Assembly (NCBI GenBank): GCA_005772895.1
Contig: SXIH01000038.1
Coordinates: 42,941-106,940 of the forward strand
Reading direction: 5' to 3'
Source: Bacteroidota bacterium
GTDB lineage: Bacteria; Bacteroidota; Bacteroidia; 2-12-FULL-35-15
DNA length: 64,000 bases
Shown: in pieces, positions 1 through 64,000 of the stretch
How positions within the stretch are numbered: position 1 is the stretch's first letter
Layout: each line of letters starts with the position of its first letter
Translations under genes and position numbers: made by a program
The notes under the pieces: model-generated
Seen by the model: the letters and a program-made list of their open reading frames with translations, nothing else
Database searches by the model: none
Told to the model about the DNA's origin: nothing

Positions 1-1278
1 TTGTGAGCCAATGCTGGCTGCAGATGGATTTCCTGCGCCATCAATTCCACCTTGAGAACCATCAAAATTTTCGCTGTAGTTGTTGTAAGTATAAGCCATT
101 AATTGAGTGCGTAATCCACGTTGGTGTTCAAAATCCATTTCACCATCATCACCCGGACCTTGGTCTGAAGCAATAGCAATTCCTTTTTTATACCATGTAG
201 CACCAGCTTGTGGTGTTTGTTCGTAGTTTACTGTGCGATTCACCATAATCTGTACATGTGTATTAGTAGTTGCAGAAAAACGACCAACAAATAATTCAGG
301 GTATGAATCTGTTCCGCTGATATAACCATAACTGTTATCAGAATCTCCATATACTGTTACAGGAGAAGGAATCTGAGCAGCATCTCCAACTAATAAAACA
401 TACTTTAAAGTAGGATTAGCTACCATATAATTTGTAATGTAAGTTTTGATTGCAGCAGCAGTAGTTCCGGCAACTGATTTAAGAACCAATTCTGTTTTTA
501 TTCCTTTTTTATTTTTCCAGGTAACAAATGGTGCCATATCCGGAGCAAATGAATCGAAACAAATAATAAGCATACATCCATTTTCAGAAACAGGAACGTA
601 CATCATACCTTTGTTAGGTGCTTCATAATTTATAAATTGTCTTTTATAGATCGCTTCAAATTCATTGTCAACAATTTTTTCAGAAGTGATTCTTTCAAAT
701 GCGTTTTCTCCGCCCATTACATTTTGAACACTTACCGAAACAACAATATCCGTGTAAACGCGCAATACTTTTGTGATAGGATTATATTGAAATGGACAAA
801 CACTGATCGTTTGTGCTCTGTGATCTCTCAATATATATGGAGTATTTAATTTGGCAATGTCAGCAGGATAAAAATTACTTTGTCCGTACATTGTACCATA
901 AGTATAAGCAACATTAGCCGGGTCGATATTTCTTTTCAGGTTTCCTTTTGAAGGAGCAATATCAATTCCTGTTAAATCATAATAATTGCTTGATACAATA
1001 TTGATCTGCATTTTCGCAAAATCAGGAATGATTAAGGAAGTAGTTAACTTTTCCATATCAGGAGCACCTTCAATTAAAAGGGCAGTTCCTTTATCAAGCG
1101 ACACAATTTGTGAAACACCTGCAGGAGTTGTTACATTTTTAAAGATGGGGCTACCGGGTTTGAATTGAATTGTAGTAATACCATTGTCGGTATTTACTAA
1201 ATTAATTTTGGTAGAAGTTTCTGCTATTGCTACAGATGTTGCAATAATCAAAGAAAAGAGGGTAATGATTTTTTTCAT
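1..1278 (-). CDS. Peptidase C25 (gingipain-like) family protein, partial; C-terminus lies beyond the window start
   Basis: The reverse-complement ORF starts with ATG at 1278 and encodes MKKIITLFSLIIATSVAIA (signal peptide). It carries the propeptide-like region and the conserved YVLLVGD...IP and GD-DNSYGY blocks typical of C25 peptidases. It is absent from the ORF track because it runs off the window edge. Confidence 0.55.
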   Translation of the reverse strand, partial: MKKIITLFSLIIATSVAIAETSTKINLVNTDNGITTIQFKPGSPIFKNVTTPAGVSQIVSLDKGTALLIEGAPDMEKLTTSLIIPDFAKMQINIVSSNYYDLTGIDIAPSKGNLKRNIDPANVAYTYGTMYGQSNFYPADIAKLNTPYILRDHRAQTISVCPFQYNPITKVLRVYTDIVVSVSVQNVMGGENAFERITSEKIVDNEFEAIYKRQFINYEAPNKGMMYVPVSENGCMLIICFDSFAPDMAPFVTWKNKKGIKTELVLKSVAGTTAAAIKTYITNYMVANPTLKYVLLVGDAAQIPSPVTVYGDSDNSYGYISGTDSYPELFVGRFSATTNTHVQIMVNRTVNYEQTPQAGATWYKKGIAIASDQGPGDDGEMDFEHQRGLRTQLMAYTYNNYSENFDGSQGGIDGAGNPSAASIGSQ

Positions 1279-1374
1279 TGGCCTTTAGATTAGTTTAGAG
1301 GATAACTAAATTATACTAAAGAAAACGGAAAAGCAAACAAAAAGGGAGAATAATTTAGGTTTCGGGACTGGTAT

Positions 1375-2766
1375 TTACATCAAAACATGCCCCAGGAGTA
1401 AGGAAGCAACGCTAAAGTAGATAATTAAGCCTGTGATATCTACCAGGGTTGCAACAAATGGAGCAGAGGACACCGCAGGATCGAACCCGAATCGTTTTAA
1501 AATCAATGGAAATAAGGAACCTATAATATTACCCCAAAGCACAACACCTACTAGTGATGTTCCAACGGTAAGAGCTATTTCCATCCAATGCGGACCATAT
1601 ATTGTAGTGAATTGAGACCAAACTGCTACTCTTAAAAATCCAATTAATCCTAATATTAACCCTAAAATCAATCCTACTTTTATTTCCCTTTGGATGATTG
1701 CCCACCAATTGCGAATGGTAATTTCACCCAATGCCAGTGAACGAATTACTAAAGTAGATGCCTGAGAACCGGTATTTCCCCCGCTGGAAATAATTAATGG
1801 AACAAACAACGAAAGGATAACCACTTTTGCAATTTCATTTTCGAAAAAGCCCATTGCAGTTGCAGTTAATGTTTCTCCTAAAAATAAAATCACCAACCAA
1901 CCTGCACGTTTTTTTAATATTTCTGAAATAGAAACATTCATATAAGGCTCGTCAAACGCTTCCATACCGGCCATTTTCTGAACATCTTCTGTTTCTTCTT
2001 CTCTTCTTACATCTACGATATCATCAATGGTAATTCTTCCAACCAAACGGCCAAGTGCATCAACAACCGGTAATACAACTAAATTGTATTTATCCATTAA
2101 GTTGGCAACTTCTTCTTTATCAGTATTTGTTTTTACAGATATAACTTTTGGATCGTAGATATCAGCTACCTTAGAACGTGTAGGTGAAACAATCAATTTT
2201 TTTAATGGAAGTAAGCCCACTAATTTTTCGTCATCATCCACCACATAAATTGCGTAAATGTTTTCGATATTATCTGCTTGTGCGCGAATTTCACGGACAC
2301 ATTCAATAGCATTACTAGTAACATGAACACGAACTAATTCGGTAGCCATCAAACCACCGGCCGTATGCTCATCGTAATTTAAAAGTTCAACAATGTCGCT
2401 GGCTTGTTCACTGTCTTCCATGTGCGACAATACTTCATCCTGAACTTCATCAGGCAATTCAGCGATAACGTCAGCCGCATCATCCGAATCCATATTATCA
2501 ATATGTTCGGCAATTTCTTTTGAGGTAAGTGAGGCAAGAAAATCTTCACGCACATCTTCATCCAATTCTACTAAAACATCGGCAGCAATTTGTTCGTCCA
2601 ATTGAGAATAAACATATTTAGCTTCTTCTGTTTGAAGTTCGTTGAAGATAACAGCAATGTCAGGCGGATAAAGTTCTTTGAATTGCTCAACGACAAATGC
2701 TCCGTTACGGGCACTGATGGCTGTACGGAGTTTTTGTAAAAAGTCGTCTGTTAATTCAAATTGCAC
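1375..2766 (-). CDS. mgtE: Magnesium transporter MgtE
   Basis: 463 aa with an MgtE N-domain, tandem CBS region and a C-terminal multi-TM MgtE channel domain (GGNTGSQASTLVIRSLALGEI). Confidence 0.85.
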   Translation of the reverse strand: MQFELTDDFLQKLRTAISARNGAFVVEQFKELYPPDIAVIFNELQTEEAKYVYSQLDEQIAADVLVELDEDVREDFLASLTSKEIAEHIDNMDSDDAADVIAELPDEVQDEVLSHMEDSEQASDIVELLNYDEHTAGGLMATELVRVHVTSNAIECVREIRAQADNIENIYAIYVVDDDEKLVGLLPLKKLIVSPTRSKVADIYDPKVISVKTNTDKEEVANLMDKYNLVVLPVVDALGRLVGRITIDDIVDVRREEETEDVQKMAGMEAFDEPYMNVSISEILKKRAGWLVILFLGETLTATAMGFFENEIAKVVILSLFVPLIISSGGNTGSQASTLVIRSLALGEITIRNWWAIIQREIKVGLILGLILGLIGFLRVAVWSQFTTIYGPHWMEIALTVGTSLVGVVLWGNIIGSLFPLILKRFGFDPAVSSAPFVATLVDITGLIIYFSVASLLLGHVLM

Positions 2767-2840
2767 CTGATAGAGCGTTTTAAGGTTTTCGCGTGCAAAG
2801 GTAAGATTTATCCTTATTGGAGCATAGGTTTAACGTAAAT

Positions 2841-3620
2841 TTAAACGTCCACCATATTTGTAAGATTTACAAAGTCGGCAACCGATAATTCTTCTGCTCT
2901 TTGAGTAAGATATTTATGGTCTAAAAATTCGGGTTTTAATTTGAATGCTTTGATAGAATTCCGTAATGTTTTTCTGCGCTGATTAAATCCGGCTTTCACA
3001 ACTTGTTTGAACAATTTTTCATTGCAATCCAATTGTTGAACTGTGTTGCGTGTTAAACGAATAACTGCAGACTGAACTTTTGGAGGAGGATTAAATACAT
3101 TTGCATCAACTGGAAATAAATATTCGATATCATAAAATGCCTGAAGTAAAACGCTGGTAATTCCGTAAGTTTTATTTCTGGGTTTGGAAGCGATGCGTTC
3201 TGCTACTTCTTTTTGAAACATCCCCACAACTTCCGGAACTTGATTTTTATGGTCTAGGACTTTAAATAAAATTTCTGTGGAGATATTGTAAGGAAAATTT
3301 CCAATCACAGCAAAAGATTCCTTGTTGAATAAACTATCGAAATCTAATTTTAAAAAATCACCTTCAATAATTTTGTTTTCAAGACTTGGAAAGTTTTGTT
3401 TTAAGTATGCGATGGATTCTCTGTCGATATCAATGATGTAAGTTTCGTATGCCGTTTCCTGAATAAGATATTTTGTAAGCACGCCCATTCCCGGACCAAC
3501 TTCAATTACCTTTTTATATTGAGAAGAATGTTTTAAGCTTTTTACAATATTAAGAGCGATGGTTTCATCTTTCAAAAAATGTTGCCCTAAATGTTTCTTT
3601 GCTCTAACTTGATCCGACAT
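2841..3620 (-). CDS. rsmA: 16S rRNA (adenine1518-N6/adenine1519-N6)-dimethyltransferase RsmA/KsgA
   Basis: 259 aa with the LGQHFL motif and a SAM-binding VIEVGPGMGVLT motif. Confidence 0.85.
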   Translation of the reverse strand: MSDQVRAKKHLGQHFLKDETIALNIVKSLKHSSQYKKVIEVGPGMGVLTKYLIQETAYETYIIDIDRESIAYLKQNFPSLENKIIEGDFLKLDFDSLFNKESFAVIGNFPYNISTEILFKVLDHKNQVPEVVGMFQKEVAERIASKPRNKTYGITSVLLQAFYDIEYLFPVDANVFNPPPKVQSAVIRLTRNTVQQLDCNEKLFKQVVKAGFNQRRKTLRNSIKAFKLKPEFLDHKYLTQRAEELSVADFVNLTNMVDV

Positions 3621-3624
3621 ACAA

Positions 3625-3924
3625 TTATATTACTTCTAATAATGTTCTGAACGCAACAAATTTGTCTGCGTATTTATCTGCAACATCTTTTTGCAAACGT
3701 GGTGCATGCAATCGTTGATATTCTTTCAAGTCTTCTATGTTTTTGCAAGTGTATTGAAAAGAGTAGGTGATACCTTGTTCTTCTTCTACCAATACTTTAC
3801 ATAATTTATTTTCAATAAAAAAACCTGTTGCCATAACATCCGGAATGTGTTTTGTTTTCATCCAGTGCAACCACTCATCGTGTACATCTTTATCGATGTT
3901 TACTGTTACGTTGTAAATTATCAT
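3625..3924 (-). CDS. DUF4286-family small protein
   Basis: 99 aa beginning MIIYNVTVNID...WLHWMK..HIPDV, the usual small conserved partner downstream of ksgA in Bacteroidota. Confidence 0.45.
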   Translation of the reverse strand: MIIYNVTVNIDKDVHDEWLHWMKTKHIPDVMATGFFIENKLCKVLVEEEQGITYSFQYTCKNIEDLKEYQRLHAPRLQKDVADKYADKFVAFRTLLEVI

Positions 3925-3965
3925 ACCTACGAATTACGAATTTTTGCGAATTACGAACCTGCCTG

Positions 3966-3999
3966 CCGCAGGCAAGTCTGTGTTTTTTTATAATTCGAC
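3966..3999 (-). terminator. Hairpin (cttgcctgcggcaggcag on the minus strand) followed by a T-rich tract; putative terminator of the TPR gene
   Basis: GC-rich inverted repeat in an AT-rich intergenic region immediately 3' of the 4003..5823 gene. It is flanked by TTCGTAATTCG repeat copies. Confidence 0.3.
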
Positions 4000-4002
4000 T
4001 TT

Positions 4003-5823
4003 TTAATTAATACTATCCCCTCTTAATCTTCTGAAACGCTTTCTTGCTTCTACCACATATAAGCTATCAGGATATTTTTCCAATAATTGTTGATAGAGTT
4101 CCTTTGCTTTCTCAATATTTTTAAATTGATTCTCGTTTATGTCGGCTAGCTTAAACATTGCATCATCCCCTAAAATATCCTCTCCGTAATTTTTTAAAAT
4201 TTCTTCATAATAAATAACAGCTTGATTGTAATTTAATTTCTTCAAGGCTATTTGAGCTCTTTTGAAAATAATATCATCAGCTAGAGCATGATTGGGATAA
4301 GTATTGTTTAAAGAGTCGAGCAGAGAAATTGCAGTTTCATCCATATTTCTAAAAGAGAACAATTCGGCTAAGGCAAACAATTCTAACGGAGCTTCATTTG
4401 TATCAATGGCTAATGCATCACTAATTGTTAAGGATAGTTGTAATGCATCATTCGCAATTAATTTTGATGTAGCACCTTTCAACACGTCCAATTGTGTTTG
4501 TGCCCAACCAAAATCTCCTGTATAATAAGATATTCTTGCAACTCTGAATTTTGCTTCCTGTCCGATTGGCTCATGCTTAAACAATTTTTCAACTTGTGAA
4601 TAACGTAATGATGCTTCCCAGATATCGCCAGTCATTAATAATACATCAGCCAATTCCAATTTACATTCAGCTTGAGTAGTTAATGCCAACTGTGGCATAT
4701 TAATCGCTTCTTCTAAAAGTACTTTTGCTTCTTCAGTTTTATCCAAATAAAAAGCCTGAAGATGTGCAAGATTTTTTAAGAGTGGAACTGTGCCTGGAGA
4801 TTTTCCTAATTCAGTAATTGTAGCAGTGTAATTTTTTTCTAATTCAGTCAAATCAAACGGAGTGTAATTCCCTTTTGAAACTACTTTTTGATAATACACA
4901 TTTAATAATTCGATACGGGCATTGGTGTAATAATAAACATCCGGACCTTTTGCAATTATATAGTTGTAGGCTTTAATAGCAACATCATAAGCTTCGTTTT
5001 GTGCAAATAACTGAGCCAAGCCCATCACACGATTCCCTTCTTCTTTTTTTCTTTTATCTAAAGCTTTAGATTGAACAAAAGCGCCTTCCCAATCTTTCTG
5101 CTGAATTTGCATCCAAATTAATAGTTCTGATAAAATTGTTTTGTCGGGATTTTTAGAAATACGTTTTAATAATTCAGTCTTTAATAATTCATTTTGTTTT
5201 TGATCTGCCTCATTTCCAAAACTGGTTTGCAAAGCATTTTGTACACTTTGAATATAGGAGTCTTGTGTTTCTAAAACATCCAGATATTCATTGATCATTG
5301 CAGTTTTTTCTCCTAGTGTATTATAAACATCTGCTAATTCAAAACTGAAAGGATAATTGTTTTGAGAAATTCTTCTGCCTTTTAAATAAGTAGCAACAGC
5401 AAAGTTGTGTTGGCGAAGTGCAATAAAAGCATTGGCAACAGCAAATACTTGCTCGTCATATTTTATGGCTTTTACAGCCGACTCCCAGGTTGACTTTGCT
5501 TTTTCAACATCATCGGCTCTGAAATAAACATTTCCTAAATCAACAATATAGTTTGGTGCATCCGGATTTTGTTTGACTTGTTTTTTTACAATTTTTTCTG
5601 CCTTCTTAAAATCTTTGGTTTCTAAAAGACAATTTAGATAAGGAAGATAAAAAACCTGCGGTGATTTTTTGTTGTAAAGTTTTTCGTAATAATCCAATGC
5701 TTTATCAAATTCTTTGTTCTGATAAAATTGCAAAGCGAGTTGCTCATCTGTTCCGGGTTGGGCAAATGTGTGAATCTGTATAAATACAAATACGAAAAAT
5801 AATATGTGTTTAAGGTTTTTCAA
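4003..5823 (-). CDS. Tetratricopeptide (TPR) repeat protein, secreted/periplasmic
   Basis: 606 aa with an N-terminal signal peptide (MKNLKHILFFVFVFIQIHTFAQ) and many 34-aa TPR-like units (AL.YY.KL....A...Y). Confidence 0.6.
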   Translation of the reverse strand: MKNLKHILFFVFVFIQIHTFAQPGTDEQLALQFYQNKEFDKALDYYEKLYNKKSPQVFYLPYLNCLLETKDFKKAEKIVKKQVKQNPDAPNYIVDLGNVYFRADDVEKAKSTWESAVKAIKYDEQVFAVANAFIALRQHNFAVATYLKGRRISQNNYPFSFELADVYNTLGEKTAMINEYLDVLETQDSYIQSVQNALQTSFGNEADQKQNELLKTELLKRISKNPDKTILSELLIWMQIQQKDWEGAFVQSKALDKRKKEEGNRVMGLAQLFAQNEAYDVAIKAYNYIIAKGPDVYYYTNARIELLNVYYQKVVSKGNYTPFDLTELEKNYTATITELGKSPGTVPLLKNLAHLQAFYLDKTEEAKVLLEEAINMPQLALTTQAECKLELADVLLMTGDIWEASLRYSQVEKLFKHEPIGQEAKFRVARISYYTGDFGWAQTQLDVLKGATSKLIANDALQLSLTISDALAIDTNEAPLELFALAELFSFRNMDETAISLLDSLNNTYPNHALADDIIFKRAQIALKKLNYNQAVIYYEEILKNYGEDILGDDAMFKLADINENQFKNIEKAKELYQQLLEKYPDSLYVVEARKRFRRLRGDSIN

Positions 5824-5851
5824 TCTAAAATCTAACGTCTAAAATCCAATA

Positions 5852-6157
5852 TCATTGTTTGTAACCGATTATTTCAAGAACAACCGCTTTCGCCTCAATA
5901 TCTGTTCCGTTCTGTAAAGTTACTAAACTTCCTTCTCTTAAATGCTCTCCAAATCCAACCGGGGCATAAAGTACTGCATTCAAAACAGCCGTTTCACCTT
6001 GTTCTATTGGCTTTTTGTAGAGTTCAATCTGGCATTCGGTAGAGTAGCTTTTGGCTCCTTTTACATAGGCTTGGGGACGATAAATACCCATTAATTCGTA
6101 TTTGCTCAGATTTTCAACCAGCAATTTAACTATGAGGTATTTTTTGTGGTAAATCAT
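5852..6157 (-). CDS. Hypothetical small protein (101 aa)
   Basis: An ORF with good coding look and conserved-looking Gly/Glu-rich blocks. I recognise no family. Confidence 0.3.
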   Translation of the reverse strand: MIYHKKYLIVKLLVENLSKYELMGIYRPQAYVKGAKSYSTECQIELYKKPIEQGETAVLNAVLYAPVGFGEHLREGSLVTLQNGTDIEAKAVVLEIIGYKQ

Positions 6158-6248
6158 TATAGAAGCAAGATGTTAGAATTAAGATCCAAGAAGCAGGATT
6201 GTTTAGAATAGATACTTTATCTTGTCTCTTGATTCTAACATCTTGCTT

Positions 6249-7592
6249 CTATAAATGCTTTAGCATTGCCTTCTCCACTTCTTCGCTGTCCCACTTTTTA
6301 TCGATATCAGGCATAGACATAATTTTTTGCATGATGACTTCCTGCCTTTGTCCTTCTTTTAATGCTGTGGAATATCGGATGTGCGGACTATATGTCACCA
6401 TTGAATAAAGTGGAATCCATTTGTCGGGATGTTTGCTGCTGAAGTTGGCTTCAATTTTCTTTTGTAGTAAAAATTTCGGGTCGGCTGTTTTGTCACGCAT
6501 CTCAATAAAGTTGGCGATTGCTAAATCGGCAATTGCATCACCATCGGGTTTGCGTAATGTTTCGTATTCAGGAAATATTTTTGTCCAATCTTCTTTGTGT
6601 TTATCAATTAATTGATTTAACACAACACAATCTTCAAAACCGCAATTCATTCCTTGTCCGAAGAACGGAACGATAGCATGAGCGGCATCTCCTATGAGTC
6701 CCACTTTGTTGTCGAATGTCCAAGGGAAACATTTTACGGTTACCAATGATGAAACAGGATTGTTCATATAATCGTCTAGCAATGTCGGCATCAATGGAAC
6801 AGCATCCGGAAATTCTTCTTCAAAAAATTTCTTCACTTGTTCTTTTGTTTTGATGGCTGCAAAGGATTTTTCTCCTTCGAATGGAAAAAATAAGGTGCAG
6901 GTAAAATTGCCATCCAGGTTCGGCAAAGCTATCATCATAAAACTTCCGCGTGGCCAGATGTGCAATGCATTTTTTTCTAATAAAAATTCTCCATTTGGTC
7001 CGGGTGGAATAATTAATTCTTTGTACCCTGCCGAAATATAATGTTGATTGTATTCGAAACGGTCGCTGGTTAATTGCATGTTTAAACGTGATGCAGCAAA
7101 TGCTCCGTCAGAGCCAAACAATAAATCACTTTTAGAAGAACTTGTTTTTTTAGTTTCATCATTTTCAAAATGTGCTTCTAAACTTTTTCTATCAATTGTT
7201 GTACAGCGTTCGTTGAAATGAATTTTTACATTTGGCTGTTGCTCTGCTAAATCCATCAAACGCATATTTATTTCTCCCCGTGAAACAGAATAAATGGCTT
7301 GATTGTCTTTTCCATAAGGTTGATAAGCTGTTGAGCCGTCTTTATGATGTATTGCTCTTCCGTACATTGGAATTGCAATTTTTTTAATTTCATCGGCAAT
7401 ACCAACCCCTTCTAATCCTTTCCAACCTCTGTCGCTCAATGCAAGATTGATAGATTTTCCAGCTGAAATATTTGCAGTCCGCATATCAGGTCTGCGTTCA
7501 AACATATTTATTTTATAGCCACGCTTTGCTAAATAAATGGATAGCAATGATCCAACTAATCCCGCTCCGATAATATTTACACTTTTACTCAT
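6249..7592 (-). CDS. kmo: Kynurenine 3-monooxygenase (FAD-dependent)
   Basis: 447 aa with an N-terminal GAGLVGS FAD motif and blocks LHIWPRGSFMMIALPN..FTCTLFFPFE and GDAAHAIVPFFGQGMNCGFEDC, near-identical to eukaryotic and bacterial KMO. Confidence 0.9.
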   Translation of the reverse strand: MSKSVNIIGAGLVGSLLSIYLAKRGYKINMFERRPDMRTANISAGKSINLALSDRGWKGLEGVGIADEIKKIAIPMYGRAIHHKDGSTAYQPYGKDNQAIYSVSRGEINMRLMDLAEQQPNVKIHFNERCTTIDRKSLEAHFENDETKKTSSSKSDLLFGSDGAFAASRLNMQLTSDRFEYNQHYISAGYKELIIPPGPNGEFLLEKNALHIWPRGSFMMIALPNLDGNFTCTLFFPFEGEKSFAAIKTKEQVKKFFEEEFPDAVPLMPTLLDDYMNNPVSSLVTVKCFPWTFDNKVGLIGDAAHAIVPFFGQGMNCGFEDCVVLNQLIDKHKEDWTKIFPEYETLRKPDGDAIADLAIANFIEMRDKTADPKFLLQKKIEANFSSKHPDKWIPLYSMVTYSPHIRYSTALKEGQRQEVIMQKIMSMPDIDKKWDSEEVEKAMLKHL

Positions 7593-7647
7593 ATATCTTT
7601 TTTATTTCAAATAAATACTTTTGTTTCAGATATCACAATGACAAAAA

Positions 7648-8262
7648 TCACTTCTTCATATATATGTCATTCAAACCCTGTTTCTCTTTTATTTTTGCAA
7701 TGCCTTGTGCCATTCTTTTTTCTCTTGTTGCATCTTGTTTTGCTCCGTTAATCCATTGCACATAGTCTTTTCTTCTGGAGTAACTCATCTCTTCAAAATT
7801 GTGAAGGATTTTATTTTTTTCTAAAAGTTTTTTAAAATCAGGTGGGATGACAACTGTTTTGTCTTTCGCTTCAGTAATTTTCAAACCCTTTTCATTATTG
7901 ATAACTGCTTCTGTAATATACTCGATCAATAATTTTTCATCAATTTGTTTTACGTCTGTATATTTTATGTGACGATTATGCAAATTGCCTTCATTCATTT
8001 GCAATACTTTTTTCTTGTCCTTTAACAATGCGCCTTGCCAAAAAGTAAAAGTGCAGTGTTTTTTAAAATACCAGAATCCGCAAACCATACCATCTTTGTA
8101 GTAATTCGGACCCCATTTCCAATCTTCAATAATTGCAGGCTCTGCCTTGAAAATAATAGCACGCAATTTTTTGCAAATAGCTTGAGCAAATGGTTCAGCA
8201 CTTGCAATGCCTTCATCAATCAATTGCTTGGCATCAGGATTATGTTTTGGTTTTTTTGCCAT
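7648..8262 (-). CDS. DUF1801 / YdeI-OmpD-associated family protein
   Basis: 204 aa with an N-terminal DUF1801-like region and a C-terminal YdeI/OmpD-associated domain (bacteriocin-protection type). Confidence 0.4.
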   Translation of the reverse strand: MAKKPKHNPDAKQLIDEGIASAEPFAQAICKKLRAIIFKAEPAIIEDWKWGPNYYKDGMVCGFWYFKKHCTFTFWQGALLKDKKKVLQMNEGNLHNRHIKYTDVKQIDEKLLIEYITEAVINNEKGLKITEAKDKTVVIPPDFKKLLEKNKILHNFEEMSYSRRKDYVQWINGAKQDATREKRMAQGIAKIKEKQGLNDIYMKK

Positions 8263-8270
8263 TTCTTTCC

Positions 8271-8756
8271 TTATCGACCTTTTGATTTTTGACTTTTTTC
8301 TCTTTTAACTTTTTTTATTGGTAACCCTTTTTCAAAATAATCTTTTTCTATTCTAAGCACACTTGCAACGGCACGTTTTTCTCTTGTTTCTTTTCTTTTC
8401 GATTCGTTGATGTACTTTACATAATTTCTTTTGTGTGAAGGAGAATAAGCTTCGAACATTTTTTCTGCTTCCGGACTCGCTTCAAAAGCTTCTTTTAATT
8501 CTTCAGGAACTTTTAATTCTGCAAAATCTTCTTCTAAAATAATTTCAATTGTATCACCTGCTCCTTTTCTGATTGCTTTTCTGATTTGATTTTTTATTGG
8601 CATACAATGTTCTCCAGTTCCCATCGGCATAAGCGATGTGTCATCAAATGGAAATCTATCAATTGTTCCTTTTACTCTTACGTGTCCTGCTCTTCCAAAA
8701 ACTTTTCTAACATCAATGGGTGTTATAACAATTACCCATGAACCCAGTTTCTGCAT
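8271..8756 (-). CDS. DUF1905 / YdeI-OmpD-associated family protein (start trimmed to the internal Met)
   Basis: The track ORF runs to 8840, but its first 28 codons are encoded by an intergenic TCGCAGAT tandem repeat. DUF1905 proteins start at MQKLGSWVIV, so the likely start is ATG 8756. It is a paralog-like neighbour of 7648..8262. Confidence 0.4.
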   Translation of the reverse strand: MQKLGSWVIVITPIDVRKVFGRAGHVRVKGTIDRFPFDDTSLMPMGTGEHCMPIKNQIRKAIRKGAGDTIEIILEEDFAELKVPEELKEAFEASPEAEKMFEAYSPSHKRNYVKYINESKRKETREKRAVASVLRIEKDYFEKGLPIKKVKREKSQKSKGR

Positions 8757-8829
8757 TTGCACTTTGAATTTTTGTTTCGCTATTTTGCTCGCAGATTTCA
8801 CGGATTTTCGCAGATTTTTTTTAAAAAAT

Positions 8830-10098
8830 TTATAAAGCACTCTTCAGTATCTCTCCGAATCTATATACATCTTCAAAAGAATTATACAATGGAACGGGTG
8901 CACAGCGAATCACATTTGGTTCCCGCCAGTCAGAAATAATTCCCGCTTCCGTTAATTTGTTGAACAATTCTTTTCCTCTTCCGTGAGCAACAATTGAAAG
9001 TTGACATCCTCTTTGTTTTTTATCTCTTGGAGTAATAATTTCTAATTTTTTATCCAAGGATTTATTGATTTCATCAATAATAAATTCTAAATAACCCGTT
9101 AGTTTTTCTGCCTTAGCAACCAAAGCATCCATACCTACTTCGTTAAAAATATCTACTGAAGCTTTGTGAGCGGCCATGGATAAAACGGGAGCATTGCTCA
9201 TTTGCCAAGCTTCTGCAGTTGGCATTGGTACAAATCCTTTTTCCATTTTAAAACGTGTGTTCTTATCGTGTCCCCACCAACCTGCAAAACGAATAATTTC
9301 CGGTTTGTTCAAATGACGTTCGTGAATATAAACTCCTGCAACTCCACCCGGACCAGAATTTAAATATTTATAACTACACCAACATGCGAAGTCTACATTC
9401 CAATTGTGTAATTCTAATTTTAAATTTCCTGCAGCATGTGCCAAATCAAAACCAACCAATGCTCCGATTTTATGTCCGGCCTCCGTAATGCCCTTCATGT
9501 CGAACACTTGTCCGTTATAATAATTCACTCCACCAATCATAATGGTTGCAATCGAATCTTTGTTTTTTTCAATAGCAGCTAAAATATCTTCGTGACGGAT
9601 GCATATTTCTCCTTCACGTGGAGCAACTTCTATAATAGCATCATCAGGATTTAATCCATGAAATTTTACTTGTGATTCCAATGCATATTGATCGGATGGA
9701 AAAGCTTTTGCTTCACACAAAATTTTGTAACGAGTTTTGGTGGGGCGATAAAAACTCACTAATAACATGTGTAAGTTCACTGTCAGTTGATTCATTACAA
9801 CAACCTCTTCGGGTTTTGCACCAACAATTTTTGCAACAGGTTCAGCAAATTGTTCGTGATAGGGCATCCAGGGTTTACGCGAATGAAAATGACCTTCCAC
9901 ACCAAAAGTTGCCCAATCTTCCAATTCGTTCAAAACATAATCTTGTGTTGCTTTCGGTTGTAATCCCAATGAATTTCCCGTGAAATAAATAGTTTCGCGT
10001 CCATGCATCATTGGGAAATAAAATTTCTCACGATAACTTTTTAAAGGATCTGCTGCATCCTGTTGTTTTGCGTATTCAATGGTGTTTTCGTATTTCAT
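8830..10098 (-). CDS. kynU: Kynureninase (PLP-dependent)
   Basis: 422 aa with blocks FTGNSLGLQPK, GFDLAHAAGN, DFACWCSYKYLNSGPGG, RGCQLS and IRCAPVPLYNSFEDVYRF that match kynureninase throughout. Confidence 0.9.
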   Translation of the reverse strand: MKYENTIEYAKQQDAADPLKSYREKFYFPMMHGRETIYFTGNSLGLQPKATQDYVLNELEDWATFGVEGHFHSRKPWMPYHEQFAEPVAKIVGAKPEEVVVMNQLTVNLHMLLVSFYRPTKTRYKILCEAKAFPSDQYALESQVKFHGLNPDDAIIEVAPREGEICIRHEDILAAIEKNKDSIATIMIGGVNYYNGQVFDMKGITEAGHKIGALVGFDLAHAAGNLKLELHNWNVDFACWCSYKYLNSGPGGVAGVYIHERHLNKPEIIRFAGWWGHDKNTRFKMEKGFVPMPTAEAWQMSNAPVLSMAAHKASVDIFNEVGMDALVAKAEKLTGYLEFIIDEINKSLDKKLEIITPRDKKQRGCQLSIVAHGRGKELFNKLTEAGIISDWREPNVIRCAPVPLYNSFEDVYRFGEILKSAL

Positions 10099-10117
10099 AG
10101 AGCCTTGTCGGTTTTTG

Positions 10118-10134
10118 CTCGCAGAGACGCAGAG
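10118..10134. repeat. Left arm of a perfect 17-bp inverted repeat (CTCGCAGAGACGCAGAG) flanking the GxxExxY gene
   Basis: Its exact reverse complement CTCTGCGTCTCTGCGAG lies at 10603..10619. It is a member of the TCGCAGA repeat family. Confidence 0.8.
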
Positions 10135-10197
10135 TTCGCTGAGCTGTGTGTGTTAGTTGTTGGTGTTATTTACCGTGTGTTTTTGAGACGCAGTAGT

Positions 10198-10575
10198 TTA
10201 GTAATTGTTTACTATTCTTACTATCCCGTCTTTTACAAGGTTTACATTAAAATTTACTAATAATCCTACTTTTTTGTCCGTTAATTTTAAATAAGTCAAT
10301 AATTGTTTGTGGTGAACAGGTGCTAGTGCTTCAACTGATTTTATTTCTACAATAACTTTGTCTTCAACTATAATATCTGCTCTAAATCCAATATCCATTT
10401 TGTTGTCATCATAAAACACTTCGATACCTTCTTGTCTCTTAAAACTTAAGTTTCTTTTTTTTAATTCATAACAGACTACTTCTTCATATATACTTTCCAA
10501 CAATCCTGGACCTAGCCTCGAATGGACTTTTATAAAAATGTCAATAAGTGCCCCTGTAATATCATTTTCCTTCAT
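10198..10575 (-). CDS. GxxExxY family protein (PD-(D/E)XK nuclease-like)
   Basis: 125 aa carrying GLLESIYEEVVCYELKKRNL, the hallmark GxxExxY block, with the DxxV(E)xK-like core downstream. Confidence 0.7.
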   Translation of the reverse strand: MKENDITGALIDIFIKVHSRLGPGLLESIYEEVVCYELKKRNLSFKRQEGIEVFYDDNKMDIGFRADIIVEDKVIVEIKSVEALAPVHHKQLLTYLKLTDKKVGLLVNFNVNLVKDGIVRIVNNY

Positions 10576-10602
10576 AAATATTTTTTAATATGCCTCTGCG
10601 TG

Positions 10603-10619
10603 CTCTGCGTCTCTGCGAG
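10603..10619. repeat. Right arm of the 17-bp inverted repeat flanking the GxxExxY gene
   Basis: Exact reverse complement of 10118..10134. Confidence 0.8.
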
Positions 10620-10654
10620 AAATTTTTTCGCGGAGGATATTGCTTCCAAAGATA

Positions 10655-10662
10655 TATATTTG
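10655..10662 (+). promoter_or_regulatory. Putative Bacteroidota sigma-A -7 element (TATATTTG) for hemL
   Basis: It matches TAnnTTTG and sits about 20 nt upstream of the hemL ATG at 10682. Confidence 0.3.
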
Positions 10663-10681
10663 CATCCTAATATTTTCAATT

Positions 10682-11974
10682 ATGAAGAGAGAAAAATCAG
10701 AAGCTTTATTTGAGAAAGCGAAAAAATATTTTCCCGGTGGTGTAAACAGTCCTGTCCGTGCTTTTCGTTCGGTTGGTGGCACTCCATTGTTTATTCAAAA
10801 AGGCAAAGGCTCACATATTTGGGATGCTGATGGAAATGAGTTTATTGACTATTGCGGTTCCTGGGGACCATTAATTTTAGGACATGCAAATGCTAAGGTG
10901 GTAGACGCCATTAAAAAAACAGTTGAGAATGGCAGCTCGTTTGGTGCACCAACAGCATTGGAAAATGATTTGGCGGAGTTGATTTTGAATAACAATAAAT
11001 ACATTCAAAAAATTCGTTTTGTAAGTTCAGGTACGGAAGCGGTGATGAGTGCTATTCGTTTGGCAAGAGGTTATACAAAAAGAAACAAGATTTTAAAATT
11101 CGAAGGGTGTTATCACGGACATAGTGATTCACTTTTGGTGAAAGCAGGTTCGGGATTGGTGACATTTGGTAATACATCATCAGCAGGAGTTCCTGAGAGT
11201 TTTGTGAATGAAACAATTGTAGTTTCATTGAATAACGAAGCCGCAGTTAAGCAAGCTTTCGCAGAATTTAAAGATCAGATTGCCTGTGTGATTATTGAAC
11301 CCATTCCAGCTAACAATGGATTGTTGTTGCAGCGCAAAGAATATTTGCAATTTTTACGCGACATCTGTACAGAAAACAAAACACTTTTAATTTTTGATGA
11401 AGTAATCAATGGATTCAGAATTGGTTTTGAAGGTGCAGCTGGTTATTATAAAATTCAACCAGACATTATTACTTACGGAAAAATTATTGGTGGTGGTTTG
11501 CCTGTTGGAATGTATGGTTCTTCTGCTGAGATTATGAGTAATATTTCTCCTGAAGGAAATGTGTACCAAGCGGGAACATTGAGCGGAAATCCTGTTGCTA
11601 TGGCAGCCGGGATTGCACAATTAACTGAATGTTTAAAACCTGGATTCTATGAGGAGTTGGAGAGCAAGACGAAGTTTTTGGTAGATTCCATCTTTTCAAA
11701 TTTCAAATTTCAAATTTCAAATTTTAAGATTTACAGTGTTGGTTCCGTTTTTTGGATTGCTTTTACAGATAAAGATGTTGTTCGTTCTGCAGAAGAAATT
11801 GATGCTGACTCAATGAAACATTTCAGAATTCTTCATAAAGAATTATTGGAGCGTGGAATTTATCTTGGTCCGTCAGGTTATGAAGTTGGTTTTGTTTGTG
11901 AAGCACATACAGAAGAAGATTTAATGAAAACAGCAAAAGCTTTTCGTGAAGCTTTGGAAATTGCTATGAAATAG
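10682..11974 (+). CDS. hemL: Glutamate-1-semialdehyde 2,1-aminomutase
   Basis: The protein starts MKREKSEALFEKAKKYFPGGVNSPVRAF and aligns along its full length with HemL. The track ORF starts 14 codons upstream at 10640, but ATG 10682 matches the family N-terminus. Confidence 0.9.
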   Translation: MKREKSEALFEKAKKYFPGGVNSPVRAFRSVGGTPLFIQKGKGSHIWDADGNEFIDYCGSWGPLILGHANAKVVDAIKKTVENGSSFGAPTALENDLAELILNNNKYIQKIRFVSSGTEAVMSAIRLARGYTKRNKILKFEGCYHGHSDSLLVKAGSGLVTFGNTSSAGVPESFVNETIVVSLNNEAAVKQAFAEFKDQIACVIIEPIPANNGLLLQRKEYLQFLRDICTENKTLLIFDEVINGFRIGFEGAAGYYKIQPDIITYGKIIGGGLPVGMYGSSAEIMSNISPEGNVYQAGTLSGNPVAMAAGIAQLTECLKPGFYEELESKTKFLVDSIFSNFKFQISNFKIYSVGSVFWIAFTDKDVVRSAEEIDADSMKHFRILHKELLERGIYLGPSGYEVGFVCEAHTEEDLMKTAKAFREALEIAMK

Positions 11975-12000
11975 ATTAAATTTGTTGTAAATTATTCCTT

Positions 12001-12234
12001 ATGAATATCCAAGCACAAAAAATAGAGTTAGCAAAACAACTTTTAGATGTTAAGAGTGAAGTTGTTTTGAAACAAATCAAAGCATTTTTAAATGCTTACA
12101 AAACTGATTTGTGGGATGAGCTTTCTGATGAGCAGAAAGCCTCCATTCATCGCGCTAAAGTTCAGTTGGCAAACGGTGAAGGTGTTGCTCATAAAGAAGT
12201 AATGAAAAAGTATAAAAAATGGCGTACAAAATAA
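12001..12234 (+). CDS. Putative antitoxin (addiction-module component) of a type II TA pair
   Basis: 77 aa. It overlaps the downstream RelE/ParE toxin gene by 16 nt and has a small helical DLWDELSDEQKASI...KKW architecture typical of Bacteroidota addiction-module antitoxins. Confidence 0.5.
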   Translation: MNIQAQKIELAKQLLDVKSEVVLKQIKAFLNAYKTDLWDELSDEQKASIHRAKVQLANGEGVAHKEVMKKYKKWRTK

Positions 12235-12530
12235 TTTGGTCGCCAGAAGCCATTGATACTTTTGATGCAATAATTAAATATCTTTCTGAAAACTGGTCTG
12301 AACGAGAAGTATCTAATTTCTTAGATGACTCAGAGCACACTATATTTTTATTAGAGAAAAACCCATTTTTATTTCGTGGCTCAACCAAAGAGAGTGTTCA
12401 TGAGGCATTGATAACCAAGCACAATTTATTGTTATATCAAATTGTCGAAAATTCTAAAAGAGTTGAATTAATTAGTTTTTGGGACACACGCCAAAACCCT
12501 AAAAGAAAATTTTTGAAAAAGAAAAGATAA
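12219..12530 (+). CDS. Type II toxin-antitoxin system RelE/ParE-family toxin
   Basis: 103 aa starting MAYKIIWSPEA..D...I..YL, the RelE/ParE N-terminal signature. It is translationally coupled to the upstream small gene. Confidence 0.65.
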   Translation: MAYKIIWSPEAIDTFDAIIKYLSENWSEREVSNFLDDSEHTIFLLEKNPFLFRGSTKESVHEALITKHNLLLYQIVENSKRVELISFWDTRQNPKRKFLKKKR

Positions 12531-12554
12531 TTAAATTCTCTAAAGAAGTGTTTT

Positions 12555-13040
12555 ATGGAAGACGATGATTTCGATTTTAATTTCGATGACCTTTCGGATG
12601 AAGAAAAGGAAGAAATTGAAAAACAACAAAGAGAGGAACGAGAGGCTTTAGAAAATAGTCCTATTTATAAAAAAGCATTTGAGATTTATGAGACTGTAAA
12701 TGCTTTAGTTGAAAGTCTTTCTGATGATGATAAAGAATTCTATCAAAGTATCTTGCTTGAATCTTCAATGATTTTAGCACCAAAAATTGCAGGTGCTTTT
12801 GGAAGTGATAGTTGGTTAATTTGTATGCAAAATGCTTCCATTGTTAGATATCACGCTGAGTATTTACTCACTTCCACTTCCGGATTGAGACTATTTACAA
12901 AAGCACAAAAAGAATATGTGCAATTGTTTCGAACAGAAATGGAAAAGTTTCAAGAGTTATTTAAAGAATGGGTCAAAACATTCGATAAGTTAGAAAAGGA
13001 AGAATATGTTGATGAATGGGGATTATTTTTAAGAAAATAA
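12555..13040 (+). CDS. Hypothetical acidic protein (161 aa)
   Basis: Clean ORF with an Asp/Glu-rich N-terminus. No family recognised. Confidence 0.3.
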   Translation: MEDDDFDFNFDDLSDEEKEEIEKQQREEREALENSPIYKKAFEIYETVNALVESLSDDDKEFYQSILLESSMILAPKIAGAFGSDSWLICMQNASIVRYHAEYLLTSTSGLRLFTKAQKEYVQLFRTEMEKFQELFKEWVKTFDKLEKEEYVDEWGLFLRK

Positions 13041-13112
13041 TATATTTTTCTGCGTAAATCTGCGTAATCTGCGAGCCATTTCCTATATTTATTCCATCAA
13101 AACTACTTCACA

Positions 13113-13982
13113 ATGGTAAAAAATATTCTTGTTATCGGAGCTACAGGAATGCTTGGCAAACCGGTCACTAAAGAATTAGCGAATTCCGGATTTACTGTTT
13201 CTGCACTTGTACGCAATCCTGAAAAAGCAAAAAAAGAATTGCCGGCAAATATCAAACTCATCAAAGGAGATATTTCAAGCGAAAAAGACTTAGTGAATGC
13301 TATGCAAGGGCAAGATGCTGTGTATTTAAGTTTATCTATTAAACAAAACGAAAAAAAATCTGCTTTTCACAGTGAACAAGAGGGAATGCAGAACGTAATA
13401 AAAGCAGCAAAACAGCAGAACATAAAACGTATCGGATATTTATCTTCTCTGGTAATGTTCTATCAGGGAATGAATGGTTTTAATTGGTGGGTGTTTGAAT
13501 TAAAACACAATGCTGTGAAAATGCTGAAAGAAAGTGGTATTCCTAGTACAATTTTTTATCCTTCTAATTTTATGGAGAGTCTTGCCGGAATGTACAAGCA
13601 AGGAAAAATGTTGATGCTTGCCGGTAAATCATCTTATCCAATGTATTTTATTTCGGCTTTTGATTATGGAAAACAAGTAGCAAAATCATTTTCAATTTTA
13701 TCGGATGAAAATAAAGAATATGTTGTTCAAGGTACAGAAGCATTTAATGCGGACGATGCTGTAAAATTATTTAAGTCGCATTACAAAAAAGAAAAATTAT
13801 TTATTTCGAAAGCGCCATTAGGAATGATTAAATTTTTTGGAATGTTCACAACTAAAATGAATTATGGTGCACATATTTTGGATGCTTTAAATAATTATCC
13901 TGAAAAATTTGAAGCAGAAACTACCTGGAAAGAATTGGGTAAACCGCAAATGACAATTAAAAAATATTCAGAAGAACTTTAA
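13113..13982 (+). CDS. NAD(P)H-binding NmrA-like / atypical SDR family oxidoreductase
   Basis: 289 aa with an N-terminal ILVIGATGMLGKPV Rossmann motif. Confidence 0.55.
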   Translation: MVKNILVIGATGMLGKPVTKELANSGFTVSALVRNPEKAKKELPANIKLIKGDISSEKDLVNAMQGQDAVYLSLSIKQNEKKSAFHSEQEGMQNVIKAAKQQNIKRIGYLSSLVMFYQGMNGFNWWVFELKHNAVKMLKESGIPSTIFYPSNFMESLAGMYKQGKMLMLAGKSSYPMYFISAFDYGKQVAKSFSILSDENKEYVVQGTEAFNADDAVKLFKSHYKKEKLFISKAPLGMIKFFGMFTTKMNYGAHILDALNNYPEKFEAETTWKELGKPQMTIKKYSEEL

Positions 13983-13992
13983 TCTAAATAAT

Positions 13993-14430
13993 ATGCAAAA
14001 CGAAAAACTTTTTAATGGAACGATTTGGTATTTAAAAATCGCTACGGTTTTTGGACTGATCATGTGTTTTGTATTAATGTATTACCAGAGTTTTGATCCT
14101 GCCGGAGGTTTGGAGATGATGATTGTGCAGGATCTTTACAAAACAGATGTGATGCCTGCAGATGCCAGACCAATGTTTGTGTTTGTATTTCTCTTATTTG
14201 ATATGTTAAGTGTACTAAGTTTAATGGGACAATATTTGGTGATTGTACATGGCTTGCAGAAAAAACAAAAATGGGCTTTTCATTATATGGTTTTGATAGG
14301 CGTTTTTTGGCCTATTGGCGCAGCAATTATAGCCTGGTATTGTAAGGTGCCTGCATATTTCTTTTCAGTTGGAATGATGACGTGTATGTTTTTTCCTCCG
14401 CTTTTAATTTTGTGGAAATATTTTAAATAG
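13993..14430 (+). CDS. Hypothetical integral membrane protein (145 aa)
   Basis: Four predicted TM helices. No family recognised. Confidence 0.3.
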   Translation: MQNEKLFNGTIWYLKIATVFGLIMCFVLMYYQSFDPAGGLEMMIVQDLYKTDVMPADARPMFVFVFLLFDMLSVLSLMGQYLVIVHGLQKKQKWAFHYMVLIGVFWPIGAAIIAWYCKVPAYFFSVGMMTCMFFPPLLILWKYFK

Positions 14431-15268
14431 TTACTAGTATCAGCACTACTCCTTGCAAAATCATTGTTCCATCTAATAATGCTGTATAAAAGTATTCGCT
14501 CCGTTTCGAGGAACTCATAAAAACAATAGTTGCATTTATAATTGCTGTTATCATTAAAGCAATAAAAATTTTTACTGTAAACATTTCACACAAAAACTCA
14601 ATAGAAATTAGAGAAATATAAATCAGCATACATACAACAGCAATCCATCGTGTTCTATTTTCCCCTAATTTCTGGCTTAGTGTAAAAACGCTTTCTGACT
14701 TATCTACTTCCATATCGCGAATATCGAACGGAATACAAATGCTGATAATAAAAAAGAAGCGGACAAAATAATGAAGAATGTTATTTGTAGAAAACGGATT
14801 AGGATTAATTAGTAATGAAGGGACAAGGGCTGTTACCATTGTCCAAACTACAGCTAGTGTAAACAATTTAAACCAGGTATTTTTTCTAAGTTTAACGAAT
14901 GGTAAAAAATAGGCAATCGATAAAATTAGCAATGGTGAGAGGTAAAAGATAATACTATAGTCGTTGTAAAAAAATGAAACCGCTACTCCAACAAGTCCTA
15001 TTATGCTAAGTATTTTAATAGAAAATTGATTTTCGAAAATCCATTTCCTTCTAATAGAAAGCAGACTATTATCCTTTTGAGAAGAGTAAAAAATGCGTTG
15101 CAAATTGTAAACAAATAGAGTAGCAAAAAAAGAAAGTATAGAGTAGAAATATAAATGATTGCTTAGTCCGATTTGAACAACAGTACTTTGAATTAAACAA
15201 ACAGCAGCAAATGCAACATAAATATTGCCGAAGAGAATAAAATCGAAAAAACGTTTTAGAGCATGCAA
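14423..15268 (-). CDS. Hypothetical polytopic membrane protein (281 aa)
   Basis: Multiple hydrophobic helices. Possibly a prenyltransferase-like fold, but no clear Asp-rich motifs. Confidence 0.3.
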   Translation of the reverse strand: MHALKRFFDFILFGNIYVAFAAVCLIQSTVVQIGLSNHLYFYSILSFFATLFVYNLQRIFYSSQKDNSLLSIRRKWIFENQFSIKILSIIGLVGVAVSFFYNDYSIIFYLSPLLILSIAYFLPFVKLRKNTWFKLFTLAVVWTMVTALVPSLLINPNPFSTNNILHYFVRFFFIISICIPFDIRDMEVDKSESVFTLSQKLGENRTRWIAVVCMLIYISLISIEFLCEMFTVKIFIALMITAIINATIVFMSSSKRSEYFYTALLDGTMILQGVVLILVTI

Positions 15269-15288
15269 TTTTTAAAATATGAAACCTT

Positions 15289-15981
15289 TTACTGAAAGGA
15301 GATTTCGCTATTGTTAGCTTTTAGAATAAAAAATGTTCCTAAGCCTACACCCATCCCAATTCCACCACCTACTAAAGAACTGATTTTTCTTTTTTTGCGA
15401 GCAACTCTTTCATAGCCCATTATGTAAGTATCGTGTTTGATATAATCTACATTAGAAACTGTTGATGGACGGACTTTTACTCGGGGAACTCCTGACAAAG
15501 CTGTAAATGCAAAAGGAGGAATTGGACACAAAAAGCTTCCGGTTACACCGCCTGCTGCACCTAGTAGCATGTTTCCCCAAAAAGCACCTTTGGCTTTAAA
15601 TCCTTTTTCGGCATCTTGTTCTCCTAAAATAAAATAACGCATTTCATCAATTGTAAATTCATTCCCAATAATTGTATCATAAACATACATTACACTTTCG
15701 CCATTAGCATTTGTAATGGAAAAAATTCTATCGTTTTCTATGATCAAGTTTTTAGTACTGTCTTTTGGATTTTTAATTGTTGTAACTCCATTTAAAGTAT
15801 CTATTACAGAACCAATAACAACGCCTCCATTCAACAATAGAATAGTATCCTTTCCGTTCTGGGAAAATGTGTTTTTTGAAAGTAGCGTAAATGCCAGACA
15901 AATAATGGTAATTGAAATGTTTTTAAACATAATGGGTGTGATATTTTCTTCAAAGATAACCATTCTAAAATACACCATCAT
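15289..15981 (-). CDS. Hypothetical secreted/membrane protein with a C-terminal glycine-zipper
   Basis: The likely start is the internal Met at about 15930 (MFKNISITIICLAFTLLSKNTFSQ, a signal peptide). The C-terminus reads GGGIGMGVGLGTFFI. Confidence 0.3.
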   Translation of the reverse strand: MMVYFRMVIFEENITPIMFKNISITIICLAFTLLSKNTFSQNGKDTILLLNGGVVIGSVIDTLNGVTTIKNPKDSTKNLIIENDRIFSITNANGESVMYVYDTIIGNEFTIDEMRYFILGEQDAEKGFKAKGAFWGNMLLGAAGGVTGSFLCPIPPFAFTALSGVPRVKVRPSTVSNVDYIKHDTYIMGYERVARKKRKISSLVGGGIGMGVGLGTFFILKANNSEISFQ

Positions 15982-16032
15982 TTTTATTGTTTATTGTTAA
16001 TAATTTCAGTGCCATAAAAGCTCAATTCTAAT

Positions 16033-16040
16033 TATATTTG
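16033..16040 (+). promoter_or_regulatory. Putative -7 element (TATATTTG) for gcvP, followed by a GC-rich leader hairpin
   Basis: It matches TAnnTTTG. A 9-bp-stem hairpin (gcctgcccg / cgggcgggc) at about 16040..16075 lies between it and the ATG at 16100. Confidence 0.3.
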
Positions 16041-16099
16041 CCTGCCCGTTACAAAACGTGTAACGTTCGGGCGGGCATTCCTCAATAAAAAATGAAACA

Positions 16100-18985
16100 A
16101 TGATTACAACCGACAAATTTGTTGACCGTCATAACGGTCCCCGTGCAAACGAAGTAAAAGCAATGCTTTCAAAAATAGGAGCAAGTAGTGTTGATGAGTT
16201 GATAAATCAAACAATTCCTGCTGCCATTAGATTGAAAACACCTTTGAATCTTTCATCTGGAATGTCAGAATATAATTACCATAAGCATTTACGAGCGATT
16301 GCTTCAAAAAACAAAGTTTTTAAATCTTATATAGGTTTAGGATATAGTAATACTATTATTCCTCCAGTTGTTCAACGCAACGTTTTGGAAAATCCAGGTT
16401 GGTATACAGCTTATACTCCTTATCAGGCAGAAATTTCACAAGGAAGATTAGAGGCATTGTTGAATTTTCAAACTATGATAATGGATTTGACGGGGATGGA
16501 AATCGCAAATGCATCATTGTTGGATGAAGCAACAGCAGCGGCAGAAGCTATGGCAATGTTGTTCAGCAATCGTAACCGTGATCAAGTAAAAAATGGTGCG
16601 AATAAATTTTTTGTTTCCAATGAATGTTATCCTCAAACCATCGATTTATTAAAAACCCGTTCAGCTCCTTTGGGCATTGTTTTGGAAATTGGTGACTGGA
16701 AGACTACAAAATTAGATGGATCTGTGTATGGTGCGATCTTACAATATCCTACAGTTGATGGAAAAGTAAACGACTATGCTGATTTTGTAAAAAATGCAAA
16801 AGCAAATGGAATTGCAATTGCAGTTGCTGCTGATATTTTGAGTTTAGTTTTATTAACGCCTCCAGGCGAATGGGGTGCTGATGTTGTTGTTGGAAATTCT
16901 CAGCGTTTTGGTGTTCCAATGGGTTATGGTGGTCCGCACGCAGCCTTTTTTGCTTGTAGAGAAGAATACAAACGTATTATTCCGGGGCGTATCATTGGTG
17001 TTTCTGTTGATGCGCAAGGCAATCCCGCTTTGCGAATGGCTTTGCAAACACGTGAACAGCATATCCGCAGGGATAAAGCAACTTCAAATATTTGTACTGC
17101 TCAGGCATTATTAGCTATTATGGCTAGTATGTATGCAGTTTATCACGGTCCGGCCGGGATAAAAGGAATTGCCCAGCAAGTGCATTTGTCAGCTGTAACT
17201 TTAGCTTCTGAATTGAAAAAATTAGGTTACACAATTGAAAGCGAAAACTTTTTTGATACTATTAAAGTAGTATTGCCAAAAGGTGTTTCAGAAGGAATGA
17301 TTCATCAGATGGCAATTGGTGCGCACATCAATTTCCGCTATATCGATAATTGTTGTGTTTGCATTGCACTTGACCAAACTACAGACGCAGAAGATTTAAA
17401 TGCCATCATCGATATCTTCGCAAAAGCAGCAAACAAAGCGGCTTCAAAAGTTACTCAAGAAGCTGTTTATTCTCAAAAATTCAATATCCAACAGCGAAAA
17501 TCTAATATTCTTACACATCCTATCTTTAACTCTTATCACTCTGAATCAGAAATGATGCGTTACATCAAACGTTTGGAGAATAAAGATTTATCTCTTACTC
17601 ATTCTATGATTTCATTAGGTTCTTGTACAATGAAATTAAATGCAGCATCGGAATTAATGCCAATCACTTGGCCGGAATTTGCACACATTCACCCTTTTGT
17701 TCCTGTTGAACAAGCTGCTGGCTATATTGAAATGATTGAAGAGCTGGATCGTTCATTAAGTGAAATCACCGGTTTTGCAAAAATGAGTTTTCAACCAAAC
17801 AGTGGTGCTCAAGGCGAATATGCTGGATTGTTGGTGATTCAAGCTTATCATCAATCACGCGGTGATGCTCATCGTAATATAGCTTTGATTCCAACTTCTG
17901 CGCATGGGACAAATCCTGCTAGTGCTGCAATGTGTGGAATGAAAATAGTTTTGGTGAAATGTGATGAAAAAGGAAACATCGATGTGAATGATATGCGCGA
18001 AAAAGCGACCTTACATAAAGATAATTTATCTTGTTTGATGGTGACTTATCCTAGTACACATGGTGTATACGAGGAAAGTATTATTGAGATTACAAATATT
18101 ATTCATGAAAATGGCGGACAAGTATATATGGATGGAGCCAACATGAATGCGCAAGTTGGATTAACATCTCCTGGAAATATTGGTGCTGATGTTTGCCACT
18201 TGAATTTACACAAGACATTTGCTATTCCACATGGTGGAGGTGGACCAGGCATGGGTCCAATCGGAGTTGCAAAACAATTGGTTCCATTTTTACCTTCACA
18301 CGTTTTAGTAAAAACAGGAGGAGAAAAAGAAATTTCGGCTGTATCAGCAGCACCATTTGGAAGTTCTTTAATATTATTGATTTCTTATGGTTATATTAAA
18401 ATGTTGGGTGGTGAGGGAGTTGCAGAAGCAACAAAAATGGCAATTTTAAATGCCAATTATATAAAAGAAACTTTAAAAGGACATTATCCTACTTTATACA
18501 GTGGTAAAAATGGAAGATGTGCTCATGAAATGATTTTAGATTGCGTAGAATTTAAGCGTCAGGCTGGTGTAGAAGTGGGAGATATCGCAAAGCGTTTGAT
18601 GGATTATGGTTATCACGCTCCAACTGTTTCTTTCCCTGTGCATGATACATTGATGGTAGAACCCACGGAAAGTGAATCAAAAGAAGAATTGGACCGTTTT
18701 TGTTCTGCATTAATTTCAATTAAAAAGGAAATAGATGAGATTATTTCCGGAAAAGCAGATAAAGAAGACAATGTTATTAAAAATGCGCCACACACAGCGA
18801 AATCTACAATAACAGACGACTGGAAACACACATATTCACGTGAAAAAGCAGTTTATCCTCTAAAATGGGTAAAAGAAGCTAAATTTTGGCCAAGTGTAGC
18901 CAGAGTGGATAATGCTCATGGTGACAGAAACCTCATATGTGCTTGTCCTCCAATAGAATCCTATGCTGAGGTTGAGTTGGCTTAA
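16100..18985 (+). CDS. gcvP: Glycine dehydrogenase (decarboxylating), glycine cleavage system P protein
   Basis: 961 aa starting [23 protein letters not shown]. It has both GcvP halves and the PLP lysine region. Confidence 0.95.
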
Positions 18986-19005
18986 AGCATAATTTTTCTT
19001 TTAAT

Positions 19006-19036
19006 TTGGTAGTATCACTCTATTTAGCTAAATTTG
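19006..19036 (+). promoter_or_regulatory. Putative sigma-A promoter (-33 TTG at 19006, -7 TAAATTTG at 19029..19036) for the first T9SS cargo gene
   Basis: TTG, a 20-bp spacer, then TAnnTTTG, located 48 nt upstream of the ATG at 19084. Confidence 0.35.
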
Positions 19037-19083
19037 TAGCTCGACTTTTGAAATAAATTAATTAATAACTAAAAACAATAAAC

Positions 19084-20082
19084 ATGAAAAAAATTTACAC
19101 GCTTATTGCTACTGTAGCTGTAGTTTTATCTGCTAGCGCACAAAGAAGCAATGTTAACATCCCAAATACTGCTACTACACCTTCAATGGGTGTAAATACA
19201 ACTAGAGCAGTTGGTGATACAATTTATTATTTTGATGGAAATGGTTTCTATGGAACTGGTATCAGTGCAACAAGTACTCCTCCATTTGCATTTGCTAATG
19301 ATGATGTTGATGGTTTAACTGCAGATCCTGCAATGACTCCATGGATTCCGGTTACTGATTGGAAATTTTTCTACGAAGAATTAGCTTTACCTGGAGATAC
19401 AAACTTCTTTATGGGAGCAACTTCTTGGTTTTCACCATTAGCTCAAGCTGATGATTGGTTTGCTGTAGGACCTATATCTATTCCTGCTGCTGGTGCTGCT
19501 TTAACTTGGAAGCACAACATTCCAGATCCAAACTATAGCGATGGATACAAAATCAAAGTTTCTACAACTGGTTTGTCTAACTACACAGATTTCACTGATC
19601 CAGCTATTTTCACTCTTAATGATAATGATCCAACAGCTCAAACTGATACTGCTGGTTTCCCATACAGAGTGTTTTATTCAAGAGGAGTTAGTTTAATGGC
19701 TTATGCTGGTCAAGATATTTATTTAGCTGTTCACCACGATGCTAACGATATGTTCATTTTGTACATGGATGATTTCTTGATTATTGAAGGTCCTGCTAGC
19801 GTTAATGAATTCGTTAACGGAGCTAGATTATTCCAAAACTCACCAAATCCGGCTGGTTCTGCTACAATGATTAACTATGAATTAGAAAGCAGTGCTCAAG
19901 TTGCATTAAACGTTTATGATGTAACTGGTAAAATGGTTTCTTCTTTAAATCTTGGAGATCAAAACGCAGGTACTCATAACTTAAACTATAGTGTTGAGAA
20001 CCTTTCTGCAGGTGTTTACTATTATTCATTAACAGTTAACAATGCTACTTCTTCAGCTATGAAAATGGTTGTAATTAAGTAA
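19084..20082 (+). CDS. Secreted protein with a T9SS type-A C-terminal sorting domain
   Basis: 332 aa with a signal peptide MKKIYTLIATVAVVLSASAQ. The last ~80 aa (NVYDVTGKMV...GVYYYSLTVNN...KMVVIK) match the Por-secretion C-terminal domain (TIGR04183-like). Confidence 0.6.
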   Translation: MKKIYTLIATVAVVLSASAQRSNVNIPNTATTPSMGVNTTRAVGDTIYYFDGNGFYGTGISATSTPPFAFANDDVDGLTADPAMTPWIPVTDWKFFYEELALPGDTNFFMGATSWFSPLAQADDWFAVGPISIPAAGAALTWKHNIPDPNYSDGYKIKVSTTGLSNYTDFTDPAIFTLNDNDPTAQTDTAGFPYRVFYSRGVSLMAYAGQDIYLAVHHDANDMFILYMDDFLIIEGPASVNEFVNGARLFQNSPNPAGSATMINYELESSAQVALNVYDVTGKMVSSLNLGDQNAGTHNLNYSVENLSAGVYYYSLTVNNATSSAMKMVVIK

Positions 20083-20101
20083 TATATAATACTTTTTTAT
20101 G

Positions 20102-20140
20102 AAAGCCACTCCATTTATTTGGTGTGGCTTTCTTATTTTA
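20102..20140 (+). terminator. Rho-independent terminator hairpin (aaagccac...gtggcttt + T-rich)
   Basis: An 8-bp perfect stem directly after the stop at 20082. Confidence 0.5.
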
Positions 20141-20227
20141 ATTAATCGATGAGATATTGTTTTTTGTGCTACTATTTATTACCTTTATCGCTCAATTTTA
20201 AAAACTCAAATTTTAAACCCTGAAAAG

Positions 20228-21319
20228 ATGAAAAAAATTTACTTATTATCAAGCACATTGTTGTTGTCATTAGCAGCAGTTGCTCAAACACCAGAAGTAG
20301 GAAAAGCAAATCCTATTGCTGCTAAACCATTTGCTCATGTTATTCCTACTGACAGAACTTTTGTTTGTGGAGATACTGCAGGATGGCAAAATTTTACTGA
20401 TTTTACTCCTGAATTTGCTGCTATAAGCGGTGGTGCCGTTATTTATGGTTACACTGGTGGTGGTTATATTTATGGAAATAATGTTAGTACAAACATTTTA
20501 AGAATTTGTGGACAAGGATATCAAAATTTAAATTTAGATCCTTTAAGCATTAGTGGAGTTGTATTATGGTTTGGAGGAAAAGAAAGCGATATGGGAAGTT
20601 CAGGAACATCAAAAGTTGTAATTACTGCATTTGATGTAATTGCAAACAGATCTAGAAACACTAATGGTAGCGGTACTTTTAATTCAACTGTTAACAACTG
20701 GCCTGGACCAGCAACTACAGCAAAATGTTCTGCAGATCTTCTTTTTTCAGATGTTGATACTCTTGCCTTCAATTATGTTCCATTTTTAACTCCTGCAAAT
20801 TTCACTGGTGATTTTTGTGTTGTAATGGATGTTACTTCTTTAGCTGCTGGTGATACTGTAGGTTTAGTAAGTGATGGACAAAATGATGCTCAAAACTTAG
20901 ATTATACTTGGCACAAAATCGGGTCAAACTGGTATGTAACTGACCAATTATTCTCTAACCCAGCTGGTCCGGATTTCGGTTCTGGAGGATTAGATAACGA
21001 TATCGCTATGTGGCCAGTTGTTTGTGACCCAGTTAGTGGTGTTTCTGAATTCTACAACGGAATGAAATTAACTACATTCCCTAACCCTGCTGTAAACTCA
21101 ACAGTTATTGAATATACTTTAGAGCAAAATTCTAAAAATGTTAGTCTTGTTGTTTTTGATTTAACAGGTCGTAAACTAATCAACAACGTTTATGAAGAGC
21201 AAAACGCAGGCACTTACAAAGTAAATTTAGCTACTGAAAATTTAGCTGCTGGTTCTTATTTGTATCAATTAAATGCAAATGGATACAGATTTACAAAGCA
21301 ATTTGTAGTAAGTAAATAA
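20228..21319 (+). CDS. Secreted protein with a T9SS type-A C-terminal sorting domain (paralog)
   Basis: 363 aa starting MKKIYLLSSTLLLSLAAVAQ. The C-terminus reads VVFDLTGRKL...GSYLYQLNANG...KQFVVSK. Confidence 0.6.
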   Translation: MKKIYLLSSTLLLSLAAVAQTPEVGKANPIAAKPFAHVIPTDRTFVCGDTAGWQNFTDFTPEFAAISGGAVIYGYTGGGYIYGNNVSTNILRICGQGYQNLNLDPLSISGVVLWFGGKESDMGSSGTSKVVITAFDVIANRSRNTNGSGTFNSTVNNWPGPATTAKCSADLLFSDVDTLAFNYVPFLTPANFTGDFCVVMDVTSLAAGDTVGLVSDGQNDAQNLDYTWHKIGSNWYVTDQLFSNPAGPDFGSGGLDNDIAMWPVVCDPVSGVSEFYNGMKLTTFPNPAVNSTVIEYTLEQNSKNVSLVVFDLTGRKLINNVYEEQNAGTYKVNLATENLAAGSYLYQLNANGYRFTKQFVVSK

Positions 21320-21341
21320 TATAGATAAATAAATTTTAATG

Positions 21342-21376
21342 AAGCCTGGGCAATAGTTGTCCGGGCTTTATTTTTT
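21342..21376 (+). terminator. Rho-independent terminator hairpin (aagcctggg...cccgggctt + tattttttattt)
   Basis: Stem containing one G-U pair, followed by a U-tract after the stop at 21319. Confidence 0.5.
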
Positions 21377-21504
21377 ATTTACTAGGGATAAAAAATATTG
21401 CCCAAGACGATAAATGTCTGGACTTTCTATTGTTTTTTATATTTAAATAGTTTAATTTTAATACTTAATTATCTCCTGCGAGTGCAGGACTAAAACCTGA
21501 AAAA

Positions 21505-23406
21505 ATGAAAAAAATTTACCTTCTAACACTTTTTGTTTTTGTGTCTGCTAGTGTTTGGGCACAAAAAAGTGTATCTACCATGAATGCTGCAAATGCAGTT
21601 ATGACTACAGCTTCTGAAGAAGTGGTAGCTATTCCAGAACCAAATAACAGAGCACCCTTCGATATAATTTGGTCGCAAGATTTTGGGTCTACAGGAATTG
21701 GAAGTATTCCTACAGGTTGGACACAAGCCGGAGCGAATCAAATTTGGAAAAAAACTATGATTGGTTCAACAGGATGTTTTGCTGGAGCAACCCCACCAAC
21801 TTTGGCTTCACCAACGGCTTCAAATGGCGTGTTGATTTATGATGCAGATTCTTTAAATGAAGCTGTTACTGGTGATTGTACTGGCGCTACGTATGCTGCT
21901 TTGTCAGGAGAAGTAATTAGTGAAACAATTGATTTAACAGGTGAGCCAAATGTTAGATTGGAATTCAGACAATATTTTAGATTGTGTTGTTCTCCATCTA
22001 CCACTTTTTTAACTGTTTCTGTTAGTGGAGATGGTGGTGGAACTTGGACAGATTATGAAGCAAAAGGTACTACAGGAATTAACAGCTATAATCCAAATGG
22101 TCAACTTTACTCTGTAAATGTTAGCTCTGCAATTGGTGGATCTAACAATGTGAAAGTAAAATTTAAATTTGATAGTGGTCTAGGAGTTTATTTTTGGCAA
22201 ATAGATGATATTAAAATTATTGAAGGACCTTTGAACGATGTGAAATTAGAGCGTACTTATGCTGATTTCAGTTATACTGATGGTGGATTCTATACACAAA
22301 CACCAGCAGGACAAGTTGCTCCAATTGGTTTTAGAGGTGCAATTTTAAATGATGGTTTTCAAGCACAAACTACAGTTAATATGAATGTGAGTGTTACTGG
22401 TCCAGGAACATATAGCCAGAACAGTAATACCATTACCTCTTTTCCGCTTTATTCAAGAGATACACTTTTAATTACTACACCAACATTTGATCCCGTTACT
22501 GTTGGAACATATAGCATTGTTTATAACGTATCTCAAGTTGAAACGGATGAATTAATTTCCAATAATGCAGATACTGTTTCAATAAAAGTTTCTGATACAG
22601 TGTATGCACGAGATTATGGTATTATTGGTACTGGAATCACTAATTCATTAAGTCCTTCTGATTATGTTGGTGGTGATGTGGATGGTTCTCAAGTAGCTAC
22701 ATTATACGAATTTCCTGCAGCTGGAACAATTACTACTGCATCTGCTTATATTGCAAATTCTACTCAAAATGGTGCATCATTTGATTTTGTTTTATACAAC
22801 ATTGATGGAACAGGTTCTTTTGTAGAAGTTGCTACATCGGATATTTATGTAGTATCAACCAATGCAGATAAAAATAAATGGGTAACAATGCCTTTCATAA
22901 CTCCAGGTGGCCCATACCCAGTATTAGCTGCAGAAACGTATGTAATTGCTGTAAGAGTTTATGGTGCTCCAGGATTTGACTTAGATATTTTAAACGATTT
23001 AACATTGGAAGGAACTCAACCTCCACAAACTTCATTTGTAGATGCAGGTGGCACAGGAACTTGGGGATGGATTCAAAAAGCCCCTTTCTTGCATTTAAAT
23101 CTTGAAGCAATTAATATTGGAATTAATGAGAAGGATATTCAAAATGCAGTTCTTCACCAAAATATTCCAAACCCTGCGGTTGAAACAACTACAGTTAATT
23201 TCCAAATTGTAAAAGCAAACGAAGTTTCTTTAGCTCTTTATGATGTTACAGGAAAATTAATTAAATCAATTAACGAAGGAAATTTATCTGCAGGAATGCA
23301 TACAATTACTTTGGAAACATCCACTATCGATGCTGGAGTTTATTTCTATACTTTAACAGTTGGAGATCAAATCTTGACAAAGAAAATGACGATTATGAAA
23401 AACTAA
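21505..23406 (+). CDS. Secreted protein with a T9SS type-A C-terminal sorting domain (paralog, 633 aa)
   Basis: Starts MKKIYLLTLFVFVSASVWAQ. The C-terminus reads LALYDVTGKLI...GVYFYTLTVGDQ...KKMTIMKN. Confidence 0.6.
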   Translation: MKKIYLLTLFVFVSASVWAQKSVSTMNAANAVMTTASEEVVAIPEPNNRAPFDIIWSQDFGSTGIGSIPTGWTQAGANQIWKKTMIGSTGCFAGATPPTLASPTASNGVLIYDADSLNEAVTGDCTGATYAALSGEVISETIDLTGEPNVRLEFRQYFRLCCSPSTTFLTVSVSGDGGGTWTDYEAKGTTGINSYNPNGQLYSVNVSSAIGGSNNVKVKFKFDSGLGVYFWQIDDIKIIEGPLNDVKLERTYADFSYTDGGFYTQTPAGQVAPIGFRGAILNDGFQAQTTVNMNVSVTGPGTYSQNSNTITSFPLYSRDTLLITTPTFDPVTVGTYSIVYNVSQVETDELISNNADTVSIKVSDTVYARDYGIIGTGITNSLSPSDYVGGDVDGSQVATLYEFPAAGTITTASAYIANSTQNGASFDFVLYNIDGTGSFVEVATSDIYVVSTNADKNKWVTMPFITPGGPYPVLAAETYVIAVRVYGAPGFDLDILNDLTLEGTQPPQTSFVDAGGTGTWGWIQKAPFLHLNLEAINIGINEKDIQNAVLHQNIPNPAVETTTVNFQIVKANEVSLALYDVTGKLIKSINEGNLSAGMHTITLETSTIDAGVYFYTLTVGDQILTKKMTIMKN

Positions 23407-23429
23407 AAATTTCAGTATTAAAAATAAAA

Positions 23430-23468
23430 AACGGGCTCAACAAATTTGTTGAGCCCGTTTTTTTTATA
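23430..23468. terminator. Bidirectional rho-independent terminator (acgggctcaacaaatttgttgagcccgt + T8)
   Basis: Perfect 10-bp stem flanked by an A-tract and a T-tract, between the convergent genes ending at 23406 (+) and 23479 (-). Confidence 0.65.
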
Positions 23469-23478
23469 AAACAATAAA

Positions 23479-24231
23479 TTAAAATTTTGTTTTTAAATCT
23501 TTCATGAATTTTGTAGCATAAACAAAATCACAAACTTCTTGATTGTCTGTTTTTAAAATCTCCTGTTTACTTCCTTGCCACCAATTATCGCCTTTGTAAA
23601 TAAACATAATGTTATCACCAATTTCGATAACAGAATTCATATCATGAGTAATGACCACAGTGGTGATAACGTACTCATCGGTAATTTCTTTTATTAAATT
23701 ATCTATTACAATGGACGTTTTAGGATCGAGTCCGGAGTTTGGTTCATCACAAAACAAATACTTAGGTTGCACAGCTATAGCTCTGGCAATAGCAACCCGT
23801 TTTTTCATTCCCCCGCTTAATTCAGATGGATATAAATTGTTTGCATTTGGAAGGTTTACTCTTTGCAAACAAAAATTTGCTCTGTCGCGTTTTTCAGTTT
23901 CAGTCATATCAGTAAACATTGATAATGGGAAAACTACATTTTCTTCAACATTTTTCGAGTCAAACAATGCACCTCCTTGAAACAGCATTCCAATTTCTTT
24001 TCTGATTTCTTTTTTGCCTTTAAAATCCAGTTCGTAAAAATTTCTTCCGTTGAATAGTACTTCACCGCTATCCACTTCATTTAAACCTACCATGCACTTT
24101 AATAAGGTAGTTTTTCCAGAACCGCTTTCACCGATAATCATATTTGTTTTTCCCTGCTCAAAAGTGAAAGAGATTTCGTTCAGGACTTTTCGCTCCGAAA
24201 AAGATTTCGATATGTTATTAATTTGTATCAA
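23479..24231 (-). CDS. ABC transporter ATP-binding protein (MlaF/Ttg2A-like)
   Basis: 250 aa with Walker A GESGSGKTT, the LSGGM signature and a Walker B motif. Confidence 0.7.
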   Translation of the reverse strand: MIQINNISKSFSERKVLNEISFTFEQGKTNMIIGESGSGKTTLLKCMVGLNEVDSGEVLFNGRNFYELDFKGKKEIRKEIGMLFQGGALFDSKNVEENVVFPLSMFTDMTETEKRDRANFCLQRVNLPNANNLYPSELSGGMKKRVAIARAIAVQPKYLFCDEPNSGLDPKTSIVIDNLIKEITDEYVITTVVITHDMNSVIEIGDNIMFIYKGDNWWQGSKQEILKTDNQEVCDFVYATKFMKDLKTKF

Positions 24232-24968
24232 ACGAGTAAAACCTGAGTTAAAATTAAATCGAAAGTAAGAATCAAAACGCTTGTATAAACTACGCCTTTT
24301 GTACTTGATCGCCCTACTTCGAGTGCACCCCCTTTGGTATAGTATCCGTGATACGCAGGAACAGACGCAATCAAAAATGCGAAAACAGCCGTTTTAATCA
24401 AAGCATAAATAACATTGAATGGCCTGAATTCATAAGTAATACCTAAAATATAATCGAAATCCGTAACCACTCCGGCCATTAAACCAAAAACGTATCCTCC
24501 AAGTATTCCAAGGAACATAGAGAAGATGATTAAAATTGGATTAAATAATACGGATGCTATAATTTTAGGAAGAATTAAATAACCTGCCGAATTGATTCCC
24601 ATTATTTCCAGAGCATCAATTTGTTCGGTAACTCTCATTGTTCCTATTTCGGAGGCGATGCTGGAACCAATTTTCCCTGCTAAAATTAAACTTACAATTG
24701 CTGGAGAGAATTCCAAGATCATTGAATCACGAACGGCAACACCAACAGCGTATTGAGGGATAAGCGGACTTTCAAAATTGAATGCAGTTTGTATGGTAAT
24801 TACTGCACCCATAAACACCGAAATAATGGCTACAATTCCTAAAGAGCCAATACCAAGGGAATTCATTTCTTCAAAAATTCGTTGACGATAGATGGCACGT
24901 TTTTCGGGTTTCCCAAAAGCACGTTTCATTAGAATATAATATTGACCGAAGTGAAAAAATATATTCAT
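24228..24968 (-). CDS. ABC transporter permease (MlaE/Ttg2B-like)
   Basis: 246 aa. The N-terminus (FGQYYILMKRAFGKPEKRAIYRQRIFEEM...GIGSLGIV) is typical of the MlaE family. It overlaps the ATPase gene by 4 nt. Confidence 0.7.
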   Translation of the reverse strand: MNIFFHFGQYYILMKRAFGKPEKRAIYRQRIFEEMNSLGIGSLGIVAIISVFMGAVITIQTAFNFESPLIPQYAVGVAVRDSMILEFSPAIVSLILAGKIGSSIASEIGTMRVTEQIDALEIMGINSAGYLILPKIIASVLFNPILIIFSMFLGILGGYVFGLMAGVVTDFDYILGITYEFRPFNVIYALIKTAVFAFLIASVPAYHGYYTKGGALEVGRSSTKGVVYTSVLILTFDLILTQVLLV

Positions 24969-25075
24969 TTAGTTATTGAGCCAATTTTTATTTGAATTTA
25001 GGGTTAAAAATAAGAATAATTGACCACAAATGATGTGTTTTGTTTTTGCTATCTTTGTATATCAATCTCTGCAAC

Positions 25076-25225
25076 ATGTACAATCATTTTCAAAAAGTAA
25101 TAAAACTTATCGTATTACTTGTTTTTATTACTTTATTTTCCAGCTGCTTTGCAACACGCAAAAAAAATAGGTGTGGCGATTGCCCTAAATGGAAAATGGA
25201 AATCATTGACCTTTTTACAAAGTAA
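25076..25225 (+). CDS. Possible small lipoprotein (49 aa)
   Basis: Encodes MYNHFQKVIKLIVLLVFITLFSSC followed by ...CGDCPKW. It is the internal start of track ORF 25040..25225. Weak call. Confidence 0.2.
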   Translation: MYNHFQKVIKLIVLLVFITLFSSCFATRKKNRCGDCPKWKMEIIDLFTK

Positions 25226-25306
25226 AATCATCTCTGAATTGTCCAAATCCCATAAAATACCATATTTTAGGTATCGGTTTAATCACATTTTGGCTTAAAA
25301 AATACG

Positions 25307-25314
25307 TACTTTTG
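25307..25314 (+). promoter_or_regulatory. Putative -7 element (TACTTTTG) for feoAB
   Basis: It matches TAnnTTTG and sits about 10 nt upstream of the feoA ATG at 25324. Confidence 0.3.
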
Positions 25315-25323
25315 GTATCAACA

Positions 25324-25575
25324 ATGTCAAACACAAAAGCTTTGAAAAATTTAGCACAATTAAAAATAGGACAAAGTGCCATAATTGATTCGTTTACCGA
25401 TAAACAGATGGCTTTGAAACTATTGGAAATGGGTTGCACTCCTGGCGAGATTGTGAAACTCGACCGAATAGCTCCGCTTGGTGATCCGATTGCTATTTCT
25501 GTTGCCGGATATTTGTTAAGTTTGCGTATAGCAGAGGCTTCCACCGTACTTGTTTCTCCTATTCCTGCTGTCTAA
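25324..25575 (+). CDS. feoA: Ferrous iron transport protein A
   Basis: 83 aa FeoA SH3-like protein (L..L..G..A.I..... GCTPGEIV). The track start 25312 is TTG inside the putative -7 box, so ATG 25324 is preferred. Confidence 0.7.
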   Translation: MSNTKALKNLAQLKIGQSAIIDSFTDKQMALKLLEMGCTPGEIVKLDRIAPLGDPIAISVAGYLLSLRIAEASTVLVSPIPAV

Positions 25576-25586
25576 CCCATTTTGTT

Positions 25587-27731
25587 TTGGATTCAAACGC
25601 ATCTTTCGTTCACTTTTCTGATAAAACAACTGTAAAAGTTGCTCTTGTTGGAAACCCCAACAGTGGCAAGTCCACTTTATTTAATGCACTTACAGGCTTA
25701 AATCAAAAAACGGGAAATTTTCCTGGAGTTACTGTCGATAAAAAATCGGGTTTTGCCAAATTAAATTCAACAATTACTGCCGAATTTATTGATTTACCTG
25801 GAACTTATAGTTTATACCCCAAATCGCTTGATGAACGGGTTGCTTTTGAAGTGCTTTGTAATAGTGAAAATGCCCACCATCCCGATGTAACAGTTATTGT
25901 TGCGGATGCCAGTAATCTAAAACGAAATTTGTTTTTAGTTTCTCAAATCATTGATTTAAAAATTCCTGTTATTCTTGCACTCAATATGATGGATATGGTG
26001 GAGAAAGAAGGCGATGCGATTGATGTTATTCGGTTATCCGAAAAATTGGGAGTAAAAGTTGTTGGAATTAGTGCAAGAAACAAAGAGGGGGTTGAAGAAC
26101 TCAAACAAGCTTTGTTACAACCATTGCCGGTACCGCAGTATGACTTTATCGACATTCATAAAATTGCTCCCGAAGCAATTGATAAAATAAAATCTGTATT
26201 AAAAGTAAAAAGCGATTTTTCTGCTTTTCAAATTGCAAACAATCTTTCAGATATTAATTATTTGCATAATAAAGAAATGCAAATAAAAATTACCGATGCT
26301 CTTAATACTTTAATCATTGATAAAAATAAACTACAATCATTAGAAAGTGTTGAACGGTACAAAACAATTAACCGCATTGTTGAAGAATGCATTACTCGTA
26401 AATCAGCAATAAAAACACAATCGTTCACTCAAAAATTAGATAGTGTTTTAACACATAGAATTTGGGGTTATGCTATTTTTTTAGTGGTGCTTTTTCTGAT
26501 ATTTCAAGCTATTTTTTTTCTTGCAGCTTTTCCAATGGAATGGATTGAAAGCTTATTTATTTCTATTTCTGAAATAACTGCAAATGTTTTACCGCAAGGA
26601 GAACTTAGTAATTTATTGGTAAACGGAATAATAGCAGGATTGAGTGGAGTAGTAGTATTTGTCCCGCAAATAGCATTACTTTTTGCTTTTATTGCCATTT
26701 TAGAGGATACGGGCTATATGGCACGTGTGAGTTTTATTATGGATAAACTTATGCGAAGATTCGGATTAAACGGTCGCTCTGTTATTCCATTGATAAGCGG
26801 AGTTGCTTGTGCTGTGCCTGCTATTATGAGTGCACGTACCATCAGTAGCTGGAAAGAACGCATCATTACTATTTTTGTAACACCATTAATGAGTTGTTCT
26901 GCACGACTTCCTGTTTATACACTTTTGATTTCATTAGTTGTTCCACAAGATAAAAATTCGGGATTTTTTAATTATCAAGGGTTGATATTGATGGCTTTGT
27001 ATTTGATTGGATTTATTGCTGCAATCGGATCTGCATGGGTGATGAAATGGATTTTAAAAGCAAAAGAAAAAAGTTATTTTATTATGGAGCTGCCTGTGTA
27101 CCGTACCCCACAGTGGCGTACGGTCGGACTAACAATTTACGATAAAGTAAAATTATTTTTGTTTGACGCGGGAAAAATTATTGTTGCAATTTCTATCATC
27201 CTTTGGTTTTTATCTTCACATGCACCTGGAAATAAATTTGATGAGATTGAAAAAAAATATCAAGACTATAGTTTCAGGGGAGATTTAAATCAAGATGAGA
27301 TAGCAGCAAAAATTTCATCCGAAAAATTAGAGGTATCCTATGCAGGAATGCTTGGAAAATCTATAGAACCCGCCATCAAACCTTTAGGATTTGACTGGAA
27401 AATTGGAATTTCTTTGGTTACATCATTTGCTGCACGTGAAGTATTTGTAGGAACAATGGCAACTATTTACAGCGCAGGAAATACCGACAATACACAAAGC
27501 ATAAGAGAGAAAATGCAAGCAGAAAAAGATCCGGAAACAGGAAAACCAAAATATTCAATTGCTGTAGGATTTTCATTAATGATTTTTTATGCCTTCGCAA
27601 TGCAATGTATGAGTACACTTGCGGTAGTATACAGAGAAACAAAAAGCTGGAAATGGCCGACTGTGCAATTCTTCTTTATGGGAGCACTAGCTTATGTTTC
27701 TAGTTTTATTGTTTATCAATTGTTGAAATAA
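25587..27731 (+). CDS. feoB: Ferrous iron transport protein B
   Basis: 714 aa with an N-terminal G-domain (VALVGNPNSGKSTLFNALTG) and polytopic membrane domains. The start is TTG as read from the display, so the exact start is uncertain. Confidence 0.9.
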   Translation: MDSNASFVHFSDKTTVKVALVGNPNSGKSTLFNALTGLNQKTGNFPGVTVDKKSGFAKLNSTITAEFIDLPGTYSLYPKSLDERVAFEVLCNSENAHHPDVTVIVADASNLKRNLFLVSQIIDLKIPVILALNMMDMVEKEGDAIDVIRLSEKLGVKVVGISARNKEGVEELKQALLQPLPVPQYDFIDIHKIAPEAIDKIKSVLKVKSDFSAFQIANNLSDINYLHNKEMQIKITDALNTLIIDKNKLQSLESVERYKTINRIVEECITRKSAIKTQSFTQKLDSVLTHRIWGYAIFLVVLFLIFQAIFFLAAFPMEWIESLFISISEITANVLPQGELSNLLVNGIIAGLSGVVVFVPQIALLFAFIAILEDTGYMARVSFIMDKLMRRFGLNGRSVIPLISGVACAVPAIMSARTISSWKERIITIFVTPLMSCSARLPVYTLLISLVVPQDKNSGFFNYQGLILMALYLIGFIAAIGSAWVMKWILKAKEKSYFIMELPVYRTPQWRTVGLTIYDKVKLFLFDAGKIIVAISIILWFLSSHAPGNKFDEIEKKYQDYSFRGDLNQDEIAAKISSEKLEVSYAGMLGKSIEPAIKPLGFDWKIGISLVTSFAAREVFVGTMATIYSAGNTDNTQSIREKMQAEKDPETGKPKYSIAVGFSLMIFYAFAMQCMSTLAVVYRETKSWKWPTVQFFFMGALAYVSSFIVYQLLK

Positions 27732-27735
27732 ACAC

Positions 27736-27808
27736 TACGAATTACGAAATTTTTCGAATTACGAATCTATACAATGATTATTTTTGAGTAATAATTCGTA
27801 ATTCGTAG
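27736..27808. repeat. TTCGTAATTCG-family repeat cluster with a perfect 14-bp inverted repeat (ctacgaattacgaa ... ttcgtaattcgtag)
   Basis: Two direct copies (27736..27749 and 27755..27766) plus an inverted copy (27795..27808), lying between feoB and the SprT-like gene. Confidence 0.7.
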
Positions 27809-27812
27809 AAAA

Positions 27813-28472
27813 GTGAATCAACTCGAACGTAACCAATCCATTCTTAATAAATATATTCCGGAAAAGGCTGTTCCCGTTATTTCCGAATGGATTTACAAAT
27901 TCGATTTCAAATTAAAAATAAAAAAGAGTCGTAGTTCTAAGTATGGTGATTATAGGCCACCTGTAAAAGGAGAAAATCATTTGATTACAATTAATTACGA
28001 TATGAACAAGTATGCTTTTTTAATTACACTTGTTCATGAAATTGCTCATTTATCTACTTACAACAAGCATAAGGATAGTGTAAAACCGCATGGAGAAGAA
28101 TGGAAATTACATTATAAATTATTAATGCAGCAATTTTTAATTCCAGATATTTTTCCTGTAGATGTCATCACAGCATTAAGAAAATACATGAATAATCCGG
28201 CTGCATCCAGTTGTTCGGATACAAATTTATTGAGGCTCCTTAAAAATTACGATAATAAACAAGATATTGTGCTTTTAGAAGATATTCCGGTAGGTTCAAC
28301 CTTTTCTTATAATAACAACAGACACTTTATAAAAGGCCCTCAATCGCGAAAACGCATCAAATGTACAGATGTTAATACCAAAGCGACCTATCTATTCAAC
28401 CCCATAACAGAAGTATTGGTAATTCATACACCTTTGTTTGCCGAAAATAAGGCAAAAATCACCAACAATTAA
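27813..28472 (+). CDS. SprT-like zinc-metallopeptidase domain protein
   Basis: 219 aa with an HEIAH motif in an SprT-like context. GTG start. Confidence 0.5.
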   Translation: MNQLERNQSILNKYIPEKAVPVISEWIYKFDFKLKIKKSRSSKYGDYRPPVKGENHLITINYDMNKYAFLITLVHEIAHLSTYNKHKDSVKPHGEEWKLHYKLLMQQFLIPDIFPVDVITALRKYMNNPAASSCSDTNLLRLLKNYDNKQDIVLLEDIPVGSTFSYNNNRHFIKGPQSRKRIKCTDVNTKATYLFNPITEVLVIHTPLFAENKAKITNN

Positions 28473-28505
28473 TCAACAAATAAGCACAAGGTATTGGGTT
28501 TTTGT

Positions 28506-28513
28506 TAAATTTG
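28506..28513 (+). promoter_or_regulatory. Putative -7 element (TAAATTTG) for the aminotransferase gene
   Basis: It matches TAnnTTTG and sits 47 nt upstream of the ATG at 28560. Confidence 0.3.
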
Positions 28514-28559
28514 TTTATCACAATAAATACCAATTAATAATGCTTAAAAATTTTACATT

Positions 28560-29852
28560 ATGAGTGCAAATACAATGGAAAAAAACATCGATTTGAAAGT
28601 ATCAAAACTGGCTCAGAATATTATCGGGTCGGAAATTATAAAGTTGGCTGCTGAGGTGAATGAAAAGATTAAACAAGGCGAGAAAGTTTATAATTTTACT
28701 ATCGGTGATTTTAACCCAAAGATTTTTCCTATTCCTGCTGAATTAAAAACAGCAATCATTGCAGCTTATGAAGATGATCAAACAAATTATCCGGCAGCGG
28801 ATGGAATGTTGGAATTGCGTCAATCGGTTGCAAAACTTTTAAAAGAACGCGGTAATTTAGATTATAAAACGGATGAGATAGTGATTGCTGGAGGAGCTCG
28901 TCCTGTAATTTATGCAATTTTTAAAGCATTGGTGGATGAAGGTGATACTGTTGTTTTTCCGGTTCCATCATGGAACAATAATCACTACACGTATTTAAAC
29001 AATGCAAAACCGGTGTTGATTGAAACAACTCCCGAAAATAAATTTATGCCTACTGCAGCTGATTTAAAACCTTATATCAGTTCTGCTAATTTAATTGCAT
29101 TGTGTTCTCCTTTGAATCCAACGGGAACAACTTTCCGTAAAAAAGATCTGGAAGAAATTTGTGATATGATTTTGGAGGAAAATGAAAAACGTACACTCGC
29201 AAATAAAAAACATTTGTATTTAATGTACGATCAAATTTATTGGGAATTAACTTTTGGAGATACTAAACATTATAATCCTGTATCACTTCGTCCGGAAATG
29301 AAAAATTATACGGTGTTTGTTGATGGAATTTCTAAATCTTTGTCGGCAACCGGAGTGAGAGTAGGTTGGAGTATGGGTCCGAAAAAAATCATTGAAAAAA
29401 TGAAATCCATTTTAACGCATGTTGGAGCTTGGGCTCCGAAAGCTGAACAAATGGCAACAGCGACATATTTGAATGATTTAAATACTTACGAAAGTTTTTT
29501 AACTAATACCAAAACAAAAATTAACGATCGTTTAGTTGGAATTTACAAAGGATTTCAAAGTTTAAAAGCAGAAGGATTTAAAATAGATGCCATTGCTCCG
29601 GAAGCAGCTATTTATTTAACCGTGCAGTTTGCGTTGCATGGAAAAACAAAAGCGGATGGAACAGTTCTGAAAACAACACAGGATGTTACCAAATATATTT
29701 TGGATGAAGCAAAAGTTGCATTGGTGCCTTTTTATGCATTTGGTGCTTCTGATGATTCAAACTGGTATCGTTTGTCGGTTGGAACTTGTAAAGTAGAAGA
29801 GATTGAAGCGGTGATTGAAAGTTTGAGAAGTGCATTAAAGAAACTTAAGTAG
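28560..29852 (+). CDS. Pyridoxal-phosphate-dependent aminotransferase, class I/II
   Basis: 430 aa with aspartate/aromatic aminotransferase-like blocks and the PLP-lysine region (SKS...GVRVGW). Confidence 0.6.
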   Translation: MSANTMEKNIDLKVSKLAQNIIGSEIIKLAAEVNEKIKQGEKVYNFTIGDFNPKIFPIPAELKTAIIAAYEDDQTNYPAADGMLELRQSVAKLLKERGNLDYKTDEIVIAGGARPVIYAIFKALVDEGDTVVFPVPSWNNNHYTYLNNAKPVLIETTPENKFMPTAADLKPYISSANLIALCSPLNPTGTTFRKKDLEEICDMILEENEKRTLANKKHLYLMYDQIYWELTFGDTKHYNPVSLRPEMKNYTVFVDGISKSLSATGVRVGWSMGPKKIIEKMKSILTHVGAWAPKAEQMATATYLNDLNTYESFLTNTKTKINDRLVGIYKGFQSLKAEGFKIDAIAPEAAIYLTVQFALHGKTKADGTVLKTTQDVTKYILDEAKVALVPFYAFGASDDSNWYRLSVGTCKVEEIEAVIESLRSALKKLK

Positions 29853-29854
29853 CC

Positions 29855-30004
29855 CCAACGAATTACTAAAAAAAAGTACGAAAAATACGAAATACAAATC
29901 CAAGAGCTGTATTATCTAATCGACAATTTGTTATTCGTATATTTCGTAAAAATTCGTAATTCGATGGAGTCGATTGTAGTGTGTTATTAATTCGTAATTC
30001 GTAG
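29855..30004. repeat. TTCGTAATTCG-family repeat cluster (degenerate and intact copies)
   Basis: Intact copies attcgtaattcga at 29952..29964 and ttcgtaattcgtag at 29991..30004, plus degenerate acgaattac / tacgaaa units at 29858..29900. Confidence 0.6.
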
Positions 30005-30008
30005 TTTT

Positions 30009-31097
30009 GTGAAGAATAATTATTGTGTGATAATGGCAGGTGGCGTTGGAAGCCGCTTTTGGCCGATGAGCAGAACGGCTCATCCTAAGCAGTTCATGGA
30101 TATTTTAGGAACCGGCAAAACACTTTTGCAACAAACCTATAGCCGGTTTTTAAGACTTTGTCCGAAAGAAAATATCTTTATTGTCACCAACGATTCTTAT
30201 GTTGATTTAGTAAAGGAGCAAATCAAAGGAATTGCTTCCGAAAATATTTTGAGCGAACCGGCACGTAAAAATACAGCTCCCTGTGTGGCATATGCTTGTT
30301 ATAAAATAGCTCAATTAAATCCTGATGCGCTTACAGTTGTTGCACCTTCAGATCACTTAATTGTGAAAGAAGATACTTTTGTGAAAGCAATTAAAGCCTG
30401 TTATTTAAAAGCAGCTTCTGAAGATTGTCTGGTTACATTAGGAATACGTCCAAGCCGACCAGATACTGGTTATGGTTACATTCAATTTGTAGAATCAGCA
30501 ACAAAGGAAAAAGATAAACGGATTAAAAAAGTAAAAACGTTTATGGAAAAGCCGCAATTAGAAATGGCAAAATTCTTTTTGCAGAGCGGTGATTTTTTGT
30601 GGAACTCAGGAATTTTTATTTGGAGCGTGAAAAGTGTTATCAAAGCATTTGAGAAACATTCTCCGGAAATGGATGCTATTTTTAAAGAAGGAAATGGTGC
30701 ATATAATACTCCAAAAGAAGCGGAATTTATTGCAAAAGCATATACTAATTGTAAGAATATTTCTATTGATTATGCATTGATGGAAAAGGCGGAGAATGTG
30801 TATGTACGTTCATCCATCATTGGTTGGAGCGATTTAGGTACTTGGGGTTCGCTTTATGATCACATTAAACAAGATGACAATAACAATGCAATAGTTGGGA
30901 AAAATGTGATGATGTACGATTCAAAAAATTGTATTGTGAATGTTTCAAAAGATAAGTTAGTGGTGATGCAAGGATTGGAAGATTATATTGTTGTTGAATC
31001 GGATGGAATTTTGTTAATCTGCAAAAAACAAGATGAACAAGAAATTAAAACATTTGTAAACGATGTTAAGATTCAAAAAGGAGATAAGTTTGTTTAG
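30009..31097 (+). CDS. Mannose-1-phosphate guanylyltransferase (GDP-mannose pyrophosphorylase)
   Basis: 362 aa with the nucleotidyltransferase motif VIMAGGVGSRFWPMSR and a C-terminal left-handed beta-helix-like region. GTG start at 30009. Confidence 0.7.
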   Translation: MKNNYCVIMAGGVGSRFWPMSRTAHPKQFMDILGTGKTLLQQTYSRFLRLCPKENIFIVTNDSYVDLVKEQIKGIASENILSEPARKNTAPCVAYACYKIAQLNPDALTVVAPSDHLIVKEDTFVKAIKACYLKAASEDCLVTLGIRPSRPDTGYGYIQFVESATKEKDKRIKKVKTFMEKPQLEMAKFFLQSGDFLWNSGIFIWSVKSVIKAFEKHSPEMDAIFKEGNGAYNTPKEAEFIAKAYTNCKNISIDYALMEKAENVYVRSSIIGWSDLGTWGSLYDHIKQDDNNNAIVGKNVMMYDSKNCIVNVSKDKLVVMQGLEDYIVVESDGILLICKKQDEQEIKTFVNDVKIQKGDKFV

Positions 31098-31098
31098 A

Positions 31099-31165
31099 AG
31101 TGACTAGGTGATTGAGTGACTAAGTAACTAGGTTTGTGATTGGGTAATAAGGTGATAGGGTTAGT
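31099..31165. repeat. GTGACTAGGTGAT-type low-complexity repeat (left copy)
   Basis: Reads agtgactaggtgattgagtgactaagtaactaggtttgtgattgggtaataaggtgatagggttag. The inverted counterpart lies at 32105..32156. Confidence 0.6.
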
Positions 31166-31262
31166 TTTAATTTAAATTTTACGATAATTAATTCCCCCTT
31201 TGGAAAAGGGGGTTAGGGGGATTTGATGAGGGGAGAAAAATTATAATTAAAAAAGAAAAACA

Positions 31263-31943
31263 TCAATCAACATTTTTTCCGTCAGCATACTTCTTCCCTC
31301 TGTAAGCTCCTGAAAAATATACAATGAACTTCGCTCCGAAAATAGCTTGTTCTTGATTCCAATCCACAAAAAAAGTAAATCCTGCTCCAACATCATAGGT
31401 AATTTTTTTTACTCCTTCTATCTGAGCATAAATTCCGGGTTGACTAAAAGGGCGCGTATAAACAGTGTCACCAACTTTTCCATAACCTGTAGAGTAGGAA
31501 ATTCCTGCAAACCCTGCAAAATGAATGTCTTTATCCTCAAAGCGTTTTCCGTATCCTAAATGAAATTCATAGTTGTCGTAAAAACCAAATTTTTCTCCCG
31601 AAATAAAAGTTCCTAATTGAAAGTAGTGTTGTTTAATGTGAAAATTGTAATCTAATCCTCCCGCAAAACCAATTTTTCTTTTATATGTTAAATTTTGATT
31701 AAAGCCTCCACCAACAGTCAGCCAGTTGTTATAATAGCGAAGCTTTTTATTTTTTAGAATAAAAGTACTGTCAACAGGTGGTATGTGCCTTTTCTTTTTA
31801 GTTGCAACGGTTTGCTCAACTTGTTTTGCCTCTTCAACTTTTTTATACCGAACTCCATTTATCACAGTATCTGTTTGTGAAAAAATGGAAGTAGCAATAA
31901 AACTAATTGCAATAAAAAGTAAAATGGAAAAATATTTTTTCAA
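31263..31943 (-). CDS. Hypothetical outer-membrane/secreted protein (226 aa)
   Basis: Signal peptide MKKYFSILLFIAISFIATSIFSQ and an aromatic-rich beta-strand-like composition ending in F/Y-rich segments. It is flanked by inverted GTGACTAG repeats. Confidence 0.35.
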   Translation of the reverse strand: MKKYFSILLFIAISFIATSIFSQTDTVINGVRYKKVEEAKQVEQTVATKKKRHIPPVDSTFILKNKKLRYYNNWLTVGGGFNQNLTYKRKIGFAGGLDYNFHIKQHYFQLGTFISGEKFGFYDNYEFHLGYGKRFEDKDIHFAGFAGISYSTGYGKVGDTVYTRPFSQPGIYAQIEGVKKITYDVGAGFTFFVDWNQEQAIFGAKFIVYFSGAYRGKKYADGKNVD

Positions 31944-32061
31944 AATTTTAATAGTAAAATTAACGGGGATGATATTTATTAACGCAGAAATAAGTTTAAT
32001 TAGTATAAATTACTCACTCACTTTTTCACTTCCTAACAATGGCATTGCTTCTCATCGGGAG

Positions 32062-32101
32062 ATCCCGTGTCGTGGCACGGGATGACGGCTCCGAAGGAAC
32101 C
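32062..32101. other. GC-rich structured element (hairpin atcccgtg-tcgtgg-cacgggat, plus ggctccgaaggaacc)
   Basis: About 65% GC over 60 nt in a roughly 35% GC genome, with a perfect 8-bp stem. Not a tRNA and no U-tract. Confidence 0.3.
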
Positions 32102-32104
32102 TAC

Positions 32105-32156
32105 TCATAACCCCATAACCCCATCACCTAGTCACTTAATCAGCTAGTCACCTACT
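32105..32156. repeat. GTGACTAGGTGAT-type repeat (inverted copy; overlaps the fumC stop)
   Basis: Contains atcacctagtcact (the reverse complement of agtgactaggtgat) and ataaccccataacccc (the reverse complement of the gggttatggggttat-like units). Confidence 0.6.
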
Positions 32157-33549
32157 TCATACTTCCACACATATCTTCTGGCTTTACCCACTGATCAAAC
32201 TGTTCGTTGGTAACATAACCCAATTCAATTGCAGCTTCACGCAAAGTTTTGTTTCCTTTGTGCGCTGTCTTGGCAATTTTCGCGGCTTTCTCGTAACCAA
32301 TATGTGTGTTCAATGCAGTAACTAACATCAAGGAATTTTCCAAATGTTGTTTTAACATTGCTAAATTTGGTTCAATTCCTACCGCACAATTATCATTGAA
32401 TGAAACACAAGCATCACCAATTAAACGAGCCGACTGCAAAACATTTGCAGCAATTACAGGTTTGAAAACGTTTAATTCAAAATGACCATTTGATCCTCCA
32501 ATAGAAACAGCAACATCATTTCCCATTACCTGAGCACACACCATTGTCAATGCTTCTGGCTGAGTTGGATTTACTTTCCCAGGCATAATTGAAGAACCTG
32601 GTTCGTTATCCGGAATAATTAATTCTCCAATTCCTGAGCGTGGACCAGAAGACAACATTCTGATATCGTTTGCAATTTTCATTAATGAAACAGCTGTACG
32701 TTTTAATGCTCCTGATAATTCAACCATTGCATCGTGTGCTGCTAATGCTTCAAATTTATTTGGTGCAGTTACAAAAGGCAAACCTGTTAATTCAGCAATT
32801 TTTTTCGCAACTAAAACATCGTATCCTTTTGGAGTATTTAATCCTGTTCCTACAGCAGTTCCACCCAATGCCAATTCACGAACCATTTCCAATGCGTTTT
32901 TAATTGCACGGATTCCATTCGTTAATTGTTGTGCGTATCCTCCAAACTCTTGTCCGAGTGTTAAGGGTGTTGCGTCCATAAAATGCGTACGACCTGTTTT
33001 TACAATATTTTTAAAGTCGTTTGATTTTTTTAATAAAGTATCTCTTAGTTTTTCAATCCCAGGAAGTGTAACATCCACCACTTGTTTGTACGATGCGATG
33101 TGCATAGCTGTTGGATACGTATCGTTTGACGATTGTGATTTATTTACGTCATCATTCGGATGCAATACTTTTTTATCATCAGCTAATTTTCCTCCGCTGA
33201 TTACATGAGCACGGTAAGCAATTACTTCATTCGCATTCATGTTGGATTGAGTGCCCGAACCAGTTTGCCAAATCACCAACGGAAATTGATCATCTAATTT
33301 TCCGGCAATAATTTCATCACAAGCTTTTGCGATAAGGTCTTTTTTATCAGCAGATAAAACACCCAATTCACAATTTGCCATTGCAGCAGCTTTTTTCAAA
33401 TAACCGAATGCATATATAATTTCCTTTGGCATACTTGCTTCAGGTCCTATTTTAAAATTGTTGCGGGAACGCTCAGTTTGTGCTCCCCAATATTTGTCAG
33501 CAGGTACTTTTACCTCGCCCATCGTGTCTGTTTCAATTCTGTATTCCAT
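32152..33549 (-). CDS. fumC: Fumarate hydratase, class II
   Basis: 465 aa starting [28 protein letters not shown], with the GSSxMPxKxN signature ([13 protein letters not shown]). Confidence 0.95.
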
Positions 33550-33588
33550 TGTCTTTAATATTTAATTTTCTTACTGTAAATTTAAGAT

Positions 33589-33948
33589 TTATTTCAATGA
33601 TTTGATGAACTCCAATACTTTTTCAGAAGGCCTGCCAATAATAGCTTTTTTTCCTTTTACAACGATAGGTCGCTCAATAAGAATAGGGTTTTGAGCCATT
33701 GCTTTTATCCATTGTGCTTCGGTTAATTTCTTTCCCTCATACTTTTCCAAAAATAAAGGCTCTTTTTTTCGTACCAAATCCACTGCTTTTATTCCTAACT
33801 TTTTTAAAAGCTCTTTTATTTCAGCTTGAGTAGGAGGTGTTTTTAAATATTCAAACACTTCTGTTTTTACTTTCTTTTTTTCTAAGATAGTGCAAACCTC
33901 TCTGCTTTTTGAGCAACGTATGTTGTGGTAAATTTTAACTGTTTCCAT
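33589..33948 (-). CDS. ArsC/Spx/YffB-family protein (arsenate-reductase-like thioredoxin fold)
   Basis: 119 aa with an N-terminal [12 protein letters not shown] motif. Its 5' end overlaps the 3' end of prfB by 14 nt. Confidence 0.65.
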
Positions 33949-35024
33949 ATTCCATTAAATAAGCTTTAATAAAATCTTTCAAATCTCCATCCATTACTGC
34001 TTGAATGTTGGATGTTTCATGTCCCGTTCTTACATCCTTAATTAATTTGTACGGATGAAAAACATAATTGCGGATTTGTGAACCCCATTCAATTTTCTTT
34101 TTATTCCCTTCAATCACATTTATGGCTTCGCGTTGTTTTCGCAATTCAATTTCGAACAATTGAGATTTTAATAATTTGATTGCGTTCTCTTTGTTTTGTA
34201 ATTGTGAACGCGATTCTTGATTTTTAATGATGATTCCGGATGGCTTGTGATACAAGCGTACTGCTGTTTCTACCTTGTTTACATTTTGTCCGCCAGCACC
34301 GCCAGCTCTAAATGTTTCAAATTCTAAATCACCAGGATTTACATCAATTTCAATTGTATCATCAATTAATGGATACGCATATACGGAAGCAAAAGAAGTA
34401 TGTCGTTTTGCATTTGAATCAAATGGAGAAATACGAACCAAACGATGAACTCCGTTTTCGCCTTTTAAATATCCGAATGCGTAATCGCCTTCAAATTCCA
34501 ATGTCACCGATTTTATTCCAGCTGTATCTCCGTCTGTTCTGTCCGTCTCTTTTATTTTATACCCGTTTTTACTTCCCCACATCATATACATTCGCATCAA
34601 CATTTCTGCCCAGTCGCAGCTTTCTGTTCCGCCTGCTCCTGCATTTATTTGTACAACACAACTTAAAATATCCTCTTTTCCACTTAGCATATTTTTGAAT
34701 TCAATTTCTTCTAACAGCTGAACAGTAGTTTGAAATTGTTCTTCTACATCTTGCTCTGTGGCTTCACCTTGCTTAAAATAATCATACAACAAGGTAAGGT
34801 CATCCACGTTGCTTTGTGCTTTAGCAAATGAAATGGTCCAATTCTTTTTTAATTTGGTTTGTTTTAGCAGTTCTTCTGCTTTTTTTGGGTCGTCCCAGAA
34901 ATTCGGTGCGAGTGCTTTCTCTTCTTCTTCAGCTATTTCGCGAAGTTTACGGTCGATGTCAAAGATGCCCCCTTAACGCACTGGTGCGCTCCCGAAGGTC
35001 TTTTAGTTGGTCTGTAGTAATCAT
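33935..35024 (-). CDS. prfB: Peptide chain release factor 2, with programmed +1 ribosomal frameshift
   Basis: Frame 1 runs from ATG 35024 and encodes [21 protein letters not shown], stopping at TGA within AGGGGGCATCTTTGAC (CTT at 34964..34962). After the +1 shift the reading continues [13 protein letters not shown]... into the track ORF 33935..34807, which carries the GGQ motif ([16 protein letters not shown]). This is the classic CUU UGA C site with an upstream SD-like AGGGGG. Confidence 0.85.
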
Positions 35025-35082
35025 ACTGCGAAGTTAATAAATATTGGGAATTTGAGAGAGAAATAAGAGTATTTTTGCAATA

Positions 35083-35562
35083 ATGAAGCCGACAAAATAT
35101 TTCAGAACAACTACAGGTGAATATTGTCATATTGATGACGAAACAGTATATATCTTTAACAGCAAGGAACCAACACGTATTCCATTAGAGCACGAAGTAA
35201 GTGATGCTTGGGGAATAAAGAGTGTGTTGAATTATATTTTCTTTGCTTTTATACTTTTCTATACTATGTTTTCTATGTCATATTATGGAAGTAGTTTTTT
35301 TAAGCACATCCTCAATTACGGAGCCCTGCTTTTATTAGTGCTTTCACTTATGCAAATTAAAGAAGCATTTGTGAGCAGCAGTACCCCAACTATTCAAAGA
35401 AATAAAATAAAAAATGTACTTTTTAAAACTCCAATTTTTTCCTACCCTAGAGTATTAATTTATTTTGAAGGACCAGAAGGAAAAATTTTGAGAAGAAGTA
35501 TTTCGGTGAAGTATAAGCAGGAGGGAATTCAGATTTTGAAGGAGTCAGGATTAATGACGTGA
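35083..35562 (+). CDS. Hypothetical membrane protein (159 aa)
   Basis: Clean ORF with two predicted TM helices. No family recognised. Confidence 0.3.
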   Translation: MKPTKYFRTTTGEYCHIDDETVYIFNSKEPTRIPLEHEVSDAWGIKSVLNYIFFAFILFYTMFSMSYYGSSFFKHILNYGALLLLVLSLMQIKEAFVSSSTPTIQRNKIKNVLFKTPIFSYPRVLIYFEGPEGKILRRSISVKYKQEGIQILKESGLMT

Positions 35563-35571
35563 TTCGCTTTT

Positions 35572-35608
35572 TTTCTCGCAGATTTCGCAGATTCTCGCAG
35601 ATTTTTCT
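35572..35608. repeat. TCGCAGAT short tandem repeat (ctcgcagatttcgcagattctcgcagat)
   Basis: Three tandem roughly 9-bp units. Same family as the copies at 8785..8820, 10112..10134, 10597..10619 and 13048..13076. Confidence 0.7.
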
Positions 35609-35635
35609 TTTTTGTTTTCTTTTTTTGTCTATTGT

Positions 35636-36130
35636 TTACTGTCTACAGTCTATTTTTTTAATTTCGTCCCAAACCAAATCTCCCTCATATCCTCTCGAAA
35701 TTGCATATTGTGCAGCTTTATAATTTCTAACTTGTTCCTTGCCTTTCGGATTTTCTTTTAGTTTTTTTACTAAAATGCTTTTCAGTGTTTTAATATAATC
35801 TGTATCATCAATTTCCTGCATTCCTTTTTTTATACAATAATCCGAAATTTTACGTTTTTTTAATTCGATTTTTATTTTTACTCTTCCCCATTTTTTGATT
35901 CTGAATTTTCCTCCGGCAAAAGCTTTTGCAAATCGTTCTTCATTCAAAAAATTGTCAGAAATTAAGTTAGCGATAATGTTCTCCACATCATTGCTGTGCA
36001 AGCCCCATTCGTATAGTTTGTCACGCATTTCTTGCTGACAACGTTCCTGGTAAGCACAAGAAAGTTGTGCTTTTATCGTTGCTTGATTGGGAGTAAGCTT
36101 TTTTTTAGGTTTTTTATCTTCGAAATCCAT
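35636..36130 (-). CDS. recX: Regulatory protein RecX
   Basis: 164 aa, basic at both ends, with central triple-helix repeats (AQLSCAYQERCQQEMRDKLYEWG...). Confidence 0.6.
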   Translation of the reverse strand: MDFEDKKPKKKLTPNQATIKAQLSCAYQERCQQEMRDKLYEWGLHSNDVENIIANLISDNFLNEERFAKAFAGGKFRIKKWGRVKIKIELKKRKISDYCIKKGMQEIDDTDYIKTLKSILVKKLKENPKGKEQVRNYKAAQYAISRGYEGDLVWDEIKKIDCRQ

Positions 36131-36196
36131 AATTCTCCTGTAAAATTAGAGGAATTATTCGATATTTAGAGGGATTGAAGTAGTTTTGTTACCAAC

Positions 36197-36787
36197 TTGT
36201 GTTTTACTATATGTATACGTATCCAGAACAAAAAATTTGTGAGTAGTCCCGCTGAAGAAACATATAAACTAAAAGGATTGACCCGTAATGAATTTATTAC
36301 AGTGATATATAATAGGTATGGAAAAAAATTATATACCTACGCAATTCGGACCTGGAATTTAGATGAAGATGCAGCTTGGGATTTAATTTATAAAACACTT
36401 TATAAAGTTATAGATAGCTATACAAATTATGAGTTTGTATCTGAAGAAAAATTTGCTTCGTTTGTTTTCAAAATTTTTATCAATTATTTAAGAAATCACC
36501 ATCGGGATAATAAAGAAAGTAAACTGTTTGAGTTCAGCGCAATGGATGATGTAGATTTAACTACTAAAGAAGCAAAAGAAGGAGAAGAACCTCTTACAAA
36601 TAAGAAATTAATTGCTTTAAATGAAGCGCTTGATAAAATGGAAGATTGGGAACGAATGCTTTTATTAATGCGAAGTGAAGGAAGAGCCTATTCAGAAATT
36701 GCTCAATATATTGATAAACCGGAAAATCAGCTGAAAGTATATTACCAACGCTTGAAAGAACAAATTCAAAAAAAATTAAATGACTGA
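36197..36787 (+). CDS. RNA polymerase sigma factor, sigma-70 family (ECF-like)
   Basis: Region 2-like NEFITVIYNRYGKKLYTYAIRTW..DEDAAWDLIYKTLYKV and a region-4 HTH-like C-terminus (RAYSEIAQYIDKPENQLKVYYQRLK). The start is ambiguous (TTG 36197, GTG 36239 or a later ATG). Confidence 0.5.
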   Translation: MCFTICIRIQNKKFVSSPAEETYKLKGLTRNEFITVIYNRYGKKLYTYAIRTWNLDEDAAWDLIYKTLYKVIDSYTNYEFVSEEKFASFVFKIFINYLRNHHRDNKESKLFEFSAMDDVDLTTKEAKEGEEPLTNKKLIALNEALDKMEDWERMLLLMRSEGRAYSEIAQYIDKPENQLKVYYQRLKEQIQKKLND

Positions 36788-38285
36788 TCAGAAAAATAAT
36801 AACGACAAACACATTCGCGACTTGCTCAAATGGCGCCTATTAGAGCAAGCCGGGGATGATGATTTACTAACCAAAAAACTAATAGACATGGAAGCAAAAC
36901 TTGTATTTAGTAATGAGGCGCTAATGCAGCCATCCTTACAAAAAGAAAATGAATTATTAAATAAATTAAAAGAAACAAAAAGTAAGAATAGACTTTTGAA
37001 ATGGATATTGCCAAGTTTTTTGATTGTATTAACATCGATTGTGATTTTATTTTATAAGAATGATACTGCAAAACCAATCGTTGCATCAAATAATGCATCG
37101 GTAAGTCCTGAACAAAATAGTAATCTGCCAACAATTCAAACGCATACTATTGAGTCGACCGATTCTACTGTGGGTACAGTTAGCACCATTGTAGTAAAAG
37201 TTTCTGAAAAAGAACAGAAAATAGATTCAGTTAAACTTGAAGCAAAAGAAAAATGGACTGTCGGTGATGCCGGAATAAAAGTGGAGCAGAAGCAAGTTGC
37301 GCCTAAAAAGGTAGCAACCTATGACAATACGTATGAAGGTATTCCTGCTTTGTCAGAGTATCAAAAATCCTGGACAAAGAAAATGAAGGAAAAAATGGTG
37401 AAAGCGGTGATTAAGTTGGATAAGAATTCTTGGGTTTATATTCCAACTAGCACCGAATCAATTTATGGTGATGTTGTTTCAGTTCAGGGTTTCTATATGT
37501 CAAATATGGAAGTCACAAATAATACTTATCGCATATTTTTGAATGATTTGATTATCCAGGATAAGTTCGATGATTATATAAAAGCTGTTCCTGACACAGC
37601 GAAGTGGTTGACAGATATAATCAAAGGACGATCTTATGGTGAACCAATGAGAAAAAATTATTTTTGGCATCCTGCTTATGACGAGTTTCCTGTTGTGAAT
37701 GTTAGCCGGGAAGGAGTTAAAATGTTTTGTATGTGGTTAACAAATGCAGTTAACGAAAAAATAAAAGCAAGTCATTCCAAAGAAAAGTCAGAAACACTTT
37801 TAATAAATGACATCCGTATACCTGCAGAAGAAGAGTGGATTGTTGCAGCCCGCGGTGGGAAAGGTGATTATTCTTATCCTTGGTCATACAGAAGCGGTAC
37901 AAAAAATCCTCAAAATTCAAAAGGTTGCTATTTATGCAATTTCTCTATCGTAAATTATCCTGATAGTTTAAAAAATAGAGCGGAATGTTCAAACGATAAA
38001 TTGAAAAATGCGATCACATCTGCAGGAACTTATTCAAATGATTTCTTTTGCACATGCAAGGTGAATTCATACAATCCTAATGATTATGGTTTGTTTTGTA
38101 TTTGCGGAAATGTTTCAGAAATGGTATGGCAATACAAAACTAAAAATCCTTGTGCAAAAGGTGGAAGTTGGAAAAGCGATGCTGAACAAATAAAAGTAAA
38201 TGCCGAACCAGAATTAATGAATGTTACAGAAGGTAACCCAGCTCTGGGTTTCAGGCCTGTTTTTACTGCAAAAAAATCTAAATGA
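36780..38285 (+). CDS. Single-pass membrane protein with a C-terminal FGE/SUMF1 (sulfatase-modifying-factor-like) domain; putative anti-sigma/sensor partner
   Basis: 501 aa. It overlaps the sigma gene by 8 nt. It has a cytoplasmic N-terminus, one TM helix (ILPSFLIVLTSIVILFY) and a C-terminal FGE-sulfatase-like domain (VQGFYMS..EVTN..Y..F; RGG...Y.WG; GLF.ICGNVSEMVW; GGSW). Confidence 0.5.
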   Translation: MTDQKNNNDKHIRDLLKWRLLEQAGDDDLLTKKLIDMEAKLVFSNEALMQPSLQKENELLNKLKETKSKNRLLKWILPSFLIVLTSIVILFYKNDTAKPIVASNNASVSPEQNSNLPTIQTHTIESTDSTVGTVSTIVVKVSEKEQKIDSVKLEAKEKWTVGDAGIKVEQKQVAPKKVATYDNTYEGIPALSEYQKSWTKKMKEKMVKAVIKLDKNSWVYIPTSTESIYGDVVSVQGFYMSNMEVTNNTYRIFLNDLIIQDKFDDYIKAVPDTAKWLTDIIKGRSYGEPMRKNYFWHPAYDEFPVVNVSREGVKMFCMWLTNAVNEKIKASHSKEKSETLLINDIRIPAEEEWIVAARGGKGDYSYPWSYRSGTKNPQNSKGCYLCNFSIVNYPDSLKNRAECSNDKLKNAITSAGTYSNDFFCTCKVNSYNPNDYGLFCICGNVSEMVWQYKTKNPCAKGGSWKSDAEQIKVNAEPELMNVTEGNPALGFRPVFTAKKSK

Positions 38286-38293
38286 TATTAGGT

Positions 38294-38330
38294 CTTGCTC
38301 TGATTACATTTTTCAGAGCAAGATTTTTCT
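38294..38330 (+). terminator. Rho-independent terminator (tcttgctctga ... tcagagcaaga + TTTTT)
   Basis: Perfect 11-bp stem directly after the stop at 38285. Confidence 0.55.
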
Positions 38331-38450
38331 AATATTTATCTCAATAATAGTACAATTGGTCGTATAAATCTGTTATAAGTGATATAAATGCGAACTATTT
38401 TTTATTCCCCTCCGTAAAAGAACGTAGAAGCACTATAAATTTCCTTACGC

Positions 38451-41400
38451 ATGAAGAAGATTTACAGTTGTATTTTTCTTTTTTTATTGTCATTTCTACT
38501 CCCTCTGACAATTTCGGCAACGCACATAGTAGGTGGCGTTTTGAACTATGTATATAACGGTTCAAATAGCTACACGGTTACTCTTACGCTTTATCGTGAT
38601 TGTGGAGTTGGTTCTGCAGCTTACCCTGCTACAGTTACAATACAAGTGCAGCAACCAAATGGTTCCGAGTTTGCTCCAAGTCGTGATATAACAGGTATTC
38701 CCGGTGGTCCAATTACAAATGTTCCATATACTTTAGATAGTTGCGCTGTAACACCATCACCTATTCCTTGCGTTCAGATGCGAACATATTCGGCAACAGT
38801 TACATTACCTCCTGTTAGTGGTGGTTATCATTTATATTATTCATTATGTTGTAGAAATTCTACACTTAGTAATACAACTACTTCTGATCAAACTCCCGGA
38901 CAAGATGGTGAATCTTTTTATGCTTTTATCCCGGGAACTTCACTTTGGTATGAAGATTTTACATTAGCAAATGGTACAACGGTAGATGCCGGTCCAACAG
39001 CATGGACAAGAACTTTGGGTGCAGTGCCTCCGGGTTATGCATCAGTTCAAGCAAACCTTTTTGAAGTTCAAGGTGCAAGTAATGCCCAAGCTACGTGGAC
39101 ATCTCAAGTAATAAACATTTCTACATTGACAGCCGGAGCAAATCTAAGTGTTGATTTATCTGAAGCAGGAAATATGGATGCGAATGATTCTATTTTTACT
39201 TATTATAGTTTGAATGGGGGACCATTAACGCAATTCACAACAAATGGTTTGCGTGTAGATGATTTTACTGCAGTTGTTGCAAGCCAAAATGGTTTGATTG
39301 GAACAACAGTACAAATTGTAGTTCGTGTCCACTATGATGCAGCTTCTCCAACAACTGAATTATATCGTTTTGATAATGTACAAGTTTATAATTCTGTTTC
39401 AAACAGTAATCCAACATATACTTTATTTCCTCCTCTTTTTTTATGCGTGGGAAATTTTTTCACGTTCGACCATTCGGCAACGGATTTAGATGGAGATTCT
39501 TTATTCTATTCTTTTTATACTCCTTATGCAGATGCAGCACCAACGTTTCCTCTAAACGTTGCAACATTTACTCCTTTAATTTGGAATGCCGGTTATTCTG
39601 CTACAAGCCCTTTGAATGCAGGTGGACCAGCTTTAACATTAAATTCTGCAACAGGATTGCTTTCCGGAACTCCGAATTCAATTGGTCAATTTCAAGTAGG
39701 AGTTAAAACTACAGAATACAGAAGTGGAATTAAAGTGAGTGATATGGTTCGCGACTTTCAATTTAATATTATTAATTGTCCACCTCCTGCACAAGCACTT
39801 ATTACTCCATCAGGAACATTGTCTGTTTGCAGCGGAAGCACTCTTACATTCCCAAATAATAGTGATGCTGCTGCAACAAATTGGACTTGGAATTTTGGAG
39901 ATTTAAGTACAACATCAGATACTTCAACATTACAATATCCAACATATACTTATCCCGGACCCGGATCATATACAGCAACGCTCATAACCAATGCGGGAAC
40001 ATCTTGTGCAGATACTTCCACTGCAGTGGTTACAGTAACTACACCACCAGCTTCTCCAACAGCGGGAAGCAATAGTCCGGTTTGTGTTGGAGCAACATTA
40101 AATTTAACAGCTACTCCGGTTGGCGGAGCAACTTATACATGGACAGGTCCGAATAGTTTTTCTTCTACTTTACAAAACCCTTCTATAGCAGGTGTAACAG
40201 CATTGGCTGCAGGAACATATTCGGTAACTGCAACTGTAGCAGGTTGTACAGGGCCAGCAGGAACAACAACTGTAGTCGTAAATTCTGCACCCGCTGCTCC
40301 AACAGCAGGAAGTAATTCTCCTGTTTGCGAAGGATCTCCATTAAATTTAACGGCAAATACAATTGCAGGTGCTACCTATTCATGGACAGGTCCGAATGCA
40401 TTTTCATCAGCTTTGGAAGACCCGACAATTGCAAGTCCTACGGTGTTAGCATCAGGAACATATTCTGTAACAGTTACTGTAGGAGGTTGTACTGGGCCTG
40501 CAGGAACAACAAGTGTAACAGTAAATCCATCTCCGGTTGCACCAACAGTAGGAAGCAACTCACCTGTTTGTGCTGGTTCAACAATATTATTGACTTCAAA
40601 TACAATTGCCGGTGCAACTTATTCGTGGACAGGTCCTGCTGCATATTCTTCTTCATTAGAAGATCCAACTCGCCCGGTTGCAACAGCAGCGATGGCTGGA
40701 ACATATTCTTTAACAGTAACAGTAGCTGGCTGTACAAGTCCGGTTGCGACAACAACTGTAGTAGTAAATCCAACACCTGCTGCTCCAACAGCAGGAAGCA
40801 ATTCTCCGGTTTGTGCAGGCGCAACAATAAATTTAACATCTAATACTGTAGCTGGTGCAACATATTCCTGGACAGGTCCAAGTGCATTTTCATCCGCATT
40901 AGAAGATCCAACAATTGCTTCAGCAACAGCAGCAATGGCTGGAACATATAGTTTAACAGTAACTGTAGGAGGATGTACAAGTCCGGTTGCAACAACTACT
41001 GTTGTGGTAAATCCAATTCCTGCAGCACCAACAGTTGGAAGTAATTCTCCGGTTTGTACTGGTGCAACAATTCTATTGACTTCAAATACAATTGCCGGTG
41101 CTACCTATTCATGGACAGGTCCTGCAGCATTTGCATCTGCATTAGAAGACCCAACTCGTCCGGCTGCAACATTAGCGATGGCCGGAACCTATTCATTGAC
41201 GGTAACAGTAGCAGGTTGTACAAGTCCTGTTTCAACAACAACAGTAGTAGTAAATTCAACTCCTGTAGCTCCAACTGCTGGAAGTAATTCTCCTGTTTGT
41301 GCAGGAGCTACAATAAATTTAACTTCTAATACTGTAGTAGGAGCAACTTATTCCTGGACAGGACCGAGTGCATTTTCTTCCTCATTAGAAGATCCAAGTA

Positions 41401-44400
41401 TTGCATCTGCAACAGCAGCCATGGCCGGAACATATAGTTTAACAGTGACAGTAGCTGGTTGTACAAGTCCGGTTGCGACAACAACTGTAGTAGTAAATCC
41501 AACACCTGCTGCTCCAACAGCAGGAAGTAATTCTCCTGTTTGTGTAGGTGCAACAATAAATTTAACATCTAACACTGTAGCCGGTGCAACATATTCCTGG
41601 ACAGGACCAAGTGCATTTTCTTCAGCACTTGAAGATCCAAGTATTGCATCTGCAACTTTAGCAATGGCCGGAACCTATTCATTGACGGTTACTGTAGCAG
41701 GTTGTACAAGTCCGGTTGCAACAACAACTGTTGTTGTAAATCCAATTCCTGCTGCGCCAACAGTTGGAAGTAACTCTCCTGTTTGTACAGGAACACCAAT
41801 AAATTTAACATCAAATACAATTGCCGGTGCAACATATTCTTGGACAGGTCCTGCAGCATTTGCATCTGCATTGGAAGATCCAATTCGTCCGTCTGCAACT
41901 TTAGCGATGGCCGGAACATATAGTTTAACAGTAACAGTAGCAGGTTGTACAAGTCCGGTTGCAACAACAACTGTAGTTGTAAATCCTACACCTGCAACTC
42001 CAACTGCAGGCAGTAACTCTCCGATTTGTGATGGAGCTACATTGAATTTAACTTCAAATACAATTGCCGGAGCAACTTATTCTTGGACGGGTCCGAATTC
42101 CTTTTCATCAGCATTAGAAGATCCATCAATTGTTGGAGCAACAACTCTTGCTTCCGGAACATATTCTGTAACAGCTACAGTTGCCGGCTGTACAAGTAAT
42201 CCTGGAACCACGGTAGTAACTGTAAACCCAATTCCTGCAGCACCAACAGTAGGAAGTAATTCTCCGGTTTGTACTGGCACAACAATATTATTGACTTCAA
42301 ATACTATTGCAGGTGCAACTTATGCATGGACTGGTCCGGCAGCATTTGCATCAGCCTTAGAAGATCCAACTCGTCCCGCTGCAACATTGGCAATGGCCGG
42401 AACCTATTCTTTAACAGTAACAGTAGCAGGTTGTACAAGTCCGGTTGCAACAACAACTGTAGTAGTAAATCCAACTCCTGCAGCTCCAACAGCTGGAAGT
42501 AATTCTCCTGTTTGTGCTGGAGCAACAATAAATTTAACATCTAATACTGTAGCAGGTGCAACTTATTCCTGGACAGGACCGAGTGCATTTTCTTCATTAT
42601 TAGAAGATCCAAGTATTGCATCTGCAACAGCAGCGATGGCTGGAACATATAGTTTAACAGTAACAGTAGCAGGTTGTACAAGTCCGGTTGCAACAACAAC
42701 AGTTGTTGTAAATCCAATTCCTGCAACTCCAACGGCTGGAAGTAATTCTCCAATTTGTGTTGGAGCAACATTGAATCTTACAACTCCTGCAGTTGCGGGA
42801 GCAACATATAGTTGGACAGGTCCAAACAGTTTTTCATCAGCATTACAGAATCCATCTATTGTAGGAGCAACAGCTTTAGCAACCGGAACATATTCTATAT
42901 CAGTTACTGTTTTAGGTTGTACCAGTGCAATAGGAACAGTAGCTGTTACTGTAAATTCAGCACCGGTTTCTCCTACGGCTAGTTCAAACACTCCGGTTTG
43001 TTCTGGTGATTCTTTATTGTTATTTGCTTCAACAATTGCCGGAGCAACATATTCATGGACGGGTCCGAATTCTTTTACATCAACGTTACAAAATCCATTT
43101 ATTGTTGGTGCAACAACATTAGCAGCAGGAACATATACGGTTGTTGCAAACAATGGATGCGCAAGTTCACCTGCTACAACAACAGTAGTTGTAAACCCAA
43201 CACCAGTGGCACCAACAGCAGGAAGCAATGGTCCGCTTTGTGAAGGTGCTACTTTAAATTTAACATCAAATACAATTGCTGGAGCAACATATTCTTGGAC
43301 TGGTCCAAATAGTTTTTCATCAGCATTGGAAGATCCATCAATAGTTGGAGTAACTGCAATTGCATCAGGAACGTATTCTGTTTCAGTAACTGTAAATGGA
43401 TGTACAGGTCCAATAGGAACTATTGCAGTAGTGATTAATCAACCTGCAGTTGCAAGTGCGGGACCAAATCAAACGGTTTGCGCAAACAATGCAATCATAA
43501 ATATTTCAGGAACTGTAACTGGCGGAAGTACAACAGGAATTTGGAGTACAAGTGGAACAGGAACATTCTCTCCTTCTAACACAAGTTTATCTGCAACATA
43601 TAATCCAACTAGCGCAGATACTGCTTCAGGAAGTATAACATTAACATTAACGTCAACTCTTAATGGAGCATGTGCTGCATCTGTATCGTCTCTTGTAATT
43701 ACAATTACAAATGCTCCAACTGTAAATGCGGGTGTTGATCAGAGTGTTTGTGCGAACAATGCAAATACTAATTTAAATGGAGTTGTAACAACTGCTGGTG
43801 GAGGTTTGTGGAGCACATCGGGAAGCGGAACTTTTTCACCGGATAATATTACATTGAATGCAACATACATTCCTAGTGCTGCGGATACAACAAGTGGAAT
43901 AGTTACTCTTACTTTGACGTCAACCGGAAATGGAACTTGTATAGCAGTTTCCGATACAATGATAATAACAATAACAAATGCACCAATTGCCAATGCGGGT
44001 GCTGATCAGTTTGTTTGTTTATCTAGTCCTAATGCAACTTTATCAGGAACCATAATTGGTGGAGCAGGAACAGGAATCTGGACTACATCGGGAACCGGTA
44101 CATTTTCTCCAAGTGCAACTTCTTTAACAGCAACATATATTCCTAGTTCAGTTGATACTGCTGCAGGAAATGTTGTAATTGTTTTAACAACAACTGCCAA
44201 TGGTGGATGTGCTGCAGCTACCGATACAATGACAATTAATTACACTACAATTCCAACAGTTGATGCTGGAGTTGATCAAACTGTTTGTGCAAACAATGCC
44301 TCTGTTTTATTAAATGGAACAGTGAACGGAACTTCCAACACCGGAATATGGAGCACAAGTGGAACAGGAATATTTACTCCAAACGATAGTACCTTAAATG

Positions 44401-47372
44401 CAACATATATTCCAAGTGCTGCTGATACTACTTCCGGTTCTGTAACACTTACATTGAGTTCAACAAATTCTTGTTCAGTTATTACTGATGTAATGGTAAT
44501 TACAATTACAGATGGCCCTTCTGTTTCAGCAGGTGCAGATGTAAATGTTTGCTCTAATAATCCTGATGCGAATTTAACTGCAGTAATAAGTGGCGCAACA
44601 ACAACAGGTATTTGGACAACAGCAGGAACAGGAACAATTTCTCCATCAGCAACAAGTTTAGCAATTACATATTCACCATCTGCAACTGATATTTTAAATG
44701 GAAGTGTTGATTTAATAATTACATCAACAGGAAACGGAACTTGTAATGCAGTTTTTGATACAGTAACAATAATTATTACTCCACCGCCTGCAGCATTTGC
44801 AGGAAATGATACTTCTATTTGTGCAAATACATCTTTCCAATTATCTGGAGTAATAACCGGTGGTGCAGGAACAGGAAACTGGACAACATCCGGATCGGGA
44901 ACTTTTTCACCTGCAAGTAATATTTTAAATGCAATTTATATTCCTAGCAATGCCGATACTTTAAGTGGAACTGTAACTTTAACATTGACGTCAACAAACA
45001 ATGGTGGATGTATTGCAGTAAGTGATAATATTGTTATAACAATTACTGATGCTCCAATTGCAAACGCAGGTGTTGACCAAGGTGTTTGCTCTAATAATCC
45101 TGCAGTTGCATTGAGTGGTTCTGTAACTCAGGCTAGTGGAGGTGTTTGGACAACCAGCGGAACAGGAACATTTGATGTTGCAACAAATTTAAATGCAAAT
45201 TATACTCCTTCTCCTGCAGATATTTTAAGTGGAACAATTACTTTAACACTTACAACAACTGGTAATGGAAATTGTAATCCTGCAGTTGATTCAATGTCGG
45301 TTAATTTTTCTCCTGCTCCAATTGTAAATGCAAATGCGGATCAATTTATTTGTACAGGAACTACCACAGCAGTTTTAAATGGAAGTGTTAGTGGTGGAAG
45401 TATAACAGGAATATGGACAACATTGGGTTCTGGAACATTTAGTTTGGATACCGATATGAATGCTACTTATACTTTGAGTAGTGCTGATACAACAGCAGGT
45501 TCAGTAACTCTTATTCTTACATCAACAAGTAATGGAAATTGTTTAGCAGTTTCTGATACAATGCAAATTACAATCACAACTATTCCTACTTCTAATTCAG
45601 GATTAGATCAAATACTTTGTGCAAATAATGCAAACGTAATTTTAAACGGAATTATTACAGGTGGCTCAGGAATGGGTCAATGGTCAACATATAACGGTAC
45701 AGGAACATTCAGTCCTTCGGATACAACATTAAATGCAACTTACAATTCGAGTGCTGCAGATACCGCGCAAGGTTTTGTTTCACTTGTGTTAACTCCTATC
45801 AACGCATGTTTAAATGTTCCGGATACTTTACAAATTACATTTACTGATGCTCCGGTTATTTTTGCAGGAAACGATCAATCCATTTGTAATGGAGGTACGA
45901 TCAGTTTGAGTGCAACTATGAATGCTGTGTCATCAGGAATGATTTGGACTACGAGCGGTACAGGGACGTTTGCGCCTGATGATTCTTCTTTAGCTGTAAC
46001 TTATAATCCATCTGTTGGAGATGCAACTTTAGACACTATTTATTTTTATGCTACTACAACAGGAAATGGAAATTGTTTTGCAGTGATGGATACTGTTATG
46101 GTTTTATTGGGAAATACTCCTGTTGCAGATTTTACAACTTCAGGTAATTGTAGCGGACTATTAGTTTCGTTTACAGATATTTCAACAGTTTCGCCTGGAA
46201 CAGTAAGCGGATGGATTTGGGATTTTGGTGATACTAATACATCGGTTTTACAAAATCCAACAAACATTTACACAGCAGCGGGAACATATACTGTAACTTT
46301 GGTTGCATCTTCCGGTGCAGGTTGCAGTGATTCGATTGTAAAAGTAATTGTTATTAATCCTCTACCTGTTGCAGCATTTAGTTATGTTTCAAATTGTACT
46401 TCTGACAGTGTTCTGTTTACAGATAATTCTACTATTTCTTCCGGTACAATTTCACAATGGTCATGGAATTTTGGAGATTCAACATCTTCAGTATTGCAAA
46501 ATCCGATTCAAGTTTATAGTGTGATAGATACATTCTCGGTTACACTTACTGTTACTTCTGATTCTGGTTGTGTTGCAAATATTACACAAAATGTAATTGT
46601 TGCTCCACGACCAACTGCAAACTTTGGTTACTCTATTAATTGTGCAACTGGCATAGCAATTTTTACTGATTCGTCAACGATAGACGGAAACGATTCCATT
46701 ATTTCTTATAGTTGGAATTTTGGAAATAGTACGACTTCTACACTTCAAAATCCTTTACCTGTAATGTATAATCCGGGAACGTATATTGTTCAGCTGATTG
46801 TAACAACGCAAGGAGGCTGTAGTGATATTGATACTGTAACGATAGTTATAACAGCTCCTCCGATTGCAGATTATATTCCTCAGGGTGGACAATACCAAAT
46901 CGGACAAACAATAAACTTTACAGATCAAAGTCAAAATGCCACTTCTTACTATTGGACTTTTGGAAACAATAATAATACATCCATTGTTCAGAATCCAAGT
47001 TATTCATATGGAGTGAATGGTAATTATATTGTGACACTTATCGCTACAAACGCAAGCGGCTGTTCTGATACTGCAGCATATCAATTTGAAATAATCGGAA
47101 GTTCAATAGTTGCACCTACTGCATTTTCACCAAATGGTGATGGATTGAATGATTACTTCAGCATCAAAGGCGGACCATTTAATTCTTATGAATTAAGAGT
47201 GTTTAATGAATGGGGACAACAAATATTTATTTCTAATAGCCAAGATACCGGTTGGGATGGAACATATAAAAGAAAAGACCAGCCAGCTGGTTCATACGTT
47301 TATATTTTTGTTGGAGTAAGCTATACAAATGAAGAAATTAAAATGCAAGGAGAAATTGCTATAACACGTTAA
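38451..47372 (+). CDS. Giant cell-surface adhesin-like protein (2973 aa) with a T9SS type-B C-terminal sorting domain
   Basis: Signal peptide, then a ~520-aa N-terminal region, then 14 tandem ~80-aa repeats (SPVCxGATxNLTSNTxAGATYSWTGP..F.S.LEDP), 10 tandem ~90-aa repeats (AG.DQ.VC.NN....L.G.V...W.TSGTG.F.P), four PKD-like domains (W.FGD...S..QNP...Y...G.Y.V.L), and the terminal gliding-motility-associated C-terminal domain (FSPNGDGLNDYF.I.G....Y.L.VFNEWGQ..F). Confidence 0.8.
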   Translation: MKKIYSCIFLFLLSFLLPLTISATHIVGGVLNYVYNGSNSYTVTLTLYRDCGVGSAAYPATVTIQVQQPNGSEFAPSRDITGIPGGPITNVPYTLDSCAVTPSPIPCVQMRTYSATVTLPPVSGGYHLYYSLCCRNSTLSNTTTSDQTPGQDGESFYAFIPGTSLWYEDFTLANGTTVDAGPTAWTRTLGAVPPGYASVQANLFEVQGASNAQATWTSQVINISTLTAGANLSVDLSEAGNMDANDSIFTYYSLNGGPLTQFTTNGLRVDDFTAVVASQNGLIGTTVQIVVRVHYDAASPTTELYRFDNVQVYNSVSNSNPTYTLFPPLFLCVGNFFTFDHSATDLDGDSLFYSFYTPYADAAPTFPLNVATFTPLIWNAGYSATSPLNAGGPALTLNSATGLLSGTPNSIGQFQVGVKTTEYRSGIKVSDMVRDFQFNIINCPPPAQALITPSGTLSVCSGSTLTFPNNSDAAATNWTWNFGDLSTTSDTSTLQYPTYTYPGPGSYTATLITNAGTSCADTSTAVVTVTTPPASPTAGSNSPVCVGATLNLTATPVGGATYTWTGPNSFSSTLQNPSIAGVTALAAGTYSVTATVAGCTGPAGTTTVVVNSAPAAPTAGSNSPVCEGSPLNLTANTIAGATYSWTGPNAFSSALEDPTIASPTVLASGTYSVTVTVGGCTGPAGTTSVTVNPSPVAPTVGSNSPVCAGSTILLTSNTIAGATYSWTGPAAYSSSLEDPTRPVATAAMAGTYSLTVTVAGCTSPVATTTVVVNPTPAAPTAGSNSPVCAGATINLTSNTVAGATYSWTGPSAFSSALEDPTIASATAAMAGTYSLTVTVGGCTSPVATTTVVVNPIPAAPTVGSNSPVCTGATILLTSNTIAGATYSWTGPAAFASALEDPTRPAATLAMAGTYSLTVTVAGCTSPVSTTTVVVNSTPVAPTAGSNSPVCAGATINLTSNTVVGATYSWTGPSAFSSSLEDPSIASATAAMAGTYSLTVTVAGCTSPVATTTVVVNPTPAAPTAGSNSPVCVGATINLTSNTVAGATYSWTGPSAFSSALEDPSIASATLAMAGTYSLTVTVAGCTSPVATTTVVVNPIPAAPTVGSNSPVCTGTPINLTSNTIAGATYSWTGPAAFASALEDPIRPSATLAMAGTYSLTVTVAGCTSPVATTTVVVNPTPATPTAGSNSPICDGATLNLTSNTIAGATYSWTGPNSFSSALEDPSIVGATTLASGTYSVTATVAGCTSNPGTTVVTVNPIPAAPTVGSNSPVCTGTTILLTSNTIAGATYAWTGPAAFASALEDPTRPAATLAMAGTYSLTVTVAGCTSPVATTTVVVNPTPAAPTAGSNSPVCAGATINLTSNTVAGATYSWTGPSAFSSLLEDPSIASATAAMAGTYSLTVTVAGCTSPVATTTVVVNPIPATPTAGSNSPICVGATLNLTTPAVAGATYSWTGPNSFSSALQNPSIVGATALATGTYSISVTVLGCTSAIGTVAVTVNSAPVSPTASSNTPVCSGDSLLLFASTIAGATYSWTGPNSFTSTLQNPFIVGATTLAAGTYTVVANNGCASSPATTTVVVNPTPVAPTAGSNGPLCEGATLNLTSNTIAGATYSWTGPNSFSSALEDPSIVGVTAIASGTYSVSVTVNGCTGPIGTIAVVINQPAVASAGPNQTVCANNAIINISGTVTGGSTTGIWSTSGTGTFSPSNTSLSATYNPTSADTASGSITLTLTSTLNGACAASVSSLVITITNAPTVNAGVDQSVCANNANTNLNGVVTTAGGGLWSTSGSGTFSPDNITLNATYIPSAADTTSGIVTLTLTSTGNGTCIAVSDTMIITITNAPIANAGADQFVCLSSPNATLSGTIIGGAGTGIWTTSGTGTFSPSATSLTATYIPSSVDTAAGNVVIVLTTTANGGCAAATDTMTINYTTIPTVDAGVDQTVCANNASVLLNGTVNGTSNTGIWSTSGTGIFTPNDSTLNATYIPSAADTTSGSVTLTLSSTNSCSVITDVMVITITDGPSVSAGADVNVCSNNPDANLTAVISGATTTGIWTTAGTGTISPSATSLAITYSPSATDILNGSVDLIITSTGNGTCNAVFDTVTIIITPPPAAFAGNDTSICANTSFQLSGVITGGAGTGNWTTSGSGTFSPASNILNAIYIPSNADTLSGTVTLTLTSTNNGGCIAVSDNIVITITDAPIANAGVDQGVCSNNPAVALSGSVTQASGGVWTTSGTGTFDVATNLNANYTPSPADILSGTITLTLTTTGNGNCNPAVDSMSVNFSPAPIVNANADQFICTGTTTAVLNGSVSGGSITGIWTTLGSGTFSLDTDMNATYTLSSADTTAGSVTLILTSTSNGNCLAVSDTMQITITTIPTSNSGLDQILCANNANVILNGIITGGSGMGQWSTYNGTGTFSPSDTTLNATYNSSAADTAQGFVSLVLTPINACLNVPDTLQITFTDAPVIFAGNDQSICNGGTISLSATMNAVSSGMIWTTSGTGTFAPDDSSLAVTYNPSVGDATLDTIYFYATTTGNGNCFAVMDTVMVLLGNTPVADFTTSGNCSGLLVSFTDISTVSPGTVSGWIWDFGDTNTSVLQNPTNIYTAAGTYTVTLVASSGAGCSDSIVKVIVINPLPVAAFSYVSNCTSDSVLFTDNSTISSGTISQWSWNFGDSTSSVLQNPIQVYSVIDTFSVTLTVTSDSGCVANITQNVIVAPRPTANFGYSINCATGIAIFTDSSTIDGNDSIISYSWNFGNSTTSTLQNPLPVMYNPGTYIVQLIVTTQGGCSDIDTVTIVITAPPIADYIPQGGQYQIGQTINFTDQSQNATSYYWTFGNNNNTSIVQNPSYSYGVNGNYIVTLIATNASGCSDTAAYQFEIIGSSIVAPTAFSPNGDGLNDYFSIKGGPFNSYELRVFNEWGQQIFISNSQDTGWDGTYKRKDQPAGSYVYIFVGVSYTNEEIKMQGEIAITR
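40045..43440 (+). repeat. 14 near-identical tandem ~240-bp coding repeats inside the giant adhesin gene
   Basis: Long stretches are identical at the nucleotide level (for example aattctcctgtttgtgc...ggaacatatagtttaacagt recurs). This explains the many spurious overlapping ORFs on both strands in the track. Confidence 0.85.
43440..46120 (+). repeat. 10 tandem ~270-bp coding repeats (second repeat class) inside the giant adhesin gene
   Basis: Periodic AG.DQ.VCANN ... ITITNAP units. More diverged than the first repeat class. Confidence 0.7.
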
Positions 47373-47376
47373 TGTT

Positions 47377-48366
47377 ATGAAAAAAGCACTCACATATTTT
47401 ATCTTGATTTGCAGTTATACTTTGTCTGCACAGGATTTTCACATATCGCAGTACGATGTGTTGACGTTGTATAATAATCCAGGATTAACCGGAGTTTACA
47501 ATGAAGAACAAAAAGTAGATTATAAAGTTTATTTGACTCATCGTTCTCAATGGAAGTCGTTAGGGATTAAACCTTTTAAGACTTATTCTGTTGCATACGA
47601 TATGAAATATAAACGTTTTGGAATAGGAGGAGTGCTTCTGAATAATCGCTCAGGTGCGGGAAATTTTAACACATTAAACTTTCTACTTTCTGGTTCATAT
47701 TTTATTGTTAAAGATCCTGAATCTCCACATACTCTAAATGTTGGACTTCAGATGGGTTTAATAAACAAGTCTTTCGACTCTGAAAAATATTTGTATGAAA
47801 GTCAGTACAATTCTTCAACCGGAATGCTTGATGAAAATATTGAAAGCGGGGAGATGTATTCAAAAACAAGCATTTTAAGATTTGATGCAAATGTTGGCGT
47901 TTATTATAGTTACAATGAAAAATCAAAAAACTATCATCCTTTCATTGGTTTTTCATTTTATCATTTGACAAAGCCAAATGAATCATTTACTACTACACCA
48001 AGCAGAATGCCTATGCGATTTAATTTAAATCCAGGGTGTGAATTTATTGTTAATGAAAAAGTAAAATTGACTCCGAGTATTTTATACATGAATCAGGCAA
48101 AAGCTTCAGAGTTTAATATCGGTGTATTAGGAACATATCGAATAAAAGAAAAAAATGATGTTATTTATGGGTTGAATTATCGTTGGAAGGATGCAATTAT
48201 TATTCATGTTGGTTTCCGGAAAGATAATTTAGTTTTGAGAATGAGTTATGATGTGAATGCTTCTTATTTGTCTCCTTATACAGGACGTAAAGGAGGATTT
48301 GAAATGTCGTTAACGATGACCGGTAAAAAAGGGGAAAATCCACTTAAATCAGTAAAGTCTTTTTAG
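47377..48366 (+). CDS. PorP/SprF-family type IX secretion system membrane protein
   Basis: 329 aa with a signal peptide and the QDxH(F)SQY N-terminal motif. It sits 4 nt downstream of a type-B CTD cargo gene, the canonical cargo-PorP pairing. Confidence 0.75.
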   Translation: MKKALTYFILICSYTLSAQDFHISQYDVLTLYNNPGLTGVYNEEQKVDYKVYLTHRSQWKSLGIKPFKTYSVAYDMKYKRFGIGGVLLNNRSGAGNFNTLNFLLSGSYFIVKDPESPHTLNVGLQMGLINKSFDSEKYLYESQYNSSTGMLDENIESGEMYSKTSILRFDANVGVYYSYNEKSKNYHPFIGFSFYHLTKPNESFTTTPSRMPMRFNLNPGCEFIVNEKVKLTPSILYMNQAKASEFNIGVLGTYRIKEKNDVIYGLNYRWKDAIIIHVGFRKDNLVLRMSYDVNASYLSPYTGRKGGFEMSLTMTGKKGENPLKSVKSF

Positions 48367-48375
48367 GAATTTCTA

Positions 48376-49710
48376 CTATATCAATCCTCTCGCTTTCAAT
48401 TCCAAATATTTATTTATAGTATTTACAGATAAATTTTGCGGAGCGGCTAAAATGCTATGAATACCATATTTCTCTAATTCTTTTACAATCAATTTTTTTT
48501 CGTAAGAAAACTTTTCTGCAATTGTTTTGTTGTATACTTCTTCAGTGCTGATAGCTGGTTTATTAAGAAAAGAGCGTAATTCGGTATTTTCAAAAAAGAT
48601 TACAACTAGTAAATGATCTTTGGCAATTCGTCTTAAATATTTTAATTGTCGCTGTAAGCCCGACAATGTTTCAAAGTTGGTATACAATAAAAACAAACTC
48701 CGTTGATTGATTTTTGTTTTTACATTAATGTATAAATTTTCAAAATCACTTTCCAAATAACCTGTTTTTTGATTGTACAGCAATTCCATTATTTTTTGCA
48801 ATTGCGCATTTCTTCTGTCAGCGGGTAAAACAGATTGTACTTTGTTCGAAAAAGTAACGATTCCGGCTTTGTCTTGTTTGAGCATGGCAATGTTGGAAAT
48901 CACCAAGCTGGAGTTGATTGCATAATCCAAAAGACTTAATCCTTCAAATGGCATACGCATAATCCGTCCCATATCAATTACCGAATACACCTGTTGTGAT
49001 TTTTCATCTTGATATTGATTGATCATCAATTTGTTCCTACGGGCAGTAGCTTTCCAGTTTACTGTTCTATAATCATCGCCTGCAACGTATTCTTTTATTT
49101 GTTCAAATTCAGCATTGTTTCCTCTTCTCCGTATTTTCTTAATTCCGGCATCTGTTAACCTGTTGGAGATAGCTAATAATTCATATTTACGCATTTGCAT
49201 AAAGGATGGATAAACCGGAACCATCATGTCTTGCGAAAAGCGATAACGTTTTTTAATAAATCCAATCGGGCTTTTTACATAAATATTTACAGCTCCGAAA
49301 TGATATTCACCGCGCTTTACAGGATGAACGTCATATTCGATAATCTTATTTTTGCCTGGTTCAATGGATAATTTAAACTCTTTATCACGTGCCTGAAACT
49401 GAAAAGGCAACTCATCGATTATTCCAATACGTGCAGGAAATAAATATCGGTTTTCAATAATTATTTGAACAGGGTTGTCGTCTCCATTAGATAATTTATC
49501 CAATGTATCTCTTCGTGCAAAAATGCCATCTTTGTTTATGAAAAGTATTAGTATGTCAATAAAAAACAAAGCAACAATTGCAATTAAAACATAATGAGCA
49601 ATTATGTAAAGTGTAGGAAAGAAAAATCCAAGTACCAGAAATACTACTTCTGCTGCTATAATATAGTATAGCAGATTTGAAATGTATATGGACTTGAAAA
49701 ATGTTTTCAT
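48376..49710 (-). CDS. DUF58 domain protein (vWA-like, two N-terminal TM helices)
   Basis: 444 aa with the DUF58 signature GNNAEFEQIKEYVAGDDYRTVNWKATARRNKLMINQYQDE. Confidence 0.7.
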   Translation of the reverse strand: MKTFFKSIYISNLLYYIIAAEVVFLVLGFFFPTLYIIAHYVLIAIVALFFIDILILFINKDGIFARRDTLDKLSNGDDNPVQIIIENRYLFPARIGIIDELPFQFQARDKEFKLSIEPGKNKIIEYDVHPVKRGEYHFGAVNIYVKSPIGFIKKRYRFSQDMMVPVYPSFMQMRKYELLAISNRLTDAGIKKIRRRGNNAEFEQIKEYVAGDDYRTVNWKATARRNKLMINQYQDEKSQQVYSVIDMGRIMRMPFEGLSLLDYAINSSLVISNIAMLKQDKAGIVTFSNKVQSVLPADRRNAQLQKIMELLYNQKTGYLESDFENLYINVKTKINQRSLFLLYTNFETLSGLQRQLKYLRRIAKDHLLVVIFFENTELRSFLNKPAISTEEVYNKTIAEKFSYEKKLIVKELEKYGIHSILAAPQNLSVNTINKYLELKARGLI

Positions 49711-49715
49711 TTTAA

Positions 49716-50693
49716 TTATCTTGGAATTTCAATTTTTTCGATGATTCCTTTGATGACATCCTTTGTTGTAATTCCTTCCATTTCTTTTTCAGGAGTTAAA
49801 ATAACTCTGTGTTTTAAAACATGTGAGGCAACAAATTTCACATCATCCGGTGTAACAAAATCTCTTCCACGCATTGCTGCAATTGCCTTCGAGCTGGTTA
49901 AAATGGCTAGTGATGCACGTGGGGATGCACCCAGATACAAAGAAGAATTATTTCTTGTTTGATTTACAATTTTTGCAATGTAAGAGATTAAGTTTGCATC
50001 AATGTGAACATGCCCTACTTTTTCTCTGTAGTCTGCTACTTCAGAAGCATTCATTACACCAATAACCGAATTAATATCTATTTTGTTTTTACTTGCATGA
50101 TAATCTCCAATAATCTTAGTTTCATCATCCAATGTTGGATAGTCAACTTCTATTTTAAATAAAAACCTATCAAGCTGTGCTTCGGGTAAACGATATGTTC
50201 CTTCTTGTTCAACAGGATTCTGAGTTGCCAATACTATGAATGGCGGAGCTAGTAAATAAGTTTTCCCATCAACCGTGATTTGACGCTCTTCCATTGCTTC
50301 AAATAAAGCAGATTGTGTTTTTGCCGGAGCACGATTGATTTCATCAATTAAAACTATGTTTGAAAAAAGAGGTCCTTGCTTAAACTCAAATTCCGATGTT
50401 TTCAAATTGTAAATACTAGTTCCGATAATATCAGAAGGCATTAAATCTGGAGTAAATTGAATTCTGGAAAATCCAACTTTCATTGTTCTTGCCAAAAGTT
50501 TTGCGGAAAGTGTTTTTGCAACACCCGGAACACCTTCAATTAAAACATGTCCATCAGCCAAAACTGCTGCAATCAATAATTCTATCATATTGTCTTGCCC
50601 GACAATGATTTTGTTGACTTCTCTTTTAATGTTGGTTACAGCTAGCTGCAGTCCACTTAAATCAACTCTGTTTTGAAATACTTGTTCTTCCAT
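49716..50693 (-). CDS. MoxR-family AAA+ ATPase
   Basis: 325 aa with Walker A HVLIEGVPGVAKT, Walker B VLIDEINRAPAKTQSALFEAMEE, and a conserved C-terminal MoxR region. Confidence 0.9.
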   Translation of the reverse strand: MEEQVFQNRVDLSGLQLAVTNIKREVNKIIVGQDNMIELLIAAVLADGHVLIEGVPGVAKTLSAKLLARTMKVGFSRIQFTPDLMPSDIIGTSIYNLKTSEFEFKQGPLFSNIVLIDEINRAPAKTQSALFEAMEERQITVDGKTYLLAPPFIVLATQNPVEQEGTYRLPEAQLDRFLFKIEVDYPTLDDETKIIGDYHASKNKIDINSVIGVMNASEVADYREKVGHVHIDANLISYIAKIVNQTRNNSSLYLGASPRASLAILTSSKAIAAMRGRDFVTPDDVKFVASHVLKHRVILTPEKEMEGITTKDVIKGIIEKIEIPR

Positions 50694-50733
50694 ATTTGTT
50701 AGTTTTATTTTTTAATATTGTCTGAAATGTCAA

Positions 50734-51963
50734 TTACCTTTTATTCTTTTTGTGAAACTCTTCAATCATTCTATTTAATTTTAATAACTCTTGCTGACTA
50801 ATCGCAGATTTTACACTTATATCTGCAAAATAGTAAAACAAGTCATGCACTTTTTGTCTTTCAATTCCTGATAAATTTGTTATTCTATCAATAAAAACAT
50901 CGTCATATAAGTTTGTTTTTACTTGAAAAGTTGAACGAATGTATTCTAAAAAGTATACTATTTTTTTATCAGCAATATTTTTGTGATTTCCTGTTTGATA
51001 GTATAAAGTGCCAACAATATCAACAAAATCCAAAGTTGTATTACGCAATGGTTCTACAACAGGAATGATTCTTTGTTTGCGTTTTATTCCTATAATTATA
51101 AATAATAATAAGGAAAGCAATAAAACATAGTACGCACTTTTTAAAGCCGGATTATTAAAAATAACTCTTAATGAGCTTTCTTTTTTAATATTACCTGCTT
51201 TATAATGTTCATCCCAAATAACTGTTTGGTTCGGTAGGTACGACAATGCTTTATAAGAATAATCGTAATTCTGTTTGTTGACAAAAAGATAATTTGTAAA
51301 CACTTCAGGAACCGTACTCAAATAAATATTACCTTTTCCCCAATTGATTTTAATAAAGTTAATCTTGTTGTCAATAGTATTTCCTAAGACTATTGTTTTT
51401 GATGTATCGAATGATTTAAAATAAGTATTGTCTATTCCCTTTGAATAAACATAATTTGTTTTTCGCTTTAATAGTGGGTTTGTAAAATTTATTACTGCTG
51501 TATCATATGGCTTATAAAATTGGCTGAGACTTATTGAATCATTTTCAAATGTTTCTTCAATTCCATAATAGTTATCTGTCTCTAACTTTAGAGTATCAGC
51601 AAATTTTCCGGAAAAATAATTTGCAGCAATAAATATTGAGTTTCCATTTTTTGCAAATTCTAGTAACTCACGTGTATCTAATTTGTCGGGTTCAAATGTA
51701 TTGTTAATGATGATATAATTGCTTTTTGTTAAGTCCTGATCGTTTAATACATTATATATGGGGAACATTTCTGTATTAATTTCCTGCCCGGGAAAAATAC
51801 TTGGCAACACATCATATAAAGCAGACGTTCCAAATGGAATAATATCTTTTTTCATAAAAGTCTGAGCCCAATTGATTGGTTTTGGTGCCATCACTTGAAG
51901 TAAGATAAGTCCTATGAAACAAAGGCTTACAATAAAAATATATTTTTTGCTGCCTTTAAACAT
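50734..51963 (-). CDS. Hypothetical membrane-anchored protein (DUF4350-like)
   Basis: 409 aa with an N-terminal TM anchor, a large extracytoplasmic domain and a C-terminal TM helix. The position within the MoxR/DUF58 module fits DUF4350, but I cannot confirm by motif. Confidence 0.35.
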   Translation of the reverse strand: MFKGSKKYIFIVSLCFIGLILLQVMAPKPINWAQTFMKKDIIPFGTSALYDVLPSIFPGQEINTEMFPIYNVLNDQDLTKSNYIIINNTFEPDKLDTRELLEFAKNGNSIFIAANYFSGKFADTLKLETDNYYGIEETFENDSISLSQFYKPYDTAVINFTNPLLKRKTNYVYSKGIDNTYFKSFDTSKTIVLGNTIDNKINFIKINWGKGNIYLSTVPEVFTNYLFVNKQNYDYSYKALSYLPNQTVIWDEHYKAGNIKKESSLRVIFNNPALKSAYYVLLLSLLLFIIIGIKRKQRIIPVVEPLRNTTLDFVDIVGTLYYQTGNHKNIADKKIVYFLEYIRSTFQVKTNLYDDVFIDRITNLSGIERQKVHDLFYYFADISVKSAISQQELLKLNRMIEEFHKKNKR

Positions 51964-52720
51964 TTATTTTAAATTCTTTAAACTTGTTGATGCTGCTCTT
52001 GAAATTATTTTCATCTAATTGAAAATCTCCATACCAGATATATTCATACATCAGTGCTAACTCTTTAAACTTGCTACTAAATTTGCTGTTGGAGAGTTCC
52101 ATTGAATAATCATTATTGGTTTTGTCGATTTGCCAGGAAATCAAATTTTTGTCGGTGAGCTCTTTAAGTAATTTCAAAAAATGTAATCTGACAGCTTTGC
52201 GATAATCCATTTTATTGATAGCGTCTGCAATCAATTCGTCAAAATTTATTTTGTGAATGTCTTCGTTAAACTCTTTAAAATCAATTGCTACAGAAGCACT
52301 TTTTCCATAAAAGACAGCTCGTATGTCATTTTTTAAAACCAGCAGAACAATTGCAATGATTACAGCTGCTATTAAAATATATTGAAAAATGCTCAACCCA
52401 ATTTGTCCGCCATCGGAACTAAAAATGTCACCAACTTTTCGCCAAAACCATTCTTTGAATCTCTCCCACCATGATTTTGGTGCCGGACCAACCCGATCGT
52501 ATTTGTAATCGGAATTATCTAATAATTTTTCTTGTTCATCAGGATTAAGCTGCCGAACCTGAACTTTACTTGAGTCGTACTTTACATCAACTTTTGTTTG
52601 TGTGGAATCGTTTAATGCAAAAACTGTATTGCCCTTTATAATTATAAAGAACAATACAGAAATAGTAAAAAGTAAACGTTTAATATTGTTGATTGACATT
52701 TGCACTCGGAGCTGTTCCAA
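51956..52720 (-). CDS. DUF4129 domain protein
   Basis: 254 aa with a central TM helix and the C-terminal YRKAVRLHFLKLLKELTDKNLISW...KTNNDY block typical of DUF4129. Confidence 0.5.
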   Translation of the reverse strand: MEQLRVQMSINNIKRLLFTISVLFFIIIKGNTVFALNDSTQTKVDVKYDSSKVQVRQLNPDEQEKLLDNSDYKYDRVGPAPKSWWERFKEWFWRKVGDIFSSDGGQIGLSIFQYILIAAVIIAIVLLVLKNDIRAVFYGKSASVAIDFKEFNEDIHKINFDELIADAINKMDYRKAVRLHFLKLLKELTDKNLISWQIDKTNNDYSMELSNSKFSSKFKELALMYEYIWYGDFQLDENNFKSSINKFKEFKINV

Positions 52721-53663
52721 TTTCGTTTATTCTTTCCATCAATCCTTTTCCATCATTTTTTTCCGCTAAACTATAATAATGAACTCCGTTTATTACATAC
52801 ATAACGCTATATAGTAATGTGGTGCAGAATGTACAAATAGTTGCAACAATTACAAATGGGATGGATGTTTCATTTTCATTGCCTTGCATACTGCTAAATG
52901 TTAAAAACATTTGATATGCAATTTGAGGTAGCGTAAAAACAACTCCGGCTATTCCAATCGCAAAACTTGTACACACTACTATTAACCAAGTCCACCAAAA
53001 ATTTCCTCTCATTACTTCTCTTGTTTTCCCGAAAGATGTTAATACTCCTGAGCCTTCGTCCATTTTGACTAAATATACTGCTGATAATTGCCATATAAGC
53101 GGTGGAAATAAAATTAACATTCCAAAAATAGCCGCTAACATGAACAGAACTCCTAACATTGGAACAGCAACACCAATTGCTACCCCTAATGCAACTGCAC
53201 CTCCAATTACTACGATTAGCAATAATGTTAATCCGAAAAATACTCCAAGAATTCCTCCTGTATTTTTAAGCAATGTATTTCCTACATCATTAACTGTAAA
53301 TTGGCCAGGCCCCTTTTCTGAATAATTTATCATGAATGAATACACCGTACCTACTAAAGCTAAATTTGCCAGGATACTTGAAATTAAAAATATCAAATAT
53401 GTCCAACCAAATTGTTCAAATATGATATCCCAAGGATCACTTCCGTAACCAGACATCATTCCTGATTGCAGTCTGCTCTGCATAGTAATTGCATTGGCTT
53501 GATAAAATGCTCCTGCAATTGAACTAATTAATAAAAATGGTCCAGCGATGAACACAAGTGATTTTAAAAACAGTTTAAAATTTTGTCGAACTAATTTAAT
53601 AGAAGCATTAAATGTTTCTCCAAAATCTCGGACTTGACGAAAATTAATTTTTTCTTGATTCAT
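52680..53663 (-). CDS. Hypothetical polytopic membrane protein (glycine-zipper rich)
   Basis: 327 aa with several TM helices and GxxxG/A-rich segments. Part of the conserved module. Confidence 0.35.
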   Translation of the reverse strand: MNQEKINFRQVRDFGETFNASIKLVRQNFKLFLKSLVFIAGPFLLISSIAGAFYQANAITMQSRLQSGMMSGYGSDPWDIIFEQFGWTYLIFLISSILANLALVGTVYSFMINYSEKGPGQFTVNDVGNTLLKNTGGILGVFFGLTLLLIVVIGGAVALGVAIGVAVPMLGVLFMLAAIFGMLILFPPLIWQLSAVYLVKMDEGSGVLTSFGKTREVMRGNFWWTWLIVVCTSFAIGIAGVVFTLPQIAYQMFLTFSSMQGNENETSIPFVIVATICTFCTTLLYSVMYVINGVHYYSLAEKNDGKGLMERINEIGTAPSANVNQQY

Positions 53664-53682
53664 GTTTTCGAATTTTAAATGA

Positions 53683-54651
53683 CTACAAATTACTTTTTTG
53701 TGCCTTGTTGTTTAATTGAATAGGATAAATAATAAAATACCAAATGATAAAACTGAAAGATGCACCTATGATCAATAGGCTTAACCACATTGGCATATTG
53801 CTGTATCTGGTAACAAATGACTCTAAAAATCCTGCAGCAATAAATACGGGAACTAATCCTATAATTATTTTCACCCCTTGTTTAGCTCCTCTTACAAATG
53901 ATACTCCTCTGGAATACGTCCCTGGAAATAAAATACTATTTCCCATTGTTAATCCTGCACAACCTGCAATCACAATGGCTGAAATTTCTAATGTACCATG
54001 TATCCAGATAACTAATGCGGATTGTAATAAAACTCCTTTTGTGTAAAAAAAACATTGGAATGCTCCAACCATTACTCCGTTTGTAAATAACATATAGCCT
54101 GTTCCAAATGAAAAGAATATTCCCATTGCGAAACAAACAAATGAAACATAAATATTGTTTACTGTAATTATTGAAAACATATTTCCCTGACTCATTCCTT
54201 TGTAAATGGCCATTGGATCACCTTTGTCTATATTTTCAAGTGTTTCATTCACATATTGATCACCTAAAATCAATCTAACAAAGGTGTCGTCATATAAACA
54301 TGAAACAACTCCAATTAAAAATGCAACAGCAAAAATGATAAAAGCGTAGAGCAGTTGTTTGTGAGAGTTTTTGAAAATAAAGGGTAGTTCATATTTCCAA
54401 TAAGAAATAATGCGTGATTTTTTTTCTTTTTTGTTCTTATAGATTTCTTGATGGACTCTTGCTGCAATAGAGTTAAGATATTGAGTAGTTTTTGCTTTTG
54501 GATAATGCGTTTTGGAATAAGATAAATCATCGGTAAGTTGAATAAATAAATCAGCCATTAAATCGGGATTTGAACCTCCTTTGGTTGTAATGAGTGTTTC
54601 AAACTCTTGCCATTTTTCGGCATTTTGCTTTAAAAAAGTAATTTCCTTCAC
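53683..54651 (-). CDS. Stage II sporulation protein M-like (DUF95) membrane protein
   Basis: 322 aa with the SpoIIM-like blocks NN..V.F..FA.GI, FTNG...G and HGTLEISAIVIAG...FLESFVTR. Confidence 0.55.
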   Translation of the reverse strand: MKEITFLKQNAEKWQEFETLITTKGGSNPDLMADLFIQLTDDLSYSKTHYPKAKTTQYLNSIAARVHQEIYKNKKEKKSRIISYWKYELPFIFKNSHKQLLYAFIIFAVAFLIGVVSCLYDDTFVRLILGDQYVNETLENIDKGDPMAIYKGMSQGNMFSIITVNNIYVSFVCFAMGIFFSFGTGYMLFTNGVMVGAFQCFFYTKGVLLQSALVIWIHGTLEISAIVIAGCAGLTMGNSILFPGTYSRGVSFVRGAKQGVKIIIGLVPVFIAAGFLESFVTRYSNMPMWLSLLIIGASFSFIIWYFIIYPIQLNNKAQKSNL

Positions 54652-54785
54652 AATCCGATTATTGTTTCATGTCTTTTGCGTTTATCCAGCACGCAGTTCT
54701 GTAAATTTATACAAAATAATCGTTAAAAAAAGGGTTTTTTATAATCCATTTAAATGCTTATTTTTATGGAAAATCCTCTCTTTAC

Positions 54786-55502
54786 ATGGATAACATTAAA
54801 ATACAAACTACTCAAAACGTTGATATCGAATACGAATTGGCAAGTGTTGGCGATCGTATTTTGGCTACCCTCTTGGATTATCTGTTTTTCTTCGGCTATA
54901 TGCTTTTGGTTTTTCTTTTTATAGGCTTAATCGGAAGCCACATTGAAGACAATTTATGGTTGCTGATTGTTCTTTTTCTTCCCATTTTACTTTATGATTT
55001 ATTGTGTGAAATGTTTTTTCAAGGAAAATCATTCGGGAAAATGATTATGAAAATTAAAGTTGTAAAATTGGATGGAACGCAAGCCGGTTTCGGAGCTTAT
55101 TTATTGCGATGGCTTTTGCGAATTATTGATACACGTATGTTTTCCGGTGGAATAGCTTTGATTGCAATTTTAGCTAATGGAAAAGGCCAGCGTATTGGAG
55201 ATATGGCTGCAGGAACAACGGTCATTAAAATGAAACAAAAAGTAACTATTAATGATACAATTTTAAATAAAGTAAAACCAAAATATACTATTGTTTACGA
55301 AGAAGTATCAAAACTTTCTGATTCAGATATTGCTATAATAAAAGAAGTGATGCAGGTTTCTTTGCGAACAGGTAATCAGCAGGCAATCGACAGACTAGCA
55401 AAAAAGACAAAAGAAACAATGGGAATTACTACCAATTTACCTCATACACAATTTTTAGCAACTGTTGTTCAGGATTATACTCAGTATAATTTCGATAAGT
55501 AG
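54786..55502 (+). CDS. RDD-family membrane protein
   Basis: 238 aa with an N-terminal RDD domain (R..A.LLDYL.....), three TM helices and a soluble C-terminal region. Confidence 0.65.
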   Translation: MDNIKIQTTQNVDIEYELASVGDRILATLLDYLFFFGYMLLVFLFIGLIGSHIEDNLWLLIVLFLPILLYDLLCEMFFQGKSFGKMIMKIKVVKLDGTQAGFGAYLLRWLLRIIDTRMFSGGIALIAILANGKGQRIGDMAAGTTVIKMKQKVTINDTILNKVKPKYTIVYEEVSKLSDSDIAIIKEVMQVSLRTGNQQAIDRLAKKTKETMGITTNLPHTQFLATVVQDYTQYNFDK

Positions 55503-55513
55503 ATTGCCCTAGC

Positions 55514-57403
55514 TTATTTCTTTAGAATCGGTAACAAAATACTAGATGCATTATTTGCATCATGATAAATCTTTATAGTCGATTTAATAAAATCTTTTTC
55601 ATCGCAATGATAGATGTCACAAAATTGCTGCGGATTTCTATCTACCAAAGGGAACCAAGAGCTTTGAATTTGAATCATTAGTTTATGTCCTTTCTGAAAT
55701 GTATGTGCTACATCCGGTAACTCAAAACTTACAGGAGTAATTTGATTTGGAACAAAAGGTTCAGGATTTTTTCCAATTGAATCTCCAGGGATAAAACTGT
55801 TTCTGAATTTTCCTCTCAACACTTCTCCACGTACCAACATCTGATAACCGCCCATTGGATATTTATCATTTTCTGAATATTTGAAATCGTCAGGAAAAAC
55901 ATCAATTAACTTCACAACAAAATCTGCATCAGTAGTGGAGATGCTTGCTAATAAATTTGCTATTACCGGTCCGGCCAATGTCATCTCTTCTGTTAAAACT
56001 TCAGTGCTGAAAACTAAAACATCTGTTCTGCGAGCAGCAAAACGTTGATCGTCTATCATGTATTCACGTGTGCGGTGAAGATGCACATCTTCTGTATACG
56101 GAACAGGTTTCGCAGGATCGCTAACATAATCGGTAAAAGCGATTCCAATTATTGGCTTTGAAAATGATAAGCCACCTTTCTCAAATAAGTAAATAGGTTT
56201 TGTTTCAACATTTTTTGGTGGCCATTCAGTAAAGGTTGTCCATTTGTTTTCTCCTGTTAAAAAAATTGTTGCTTCAGAAATTTTACTCGCATCGCCTTCA
56301 CCTTTTAAATAATAGTTGAAAAAAGGCATCTCAATATTTTTGTAATAGTATTCGGAATTTCCTTTTCCAAATTGTATGTTACCTAAATAACTTCCATCTG
56401 TTTTTGCCCAGCCACCATGAATCCAAGGACCCATCACAATTTTGTTAGTTGTTTTCGGACTTTGTTTTTCTATTGTTTTATAGGTGTTCCAAGCTCCCCA
56501 ACAATCTTCAGCATCAAATAAACCACCGGTAATTAGCATTGCTGGTTTCACATTTTTTAGATGATAAGTTACCGCGCGCTCTTTCCAAAATGCATCATAA
56601 TTAGGATGATTCATTTCTTCCATCCAAAATTTCATGGAATCACCCATGTATAATTTTGTCAGATTTTTTAATGTTCCCACTTTTAAAAAGAAATCATAAT
56701 TATCAGGAGTAGGATATTTAAAATCAGGACCATCTTTTGTTGTTGGTTTCGGACGAGGAACGCCAAATGAATAATCGAAATCAAAATCATCCATTACAAA
56801 AAATGCGCCTTTGTGATGAACATCATCACCAATAAACCAATCTGTAACAGGTGCTTGCGGACCAACAGCTTTGAGTGCTGGATGTCCGCACAATGCTGCC
56901 ATTGTTGAATAAAAACCAGGATAGGAAATTCCACTTACTCCTACATTCCCATTATTGTTAGGAATATTTTTTATCATCCAATCAATTGCATCGTACGTAT
57001 CACTTGCTTCGTCTACATCTTTTTTAGATTTTTTATTTGGGTTGAACGGGCGAACATCTTCATATGTTCCTTCACTCATGTATGCGCCACGCACATCCTG
57101 AAGTACAACAATGTAATTCTGTTTAAAATATTCTTTTGTATTTCTTGTCCAAAAACTTCTGAATTTATTTTCACCATAAGGAGCGCAAGAGTAGGGTGAA
57201 CGCGTCATCATAATCGGATATTTTTTTGTAGCGTCTTTAGGAATATAAATAGAAGTAAATAATTTTACTCCGTCACGCATTGGAATACTACGTTCTATTT
57301 TATAATAGTTAGTTACAATATAAACAGAATCTTGGTTGATGATTTGTGCATTAATTGTACTAAAAAGAAATAAAAATAAAAATGTCGGGATAATTTTTTT
57401 CAT
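55514..57403 (-). CDS. CocE/NonD-family hydrolase (S15 X-Pro dipeptidyl-peptidase-like), secreted
   Basis: 629 aa with a signal peptide, an alpha/beta-hydrolase N-terminal region (RDGVKL...IYIPK...YPIMMTRSPY) and a C-terminal jelly-roll domain. Confidence 0.7.
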   Translation of the reverse strand: MKKIIPTFLFLFLFSTINAQIINQDSVYIVTNYYKIERSIPMRDGVKLFTSIYIPKDATKKYPIMMTRSPYSCAPYGENKFRSFWTRNTKEYFKQNYIVVLQDVRGAYMSEGTYEDVRPFNPNKKSKKDVDEASDTYDAIDWMIKNIPNNNGNVGVSGISYPGFYSTMAALCGHPALKAVGPQAPVTDWFIGDDVHHKGAFFVMDDFDFDYSFGVPRPKPTTKDGPDFKYPTPDNYDFFLKVGTLKNLTKLYMGDSMKFWMEEMNHPNYDAFWKERAVTYHLKNVKPAMLITGGLFDAEDCWGAWNTYKTIEKQSPKTTNKIVMGPWIHGGWAKTDGSYLGNIQFGKGNSEYYYKNIEMPFFNYYLKGEGDASKISEATIFLTGENKWTTFTEWPPKNVETKPIYLFEKGGLSFSKPIIGIAFTDYVSDPAKPVPYTEDVHLHRTREYMIDDQRFAARRTDVLVFSTEVLTEEMTLAGPVIANLLASISTTDADFVVKLIDVFPDDFKYSENDKYPMGGYQMLVRGEVLRGKFRNSFIPGDSIGKNPEPFVPNQITPVSFELPDVAHTFQKGHKLMIQIQSSWFPLVDRNPQQFCDIYHCDEKDFIKSTIKIYHDANNASSILLPILKK

Positions 57404-57524
57404 AAATATTGTTTATCAAGCTTAAGCCTTGTAAAGATATACTAAAAACAAAAACGTCCAGTATTTCTACCGAACGTTTCGTCTAATGTGTATTATCTAT
57501 CAACCAATTGAAGATATCTAACAA

Positions 57525-59111
57525 CTAAATCTTAATCTCATCCTCATTCTTATTCATAAAATGATATTCCATAAAAGTATAAGAAGACACAGCGCGTACT
57601 TTAAATTTGCGTCCGTATTTTTTCCCCCATTTACGTTTTAGTGAACTGAAGAATCCTTTTGTGATGTATGCTTCCAAATAAGGATGAACACAAAGTGTTA
57701 CTCCTTTTTCATTTTGCTCTTTTAAAATATAACGTAAGTTGTTTTCTATCTGATCGATTAAAATAATGCTCGCTTGAATTTCACCGCTACCGTTACAAGT
57801 CGGACATTTTTCGACAGTAACAATATTCATTTCTGGACGAACACGTTGACGGGTGATTTGGATAAGTCCGAATTTACTTGGAGGAAGAATGTTGTGCTTG
57901 GCACGATCCTTCGCCATTTCATCACGAATTTTTTCGTAAAGTAATTTGCGGTTTTCGGCTGAATGTAAATCAATAAAATCTACTACAATAATTCCACCCA
58001 TATCTCGCAAGCGTAACTGACGGGCAACTTCAACGGCTGCTTCTAAGTTTACTTCCAGCGCATTGTTCTCTTGCGAATTATCAGACTTTGCGCGGTTACC
58101 ACTGTTTACATCTATTACGTGTAATGCCTCGGTATGTTCAACAATTAAGTAACCTCCACTTTTCATTGTCACTGTTTTTCCAAACAGTCCTTTGATTTGT
58201 CTGTCAACTCCAAAATTATCGAAGATGGGAACGTTGCCTTTGTAAAGTTTTAAAATATTTTCTTTATCCGGAGCAATAGTATGTAAGTATGATTTTGTTT
58301 CTTCATACAAAGCCTGGTCATTCACATGAATACTGTTGAAACTTGAATTCAACAAATCGCGTAAAATAGCAGATGTACGATCCAATTCTCCCAATACTTT
58401 TTGTGGCGGCTGAGCAGTTTTTAATGCTTCATAACATAAATCCCACTTTTTTACTAAGTCGTTTAAATCTGCATCTAAGTCGGCAACACTTTTACCTTCT
58501 GCTACCGTCCGGATAATAACACCAAAGTTTTTCGGTTTGATACTCGCGATGAGTTTTTTCAAACGCGATTTCTCATCATTGGTTTTTATTTTCTGAGAAA
58601 CAGATATTTTATCTGAAAAAGGAATGAGAACTAAATAACGTCCTGCTAAAGAGATTTCGGTAGTAATTCTAGGACCTTTTGTAGAAATAGGTTCCTTGGC
58701 AATTTGAATCAGAATTTGCTGATTGGCATTTATAACATTACCTATTTTGCCATCTTTTGGGATATCATTCTCAAACTTAAAATACATTAAGTTGGAAGTG
58801 GTTTGTTTTCCCGTTTGTACCAGTTTGGTATATTTTCCGAATGATGCGGCCTGAGGCCCCAGATCCAGGTAATGCAAAAATGCATCTTTTTCGTATCCAA
58901 CATCCACAAAGGCTGCATTTAAACCGGGCATCACTTTTTTTACGCGTCCCAGATAAATGTCGCCAACTGAAAAGTTATTGTTGCTTTTTTCTCGATTAAG
59001 TTCTACTAATCGTTTGTCATTTAATAGTGCAATAACAACTTCGGAGGGTGTTGAATCAATGATTAATTCGCTGTTCACTCTAAAGTTTTTTAATGAATAC
59101 AATATCCACAA
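57525..59111 (-). CDS. rng: Ribonuclease G (RNase E/G family)
   Basis: 528 aa with an S1 domain (GDIYLGRVKKVMPGLNAAFVDVG) and a DNase-I-like/catalytic RNase E/G core. The true start is probably GTG 59078 (VNSELIIDSTPSEVVIAL) rather than ATG 59111. Confidence 0.8.
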   Translation of the reverse strand: MWILYSLKNFRVNSELIIDSTPSEVVIALLNDKRLVELNREKSNNNFSVGDIYLGRVKKVMPGLNAAFVDVGYEKDAFLHYLDLGPQAASFGKYTKLVQTGKQTTSNLMYFKFENDIPKDGKIGNVINANQQILIQIAKEPISTKGPRITTEISLAGRYLVLIPFSDKISVSQKIKTNDEKSRLKKLIASIKPKNFGVIIRTVAEGKSVADLDADLNDLVKKWDLCYEALKTAQPPQKVLGELDRTSAILRDLLNSSFNSIHVNDQALYEETKSYLHTIAPDKENILKLYKGNVPIFDNFGVDRQIKGLFGKTVTMKSGGYLIVEHTEALHVIDVNSGNRAKSDNSQENNALEVNLEAAVEVARQLRLRDMGGIIVVDFIDLHSAENRKLLYEKIRDEMAKDRAKHNILPPSKFGLIQITRQRVRPEMNIVTVEKCPTCNGSGEIQASIILIDQIENNLRYILKEQNEKGVTLCVHPYLEAYITKGFFSSLKRKWGKKYGRKFKVRAVSSYTFMEYHFMNKNEDEIKI

Positions 59112-59216
59112 CTCTCCTAATAAAAGAGTTTGTAGATCATTTTAATATGTTGATTGTGCTTAATTTCTCCCGGTTTCAGAAGGAGAAAAAGAAAACAAAC
59201 AGGCGTGTGCTAATAA

Positions 59217-59246
59217 ACAGAATAGATTTTTGAATTTCTATTCTGT
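59217..59246. other. Perfect 10-bp-stem hairpin (acagaataga-tttttgaatt-tctattctgt) in the rng upstream region
   Basis: Lies between the small basic ORF and rng. Candidate terminator or attenuator, or an autoregulatory leader structure. Confidence 0.4.
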
Positions 59247-59288
59247 AAAATGACGCTGTTAATCACATAATTAAAAATAATCCCCCAA

Positions 59289-59320
59289 TCCCGATAGCTA
59301 TCGGGAGGAATTATTTTTTC
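59289..59320. other. Hairpin tcccgatag/ctatcggga followed by ggaattatttttt
   Basis: Perfect 9-bp palindrome immediately 3' of the small basic ORF, with a T-tract on the plus strand. Confidence 0.4.
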
Positions 59321-59400
59321 TTATGTCTGTTTTTTCTCAAACGCTTTTTACGTTTGTGAGTAGCCATTTTATGTCTTTTTCTTTTTTTACCGCTTGGCAT
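59311..59400 (-). CDS. Small highly basic protein (29 aa), bS22-like (AURKAIP1/COX24-type ribosomal protein candidate)
   Basis: Encodes MPSGKKRKRHKMATHKRKKRLRKNRHKKK. It is below the 60-aa cutoff of the ORF track. Its Lys/Arg composition and the KKRKR.KM..HKRKK.LRK.R pattern resemble bS22. Confidence 0.4.
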   Translation of the reverse strand: MPSGKKRKRHKMATHKRKKRLRKNRHKKK

Positions 59401-59430
59401 GACTTAAATGTTTAATGTTTATAAATCCGT

Positions 59431-60279
59431 TTATTGTGTGTGACCATGAGTTTCCTCAGTGGTTAATTTATTTATATAATCTTGTACTTCTGCTTTGATT
59501 GTTACATCATCTACTAATGCAACATATTTTTTTAAACTCTCAATTGCTTTTGCTTTATCACCTTTTTGTTGATAGGCATCTGCTAAATGCAAATACGCTT
59601 CAATAAAATCGGGTTGAATCTTCAACACTTTTTCAAATCGGGCAATTGCTTTATCCCACTGTCCTGATCGTTCCGAGAAAAATGCAAAGTTCAATTGAAG
59701 ATTTACATTGTTCGAATCGGTTTTTTCAATTTCTCTCAACATTCCAATTCCTTTCATTGGGTCTGGACTGCCTTCTACATAACAAGATGCTAAATTAATT
59801 TTTGCATCTAAGTTTTCCGGATTCAATTCTAACACTTGGTTGAAACAATCCATTGCTTTATTAAAAAGTAATGGACGTTCAGCTTCTCCAACAAAACGGG
59901 TAGCTGCATAATAACGATTTGCTGCTTCCATCCAATTGCTTTCTGTTGGTGATGCTATTGAAGCTTGCTCCATATAATAAGCCGCAACCGAAGGATTTCT
60001 TAAACTGTCCCACATGTTAATCATGTTTTCGAAAGCTGTTTTTTTATCAGTTGAAGATTTTATTGCCTCATCTAATTTTTGAACTGCTTTTTTATCTTCT
60101 GCACTTAAACCATCCACTGCAGTTTGCACCATTTTGGTAAATGCAAGCATATTGGGGTTTGCGTGTTCGGAAGAGACAGCTTCTTCTTTTGGAAGAAGTT
60201 TTGTATTTGCTAATAATAAAAGAACGATAAGTACTAATGCTCCTGAAATGACTGCTATTTGAGTTTTATTCAGTTTCAT
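59431..60279 (-). CDS. TPR repeat protein with an N-terminal membrane anchor
   Basis: 282 aa with an N-terminal TM helix (IAVISGALVLIVLLLLA) followed by several TPR-like repeats. Confidence 0.55.
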   Translation of the reverse strand: MKLNKTQIAVISGALVLIVLLLLANTKLLPKEEAVSSEHANPNMLAFTKMVQTAVDGLSAEDKKAVQKLDEAIKSSTDKKTAFENMINMWDSLRNPSVAAYYMEQASIASPTESNWMEAANRYYAATRFVGEAERPLLFNKAMDCFNQVLELNPENLDAKINLASCYVEGSPDPMKGIGMLREIEKTDSNNVNLQLNFAFFSERSGQWDKAIARFEKVLKIQPDFIEAYLHLADAYQQKGDKAKAIESLKKYVALVDDVTIKAEVQDYINKLTTEETHGHTQ

Positions 60280-60369
60280 TTTTTATTCAGTTTCGGGTTT
60301 TTAGTTTAAAAGTTTTGAGTTTAGCAAATCCACAACTATTAAACTATAAACTTTTTAACTCTAAACTGT

Positions 60370-60669
60370 TTATGCTGGTATTTCCTTTTTAACGTTTTTC
60401 TTTACTTTCTCAGCAAAAGTTTTAGCCGGTTTAAATGCCGGAATGTAATGTGCCGGAATAATAATAGTTGTGTTTTTGGAAATGTTTCTTCCTGTTTTTT
60501 CAGCTCGTCTTTTTACGATGAAACTTCCAAATCCTCTCAAGTAAACGTTTTCTCCACTTACCATAGAGTTTCTTACTGATTTCATGAATGCTTCAACACT
60601 TGCCTGAACAGCTACTTTTTCAATTCCTGTTTTTTCTGCAATGTCGTTAATGATGTCTGCCTTTGTCAT
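60370..60669 (-). CDS. HU-family DNA-binding protein
   Basis: 99 aa with MTKADIINDIAEKTGI ... GFGSF...R.A.KTGRN and the beta-arm RNP motif. Confidence 0.85.
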   Translation of the reverse strand: MTKADIINDIAEKTGIEKVAVQASVEAFMKSVRNSMVSGENVYLRGFGSFIVKRRAEKTGRNISKNTTIIIPAHYIPAFKPAKTFAEKVKKNVKKEIPA

Positions 60670-60810
60670 ACTTCTATAAACTATTTATAATCAAACAATT
60701 AATACAATAATAATTTTTCGGGAGGCAAAGATAGTATTTTAATTTTCAAACAAAAATTTTAATCGTAATTTCGACCTACTTTTAATAAAATCGGTCAAAA
60801 AAGCCCATAA

Positions 60811-61869
60811 ATGAAGCATTTTTCCCCTAAAATAATTACCTGGTATCATCAAAATAAGAGGGATTTACCTTGGCGGAATACAAAAGACGCTTATTTAATA
60901 TGGCTTTCGGAGATTATTTTACAGCAAACCCGCGTAGATCAAGGCATGGCTTACTATTTAAAGTTTGCCGAGCATTTTCCTACGGTAAAAGACCTTGCTA
61001 AGGCAGATAATGATAAAGTAATGAAACTTTGGCAAGGATTGGGCTATTATTCCCGAGCTCGGAATTTGCATACTGCCGCCAAAACAATACACACTATATA
61101 TAAAGGCAAATTTCCCGATTCCCATGAAGAGATTCTTTTGCTTAAAGGAGTGGGAGAGTATACCGCTGCTGCAATAGCTTCTTTTGCATTTAATAAACCT
61201 CATGCCGTTGTGGATGGAAATGTATACCGTGTTCTTTCAAGAGTCTTTGGAATAGAAACTCCGATTGATAGTTCTTTGGGTAAAAAAGAATTTTACAAAC
61301 TAGCCAACGAATTAATCGATAAAAAAAATCCGGGTTTGCACAATCAGGCCGTCATGGAATTCGGAGCGCTGCAATGTAAACCTGCTAATCCCGATTGTTC
61401 TGTTTGTCAGTTAAACAATATGTGCTACGCTTTCGCGAAGAAAGTGGTGACCGATTTGCCTGTCAAGGAAAAGAAAACAAAAGTGAGGAACCGTTTCTTT
61501 AATTATATGGTTTTCCGATATAAAGGAACAATTGCTATTCATAAAAGAACAGCAAAAGATATTTGGATTAACCTTCACGATTTCCCATTGATTGAAACAG
61601 TCAAAGAATTATCTGAAGAGCAATTATTAAAATCGACTGAGTGGAAAAAGGTGTTGGGTAAAACAAAATATTCGATAAGATCTATTTCCAATTCTTATAA
61701 ACACATCCTGAGTCATCAAAAAATTTATGCAAGGTTTATAGAGATTGATTGTAAAGAACCATTGAAGAATTTTCTTCCAAAAAATATGCTTATTATTAAA
61801 GAGAAAGATATTCATAAGTATGCAGTTCCAAGGTTGGTGGATTTGTATTTAGAAAAGGTGAGTTGTTAA
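60811..61869 (+). CDS. mutY: A/G-specific adenine DNA glycosylase
   Basis: 352 aa with an HhH-GPD domain (LPGVGEYTAAAIASFAF), a 4Fe-4S cluster loop (C.P.NP.C..C...C) and a C-terminal NUDIX-like domain. Confidence 0.85.
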   Translation: MKHFSPKIITWYHQNKRDLPWRNTKDAYLIWLSEIILQQTRVDQGMAYYLKFAEHFPTVKDLAKADNDKVMKLWQGLGYYSRARNLHTAAKTIHTIYKGKFPDSHEEILLLKGVGEYTAAAIASFAFNKPHAVVDGNVYRVLSRVFGIETPIDSSLGKKEFYKLANELIDKKNPGLHNQAVMEFGALQCKPANPDCSVCQLNNMCYAFAKKVVTDLPVKEKKTKVRNRFFNYMVFRYKGTIAIHKRTAKDIWINLHDFPLIETVKELSEEQLLKSTEWKKVLGKTKYSIRSISNSYKHILSHQKIYARFIEIDCKEPLKNFLPKNMLIIKEKDIHKYAVPRLVDLYLEKVSC

Positions 61870-61924
61870 GAAGAAGCTATTCCCACTTAAAAAGGGGGCT
61901 AGGGGGATTATTTCATGAAACGCT

Positions 61925-61954
61925 TGATTTCACCCTCTTCATTCCTTATATTTG
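61925..61954 (+). promoter_or_regulatory. Putative sigma-A promoter for ssb (-33 TTG at 61925, -7 TATATTTG at 61947..61954)
   Basis: TTG, a 19-bp spacer, then TAnnTTTG, located 22 nt upstream of the ssb ATG. Confidence 0.35.
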
Positions 61955-61975
61955 TTATGAAATAAAATTAAGATT

Positions 61976-62380
61976 ATGGCAGGCGTTAATAAAGTAATAT
62001 TGGTTGGTAATTTGGGGAAAGACCCAGAAGTCCGTCATTTAGAAGGAGGAGCTGTGGTGGCAAATTTTCCTATCGCAACTACGGAAGTGTATAAAGATAA
62101 AACAGGAACACGTCAGGAGCAAACCGAATGGCATAACATTGTTGTGTGGAGGGGTTTGGCTGAAGTAGCTGAAAAATATTTGAAAAAAGGAATGACCATT
62201 TATATAGAAGGAAAATTACGAACCCGTTCCTGGGATGATAAAGAAGGACATAAGCGTTATACTACAGAAGTGGTGGGTGATACATTTACAATACTGAGTA
62301 AAAAAGAAAGTCAATCTTCCGGTAATAATGAAGAAAGTGGTATTTCAGGCCCCAAAACAGGAGATGATTTACCTTTTTAA
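61976..62380 (+). CDS. ssb: Single-stranded DNA-binding protein
   Basis: 134 aa with an OB fold ([20 protein letters not shown]...TEWHNIVVW) and an acidic DDLPF tail. Confidence 0.9.
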
Positions 62381-62521
62381 TTGATTAATTTGCAAAGCAC
62401 TATCTTTACATCCTTATAAGTTTAACTAATATCCAAAATTTTGGCCGTCACGAGTACCAGTCTGCTTTTTAATTCTTCGCTTCTCAGCATTGTTGTAAAC
62501 CCTTTTTCCTTTAGCATTTTG

Positions 62522-63811
62522 ATGGCAATCATAACAATGTTTGTGCTGTTATTGATTGTTGCTATGGTTTCAGCTGCTGAATCTGCCTTTTTTTCTCTTA
62601 GTCCAAACGATTTGGATGAATTAAAAACATCCGATTCTAAATCCGACCAAAAAATCCTTCAACTAATTGGTGCACCAAAACGCTTGTTGGGAACATTGCT
62701 GATTAGTGTAAATTTTATAAGCATTGCAATTGTTATTATTAACTCGACATTTATTTTTGGAACAGAAGGGTGGTTTAATTTCTCGGGAGCTGCTACTTTG
62801 GGGTTTATTATTCAAGTGGTGGTGGTTACTTTTTTAATATTATTGATAGGAGAAGTAACACCTAAAATATACGCTACTCAAAATCCTTTGAAAGCTTCGC
62901 GCAGGCTAATTTATTTTGTGCTTGTGCTACAAAAATTATTTTATCCTGTGAGTTCGTTTTTAATTATGATTACTTCTTTGCTCGACAAAGTAATCAAACC
63001 AAAATCTCATAGTATTTCGGTTGATGAATTATCGCATGCTCTAGAGCTTACTTCTGATGAGGATATTCCGGAAGAAGACCATAAAATTTTAAAAGGAATT
63101 GTAAAATTTGGGAATACTGATGTAAAACAAATTATGCAGTCGCGCACCCATGTTACTGCTTTTGAACATAAAATAGGTTTTACAAAATTGTTGACCGATA
63201 TTACAGCCTACGGTTTTTCCCGAGTGCCAATTTATAAAGAAACACTGGATAATATTGTAGGTGTGCTTTACACAAAAGATTTGCTTCAATATACCAATGA
63301 GTCTGATAGTTTTAATTGGCAGACAATTGTCCGTGCTCCGTTTTTTGTACCTGAAAATAAAAAGATAGATGATTTGCTCAGAGAGTTTCAGTATAAAAAA
63401 ATTCACTTAGCAGTAGTGGTTGATGAGTATGGTGGGACTTCCGGTATTGTTACTTTGGAAGATGTAATAGAAGAAATTGTTGGTGAAATAAATGATGAGT
63501 TTGATGACGATGATCTGGTTTATTCGAAATTAGATAATAATAATTTTGTGTTTGAAGGAAAAGCAGCCTTAAATGATGTGGCAAGAATTCTGGAAATAGA
63601 TAGAGCAAATTTTGAAGATGTAAAAGGAGAAGCTGATAGTTTAGCAGGATTGATTATTGAAATAGAAGGCAGAATCCCGACTAAAAATGAAAAAATTGTT
63701 TTCACGCCAGGCGGACAAACGGATAGAAATTTAGTCTTTACAATTGAATCGGCAGACAATAGAAAAATTAAAAGAGTTAAAATTACAATTGAAAGAGCGA
63801 ATGAAGAATAA
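62522..63811 (+). CDS. gldE: Gliding motility-associated protein GldE (CorC/HlyC-family: DUF21 + tandem CBS + transporter-associated domain)
   Basis: An N-terminal 4-TM DUF21 region, two CBS domains and a C-terminal CorC_HlyC domain. The track start 62441 adds a 27-aa extension, so ATG 62522 (MAIITMFVLLL) is preferred. Confidence 0.65.
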   Translation: MAIITMFVLLLIVAMVSAAESAFFSLSPNDLDELKTSDSKSDQKILQLIGAPKRLLGTLLISVNFISIAIVIINSTFIFGTEGWFNFSGAATLGFIIQVVVVTFLILLIGEVTPKIYATQNPLKASRRLIYFVLVLQKLFYPVSSFLIMITSLLDKVIKPKSHSISVDELSHALELTSDEDIPEEDHKILKGIVKFGNTDVKQIMQSRTHVTAFEHKIGFTKLLTDITAYGFSRVPIYKETLDNIVGVLYTKDLLQYTNESDSFNWQTIVRAPFFVPENKKIDDLLREFQYKKIHLAVVVDEYGGTSGIVTLEDVIEEIVGEINDEFDDDDLVYSKLDNNNFVFEGKAALNDVARILEIDRANFEDVKGEADSLAGLIIEIEGRIPTKNEKIVFTPGGQTDRNLVFTIESADNRKIKRVKITIERANEE

Positions 63812-64000
63812 AAAATTTCAGATTTCAGATTTCAGATTTAAAATTGAAGAAAGATTTTTTCTTCTTTTTATTTGTCTATTGTCTACTGCTTTTTGTCTAC
63901 TTCCTTCCTGCGGTGGCGATGATGAAGAAACAATAGCTCCGAAACCAAGAGCATATTTTCGATTGGCTTTTCCTGAAAAAAAATATGTTAGTTATGATTC
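63801..64000 (+). CDS. gldD: Gliding motility lipoprotein GldD-like, partial (N-terminus only)
   Basis: The frame overlapping the gldE stop encodes ...FICLLSTAFCLLPSCGGDDEETIAPKPRAYFRLAFPEKKYVSYD: a lipobox, then the PKP.GY.R...PEKKY start typical of GldD. The start codon is uncertain. Confidence 0.4.
   Translation, partial: MKNKKFQISDFRFKIEERFFLLFICLLSTAFCLLPSCGGDDEETIAPKPRAYFRLAFPEKKYVSYD

What the first reader, a model, noticed from the sequence alone, without database searches (positions are those of the whole stretch)
38451..47372. 2973-aa T9SS type-B adhesin built from two classes of tandem repeats with near-identical DNA copies
There are 14 copies of an ~80-aa repeat and 10 copies of a ~90-aa repeat, plus four PKD-like domains and a gliding-motility-type C-terminal domain. 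The first repeat class is almost identical at the nucleotide level over 240-bp units (40045..43440). That implies recent expansion or gene conversion and a high probability of copy-number variation by slipped-strand or recombination events. It is also a classic short-read assembly collapse site. The dozens of overlapping ORFs in the track on both strands here are artefacts of this periodicity.
Basis: seen in the sequence. Interest (0 to 1): 0.55.

Follow-up and report, generated by a model that had tools for sequence, protein, structure and literature searches.

The report
Giant T9SS surface fibre, diverged repeats
This is a real 2973-residue cell-surface fibre protein of an uncultured freshwater Bacteroidia bacterium, related in its stalk to the "grappling hook" protein GhpA, but its repeats are old and well diverged at the DNA level, so it is an ordinary member of a known class.

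Summary
The ORF 38451..47372 (+), 2973 aa, is real. The domain inventory is correct: 14 units of 81 aa (Pfam Ig_7), 10 units of 88-90 aa, four C-terminal PKD domains plus a fifth before the array, and a T9SS type B sorting domain. A PorP/SprF gene starts 4 nt downstream.

The claim of "near-identical DNA copies" is wrong. Class A units are 60-92% identical (mean 73%). The longest exact repeat is 68 nt. The closest unit pair has dS 0.29 and dN/dS 0.06. A species with saturated dS (L008) has the same 14+10 architecture and 2972 aa, although its interior class A units have turned over.

The prediction of instability and assembly trouble is partly borne out. One otherwise identical assembly lacks exactly one 243-nt unit, at the longest exact repeat between adjacent units (48 nt). 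At least six contigs of this strain and its relatives end inside the array.

New here: the stalk and base match the solved Aureispira grappling-hook protein GhpA (2049 bits). The class B repeat has no Pfam model, yet it occurs in more than 6000 protein clusters. The head carries a CBM-like jelly roll.

Verdict: a new member of a known kind; modest interest.

The parts
38451..38519 (+). Sec signal peptide, aa 1-23 (MKKIYSCIFLFLLSFLLPLTISA)
   Evidence: Read directly from the translation. No signal-peptide predictor was available, so this rests on inspection.
38520..39815 (+). N-terminal head, aa 24-455. It is a conserved two-part beta module (ATHIVGG...YRDC...CCRN, then a He_PIG/cadherin-like Ig domain at aa ~320-455) interrupted by a jelly-roll insert.
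   Evidence: AF2 model with mean pLDDT 88.5. 115 homologues were found, mostly ~720-aa PKD+CHU_C proteins that cover only ~30% of the head. Weak He_PIG match at aa 371-429. No match to GhpA residues 1-1100.
38946..39392 (+). CBM/MAM-like beta-jelly-roll inserted in the head, aa ~166-314 (approximate bounds)
39816..40052 (+). PKD domain 0, aa 456-534
   Evidence: PKD_4 E 1.5e-14 at aa 458-529.
40053..43451 (+). Class A array: 14 tandem Ig_7 units of 81 aa (unit 13 is 80 aa), aa 535-1667. Subtypes: a = units 4, 6, 7, 11; b = units 3, 5, 8, 10; c = units 1, 2, 9, 12, 14; unit 13 is an outlier.
   Evidence: Pfam Ig_7 (PF19081) 83.9 bits. Aligns to the GhpA stem, residues 1108-4538. dS between units is 0.29 or more.
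42410..42457 (+). 48-nt exact repeat, left copy (end of unit 10). This is the junction of the one-unit deletion seen in L003.
   Evidence: Identical to 42653..42700. It is the longest exact match at lag 243 in the array. The deletion breakpoint maps anywhere within it, with zero other mismatches.
42653..42700 (+). 48-nt exact repeat, right copy (end of unit 11). The Logan k=31 contig L004 starts at 42671, 30 nt (k-1) before the end of this copy.
43452..46124 (+). Class B array: 10 tandem units of 88-90 aa, aa 1668-2558. They are Ig-like, each with two conserved Cys, and of the type found in the GhpA base.
   Evidence: protein identity 33-66%. No Pfam hit. AF2 model pLDDT 76, with best PDB match 9fly_A (GhpA base), 34% identity, E 2e-4. 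Aligns to GhpA 4483-5727. Positionally orthologous to the L008 units.
46125..47105 (+). Four PKD domains, aa 2559-2885
   Evidence: PKD_4 152.5 bits with 5 stretches over the whole protein. W/Y-x-W-x-F-G-D/N motifs at aa 2588, 2670, 2753 and 2833.
47112..47363 (+). T9SS type B C-terminal sorting domain, aa 2888-2971
   Evidence: CHU_C 62.2 bits (cut-off 27). TIGR04131 45.8 bits (cut-off 35).
47377..48366 (+). Cognate PorP/SprF-family outer-membrane protein, 329 aa, starting 4 nt after the stop codon of the giant gene
   Evidence: TIGR03519 155.5 bits (cut-off 90.55) and PF11751 117 bits. The same pairing is conserved in L008, L012, L013 and L015.

Best explanation
The gene encodes a Sec-exported protein that the type IX secretion system moves across the outer membrane by way of its type B C-terminal domain. 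The protein is then held on the cell surface by the dedicated PorP/SprF-family beta-barrel, which is co-transcribed 4 nt downstream.

About 29 Ig-like domains form a long stalk: 1 PKD, 14 Ig_7 (class A), 10 GhpA-base-type (class B) and 4 PKD. Scaling from GhpA gives a length of roughly 100 nm. The stalk is acidic and almost free of Lys and Arg. It holds out an N-terminal head that contains a carbohydrate-binding-module-like jelly roll, so the protein most likely works as a long-reach adhesin for a glycan-bearing surface, particle or cell.

The two repeat arrays are old structural spacers under purifying selection, not a fast-switching contingency locus. The class B array is positionally conserved between species. 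The interior of the class A array evolves by slow duplication and loss of one- or two-unit blocks, through recombination at short exact matches, while the total has stayed at 14.

Shown: domain content, CTD, PorP pairing, homology to the GhpA stem and base, divergence of the units, conservation of the architecture. Inferred: surface anchoring, glycan binding, stalk length, unit turnover by recombination.
For: - Domains and CTD score above the curated cut-offs.
- A PorP/SprF gene lies immediately downstream, here and in four relatives. Published work shows that type B cargo needs, and binds, the PorP/SprF protein encoded directly downstream (PMC9143113; PMC12618676).
- GhpA (PDB 9flp and others) matches at 2049 bits and collinearly: class A to the stem, class B to the base, CTD to CTD. 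The class B model best matches 9fly_A.
- dS between units is at least 0.29, with dN/dS 0.05-0.32.
- The L008 ortholog has 14 A + 10 B units and 2972 aa at saturated dS. Class B is 74.6% identical in register. The terminal A units are orthologous, while the interior a-type and b-type units each map to a single L008 unit.
- K+R is 0 in 891 aa of class B and 4 in 1133 aa of class A.
Against: - No experiment or expression data are available.
- The ligand of the head is unknown. A CBM-like fold also occurs in MAM and other protein-binding modules.
- T9SS core genes are not in the window, so secretion competence of the host is inferred only from four CTD-bearing genes here.
- No PorE-like gene follows PorP, so the mode of anchoring (static or mobile) is open.
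- Conservation of '14' rests on only two complete orthologs. L016 has at least 15 units and L003 has 13.
Confidence: 0.75

Rival explanations
1. It is a true GhpA-type grappling hook. Several parallel chains (seven in GhpA) would assemble outside the cell into a rigid hollow fibre of fixed length, about half as long as the Aureispira hook and tipped with a different, CBM-like head, used to catch prey or partner cells.
For: Collinear homology of stem, base and CTD to GhpA. A PorP homologue lies downstream, as ghpB does. Each repeat has two conserved Cys, and GhpA uses inter-domain disulfides. Class B is enriched in the Bacteroidota O-glycosylation sequon (17 observed against 6.7 +/- 2.1 in shuffles), and GhpA is glycosylated. 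Total length is conserved between species despite unit turnover, which fits a fibre of defined length.
Against: The GhpA hook module (residues 26-1402) has no counterpart here. No PorE/ghpC gene is downstream. Ig_7 and class B repeats are widespread in CHU_C proteins (more than 6000 clusters for class B alone), so a high score against GhpA is expected for any such protein. Oligomerisation cannot be tested with these tools.
Confidence: 0.2
2. It is an SprB-like mobile gliding adhesin. A single flexible chain would be loaded by its SprF-like partner onto the gliding track and propelled along the cell surface.
For: Type B CTD with an SprF-family gene directly downstream. In F. johnsoniae the mobile type B substrates are those not encoded in operons with a PorE-like protein (PMC12618676), and none is present here.
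Against: No match to the SprB repeat family PF13573. The protein is half the size of SprB. Nothing in the window shows that the organism glides. The upstream 501-aa protein matches GldK/GldJ models only far below their cut-offs, and it is absent from relatives.
Confidence: 0.15
3. It is a rapidly varying contingency adhesin whose copy number changes often by slipped-strand or recombination events, and/or the 14-unit array is an assembly artefact.
For: L003, from a sister sample, is identical over 17.7 kb except for a clean 243-nt deletion at the longest exact repeat between adjacent units. P0003 (92% identical head) has a different order of interior units. L016 has at least 15 units. Many contigs break in the array.
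Against: Units are 60-92% identical and the longest exact repeat is 68 nt. dS between units is at least 0.29. The 14-unit form was assembled at least twice: the same 2973-aa protein is on two contigs, and a third contig, from the NCBI assembly GCA_005801785.1, differs by 1 SNP. The 14+10 architecture is conserved at saturated dS. The L003 deletion could itself be a de Bruijn mis-join at k below 48, and that contig is short (18.6 kb against 534 kb).
Confidence: 0.15

Closest known systems
GhpA, grappling hook protein A of Aureispira sp. CCB-QB1 (PDB 9flp, 9fly and others; bioRxiv 10.1101/2024.01.29.577165)
   Same: Sec signal peptide. Long run of Ig_7-type stem repeats, followed by a second Ig-like repeat type near the base, then a type B CTD. 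PorP homologue encoded downstream. phmmer score 2049 bits, collinear. The class B model matches 9fly_A at 34% identity.
   Different: Half the length (2973 vs 5898 aa; 24 + 5 PKD domains vs 52 repeats). The N-terminal hook module is replaced by an unrelated head with a CBM-like jelly roll. Four PKD domains lie between base and CTD. No PorE (ghpC) gene downstream. Heptamer formation is unknown.
SprB/SprF of Flavobacterium johnsoniae and other type B CTD cargo with PorP/SprF-like shuttle pairs (PMC9143113, PMC12618676)
   Same: Giant repetitive surface protein with a TIGR04131 CTD, and the cognate PorP/SprF gene immediately downstream.
   Different: No SprB repeats (PF13573). Different head. No evidence of a role in motility.
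CHU_C / Ig_7 'gliding motility-associated C-terminal domain' proteins of Cytophagia and Flavobacteriia, including the ~720-aa head+PKD+CHU_C family found
   Same: The same head core module, PKD domains and CHU_C domain. Ig_7 is defined by Pfam as a CHU_C-associated Ig-like domain.
   Different: Here a 24-domain stalk is inserted between the head and PKD/CTD, and the head has gained a jelly-roll insert.
Gram-positive adhesins with DNA-identical tandem repeats (Rib/alpha-C, SasG, Bap type; from general knowledge)
   Same: Tandem Ig-like spacer domains that project a binding head from the cell surface.
   Different: Those have near-100% identical DNA repeats and frequent copy-number change. Here the units have diverged to dS of at least 0.29 and the copy number is conserved between species.

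Membership tests
T9SS type B CTD cargo | C-terminal TIGR04131 / CHU_C sorting domain above the curated cut-off | tested here: met
   TIGR04131 45.8 bits (cut-off 35). PF13585 62.2 bits (cut-off 27). Both at aa 2888-2971.
T9SS type B CTD cargo | N-terminal Sec signal peptide | tested here: met
   By inspection only: MKKIYSCIFLFLLSFLLPLTISA|THIVGG. No predictor was run.
T9SS type B CTD cargo | Cognate PorP/SprF-family gene directly downstream | tested here: met
   47377..48366, TIGR03519 155.5 bits (cut-off 90.55), 4-nt gap. Conserved in L008, L012, L013 and L015.
T9SS type B CTD cargo | Host encodes the T9SS core (SprA/Sov, PorK/L/M/N, etc.) | not testable with these tools
   The core genes are not in the 64-kb window. 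Indirect support: three type A CTD proteins at 19084..23406.
GhpA grappling hook | Stem of Ig_7-type repeats homologous to the GhpA stem | tested here: met
   Query aa 562-1617 aligns to GhpA 1108-4538 in several registers, at 238-508 bits each.
GhpA grappling hook | Base-type repeats preceding the CTD | tested here: met
   Query aa 1402-2289 aligns to GhpA 4483-5367 (211 bits). Foldseek best hit 9fly_A.
GhpA grappling hook | N-terminal hook module (GhpA residues 26-1402) | tested here: not met
   No significant alignment of aa 1-534 to GhpA 1-1100. The head folds as a beta module plus a CBM-like jelly roll.
GhpA grappling hook | ghpB (PorP) and ghpC (PorE) downstream | tested here: inconclusive
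   A PorP homologue is present. The next gene is DUF58 on the opposite strand, so there is no PorE/OmpA-like gene.
GhpA grappling hook | Heptameric hollow rigid fibre | not testable with these tools
   This needs cryo-EM/ET or multimer modelling.
SprB gliding adhesin | SprB repeats (PF13573) | tested here: not met
   No PF13573 hit at E <= 0.01 for the whole protein.
Tandem-repeat contingency adhesin with DNA-identical units | Near-identical DNA copies (long exact repeats) that permit frequent slippage | tested here: not met
   Identity 60-92%. Longest exact repeat 68 nt. dS at least 0.29.
Tandem-repeat contingency adhesin with DNA-identical units | Copy-number polymorphism among close strains | tested here: inconclusive
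   L003 has 13 units against 14 in an otherwise identical sequence, but an assembly mis-join cannot be excluded.

The most novel reading that the evidence does not exclude
The protein is a half-length, GhpA-type multi-stranded 'grappling' fibre with a glycan-binding (CBM-like) tip in a freshwater Bacteroidia lineage. Its stalk length would be held at 14 + 10 domains by selection, even though the interior class A units are continually duplicated and lost. That would make fibre length, not sequence, the conserved trait.
Probability: 0.15. Interest if true: 0.55.

Novelty: new member of a known kind. Interest (0 to 1): 0.3.

Why it matters
It corrects a tempting inference. A giant, visibly periodic gene is not necessarily a hypervariable or mis-assembled one. 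Here the units are old, are under purifying selection, and can be resolved by short reads.

It also links an unannotated metagenomic giant protein to the only solved structure of its class (GhpA).

It shows that the ~89-aa 'base-type' repeat is a large family (more than 6000 clusters at 50% identity) that still has no Pfam model.

Finally, it offers a small natural experiment on how stalk length is maintained while repeat units turn over.

Tried and rejected
- Sequence search of the class B profile and of the head against PDB gave nothing useful. The GhpA link appeared only with the fold search and with the whole protein as query.
- Sigma-70 promoter and terminator scans around the gene found fewer sites than in shuffled sequence, and they do not model Bacteroidota promoters.
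- I considered the ECF sigma + FGE-sulfatase pair upstream (36197..38285) as a dedicated regulator. I rejected it as a conserved part of the system, because the orthologous loci L006-L008 have RecX directly upstream and lack the pair.
- The JGI metagenome scan yielded only two loci, one of them informative (L016).
- I could not decide whether the L003 one-unit deletion is biological, because no reads are available.
- I did not test the alternative-frame ORFs for homologues. Their 80-codon periodicity makes them artefacts.

Full report
**1. Observation**

The window holds one ORF at 38451..47372 (+) of 2973 aa. Tandem Repeats Finder reports one array, 40054..42926, with period 243, 11.8 copies and 75% matches.

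The in-register repeat finder and motif counting give 14 units spaced 243 nt apart (the last spacing is 240). I place them at 40053..43451, aa 535-1667. A second class of 10 units of 88-90 aa occupies 43452..46124, aa 1668-2558.

Pfam and NCBIfam give the following:
- Ig_7 (PF19081, 'CHU_C-associated Ig-like domain') for class A.
- PKD_4 in five stretches: one at aa 456-529 and four at aa ~2559-2885.
- CHU_C (62.2 bits, cut-off 27) and TIGR04131 'T9SS type B sorting domain' (45.8 bits, cut-off 35) at aa 2888-2971.

The gene also contains 33 other open frames of at least 60 aa. Twenty of them lie in the class A array, and many are exactly 80 codons, with one stop per unit.

**2. The 'near-identical DNA copies' claim fails**

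- Pairwise DNA identity of the 14 class A units is 60-92%, with mean 73% and median 72%.
- The most similar pair (units 6 and 11) is 92% identical.
- The longest exact direct repeat anywhere in the ORF is 68 nt (40731 vs 41460).
- Protein identity within subtypes is higher than DNA identity: 94-96% against 86-92% for units 4, 6, 7 and 11.
- Nei-Gojobori estimates give dS 0.29-0.60 and dN/dS 0.05-0.14 within that subtype. The minimum pS over all 91 pairs is 0.24. Third-codon positions vary in 75 of 81 columns.
- Class B units are 33-66% identical in protein and 51-66% in DNA.

These are old copies under purifying selection. They are not recently expanded and are not being homogenised.

**3. Comparison with other assemblies and relatives**

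*The same strain in other assemblies.*
- The exact 2973-aa protein is on two contigs, one of them 534 kb long and identical to the window.
- A further contig, from the NCBI assembly GCA_005801785.1, carries a 2973-aa version with one non-synonymous SNP (window 41911).
- A sister-sample contig (L003) encodes 2892 aa. It is identical to the window over 8679 nt of the gene plus 9 kb of flanks, except for one clean 243-nt deletion.
- The deletion breakpoint lies within a 48-nt exact repeat (42410-42457 = 42653-42700). This is the longest exact match between adjacent units in the whole array.
- A k=31 Logan contig (L004) begins at 42671, which is k-1 = 30 nt before the end of the same repeat.

*Relatives.*
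- Contigs of relatives L006, L007, L011 and L016, and the contig encoding P0003, all run off their ends inside the class A array. The array is therefore a real short-read break point.
- The 13-unit form is either a genuine unit loss by recombination at the 48-nt match or a low-k mis-join. I cannot tell which without reads.

*Deeper comparison with L008.* This locus comes from a curated 1.05-Mb MAG contig. Its head is 83% identical to the window's, and its synteny is the same: fumC-prfB-hyp-RecX-[gene]-PorP-DUF58.
- Its ortholog is 2972 aa, with 14 class A and 10 class B units.
- Synonymous sites between the two species are saturated (pS 0.71-0.81) in every part of the gene.
- Class B aligns in register at 74.6% identity. 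That is far above the 49% mean between units within the window, so the array predates the split and has been stable.
- In class A, units 1, 2, 3, 9, 13 and 14 have positional counterparts in L008.
- The window's a-type units (4, 6, 7, 11) all best match L008 unit 6. The b-type units (3, 5, 8, 10) all best match L008 unit 3.
- L008 carries twice the unit pair that the window has only once, as units 12-13.

The interior has therefore turned over by block duplication and loss since the split, yet both species end with 14 units.

*Other relatives.*
- P0003 (head 92% identical) has yet another interior order.
- L016 (head 82% identical) has at least 15 units.
- More distant relatives have about 18 + 12 (L009) and about 8 + 10 (L012) units.

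Copy number does change, but on the timescale of species divergence.

**4. What it is**

The gene is followed after 4 nt by a PorP/SprF-family gene (TIGR03519 155.5 bits, cut-off 90.55). The same pairing occurs in L008, L012, L013 and L015.

Published work shows that type B CTD cargo depends on, and binds, the PorP/SprF-like protein encoded directly downstream, and is anchored through it (PMC9143113; PMC12618676).

Searching the whole protein against PDB sequences gives a 2049-bit match to GhpA, the 5898-aa grappling hook protein of Aureispira:
- Class A aligns along the GhpA stem (residues 1108-4538).
- Class B aligns to residues 4483-5727.
- The CTD aligns weakly to residues 5799-5882.

An AF2 model of a class B unit (pLDDT 76, seven-stranded Ig-like fold) has the GhpA base structure 9fly_A as its only PDB match with E <= 0.001, at 34% identity.

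According to the GhpA paper (bioRxiv 10.1101/2024.01.29.577165), GhpA has these features:
- a heptameric, hollow, glycosylated, 240-nm fibre made of 52 Ig-like repeats;
- an N-terminal hook module;
- a type B CTD;
- PorP and PorE homologues encoded downstream.

The present protein shares the stem, the base, the CTD and the PorP gene. It has no counterpart of the hook module and no PorE gene; the next gene is DUF58 on the other strand.

Its head (aa 24-455; AF2 pLDDT 88.5) has two parts:
- A core module shared with many ~720-aa PKD+CHU_C proteins.

The stalk is acidic and nearly free of Lys and Arg. Class B is enriched in the D-[ST]-[AILVMT] sequon, at two conserved positions per unit.

**5. 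Mechanism**

*Most likely:* a T9SS-secreted, PorP/SprF-anchored, long-reach adhesin with a glycan-binding tip on a stalk of about 29 domains.

*Open question:* whether the stalk is a single flexible chain, as proposed for SprB, or a multi-stranded rigid fibre like GhpA. I rate the GhpA-like assembly at about 0.2. Ig_7 and class B repeats are generic to CHU_C proteins: the class B profile alone hits 6066 cluster representatives, with up to 67 copies per protein. Such proteins show no Pfam match on the repeats and end in PKD + CHU_C.

**6. Novelty and verdict**

This is a new member of a known kind, the giant type B CTD surface fibres. The claim of near-identical DNA, and the inference of recent expansion or gene conversion, are wrong. 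The prediction of assembly trouble is borne out. The prediction of copy-number variation is borne out only weakly.

Interest is modest. The points worth keeping are the GhpA homology, the uncurated class B domain family, and the possibly length-constrained turnover of the class A units.

Noticed in passing
window 43452..46124 (class B repeats): The ~89-aa class B Ig-like repeat has no Pfam-A or NCBIfam match, yet its profile finds 6066 cluster representatives (E <= 1e-3) among 1.84 billion proteins. Some proteins carry up to 67 copies. Proteins made almost entirely of it score nothing in Pfam apart from terminal PKD + CHU_C. It is a large domain family without a curated model; the solved example is the GhpA base (9fly).
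   Followed up: partly
window 36197..38285: An ECF-type sigma factor (196 aa) overlaps the start of a 501-aa protein with an FGE-sulfatase domain. That protein matches GldK/GldJ models only far below their cut-offs. The pair sits between RecX and the giant gene. The orthologous loci L006-L008 lack the pair and have RecX directly upstream, so it is a lineage-specific insertion. Whether it now regulates the giant gene is unknown.
   Followed up: partly
L008 (JBJMLR010000011.1) vs window 38451..47372: The ortholog in a species with saturated dS is 2972 aa, against 2973 aa here, and both have 14 class A units. Yet the interior units are not one-to-one orthologs: each lineage duplicated different units. 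This is either coincidence or selection on stalk length.
   Followed up: partly
window 40053..46124: The stalk is almost devoid of basic residues. K+R is 4 in 1133 aa of class A (the Arg residues are in the b-type 'TRP' motif) and 0 in 891 aa of class B, with 26 and 43 acidic residues respectively. This may reflect protease resistance or charge repulsion from the cell surface.
   Followed up: no
window 19084..23406: Three consecutive genes (332, 363 and 633 aa) each end in a type A T9SS sorting domain (Por_Secre_tail, PF18962) and have no other Pfam hit except a FlgD_ig-like stretch. They are further T9SS cargo in the same neighbourhood.
   Followed up: no
window ~34964 (- strand), prfB 33935..34807: The release factor 2 ORF matches the prfB model only from position 69. 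Upstream, in another frame, lies AGGGGGCATCTTTGAC, the classical Shine-Dalgarno-like element plus CUU UGA C site of programmed +1 frameshifting.
   Followed up: partly
window 48376..54651 (- strand): Directly downstream of PorP/SprF, on the opposite strand, is an operon of DUF58, MoxR-type AAA ATPase, DUF4350, two unannotated genes and a SpoIIM-like gene. It is conserved next to the giant gene in L008. No link to the fibre is evident.
   Followed up: no
L016 (JGI24806J26614_1001091) 4173..9391: A relative with an 82% identical head has at least 15 class A units before its contig ends inside the array. This is the only relative seen with more than 14 units of the same type.
   Followed up: partly

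What the first reader, a model, noticed from the sequence alone, without database searches (positions are those of the whole stretch)
48376..55502. Conserved seven-gene MoxR / DUF58 / DUF4350-like / DUF4129 / membrane / SpoIIM-like / RDD module of unknown function, adjacent to the giant T9SS adhesin
Six genes are tightly packed on the minus strand (48376..54651) and a divergent RDD gene follows at 54786..55502. Several overlaps (51956/51963 and 52680/52720) suggest a single transcriptional unit. A MoxR AAA+ ATPase paired with a vWA-like DUF58 protein is an established chaperone/activator duo. Here it is joined by four membrane proteins with no assigned function (DUF4350-like, DUF4129, a glycine-zipper membrane protein and a SpoIIM-like DUF95 protein). 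No biochemical role for this assembly has, to my knowledge, been established. The module sits directly downstream of the adhesin + PorP/SprF pair, which suggests a surface or envelope-associated role (inference only).
Basis: partly seen in the sequence, partly recalled or inferred. Interest (0 to 1): 0.7.

Follow-up and report, generated by a model that had tools for sequence, protein, structure and literature searches.

The report
Conserved MoxR-linked seven-gene membrane module
The seven genes are real and form a strongly conserved module, found from Bacteroidota to Actinomycetota and Proteobacteria, that most likely builds an ATPase-serviced inner-membrane complex of unknown output; it has no conserved link to the neighbouring adhesin.

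Summary
Pfam confirms DUF58, MoxR (AAA_3), DUF4350, SpoIIM and RDD above threshold. DUF4129 is below threshold in this copy, but 23 of 37 orthologues match it. The unassigned "glycine-zipper" protein (ORF5) is a diverged member of the GPDPase_memb/DUF7847/DUF975 membrane superfamily. Its model resembles CysZ and choline-transporter-like proteins, which is suggestive only.

Co-conservation is strong. Of 50 Bacteroidota species-level loci found through ORF5, 32 carry the full order RDD(-) | SpoIIM-ORF5-DUF4129-DUF4350-MoxR-DUF58(+). Another 14 are cut by contig ends but agree.

The gene set recurs, rearranged, in other groups:
- Nonomuraea (Actinomycetota) has all seven families.
- Rhizobium and Paracoccus have six, with DUF805 in place of ORF5.
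- Catenovulum has five, plus an unassigned 515-aa membrane protein.
- By annotation, Mycobacterium Rv3689-Rv3695 carries at least six.

In Bernardetia, SpoIIM and ORF5 are fused into one protein.

The adhesin/PorP neighbour is kept in only 1 of 28 informative loci, so the inferred surface or T9SS role is not supported.

Best reading: membrane-anchored DUF58 docks the MoxR hexamer onto a co-encoded inner-membrane complex and remodels it. I found no published function. It is a new variant of MoxR-vWA systems, of moderate interest.

The parts
48376..49710 (-). DUF58 protein, 444 aa. The sequence shows two N-terminal hydrophobic segments (a TM hairpin); the automatic scan merged them into one at residues 40-58. 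The rest is a large C-terminal, predicted cytoplasmic, vWA-like domain. The motif after the first vWA strand is D-x-G-R-x-M instead of the MIDAS D-x-S-x-S.
   Evidence: Pfam PF01882, 59.8 bits. Hydropathy. The cross-phylum alignment shows D and G invariant and no serines. No relative in the PDB by sequence.
49716..50693 (-). MoxR-type AAA+ ATPase, 325 aa, soluble. Walker A (GVPGVAKT) and Walker B (LIDEINRA) are intact.
   Evidence: Pfam AAA_3 4e-64 and AAA_lid_2 3e-23. Closest solved structure is 2r44_A, E 2e-83. Motifs read from the translation.
50734..51963 (-). DUF4350 protein, 409 aa, bitopic. It has an N-terminal signal anchor (residues 8-26), a periplasmic domain of about 245 aa, a TM segment at 273-291 and a basic cytoplasmic tail of 118 aa.
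   Evidence: Pfam PF14258, 49.1 bits. Hydropathy and K/R counts. The family is described as GldG-like with a flavodoxin-like fold by HHpred in PMC5898192; I did not re-test this.
51956..52720 (-). DUF4129-type protein, 247 aa if it starts at the ATG at 52699. It has a signal peptide, about 80 periplasmic residues, a TM segment at 111-129 (numbered from the TTG start at 52720) and a cytoplasmic helical domain of about 125 aa.
   Evidence: Pfam DUF4129 at 18.6 bits, below GA. 23 of 37 orthologues match, best 2e-8. Start site inferred from the L001 orthologue. Topology.
52680..53663 (-). ORF5, a polytopic all-helical membrane protein of 327 aa. It is a diverged member of the GPDPase_memb/DUF7847/DUF4013/DUF975 superfamily, with a CysZ/CTL-like predicted fold.
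53683..54651 (-). SpoIIM-family membrane protein, 322 aa. A cytoplasmic N-terminal domain of about 99 aa (DUF8413) precedes 5-6 TM helices. Polar residues N166, N191, H218, E222 and E277 are invariant.
   Evidence: Pfam PF01944 2e-36. PF28475/DUF8413 is precomputed on orthologues. Cross-phylum invariants. AF2 model pLDDT 75. No specific PDB fold match.
54786..55502 (+). RDD-family membrane protein, 238 aa, transcribed divergently. Signature residues R24, D31 and D139 are conserved, and a soluble tail of about 90 aa follows the membrane domain.
   Evidence: Pfam PF06271 7e-19. Cross-phylum invariants.
54652..54785 (.). The 134-nt divergent intergenic region between SpoIIM and RDD, presumed to hold promoters for both directions.
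   Evidence: Sequence read. The median gap at this position in 31 loci is 120 nt. No promoter was shown: the sigma-70 scan was no better than shuffled sequence.

Best explanation
The seven genes encode one cytoplasmic-membrane machine.

Five integral membrane proteins form the membrane body:
- the SpoIIM-like protein;
- the RDD protein;
- ORF5, with a CysZ/CTL-like fold;
- the bitopic DUF4350 protein, which puts a domain of about 245 aa in the periplasm;
- the bitopic DUF4129 protein, which puts a helical domain in the cytoplasm.

The DUF58 protein is tethered by an N-terminal TM hairpin, with its vWA-like domain in the cytoplasm. It acts as the adaptor that docks the soluble MoxR AAA+ hexamer onto this body. 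ATP hydrolysis by MoxR then assembles the complex or switches its conformation, as other MoxR-vWA pairs do for their own dedicated clients.

The most likely output is a housekeeping inner-membrane or envelope function: gated movement of a small solute or lipid head-group-like molecule, or envelope remodelling. It is not a T9SS or adhesin-specific role.

Shown here: gene content, order, conservation, the SpoIIM-ORF5 fusion, predicted topology and the ORF5 fold resemblance.
Inferred: that the proteins form a physical complex, that MoxR/DUF58 acts on it, and what the output is.
For: 1. Order and orientation are conserved in 32 complete and 14 contig-truncated loci out of 50 Bacteroidota species-level loci. 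This holds down to 26-30% ORF5 identity, with overlapping or near-abutting genes.

2. The same families are clustered, in a different order, elsewhere:
- Nonomuraea has all seven: RDD, SpoIIM, DUF58, MoxR, DUF4350 (1e-29), DUF4129 (9.5e-12) and an ORF5 homologue (hhalign 95.8%, E 8e-9).
- Rhizobium and Paracoccus carry the set with DUF805 in place of ORF5.
- Catenovulum carries RDD, SpoIIM, DUF4350, MoxR and DUF58.
- Prevotella has all seven.

3. In M. chelonae, six genes of the cluster (membrane protein, DUF4350, MoxR, DUF58, SpoIIM, RDD, mapped to Rv3689 and Rv3691-Rv3695) are down-regulated together (PMC8191103).

4. Bernardetia encodes a single 617-aa protein that is SpoIIM followed by ORF5 (hhalign 92.6%, E 4.5e-7 over 276 columns). 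This is a Rosetta-stone link between the two.

5. Rv3694c (SpoIIM) and Rv3695 (RDD) were recovered together in one Mtb membrane pull-down (PMC8093794).

6. Predicted topology places the DUF58 vWA-like domain, the DUF4129 domain, the DUF4350 tail and the SpoIIM N-terminal domain all on the cytoplasmic side, where MoxR can reach them.

7. The MoxR Walker motifs are intact.

8. No catalytic domain other than the ATPase is present. This fits a client-plus-chaperone arrangement.
Against: No protein-protein interaction was tested, and no multimer prediction was possible.

The RDD-SpoIIM pair occurs without MoxR nearby in Arthrobacter and Bernardetia. Two Bacteroidota loci keep the five membrane genes but lack MoxR and DUF58 next to them (L023, L024). 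L046 lacks DUF58. The ATPase part is therefore separable.

The DUF58 domain lacks the MIDAS serines, so it may not bind a client in the way classical vWA domains do.

The loci were collected using ORF5 or SpoIIM as anchors. The 32-of-50 figure therefore measures linkage given that the anchor is present, not genome-wide co-occurrence.
Confidence: 0.5

Rival explanations
1. There are two independent units that are often neighbours: (a) an RDD-SpoIIM(-ORF5) membrane unit, and (b) a MoxR-DUF58-DUF4350-DUF4129 unit. Each has its own function and they do not share a complex.
For: RDD|SpoIIM is found alone in Arthrobacter L060 and Bernardetia L054. L023 and L024 have lost the adjacent MoxR and DUF58. 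In archaea, DUF4350-MoxR-vWA clusters occur with S-layer-like proteins rather than SpoIIM (PMC5898192). In the proteobacterial loci the two blocks sit in a different relative order.
Against: The two blocks stay adjacent in four bacterial lineages despite rearrangement. In Bacteroidota, ORF5 and DUF4129 overlap by a median of 20 nt across the supposed boundary. In M. chelonae both blocks respond together.
Confidence: 0.2
2. The module is a septal or cell-wall remodelling scaffold. As B. subtilis SpoIIM does for SpoIID and SpoIIP, the SpoIIM-like/RDD core recruits envelope enzymes at division sites, with MoxR controlling assembly.
For: SpoIIM is the only characterised family member and works this way (PMC5898192). 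Rv3694c and Rv3695 were both pulled down with the divisome-associated Rv0954.
Against: No peptidoglycan hydrolase or other envelope enzyme gene is conserved in the neighbourhood. The pull-down list contains many membrane proteins and may not be specific.
Confidence: 0.15
3. It is a Bat-like stress or aerotolerance module: a paralogue of the Bacteroides aerotolerance operon that protects against oxidative or thermal stress.
For: It shares the MoxR+DUF58 pair with the Bat operon. The Bat-operon MoxR of Riemerella affects heat and oxidative stress tolerance (PMC11834572).
Against: No BatA/BatB-type vWA or BatC-type TPR domain is detected in any module gene. The partner set is entirely different.
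Confidence: 0.08
4. It is an accessory of the neighbouring T9SS adhesin or gliding apparatus.
For: It is adjacent to PorP/SprF and a 2973-aa ORF in this window and in L001 and L037. The DUF4350 family is reported to be GldG-like.
Against: The adjacency is present in only 1 of 28 informative genome loci. The module also occurs in Actinomycetota and Proteobacteria, which, to my knowledge, lack T9SS.
Confidence: 0.03
5. It is an anti-phage or conflict system of the MoxR-vWA type.
For: A weak bpMoxR Pfam match (50 bits). Weak PADLOC hits of the ATPase to DolB and IetA (E 4e-7 to 5e-5).
Against: These hits are generic AAA+ similarity and are much weaker than AAA_3 (215 bits). No effector, beta-propeller or other PADLOC component is present. 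Synteny is stable and looks vertically inherited, with housekeeping flanks.
Confidence: 0.02

Closest known systems
Mycobacterial Rv3689-Rv3695 (MoxR2) cluster, equivalent to M. chelonae MAB_0386c-MAB_0392c, and the Nonomuraea locus L057
   Same: The same families are clustered: a polytopic membrane protein homologous to ORF5, DUF4129, DUF4350, MoxR, DUF58, SpoIIM and RDD. Within the five-gene block the order is the same. The M. chelonae genes are co-regulated. I verified the Nonomuraea locus directly.
   Different: SpoIIM is on the opposite strand, convergent with the five-gene block. The ORF5 homologue is longer (455 aa). In mycobacteria the cluster lies next to glpK and glpF. The function is equally unknown. 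The Mtb and M. chelonae gene content is taken from published annotation, not re-analysed here, and that table does not list Rv3690.
Bacteroides aerotolerance (Bat) operon: MoxR-DUF58-BatA-BatE
   Same: A MoxR (MRP-type) ATPase followed by a DUF58 protein, found in Bacteroidota, with membrane-associated partners.
   Different: The Bat partners are vWA (BatA, BatB) and TPR (BatC) proteins. None is present here. Here the partners are DUF4350, DUF4129, ORF5, SpoIIM and RDD.
Archaeal arCOG01314 (DUF4350)-MoxR-vWA cluster, the 'predicted secretion or membrane remodelling complex' of Makarova et al. 2015 (PMC5898192)
   Same: DUF4350 protein with signal peptide, extracytoplasmic domain and C-terminal TM, plus a COG0714 ATPase and a vWA-type protein. 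The same paper notes that bacterial SpoIIM homologues neighbour vWA and COG0714 genes.
   Different: The archaeal clusters carry S-layer or Ig-like proteins rather than SpoIIM, RDD, ORF5 or DUF4129. The paper neither describes the seven-gene bacterial module nor tests it.
Dedicated MoxR-vWA chaperone or activase pairs: RavA-ViaA, NorQ-NorD, CbbQ-CbbO, CoxD-CoxE (from established knowledge, not tested here)
   Same: An AAA+ MoxR hexamer paired with a vWA-type adaptor encoded next to its client. This is the working analogy for the mechanism.
   Different: The clients of those pairs are soluble or respiratory metalloenzymes, and their vWA domains have a MIDAS site. Here the candidate client is a set of non-enzymatic membrane proteins, and the DUF58 domain has DxGR instead of DxSxS.
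B. subtilis SpoIIM (DMP engulfment complex) and the SppI(RDD)-SppA complex
   Same: SpoIIM and RDD family membership. Both precedents show these membrane proteins acting as partners or regulators inside membrane complexes.
   Different: No SpoIID, SpoIIP or SppA gene lies in the module. The SpoIIM here has an extra N-terminal DUF8413 domain. An RDD protein has also been reported as a Na+/H+ antiporter (PMC5996927), so the role of this family is unsettled.
CysZ (3tx3) and the choline-transporter-like proteins CTL1/PNS1 (7wwb, 9f63)
   Different: Sequence identity is 10-11% and Foldseek support is not significant. This is a fold-level resemblance only, and no transport activity can be inferred with confidence.

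Membership tests
MoxR (MRP-type) AAA+ ATPase | AAA_3 core plus the AAA_lid_2 domain | tested here: met
   PF07726 at 214.7 bits and PF17863 at 81.9 bits. 2r44_A at E 2e-83.
MoxR (MRP-type) AAA+ ATPase | Intact Walker A and Walker B motifs, and an adjacent vWA/DUF58 partner gene | tested here: met
   GVPGVAKT and LIDEINRA are present in the translation. The DUF58 gene lies 5 nt downstream.
MoxR (MRP-type) AAA+ ATPase | ATP hydrolysis and hexamer formation | not testable with these tools
   Needs biochemistry.
DUF58 (PF01882) | Pfam match above the gathering score | tested here: met
   59.8 bits against GA 23.4.
Canonical vWA domain | MIDAS motif D-x-S-x-S after the first strand | tested here: not met
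   The motif is D-M-G-R-I-M. D and G are invariant across Bacteroidota, Proteobacteria and Actinomycetota orthologues, and no serines are present.
Bat (Bacteroides aerotolerance) operon | BatA/BatB vWA membrane proteins and the BatC TPR protein downstream of MoxR-DUF58 | tested here: not met
   No VWA or TPR Pfam hit in any of the seven proteins.
DUF4350 / arCOG01314 | PF14258 match, with an N-terminal signal, an extracytoplasmic domain and a C-terminal TM | tested here: met
   49.1 bits against GA 30.4. TM segments at 8-26 and 273-291.
DUF4350 / arCOG01314 | GldG-like, flavodoxin-like fold of the extracytoplasmic domain | not tested
   Reported by HHpred for the archaeal family (PMC5898192). 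No NCBIfam GldG hit at E<=0.01.
DUF4129 (PF13559) | Pfam match above the gathering score | tested here: inconclusive
   The window copy scores 18.6-18.7 bits, below GA 24.8. 23 of 37 orthologues match at E<=0.01, best 2e-8. The gene at the same position in Nonomuraea scores 45.3 bits. A direct profile comparison to the Nonomuraea protein is weak.
GPDPase_memb / DUF7847 / DUF4013 / DUF975 membrane superfamily (ORF5) | Sequence match to one of these Pfam families | tested here: inconclusive
   The window protein has no hit. Among 68 family members, 15 hit GPDPase_memb, 8 DUF4013 and 7 DUF7847. The Nonomuraea homologue (hhalign 95.8%) scores 42 bits on GPDPase_memb against GA 29.6. Membership is therefore by transitive evidence.
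SpoIIM (PF01944) | Pfam match and the conserved H-G-x-x-E membrane motif | tested here: met
   125.7 bits. H218, G219 and E222 are invariant across phyla.
SpoIIM as part of the DMP engulfment machinery | Partnership with SpoIID and SpoIIP | tested here: not met
   No such genes lie in any of the examined neighbourhoods. The rest of the genome was not examined.
RDD (PF06271) | Pfam match with the conserved Arg and two Asp residues | tested here: met
   69 bits. R24, D31 and D139 are invariant.
T9SS or gliding accessory | Conserved linkage to T9SS genes or cargo, and restriction to T9SS-bearing phyla | tested here: not met
   PorP and the adhesin are adjacent in 1 of 28 informative genome loci. 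The module is present in Actinomycetota and Proteobacteria.
Known anti-phage defence systems (PADLOC) | Matches to the system's component models | tested here: not met
   Only generic AAA+ hits (DolB, IetA), plus one marginal RDD hit to PD-T4-6 at E 1.5e-4.

The most novel reading that the evidence does not exclude
The module is an ancient, widely distributed ATP-regulated inner-membrane transporter or gate. It is present in Bacteroidota, Actinomycetota (including M. tuberculosis Rv3689-Rv3695) and Proteobacteria. A MoxR AAA+ ring, docked through a MIDAS-less DUF58 adaptor, would open or assemble a permease built from a CysZ/CTL-fold protein together with SpoIIM and RDD. The periplasmic DUF4350 domain would act as the sensor or substrate-binding element. 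This would be a new class of AAA+-driven membrane transport or envelope-homeostasis machine. It would also give the non-sporulation SpoIIM and RDD families their first general function.
Probability: 0.15. Interest if true: 0.8.

Novelty: new variant of a known kind. Interest (0 to 1): 0.5.

Why it matters
MoxR-vWA pairs are known as dedicated chaperones, but most of their clients are unknown. This module offers an unusually well-defined candidate client: five co-encoded membrane proteins. They belong to large families with little or no settled function (SpoIIM outside sporulation, RDD, DUF4350, DUF4129, GPDPase_memb-like).

The module is conserved across at least three phyla, and by annotation it includes a locus in M. 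tuberculosis. Solving it in any tractable organism (Bacteroides/Prevotella, Rhizobium, M. smegmatis) would annotate thousands of genes. It might also reveal an envelope function relevant to stress tolerance or antibiotic susceptibility.

For this window specifically, the practical result is that the module should not be read as part of the adhesin/T9SS locus.

Tried and rejected
1. NCBIfam gave no specific model for six of the seven proteins.
2. PADLOC gave only generic AAA+ hits.
3. PDB sequence searches found nothing for DUF58 or DUF4350.
4. The sigma-70 promoter and terminator scan was no better than shuffled sequence, and Bacteroidota promoters are not covered by it.
5. Fold search against afdb50 was unavailable.
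6. The diverse ORF5 alignment A2 was too divergent for the search for related loci, so the closer A1 was used and the genome scan reached only Bacteroidota.
7. The second and third homologue searches with SpoIIM returned only close Bacteroidota relatives. They gave no cross-phylum reach, which came instead from tblastn against plasmids and chromids.
9. I tested whether the DUF4350 cytoplasmic tail is homologous to the DUF4129 domain. hhalign found no similarity.
10. The archaeal Haladaptatus SpoIIM (489 aa) has only a marginal DUF7847 hit in its N-terminal half (E 0.005), and hhalign does not support it. It is not counted as a fusion.
11. The Catenovulum 515-aa protein appears to be a 4-TM domain fused to a DUF4129-like half, but only tentatively (hhalign 60%, E 9e-5). 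Its N-terminal part shows no ORF5 similarity.
12. The apparent second MoxR in L039 is an MgsA homologue, a false positive of my HMM.
13. Direct profile-to-sequence comparisons of the Bacteroidota DUF4350 and DUF4129 families with the proteobacterial and actinobacterial proteins were not significant. These equivalences rest on shared Pfam families, position and architecture.

Full report
**Observation**

Six co-directional minus-strand ORFs run from 48376 to 54651, and a divergent plus-strand ORF lies at 54786-55502. Spacings are 5, 40, -8, -41 and 19 nt, with a 134-nt divergent gap.

Pfam-A assigns five of the seven proteins above the gathering score:
- DUF58: 59.8 bits
- MoxR: AAA_3 at 214.7 bits plus AAA_lid_2
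- DUF4350: 49.1 bits
- SpoIIM: 125.7 bits
- RDD: 69 bits

The DUF4129 call is below threshold in this copy (18.6 bits against 24.8). At family level it holds: 23 of 37 orthologues match DUF4129 at E<=0.01, best 2e-8. Comparison with an orthologue suggests the gene really starts at the ATG at 52699, giving 247 aa and a 20-nt overlap.

The fifth protein (ORF5, 52680-53663) has no Pfam, NCBIfam or PADLOC hit.

On one side lie a PorP/SprF gene and a 2973-aa ORF. On the other lie an S15/CocE-NonD peptidase and RNase G.

The names attached to homologues place the organism in an uncultured Bacteroidia lineage.

**Is the grouping more than chance?**

I built a profile of ORF5 homologues (A1) and used it to scan one genome per GTDB species. 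This gave 50 loci, all from Bacteroidota MAGs. I called ORFs in them and annotated them with HMMs iterated from the seven window proteins.

- 31 loci show the exact arrangement RDD(-) | SpoIIM, ORF5, DUF4129, DUF4350, MoxR, DUF58(+).
- A 32nd (L039) was first flagged because of a false MoxR hit that turned out to be MgsA.
- 14 are cut by contig ends but agree as far as they go.
- L023 and L024 keep the five membrane genes but have DUF885 and an M42 peptidase where MoxR and DUF58 should be.
- L046 lacks DUF58.
- L047 has an ORF5 homologue on its own.

The order holds down to 26-30% ORF5 identity (L040, L049, L050). Median intergenic distances are between -20 and +39 nt inside the block. This is strong evidence for a selected operon-like unit. 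One caveat applies: the loci were anchored on ORF5.

**The adhesin neighbour**

PorP/SprF plus the giant ORF follow DUF58 only in L001 and L037. These two loci also share the other flank with the window, so they are simply close relatives. Among the 28 complete genome loci with at least 1.5 kb beyond DUF58, one has this neighbour.

**Beyond Bacteroidota**

A tblastn search with the SpoIIM-like protein against plasmids and chromids found 62 records in several phyla. Annotation and my own domain scans show the following.

- *Prevotella sp. oral taxon 299*: all seven genes in the canonical order.
- *Catenovulum adriaticum* (Gammaproteobacteria): RDD, SpoIIM, a 515-aa membrane protein, DUF4350, MoxR and DUF58, all co-directional with overlaps.
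- *Rhizobium leguminosarum* and *Paracoccus aminovorans* (Alphaproteobacteria): DUF805, a DUF4129-like protein of about 250 aa (21 bits), a DUF4350-like protein of about 430 aa, then MoxR, DUF58, SpoIIM and RDD.
- *Nonomuraea gerenzanensis* (Actinomycetota): RDD(-), SpoIIM(+), then on the minus strand DUF58, MoxR, DUF4350 (1e-29), DUF4129 (9.5e-12) and a 455-aa membrane protein. That protein is homologous to ORF5 (my HMM 3.6e-17; hhalign 95.8%, E 8e-9 over 292 columns) and itself scores above threshold on GPDPase_memb.

This matches what a published M. chelonae transcriptome table lists as one co-down-regulated block: genes MAB_0386c, 0387, 0388c, 0389c, 0390c and 0392c, equivalent to Mtb Rv3689 and Rv3691-Rv3695 (membrane protein, DUF4350, MoxR, DUF58, SpoIIM, RDD) (PMC8191103).

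Arthrobacter and Bernardetia carry only the divergent RDD|SpoIIM pair at the locus found. That pair therefore looks like the most persistent core.

**Fusions**

The Bernardetia 'SpoIIM' is 617 aa. Residues 1-320 are SpoIIM. Residues 331-615 align with the whole ORF5 profile (hhalign 92.6%, E 4.5e-7, 276 columns), including the C-terminal Y-F-S-x-x-E motif. This natural fusion argues that SpoIIM and ORF5 act together.

The Catenovulum 515-aa protein may join a four-TM domain to a DUF4129-like half (hhalign 60%, E 9e-5). I treat this as tentative. A possible archaeal fusion in Haladaptatus is not supported.

**The parts**

*ORF5.* A profile search of 1.84 billion cluster representatives finds 2394 clusters at E<=1e-3 and 317 at E<=1e-30. 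ORF5 is therefore a sizeable family. Among 68 members, 15 hit GPDPase_memb, 8 DUF4013, 7 DUF7847, 4 DUF7544, 3 DUF975 and 2 UPF0259. This makes ORF5 a diverged branch of that membrane-protein superfamily rather than a new fold.

*SpoIIM.* The protein has a cytoplasmic N-terminal domain of about 99 aa, which newer Pfam releases call DUF8413. Across phyla N166, N191, H218, G219, E222, R248 and E277 are invariant. Its model (pLDDT 75) has no specific PDB counterpart.

*RDD.* R24, D31 and D139 are conserved.

*DUF58.* The sequence shows an N-terminal TM hairpin. The vWA-like domain has the motif D-x-G-R/K-x-M where a MIDAS D-x-S-x-S would be, and this is invariant from Bacteroidota to Actinomycetota.

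*DUF4350 and DUF4129.* Both are bitopic. DUF4350 places about 245 residues in the periplasm and 118 in the cytoplasm. DUF4129 places about 80 residues outside and its 125-residue helical domain inside. The two cytoplasmic domains are not related to each other.

*MoxR.* It is soluble with intact Walker motifs. Its closest solved relative is 2r44.

**Mechanism**

The only enzyme in the module is the AAA+ ATPase. All other products are membrane proteins. The cytoplasmic face of the predicted assembly carries the DUF58 vWA-like domain, the DUF4129 domain, the DUF4350 tail and the SpoIIM N-terminal domain.

From established knowledge, other MoxR-vWA pairs (RavA-ViaA, NorQ-NorD, CbbQ-CbbO, CoxD-CoxE) act on dedicated clients encoded beside them. 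By analogy, I propose that membrane-tethered DUF58 docks the MoxR hexamer onto a complex of the five co-encoded membrane proteins, and that MoxR assembles or switches that complex.

Several observations fit this proposal:
- the cross-phylum clustering;
- the SpoIIM-ORF5 fusion;
- the joint recovery of Rv3694c and Rv3695 in one Mtb pull-down (PMC8093794);
- the co-regulation in M. chelonae.

The output remains inferred. The CysZ/CTL-like fold of ORF5 and a report of an RDD protein as a Na+/H+ antiporter (PMC5996927) point toward transport. SpoIIM's role in B. subtilis, the SppI(RDD)-SppA complex (PMC7568657) and the divisome pull-down point toward scaffolding of envelope enzymes.

The main rival is that the SpoIIM/RDD/ORF5 unit and the MoxR/DUF58/DUF4350/DUF4129 unit are functionally separate. 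This is kept alive by loci where one occurs without the other.

**Comparison with what is known**

Makarova et al. 2015 noted two things. Bacterial SpoIIM homologues neighbour a vWA protein and a COG0714 ATPase. Archaeal DUF4350 proteins cluster with MoxR and vWA in a 'predicted secretion or membrane remodelling complex'.

The seven-gene bacterial module as such is not described or tested in any paper I could find. The library lacks most subscription journals.

It is not a Bat operon, because BatA-E are absent. It is not a known defence system. It is not T9SS-linked.

I class it as a new variant of the MoxR-vWA kind. It is conserved and real, its function is open, and it is of moderate interest.

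Noticed in passing
window 38451-47372 (+) and 47377-48366 (+): A giant 2973-aa ORF is followed, 4 nt later, by a PorP/SprF gene. G+C rises to 0.41-0.44 across 40-44 kb, against about 0.33 for the surroundings. The L001 orthologue carries PKD repeats and a CHU_C domain.
   Followed up: partly
L001 9035-9994, L004 9030-9989, L037 9039-10004, L043 10981-11844: In several related genomes ORF5 is tandemly duplicated. The L001 paralogue is 42% identical to the window's ORF5. The window has a single copy.
   Followed up: partly
L054 9001-10854 (Bernardetia sp. Wsw4-3y2, NZ_CP147018.1): A single 617-aa ORF fuses a SpoIIM domain to an ORF5-type domain. No MoxR, DUF58, DUF4350 or DUF4129 gene lies within 9 kb.
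   Followed up: yes
L023 12979-15994 and L024 (downstream of DUF4350): Two Bacteroidota species keep the five membrane genes but have a DUF885 protein and an M42 peptidase where MoxR and DUF58 normally sit. I could not check whether MoxR and DUF58 moved elsewhere in those genomes.
   Followed up: partly
window 52624-52659 (minus strand): A 16-bp stem with a 4-nt loop (-18 kcal/mol, z about -4.2) followed by a T-run lies just after the ORF5 stop, inside the 5' end of the DUF4129 gene. L004 has a comparably strong hairpin at this position (z -6.8). Most other loci do not (z mostly between about -3 and +1), so it is probably lineage-specific.
   Followed up: partly
window 53683-54651 (-), N-terminal ~99 aa: Precomputed annotations give orthologues a second Pfam family, PF28475 (DUF8413). 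The local Pfam copy used by search_protein_families did not report it.
   Followed up: no
L053 3532-4640 and L059 4251-4691: In the alphaproteobacterial versions, one or two DUF805 membrane proteins occupy the position that ORF5 holds elsewhere. They show no detectable similarity to ORF5.
   Followed up: partly
L060 10076-11251 (Arthrobacter sp. StoSoilB13): The gene after the stand-alone RDD|SpoIIM pair encodes a Lit (lipoprotein intramolecular transacylase) family protein, an envelope-modifying enzyme. This is a single case.
   Followed up: no

What the first reader, a model, noticed from the sequence alone, without database searches (positions are those of the whole stretch)
59112..59430. 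Unannotated 29-aa lysine/arginine-rich ORF (bS22-like) plus two perfect hairpins upstream of RNase G
The minus strand at 59311..59400 encodes MPSGKKRKRHKMATHKRKKRLRKNRHKKK with a proper stop. It is invisible to the 60-aa ORF cutoff. Its composition and pattern resemble ribosomal protein bS22 (AURKAIP1/COX24-domain). That protein is known from Mycobacterium and has, as I recall, been seen in a Flavobacterium ribosome structure. The gene is followed by a 9-bp palindrome (59289..59306) and a 10-bp-stem hairpin (59217..59246) within the ~230-nt region upstream of rng. RNase E/G leaders are often autoregulatory.
Basis: partly seen in the sequence, partly recalled or inferred. Interest (0 to 1): 0.5.

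Follow-up and report, generated by a model that had tools for sequence, protein, structure and literature searches.

The report
Ribosomal protein bS22 gene with terminator
The 29-codon reading frame is a real, strongly conserved gene for the tiny ribosomal protein bS22, already known from Bacteroidota ribosome structures, and the two hairpins after it most likely stop transcription before the RNase G gene, so the finding is correct but ordinary.

Summary
The minus strand at 59311..59400 encodes MPSGKKRKRHKMATHKRKKRLRKNRHKKK. It matches bS22 chains in solved ribosomes: 26/29 with Flavobacterium johnsoniae (7JIL) and 27/29 with Porphyromonas gingivalis (9I5V). Borrelia bS22 (8FMW) matches at E 1e-5.

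The same peptide lies directly upstream of rng, on the same strand, in all 79 informative Bacteroidota loci. Substitutions fall almost entirely at third codon positions, so it is a protein-coding gene.

Both hairpins are real and beyond chance (z about -5 to -6). A strong hairpin with a T-rich tail follows bS22 in most related loci, while its sequence changes.

In Bacteroides thetaiotaomicron, published dRNA-seq tables tie the bS22 region to the HU transcription start. They list a terminator about 30 nt after bS22. They give rng its own start site 31 nt upstream of its start codon.

The best reading is an HU-(TPR)-bS22 operon closed by terminators, followed by a separately and weakly expressed rng. 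The autoregulatory rng leader idea is not supported for these two hairpins.

Side observations: rng almost always starts with GTG or TTG, and a second conserved hairpin sits 13-29 nt upstream of its start.

bS22 in Bacteroidota is already known. Interest is low.

The parts
59311..59400 (-). Gene for ribosomal protein bS22 (29 aa, MPSGKKRKRHKMATHKRKKRLRKNRHKKK).
   Evidence: ORF listed. PDB matches: 26/29 to 7JIL chain 5, 27/29 to 9I5V, and 8FMW bS22 at E 1e-5. Found upstream of rng in all 79 informative loci. Third-codon-position entropy is 0.94, against 0.15 and 0.02 for positions 1 and 2.
59265..59326 (-). Hairpin H1, terminator-like. GC core palindrome at 59289..59306, extended by pairing of the A-rich ORF end with a downstream U-rich run (UUAUUUUU).
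   Evidence: -26.4 kcal/mol, z -5.9. The core is also flagged as terminator-like by the simple scan, which scored it on the + strand because it is palindromic. A small hairpin straddling or following the stop codon recurs in 40 of 78 sequences.
59217..59246 (-). Hairpin H2. Perfect 10-bp stem with a 10-nt loop, followed by UUAUUAG. Probably a second or back-up terminator of the bS22 transcript.
   Evidence: -10.4 kcal/mol, z -5.05. The closest relative L001 has a homologous 14-bp hairpin with changed stem bases. Hairpins of this positional class occur in 65 of 78 sequences and have T-rich tails.
59164..59188 (-). Weak hairpin H3.
   Evidence: -8.1 kcal/mol, z -1.4, so not above chance on its own. 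A small hairpin of different sequence sits at the same relative place in L001-L003.
59104..59137 (-). Hairpin H4. It ends 25 nt upstream of the rng GTG and has no T-tail. It is either an rng leader element or an inverted repeat overlapping the rng promoter.
   Evidence: -13.9 kcal/mol, z -4.1. A hairpin ending 10-33 nt (observed mostly 13-29) before the rng start occurs in 52 of 78 sequences, against 13.6 in shuffles.
57525..59078 (-). rng, an RNase E/G family endoribonuclease with a GTG start.
   Evidence: Pfam PF10150, E 3.9e-98. The start is placed by the conserved N-terminus in 77 related loci.
59431..60279 (-). TPR-repeat protein gene. Its stop codon lies 30 nt upstream of the bS22 ATG. 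Probably co-transcribed.
   Evidence: A TPR gene sits between HU and bS22 in 44 loci; elsewhere HU directly precedes bS22.
60370..60669 (-). HU (bacterial DNA-binding protein) gene, proposed first gene of the operon.
   Evidence: PF00216, E 9e-28. HU lies upstream on the same strand in 74 loci.
60726..60733 (-). TATCTTTG, a match to the Bacteroidota -7 promoter motif TAnnTTTG. Proposed promoter of the HU-TPR-bS22 unit.
   Evidence: Sequence. The motif lies mostly 45-60 nt upstream of HU in 71 of 72 loci, where about 0.1 per locus is expected. The B. thetaiotaomicron HU primary start site follows TATATTTG.

Best explanation
59311..59400 (-) is the gene for ribosomal protein bS22. bS22 is a roughly 30-residue basic helix that sits between 16S rRNA helices h44 and h45 and touches the 50S subunit.

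bS22 is the last gene of an HU-TPR-bS22 transcription unit, driven by a canonical Bacteroidota promoter upstream of HU.

The two hairpins right after it are RNA stem-loops that end and stabilise this abundant transcript. H1 spans 59265..59326 and H2 spans 59217..59246. Both work as intrinsic terminators.

This insulates the next gene, rng, the RNase E/G family nuclease. rng is made at a much lower level from a weak non-canonical promoter and a GTG start codon.

What is shown and what is inferred:
- Shown here: the coding status and family of the ORF, the synteny, and the conservation of hairpins by position but not by sequence.
- Taken from the literature: the ribosomal location of bS22 and the transcript map in B. 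thetaiotaomicron.
- Inferred: that the same transcript organisation holds in this organism.
For: Identity:
- phmmer against PDB gives 7JIL chain 5 (F. johnsoniae bS22) at E 5.5e-10 with 26/29 identical.
- 9I5V (P. gingivalis 70S) matches at E 1.6e-10 with 27/29 identical.
- 8FMW (Borrelia bS22) matches at E 1e-5.
- The papers place this protein between h44 and h45.

Coding status:
- 74 distinct DNA versions encode an almost invariant peptide.
- 26 of 28 third codon positions vary, against 2 of 28 second positions.
- Pairwise codon differences are 30262 synonymous against 942 non-synonymous.

Synteny:
- bS22 is directly upstream of rng on the same strand in 78 complete loci plus 1 cut by a contig end, out of 79 informative loci. 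rng identity across them is 62-88%.
- The order HU -> [TPR] -> bS22 -> rng is conserved.

Promoter:
- TAnnTTTG occurs upstream of HU in 71 of 72 loci.
- It occurs in only 3 of 78 bS22-rng spacers and in 9 of 78 regions upstream of bS22.

Hairpins:
- The strongest spacer hairpin averages -19.5 kcal/mol, against -6.8 in shuffles.
- For post-stop hairpins, 49% have at least 5 T in the next 8 nt, against 18% background (p 9e-9).
- The sense strand folds better than the antisense strand by a mean of 4.3 kcal/mol, in 53 loci against 25.

Experimental parallel in B. thetaiotaomicron:
- The bS22 region is called a 3'UTR-derived sORF linked to the HU start site at 1848006.
- terminator_00234 lies at 1848483-1848521, about 31 nt after the bS22 stop. 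Its last column reads TRUE, which per the paper's methods appears to denote an RNA-seq coverage drop.
- The rng primary start site is at 1848580, with a 31-nt leader.
Against: - No transcript data exist for this organism.
- H2 is AT-rich (3 GC pairs of 10), and its tail has only 4 T in 8.
- The U-run of H1 follows the GC core only after a 4-nt bulge and three more pairs.
- The simple scan called H1 only on the + strand.
- No recognisable promoter was found between H2 and rng, so read-through from the bS22 unit could contribute to rng expression.
- In B. thetaiotaomicron both genes are assigned to one ANNOgesic 'transcript864', which implies some read-through.
- The Pfam and NCBIfam scans of the peptide returned nothing, presumably because of composition filters.
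- Many of the loci are related, so the p-values overstate independence.
Confidence: 0.85

Rival explanations
1. The hairpins are parts of a long structured 5' leader of rng. rng would be transcribed by read-through from bS22. The leader would mediate feedback control by RNase G itself, as the rne 5' UTR does for RNase E in E. coli.
For: - The whole 232-nt spacer is unusually structured (z -5.4).
- No canonical promoter motif lies in the spacer, here or in 75 of 78 relatives.
- HU to rng is one 'transcript' in the B. thetaiotaomicron table.
- A non-terminator hairpin is conserved just upstream of the rng start.
- rng uses weak start codons.
Against: - In B. thetaiotaomicron a primary rng start site lies 31 nt before the start codon, downstream of the terminator, in all three growth conditions.
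- Post-bS22 hairpins carry T-rich tails. Their distance to the bS22 stop is tighter than their distance to rng.
- No Rfam match, including the RNase E 5' UTR family.
Confidence: 0.12
2. The inverted repeats act as DNA, not RNA. They would be palindromic operator sites for a dimeric regulator of rng or of the HU operon.
For: - H1 and H2 are perfect palindromic repeats.
- In B. thetaiotaomicron an inverted repeat, ATGAACA-N15-TGTTCAT, lies at -37..-8 of the rng start site. Window hairpin H4 occupies a similar place relative to the rng start.
Against: - Stem sequences, stem lengths and loop lengths differ freely between lineages, while only the ability to pair is kept.
- The sense strand folds better than the antisense strand, and G-U pairs are commoner on the sense strand: 10.0% against 7.9% of pairs. 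That points to selection on the RNA.
Confidence: 0.04
3. The 29-codon ORF is a chance reading frame, or part of a non-coding RNA. A sub-threshold Rfam hit to the Streptococcus sRNA SpF39 spans 59212..59332.
For: - The ORF is very short and of low complexity.
- Pfam and NCBIfam gave no hit.
- Rfam SpF39 scored 40.8 bits at E 0.0009.
Against: - The codon-position pattern of substitutions is that of a protein.
- Near-identical peptides are modelled in three solved ribosomes.
- The Rfam hit is below the gathering score of 60. It covers only the two terminator-like hairpins and the last codons.
Confidence: 0.01

Closest known systems
bS22 of Flavobacterium johnsoniae (Fjoh_1533; PDB 7JIL chain 5; Jha et al., NAR 2021, PMC7797042) and of Porphyromonas gingivalis (PDB 9I5V/9I5X; PMC12123416)
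   Same: Same length class and 26-27 of 29 residues identical, in the same phylum. The published descriptions also report a highly conserved peptide across Bacteroidetes.
   Different: Only three or two conservative substitutions. The papers read here do not mention the gene's position next to rng or its terminator.
bS22 of Borrelia burgdorferi (bb0822, PDB 8FMW) and of Mycobacterium smegmatis; eukaryotic analogues mS38 (AURKAIP1/COX24) and eL41
   Same: Short basic helix in the same rRNA pocket, according to the papers. Borrelia bS22 matches by sequence at E 1e-5, with 20/28 identical.
   Different: Neither mycobacterial bS22, mS38 nor eL41 was retrieved by phmmer or by a profile at E up to 10. 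The link to them therefore rests on the published structural superpositions, not on anything tested here.
Intrinsic (Rho-independent) terminator after the HU-bS22 unit of Bacteroides thetaiotaomicron (terminator_00234, Ryan et al. 2020, PMC7366714)
   Same: Same position: a stem-loop tens of nt after the bS22 stop and upstream of rng. The same gene order HU-bS22-rng.
   Different: The window has a TPR gene between HU and bS22, two successive hairpins instead of one, and a longer spacer (232 nt against about 158 nt). No transcript data exist for it.
E. coli rne 5' UTR autoregulatory element (Rfam RNase E 5' UTR family)
   Same: A structured region upstream of an RNase E/G family gene.
   Different: No Rfam match. 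The two flagged hairpins lie at the 3' end of the upstream gene. In B. thetaiotaomicron the rng leader is only 31 nt.

Membership tests
Ribosomal protein bS22 | Very small (about 28-33 aa), highly basic polypeptide. | tested here: met
   29 aa with 11 K, 6 R and 3 H.
Ribosomal protein bS22 | Significant sequence similarity to a chain modelled in the bS22 site of a solved ribosome. | tested here: met
   7JIL chain 5 at E 5.5e-10 (26/29), 9I5V at E 1.6e-10 (27/29), and 8FMW chain V at E 1e-5. Chain identities are confirmed in the papers.
Ribosomal protein bS22 | Maintained as a protein-coding gene, with purifying selection on the amino-acid sequence. | tested here: met
   Entropy at codon positions 1, 2 and 3 is 0.15, 0.02 and 0.94. 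Pairwise codon differences are 30262 synonymous against 942 non-synonymous across 78 sequences.
Ribosomal protein bS22 | Bound between h44 and h45 of 16S rRNA in the 70S ribosome. | not testable with these tools
   Known for the F. johnsoniae and P. gingivalis orthologues from cryo-EM. Not testable for this organism.
Ribosomal protein bS22 | Hit to a curated family model (Pfam COX24_C/AURKAIP1-type or an NCBIfam bS22 model). | tested here: inconclusive
   No hit at E up to 10 in Pfam or NCBIfam. HMMER's composition filters probably remove such a K/R-rich 29-mer. The PDB depositors' name for 9I5V is 'AURKAIP1/COX24 domain-containing protein'.
Intrinsic (Rho-independent) terminator | Stable stem-loop directly downstream of the last gene of a transcription unit. 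| tested here: met
   H1 is -26.4 kcal/mol and overlaps the stop codon. H2 is -10.4 kcal/mol, 64-93 nt after it. The same class is present in 65 of 78 sequences.
Intrinsic (Rho-independent) terminator | U-rich tract immediately after the stem. | tested here: inconclusive
   In the window, the H1 core is followed by UUGGGGGAUUAUUUUU, and H2 by UUAUUAGC (4 T of 8). Across loci the tails are clearly T-enriched: 49% against 18% have at least 5 T of 8 (p 9e-9).
Intrinsic (Rho-independent) terminator | Transcript 3' ends or a coverage drop at the site. | not testable with these tools
   Only an orthologous case is available: B. thetaiotaomicron terminator_00234, marked TRUE in the published table.
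RNase E-type autoregulatory 5' leader (E. coli rne 5' UTR) | The structured element lies inside the nuclease gene's own 5' UTR. | tested here: inconclusive
   No start-site data for this organism. In B. thetaiotaomicron the rng start site is 31 nt before the start codon and downstream of the post-bS22 terminator. H1/H2 equivalents are therefore outside the leader there.
RNase E-type autoregulatory 5' leader (E. coli rne 5' UTR) | Match to the Rfam covariance model of the element. | tested here: not met
   No such match at E up to 10 in the window region. Nothing at gathering score in 20 related loci.

The most novel reading that the evidence does not exclude
Several features recur phylum-wide:
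- the fixed adjacency of bS22 and rng;
- the near-universal GTG/TTG start of rng;
- the conserved non-terminator hairpin ending 13-29 nt before that start (window 59104..59137).

Together they could form an undescribed control module for the RNase E/G family nuclease of Bacteroidota. One version is feedback by RNase G on its own leader or promoter-proximal hairpin. Another is partial read-through that ties RNase G synthesis to HU and ribosomal-protein transcription.
Probability: 0.15. Interest if true: 0.5.

Novelty: already known. Interest (0 to 1): 0.2.

Why it matters
The practical value is for annotation. This 90-nt gene encodes a real ribosomal protein, but automated gene calling routinely misses it. 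The exact peptide is absent from a collection of about 15 billion proteins. In the B. thetaiotaomicron transcriptome tables it appears only as a mis-framed sORF in the 'HU 3' UTR'. Pipelines should rescue it by tblastn.

The biology of bS22 in Bacteroidota is already published. The only modestly new points are these:
- The gene always sits between HU (or a TPR gene) and rng.
- It has no canonical promoter motif of its own, and hairpins that look like terminators follow it.
- rng downstream carries signs of deliberately low or regulated expression, namely a non-AUG start and a conserved upstream hairpin.

Tried and rejected
- Pfam and NCBIfam scans of the peptide gave no hit. I treat this as uninformative.
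- The exact-sequence cluster look-up did not find the peptide.
- A profile of Bacteroidota and Borrelia bS22 against PDB retrieved only its own members. It did not retrieve mycobacterial bS22, mS38 or eL41.
- Rfam gave only sub-threshold hits in the window, the best being SpF39 at 40.8 bits against a gathering score of 60. It found nothing in 20 related loci except a tRNA. I rejected the sRNA reading.
- RNAalifold on a MAFFT alignment of the pre-rng region gave no consensus structure, because the spacers are not alignable by sequence. I used per-sequence folding with shuffle controls instead.
- A search for the Bacteroidota -7 motif TAnnTTTG in the bS22-rng spacer and upstream of bS22 showed no enrichment. 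The rng promoter could not be located in the window. The sigma-70 scan was at chance level.
- A first sense-versus-antisense hairpin comparison was biased by selecting hairpins on the sense fold. I replaced it with a symmetric whole-spacer comparison.
- A repeat-family or mobile-palindrome explanation was rejected, because both hairpin sequences are unique in the window.

Full report
**Observation**

The minus strand at 59311..59400 carries an ATG-started, TAA-terminated ORF of 29 codons.

Both inverted repeats are at the stated coordinates:
- a perfect 9+9 palindrome at 59289..59306;
- perfect 10-nt arms at 59217-59226 and 59237-59246, separated by 10 nt.

The palindrome is the core of a longer hairpin at 59265..59326. 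In it, the A-rich end of the ORF, stop codon included, pairs with a downstream U-rich run.

Folded alone, the hairpins give the following values:

| Hairpin | Window coordinates | Energy (kcal/mol) | z-score | Shuffles as good |
|---|---|---|---|---|
| H1 (extended) | 59265..59326 | -26.4 | -5.9 | 0 of 200 |
| H2 | 59217..59246 | -10.4 | -5.05 | 0 of 200 |
| H3 | 59164..59188 | -8.1 | -1.4 | 21 of 200 |
| H4 | 59104..59137 | -13.9 | -4.1 | 0 of 200 |

The whole spacer folds with z -5.4. H1 and H2 are unique in the window.

The downstream gene is an RNase E/G family protein (PF10150, E 3.9e-98). Its conserved N-terminus places the real start at GTG 59078, not at the mechanical TTG 59111. That gives a 232-nt spacer.

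**What the ORF is**

phmmer against all PDB chains returned three sequences, all of them bS22 chains of solved bacterial ribosomes:

| PDB chain | Organism | E-value | Identical residues |
|---|---|---|---|
| 9I5V chain 10 | Porphyromonas gingivalis 70S (organism confirmed) | 1.6e-10 | 27/29 |
| 7JIL chain 5 | Flavobacterium johnsoniae 70S | 5.5e-10 | 26/29 |
| 8FMW chain V | Borrelia burgdorferi | 1e-5 | 20/28 |

The F. johnsoniae paper describes how unassigned density between h44 and h45 was built de novo and matched to Fjoh_1533. [quoted passage not shown] The authors named it bS22 because it superimposes on M. smegmatis bS22.

The later papers report the following:
- The same placement in other ribosomes.
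- Contacts of the C-terminal lysines with the 50S subunit.
- Loss of bS22 from isolated 30S subunits.
- The analogy to mS38 (AURKAIP1/COX24) and eL41.

Pfam and NCBIfam scans gave nothing. I treat that as a filter artefact for a 59% K+R 29-mer, not as evidence against membership.

**Conservation**

Using the RNase G protein as an anchor, I fetched 80 loci from different Bacteroidota species, with rng 62-88% identical.
- The peptide is encoded immediately upstream of rng, on the same strand, in 77 loci by pattern search.
- L035 carries it with one K-to-R change.
- L036 carries it cut by the contig end.
- L004 has no upstream DNA.

That makes 79 of 79 informative loci.

Among 78 sequences (77 loci plus the window) there are 74 distinct DNA versions of the first 28 codons. 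The exact window peptide occurs in 52 of them.

Variation by codon position:

| Codon position | Mean entropy | Variable sites |
|---|---|---|
| 1 | 0.15 | 8 of 28 |
| 2 | 0.02 | 2 of 28 |
| 3 | 0.94 | 26 of 28 |

Pairwise codon differences are 30262 synonymous against 942 non-synonymous. This is the signature of a translated gene under very strong purifying selection.

The exact peptide is nevertheless absent from a collection of about 15 billion predicted proteins. The 'invisible to gene callers' point is therefore real.

**Context and transcription unit**

The gene order is gldE <- ssb <- mutY, then divergently HU -> [TPR] -> bS22 -> rng. It is conserved across the loci: HU is found in 74, and a TPR gene lies between HU and bS22 in 44.

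The Bacteroidota -7 promoter motif TAnnTTTG is distributed as follows:
- Upstream of HU: 71 of 72 loci, mostly 45-60 nt before the start codon. About 0.1 per locus is expected by chance.
- Within 250 nt upstream of bS22: 9 of 78.
- In the bS22-rng spacer: 3 of 78.

In the window the motif is TATCTTTG at 60726..60733 (-). Only 30 nt separate the TPR stop from the bS22 ATG. The HU-TPR spacer has no strong structure (z -1.95).

The supplementary tables of the B. thetaiotaomicron dRNA-seq study (PMC7366714) give an experimental parallel.
- HU (BT_1499) has a primary start site at 1848006.
- 'sORF_00107' at 1848355-1848426 is listed as 3'UTR-derived and linked to that start site. Its sequence contains ATGCCAAGCGGAAAAAAG..., which translates to MPSGKKKKRHKMSTHKRKKRL. 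This is the bS22 gene called in the wrong frame. No BT locus tag lies between BT_1499 and BT_1500.
- terminator_00234 (TransTermHP) lies at 1848483-1848521, about 31 nt after the bS22 stop. Its last column reads TRUE. The paper's methods relate terminator predictions to a decrease in RNA-seq coverage.
- rng (BT_1500) has its own primary start site at 1848580, 31 nt before its start codon, in all three growth phases.

**The hairpins**

Across the 78 sequences the spacer is 53-306 nt long, with a median of 152. It cannot be aligned beyond close relatives, but it is consistently structured.
- The best hairpin averages -19.5 kcal/mol, against -6.8 in shuffles.
- In 51 of 78 sequences it beats all 30 shuffles.

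Two positional classes emerge.

Class 1 is the post-stop hairpins.
- They occur in 65 of 78 sequences, mostly starting 14-50 nt after the bS22 stop, with a mean energy of -20.2 kcal/mol.
- Their tails are T-rich: 49% have at least 5 T in 8, against 18% background (p 9e-9).
- A smaller hairpin often precedes them, pairing the AAGAAAAAATAA end of the ORF with a downstream U-run.
- Window H1 and H2 belong to this class.
- L001, the closest relative, has a homologous H2 with changed but still complementary stem bases.

Class 2 is the pre-rng hairpins.
- They occur in 52 of 78 sequences, against 13.6 in shuffles. With a -8 kcal/mol cut-off the figures are 36 against 5.5.
- They end 13-29 nt before the rng start.
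- They show no T enrichment (15% against 18%).
- Window H4 belongs to this class.

The sense strand of the spacer folds better than the antisense strand: a mean difference of 4.3 kcal/mol, in 53 loci against 25. It also has more G-U pairs. This favours RNA-level selection over DNA palindromes.

The loci are phylogenetically related, so these statistics overstate independence. The stems do differ in sequence between lineages.

No Rfam family matches, including the RNase E 5' UTR element.

**Mechanism**

The best-supported model has four parts.
- A strong canonical promoter drives HU, the TPR gene and bS22 as one abundant transcript.
- H1 and H2 terminate and stabilise that transcript.
- rng follows as a separately, weakly expressed gene. 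It has no canonical -7 motif and a GTG start.
- GTG or TTG is used in 71 of 78 sequences.

The step-down makes sense, because HU and a ribosomal protein are needed in far larger amounts than an endonuclease. That last point is inference from general knowledge.

What remains unexplained is H4 and its class. In B. thetaiotaomicron an inverted repeat lies at -37..-8 of the rng start site. These elements may therefore overlap the rng promoter, or act only in read-through transcripts. I could not locate the rng promoter in the window.

**Comparison with known systems and novelty**

bS22 in Bacteroidota has been known since the 2020/2021 F. johnsoniae structure, and this gene is a near-identical orthologue. 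The kind is already known.

No paper in the searchable library contains both 'bS22' and 'RNase G'. The F. johnsoniae paper does not mention rng or the neighbours of Fjoh_1533. The following may therefore be small unreported observations, though none changes the picture of what the flagged feature is:
- the invariant bS22-rng adjacency;
- operon membership with HU;
- the non-AUG start of rng;
- the pre-rng hairpin.

**Verdict**

- The bS22 interpretation is supported.
- The leader interpretation of the two hairpins is not supported.
- Interest is 0.2.
- The most novel reading not excluded is a regulatory module around the rng start. I give it a probability of about 0.15.

Noticed in passing
window 59076..59078 (-), and loci L001-L080 near position 3001: rng starts with GTG (40) or TTG (31), and with ATG in only 7 of 78 Bacteroidota sequences. 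In Sphingobacteriales an in-frame TAG two codons upstream leaves TTG as the start. This points to conserved weak translation initiation for the RNase E/G family nuclease.
   Followed up: partly
window 59104..59137 (-); related loci, 13-29 nt upstream of the rng start: A second hairpin class without a T-tail ends at a nearly fixed distance before the rng start codon. It occurs in 52 of 78 sequences against 13.6 in shuffles, and stem sequences differ between lineages. It may overlap the rng promoter: B. thetaiotaomicron has an inverted repeat at -37..-8 of the mapped rng start site.
   Followed up: partly
window 60726..60733 (-); upstream of HU in the related loci: The canonical Bacteroidota -7 promoter motif TAnnTTTG (TATCTTTG in the window) lies mostly 45-60 nt upstream of the HU gene in 71 of 72 loci. 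It is missing before bS22 and before rng.
   Followed up: yes
L044, L052, L060, L061, L064, L069, L073, L075, L077 (post-bS22 hairpins, about 20-100 nt after the bS22 stop): In Sphingobacteriales the terminator-like hairpin has conserved arms AAACCUCC...GGAGGUUU. This is a Shine-Dalgarno-like GGAGGU paired to an anti-SD-like ACCUCC, in a phylum where SD sequences are rare and used for regulation. Pedobacter relatives keep AAACCUC/GAGGUUU but change the inner stem with compensation.
   Followed up: no
B. thetaiotaomicron NC_004663.1 1848355..1848452 (from the supplement of PMC7366714): The published sORF_00107 ('3'UTR-derived', linked to the HU start site) is called in the wrong frame over the bS22 gene. 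The ATG frame reads MPSGKKKKRHKMSTHKRKKRL. No locus tag exists between BT_1499 (HU) and BT_1500 (RNase G) in those tables.
   Followed up: yes
window 60811..63811 (+) and 60370..60669 (-): The divergent block mutY-ssb-gldE next to HU-TPR-bS22-rng is conserved across Flavobacteriales, Sphingobacteriales and Bacteroidales loci. The TPR gene is present in only about half of them.
   Followed up: partly
L005 2832..2906: A 74-nt hairpin (-47.5 kcal/mol), built from repeated GGTTGTCAG-like units, directly follows bS22 in an uncultured Chryseobacterium-labelled MAG. It is far stronger than a terminator needs to be.
   Followed up: no
window 59212..59332 (-): A sub-threshold Rfam hit to Streptococcus sRNA SpF39 (40.8 bits, gathering score 60, E 0.0009) covers the two hairpins. 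I judge it a resemblance between terminator-like stem-loops, not homology.
   Followed up: partly
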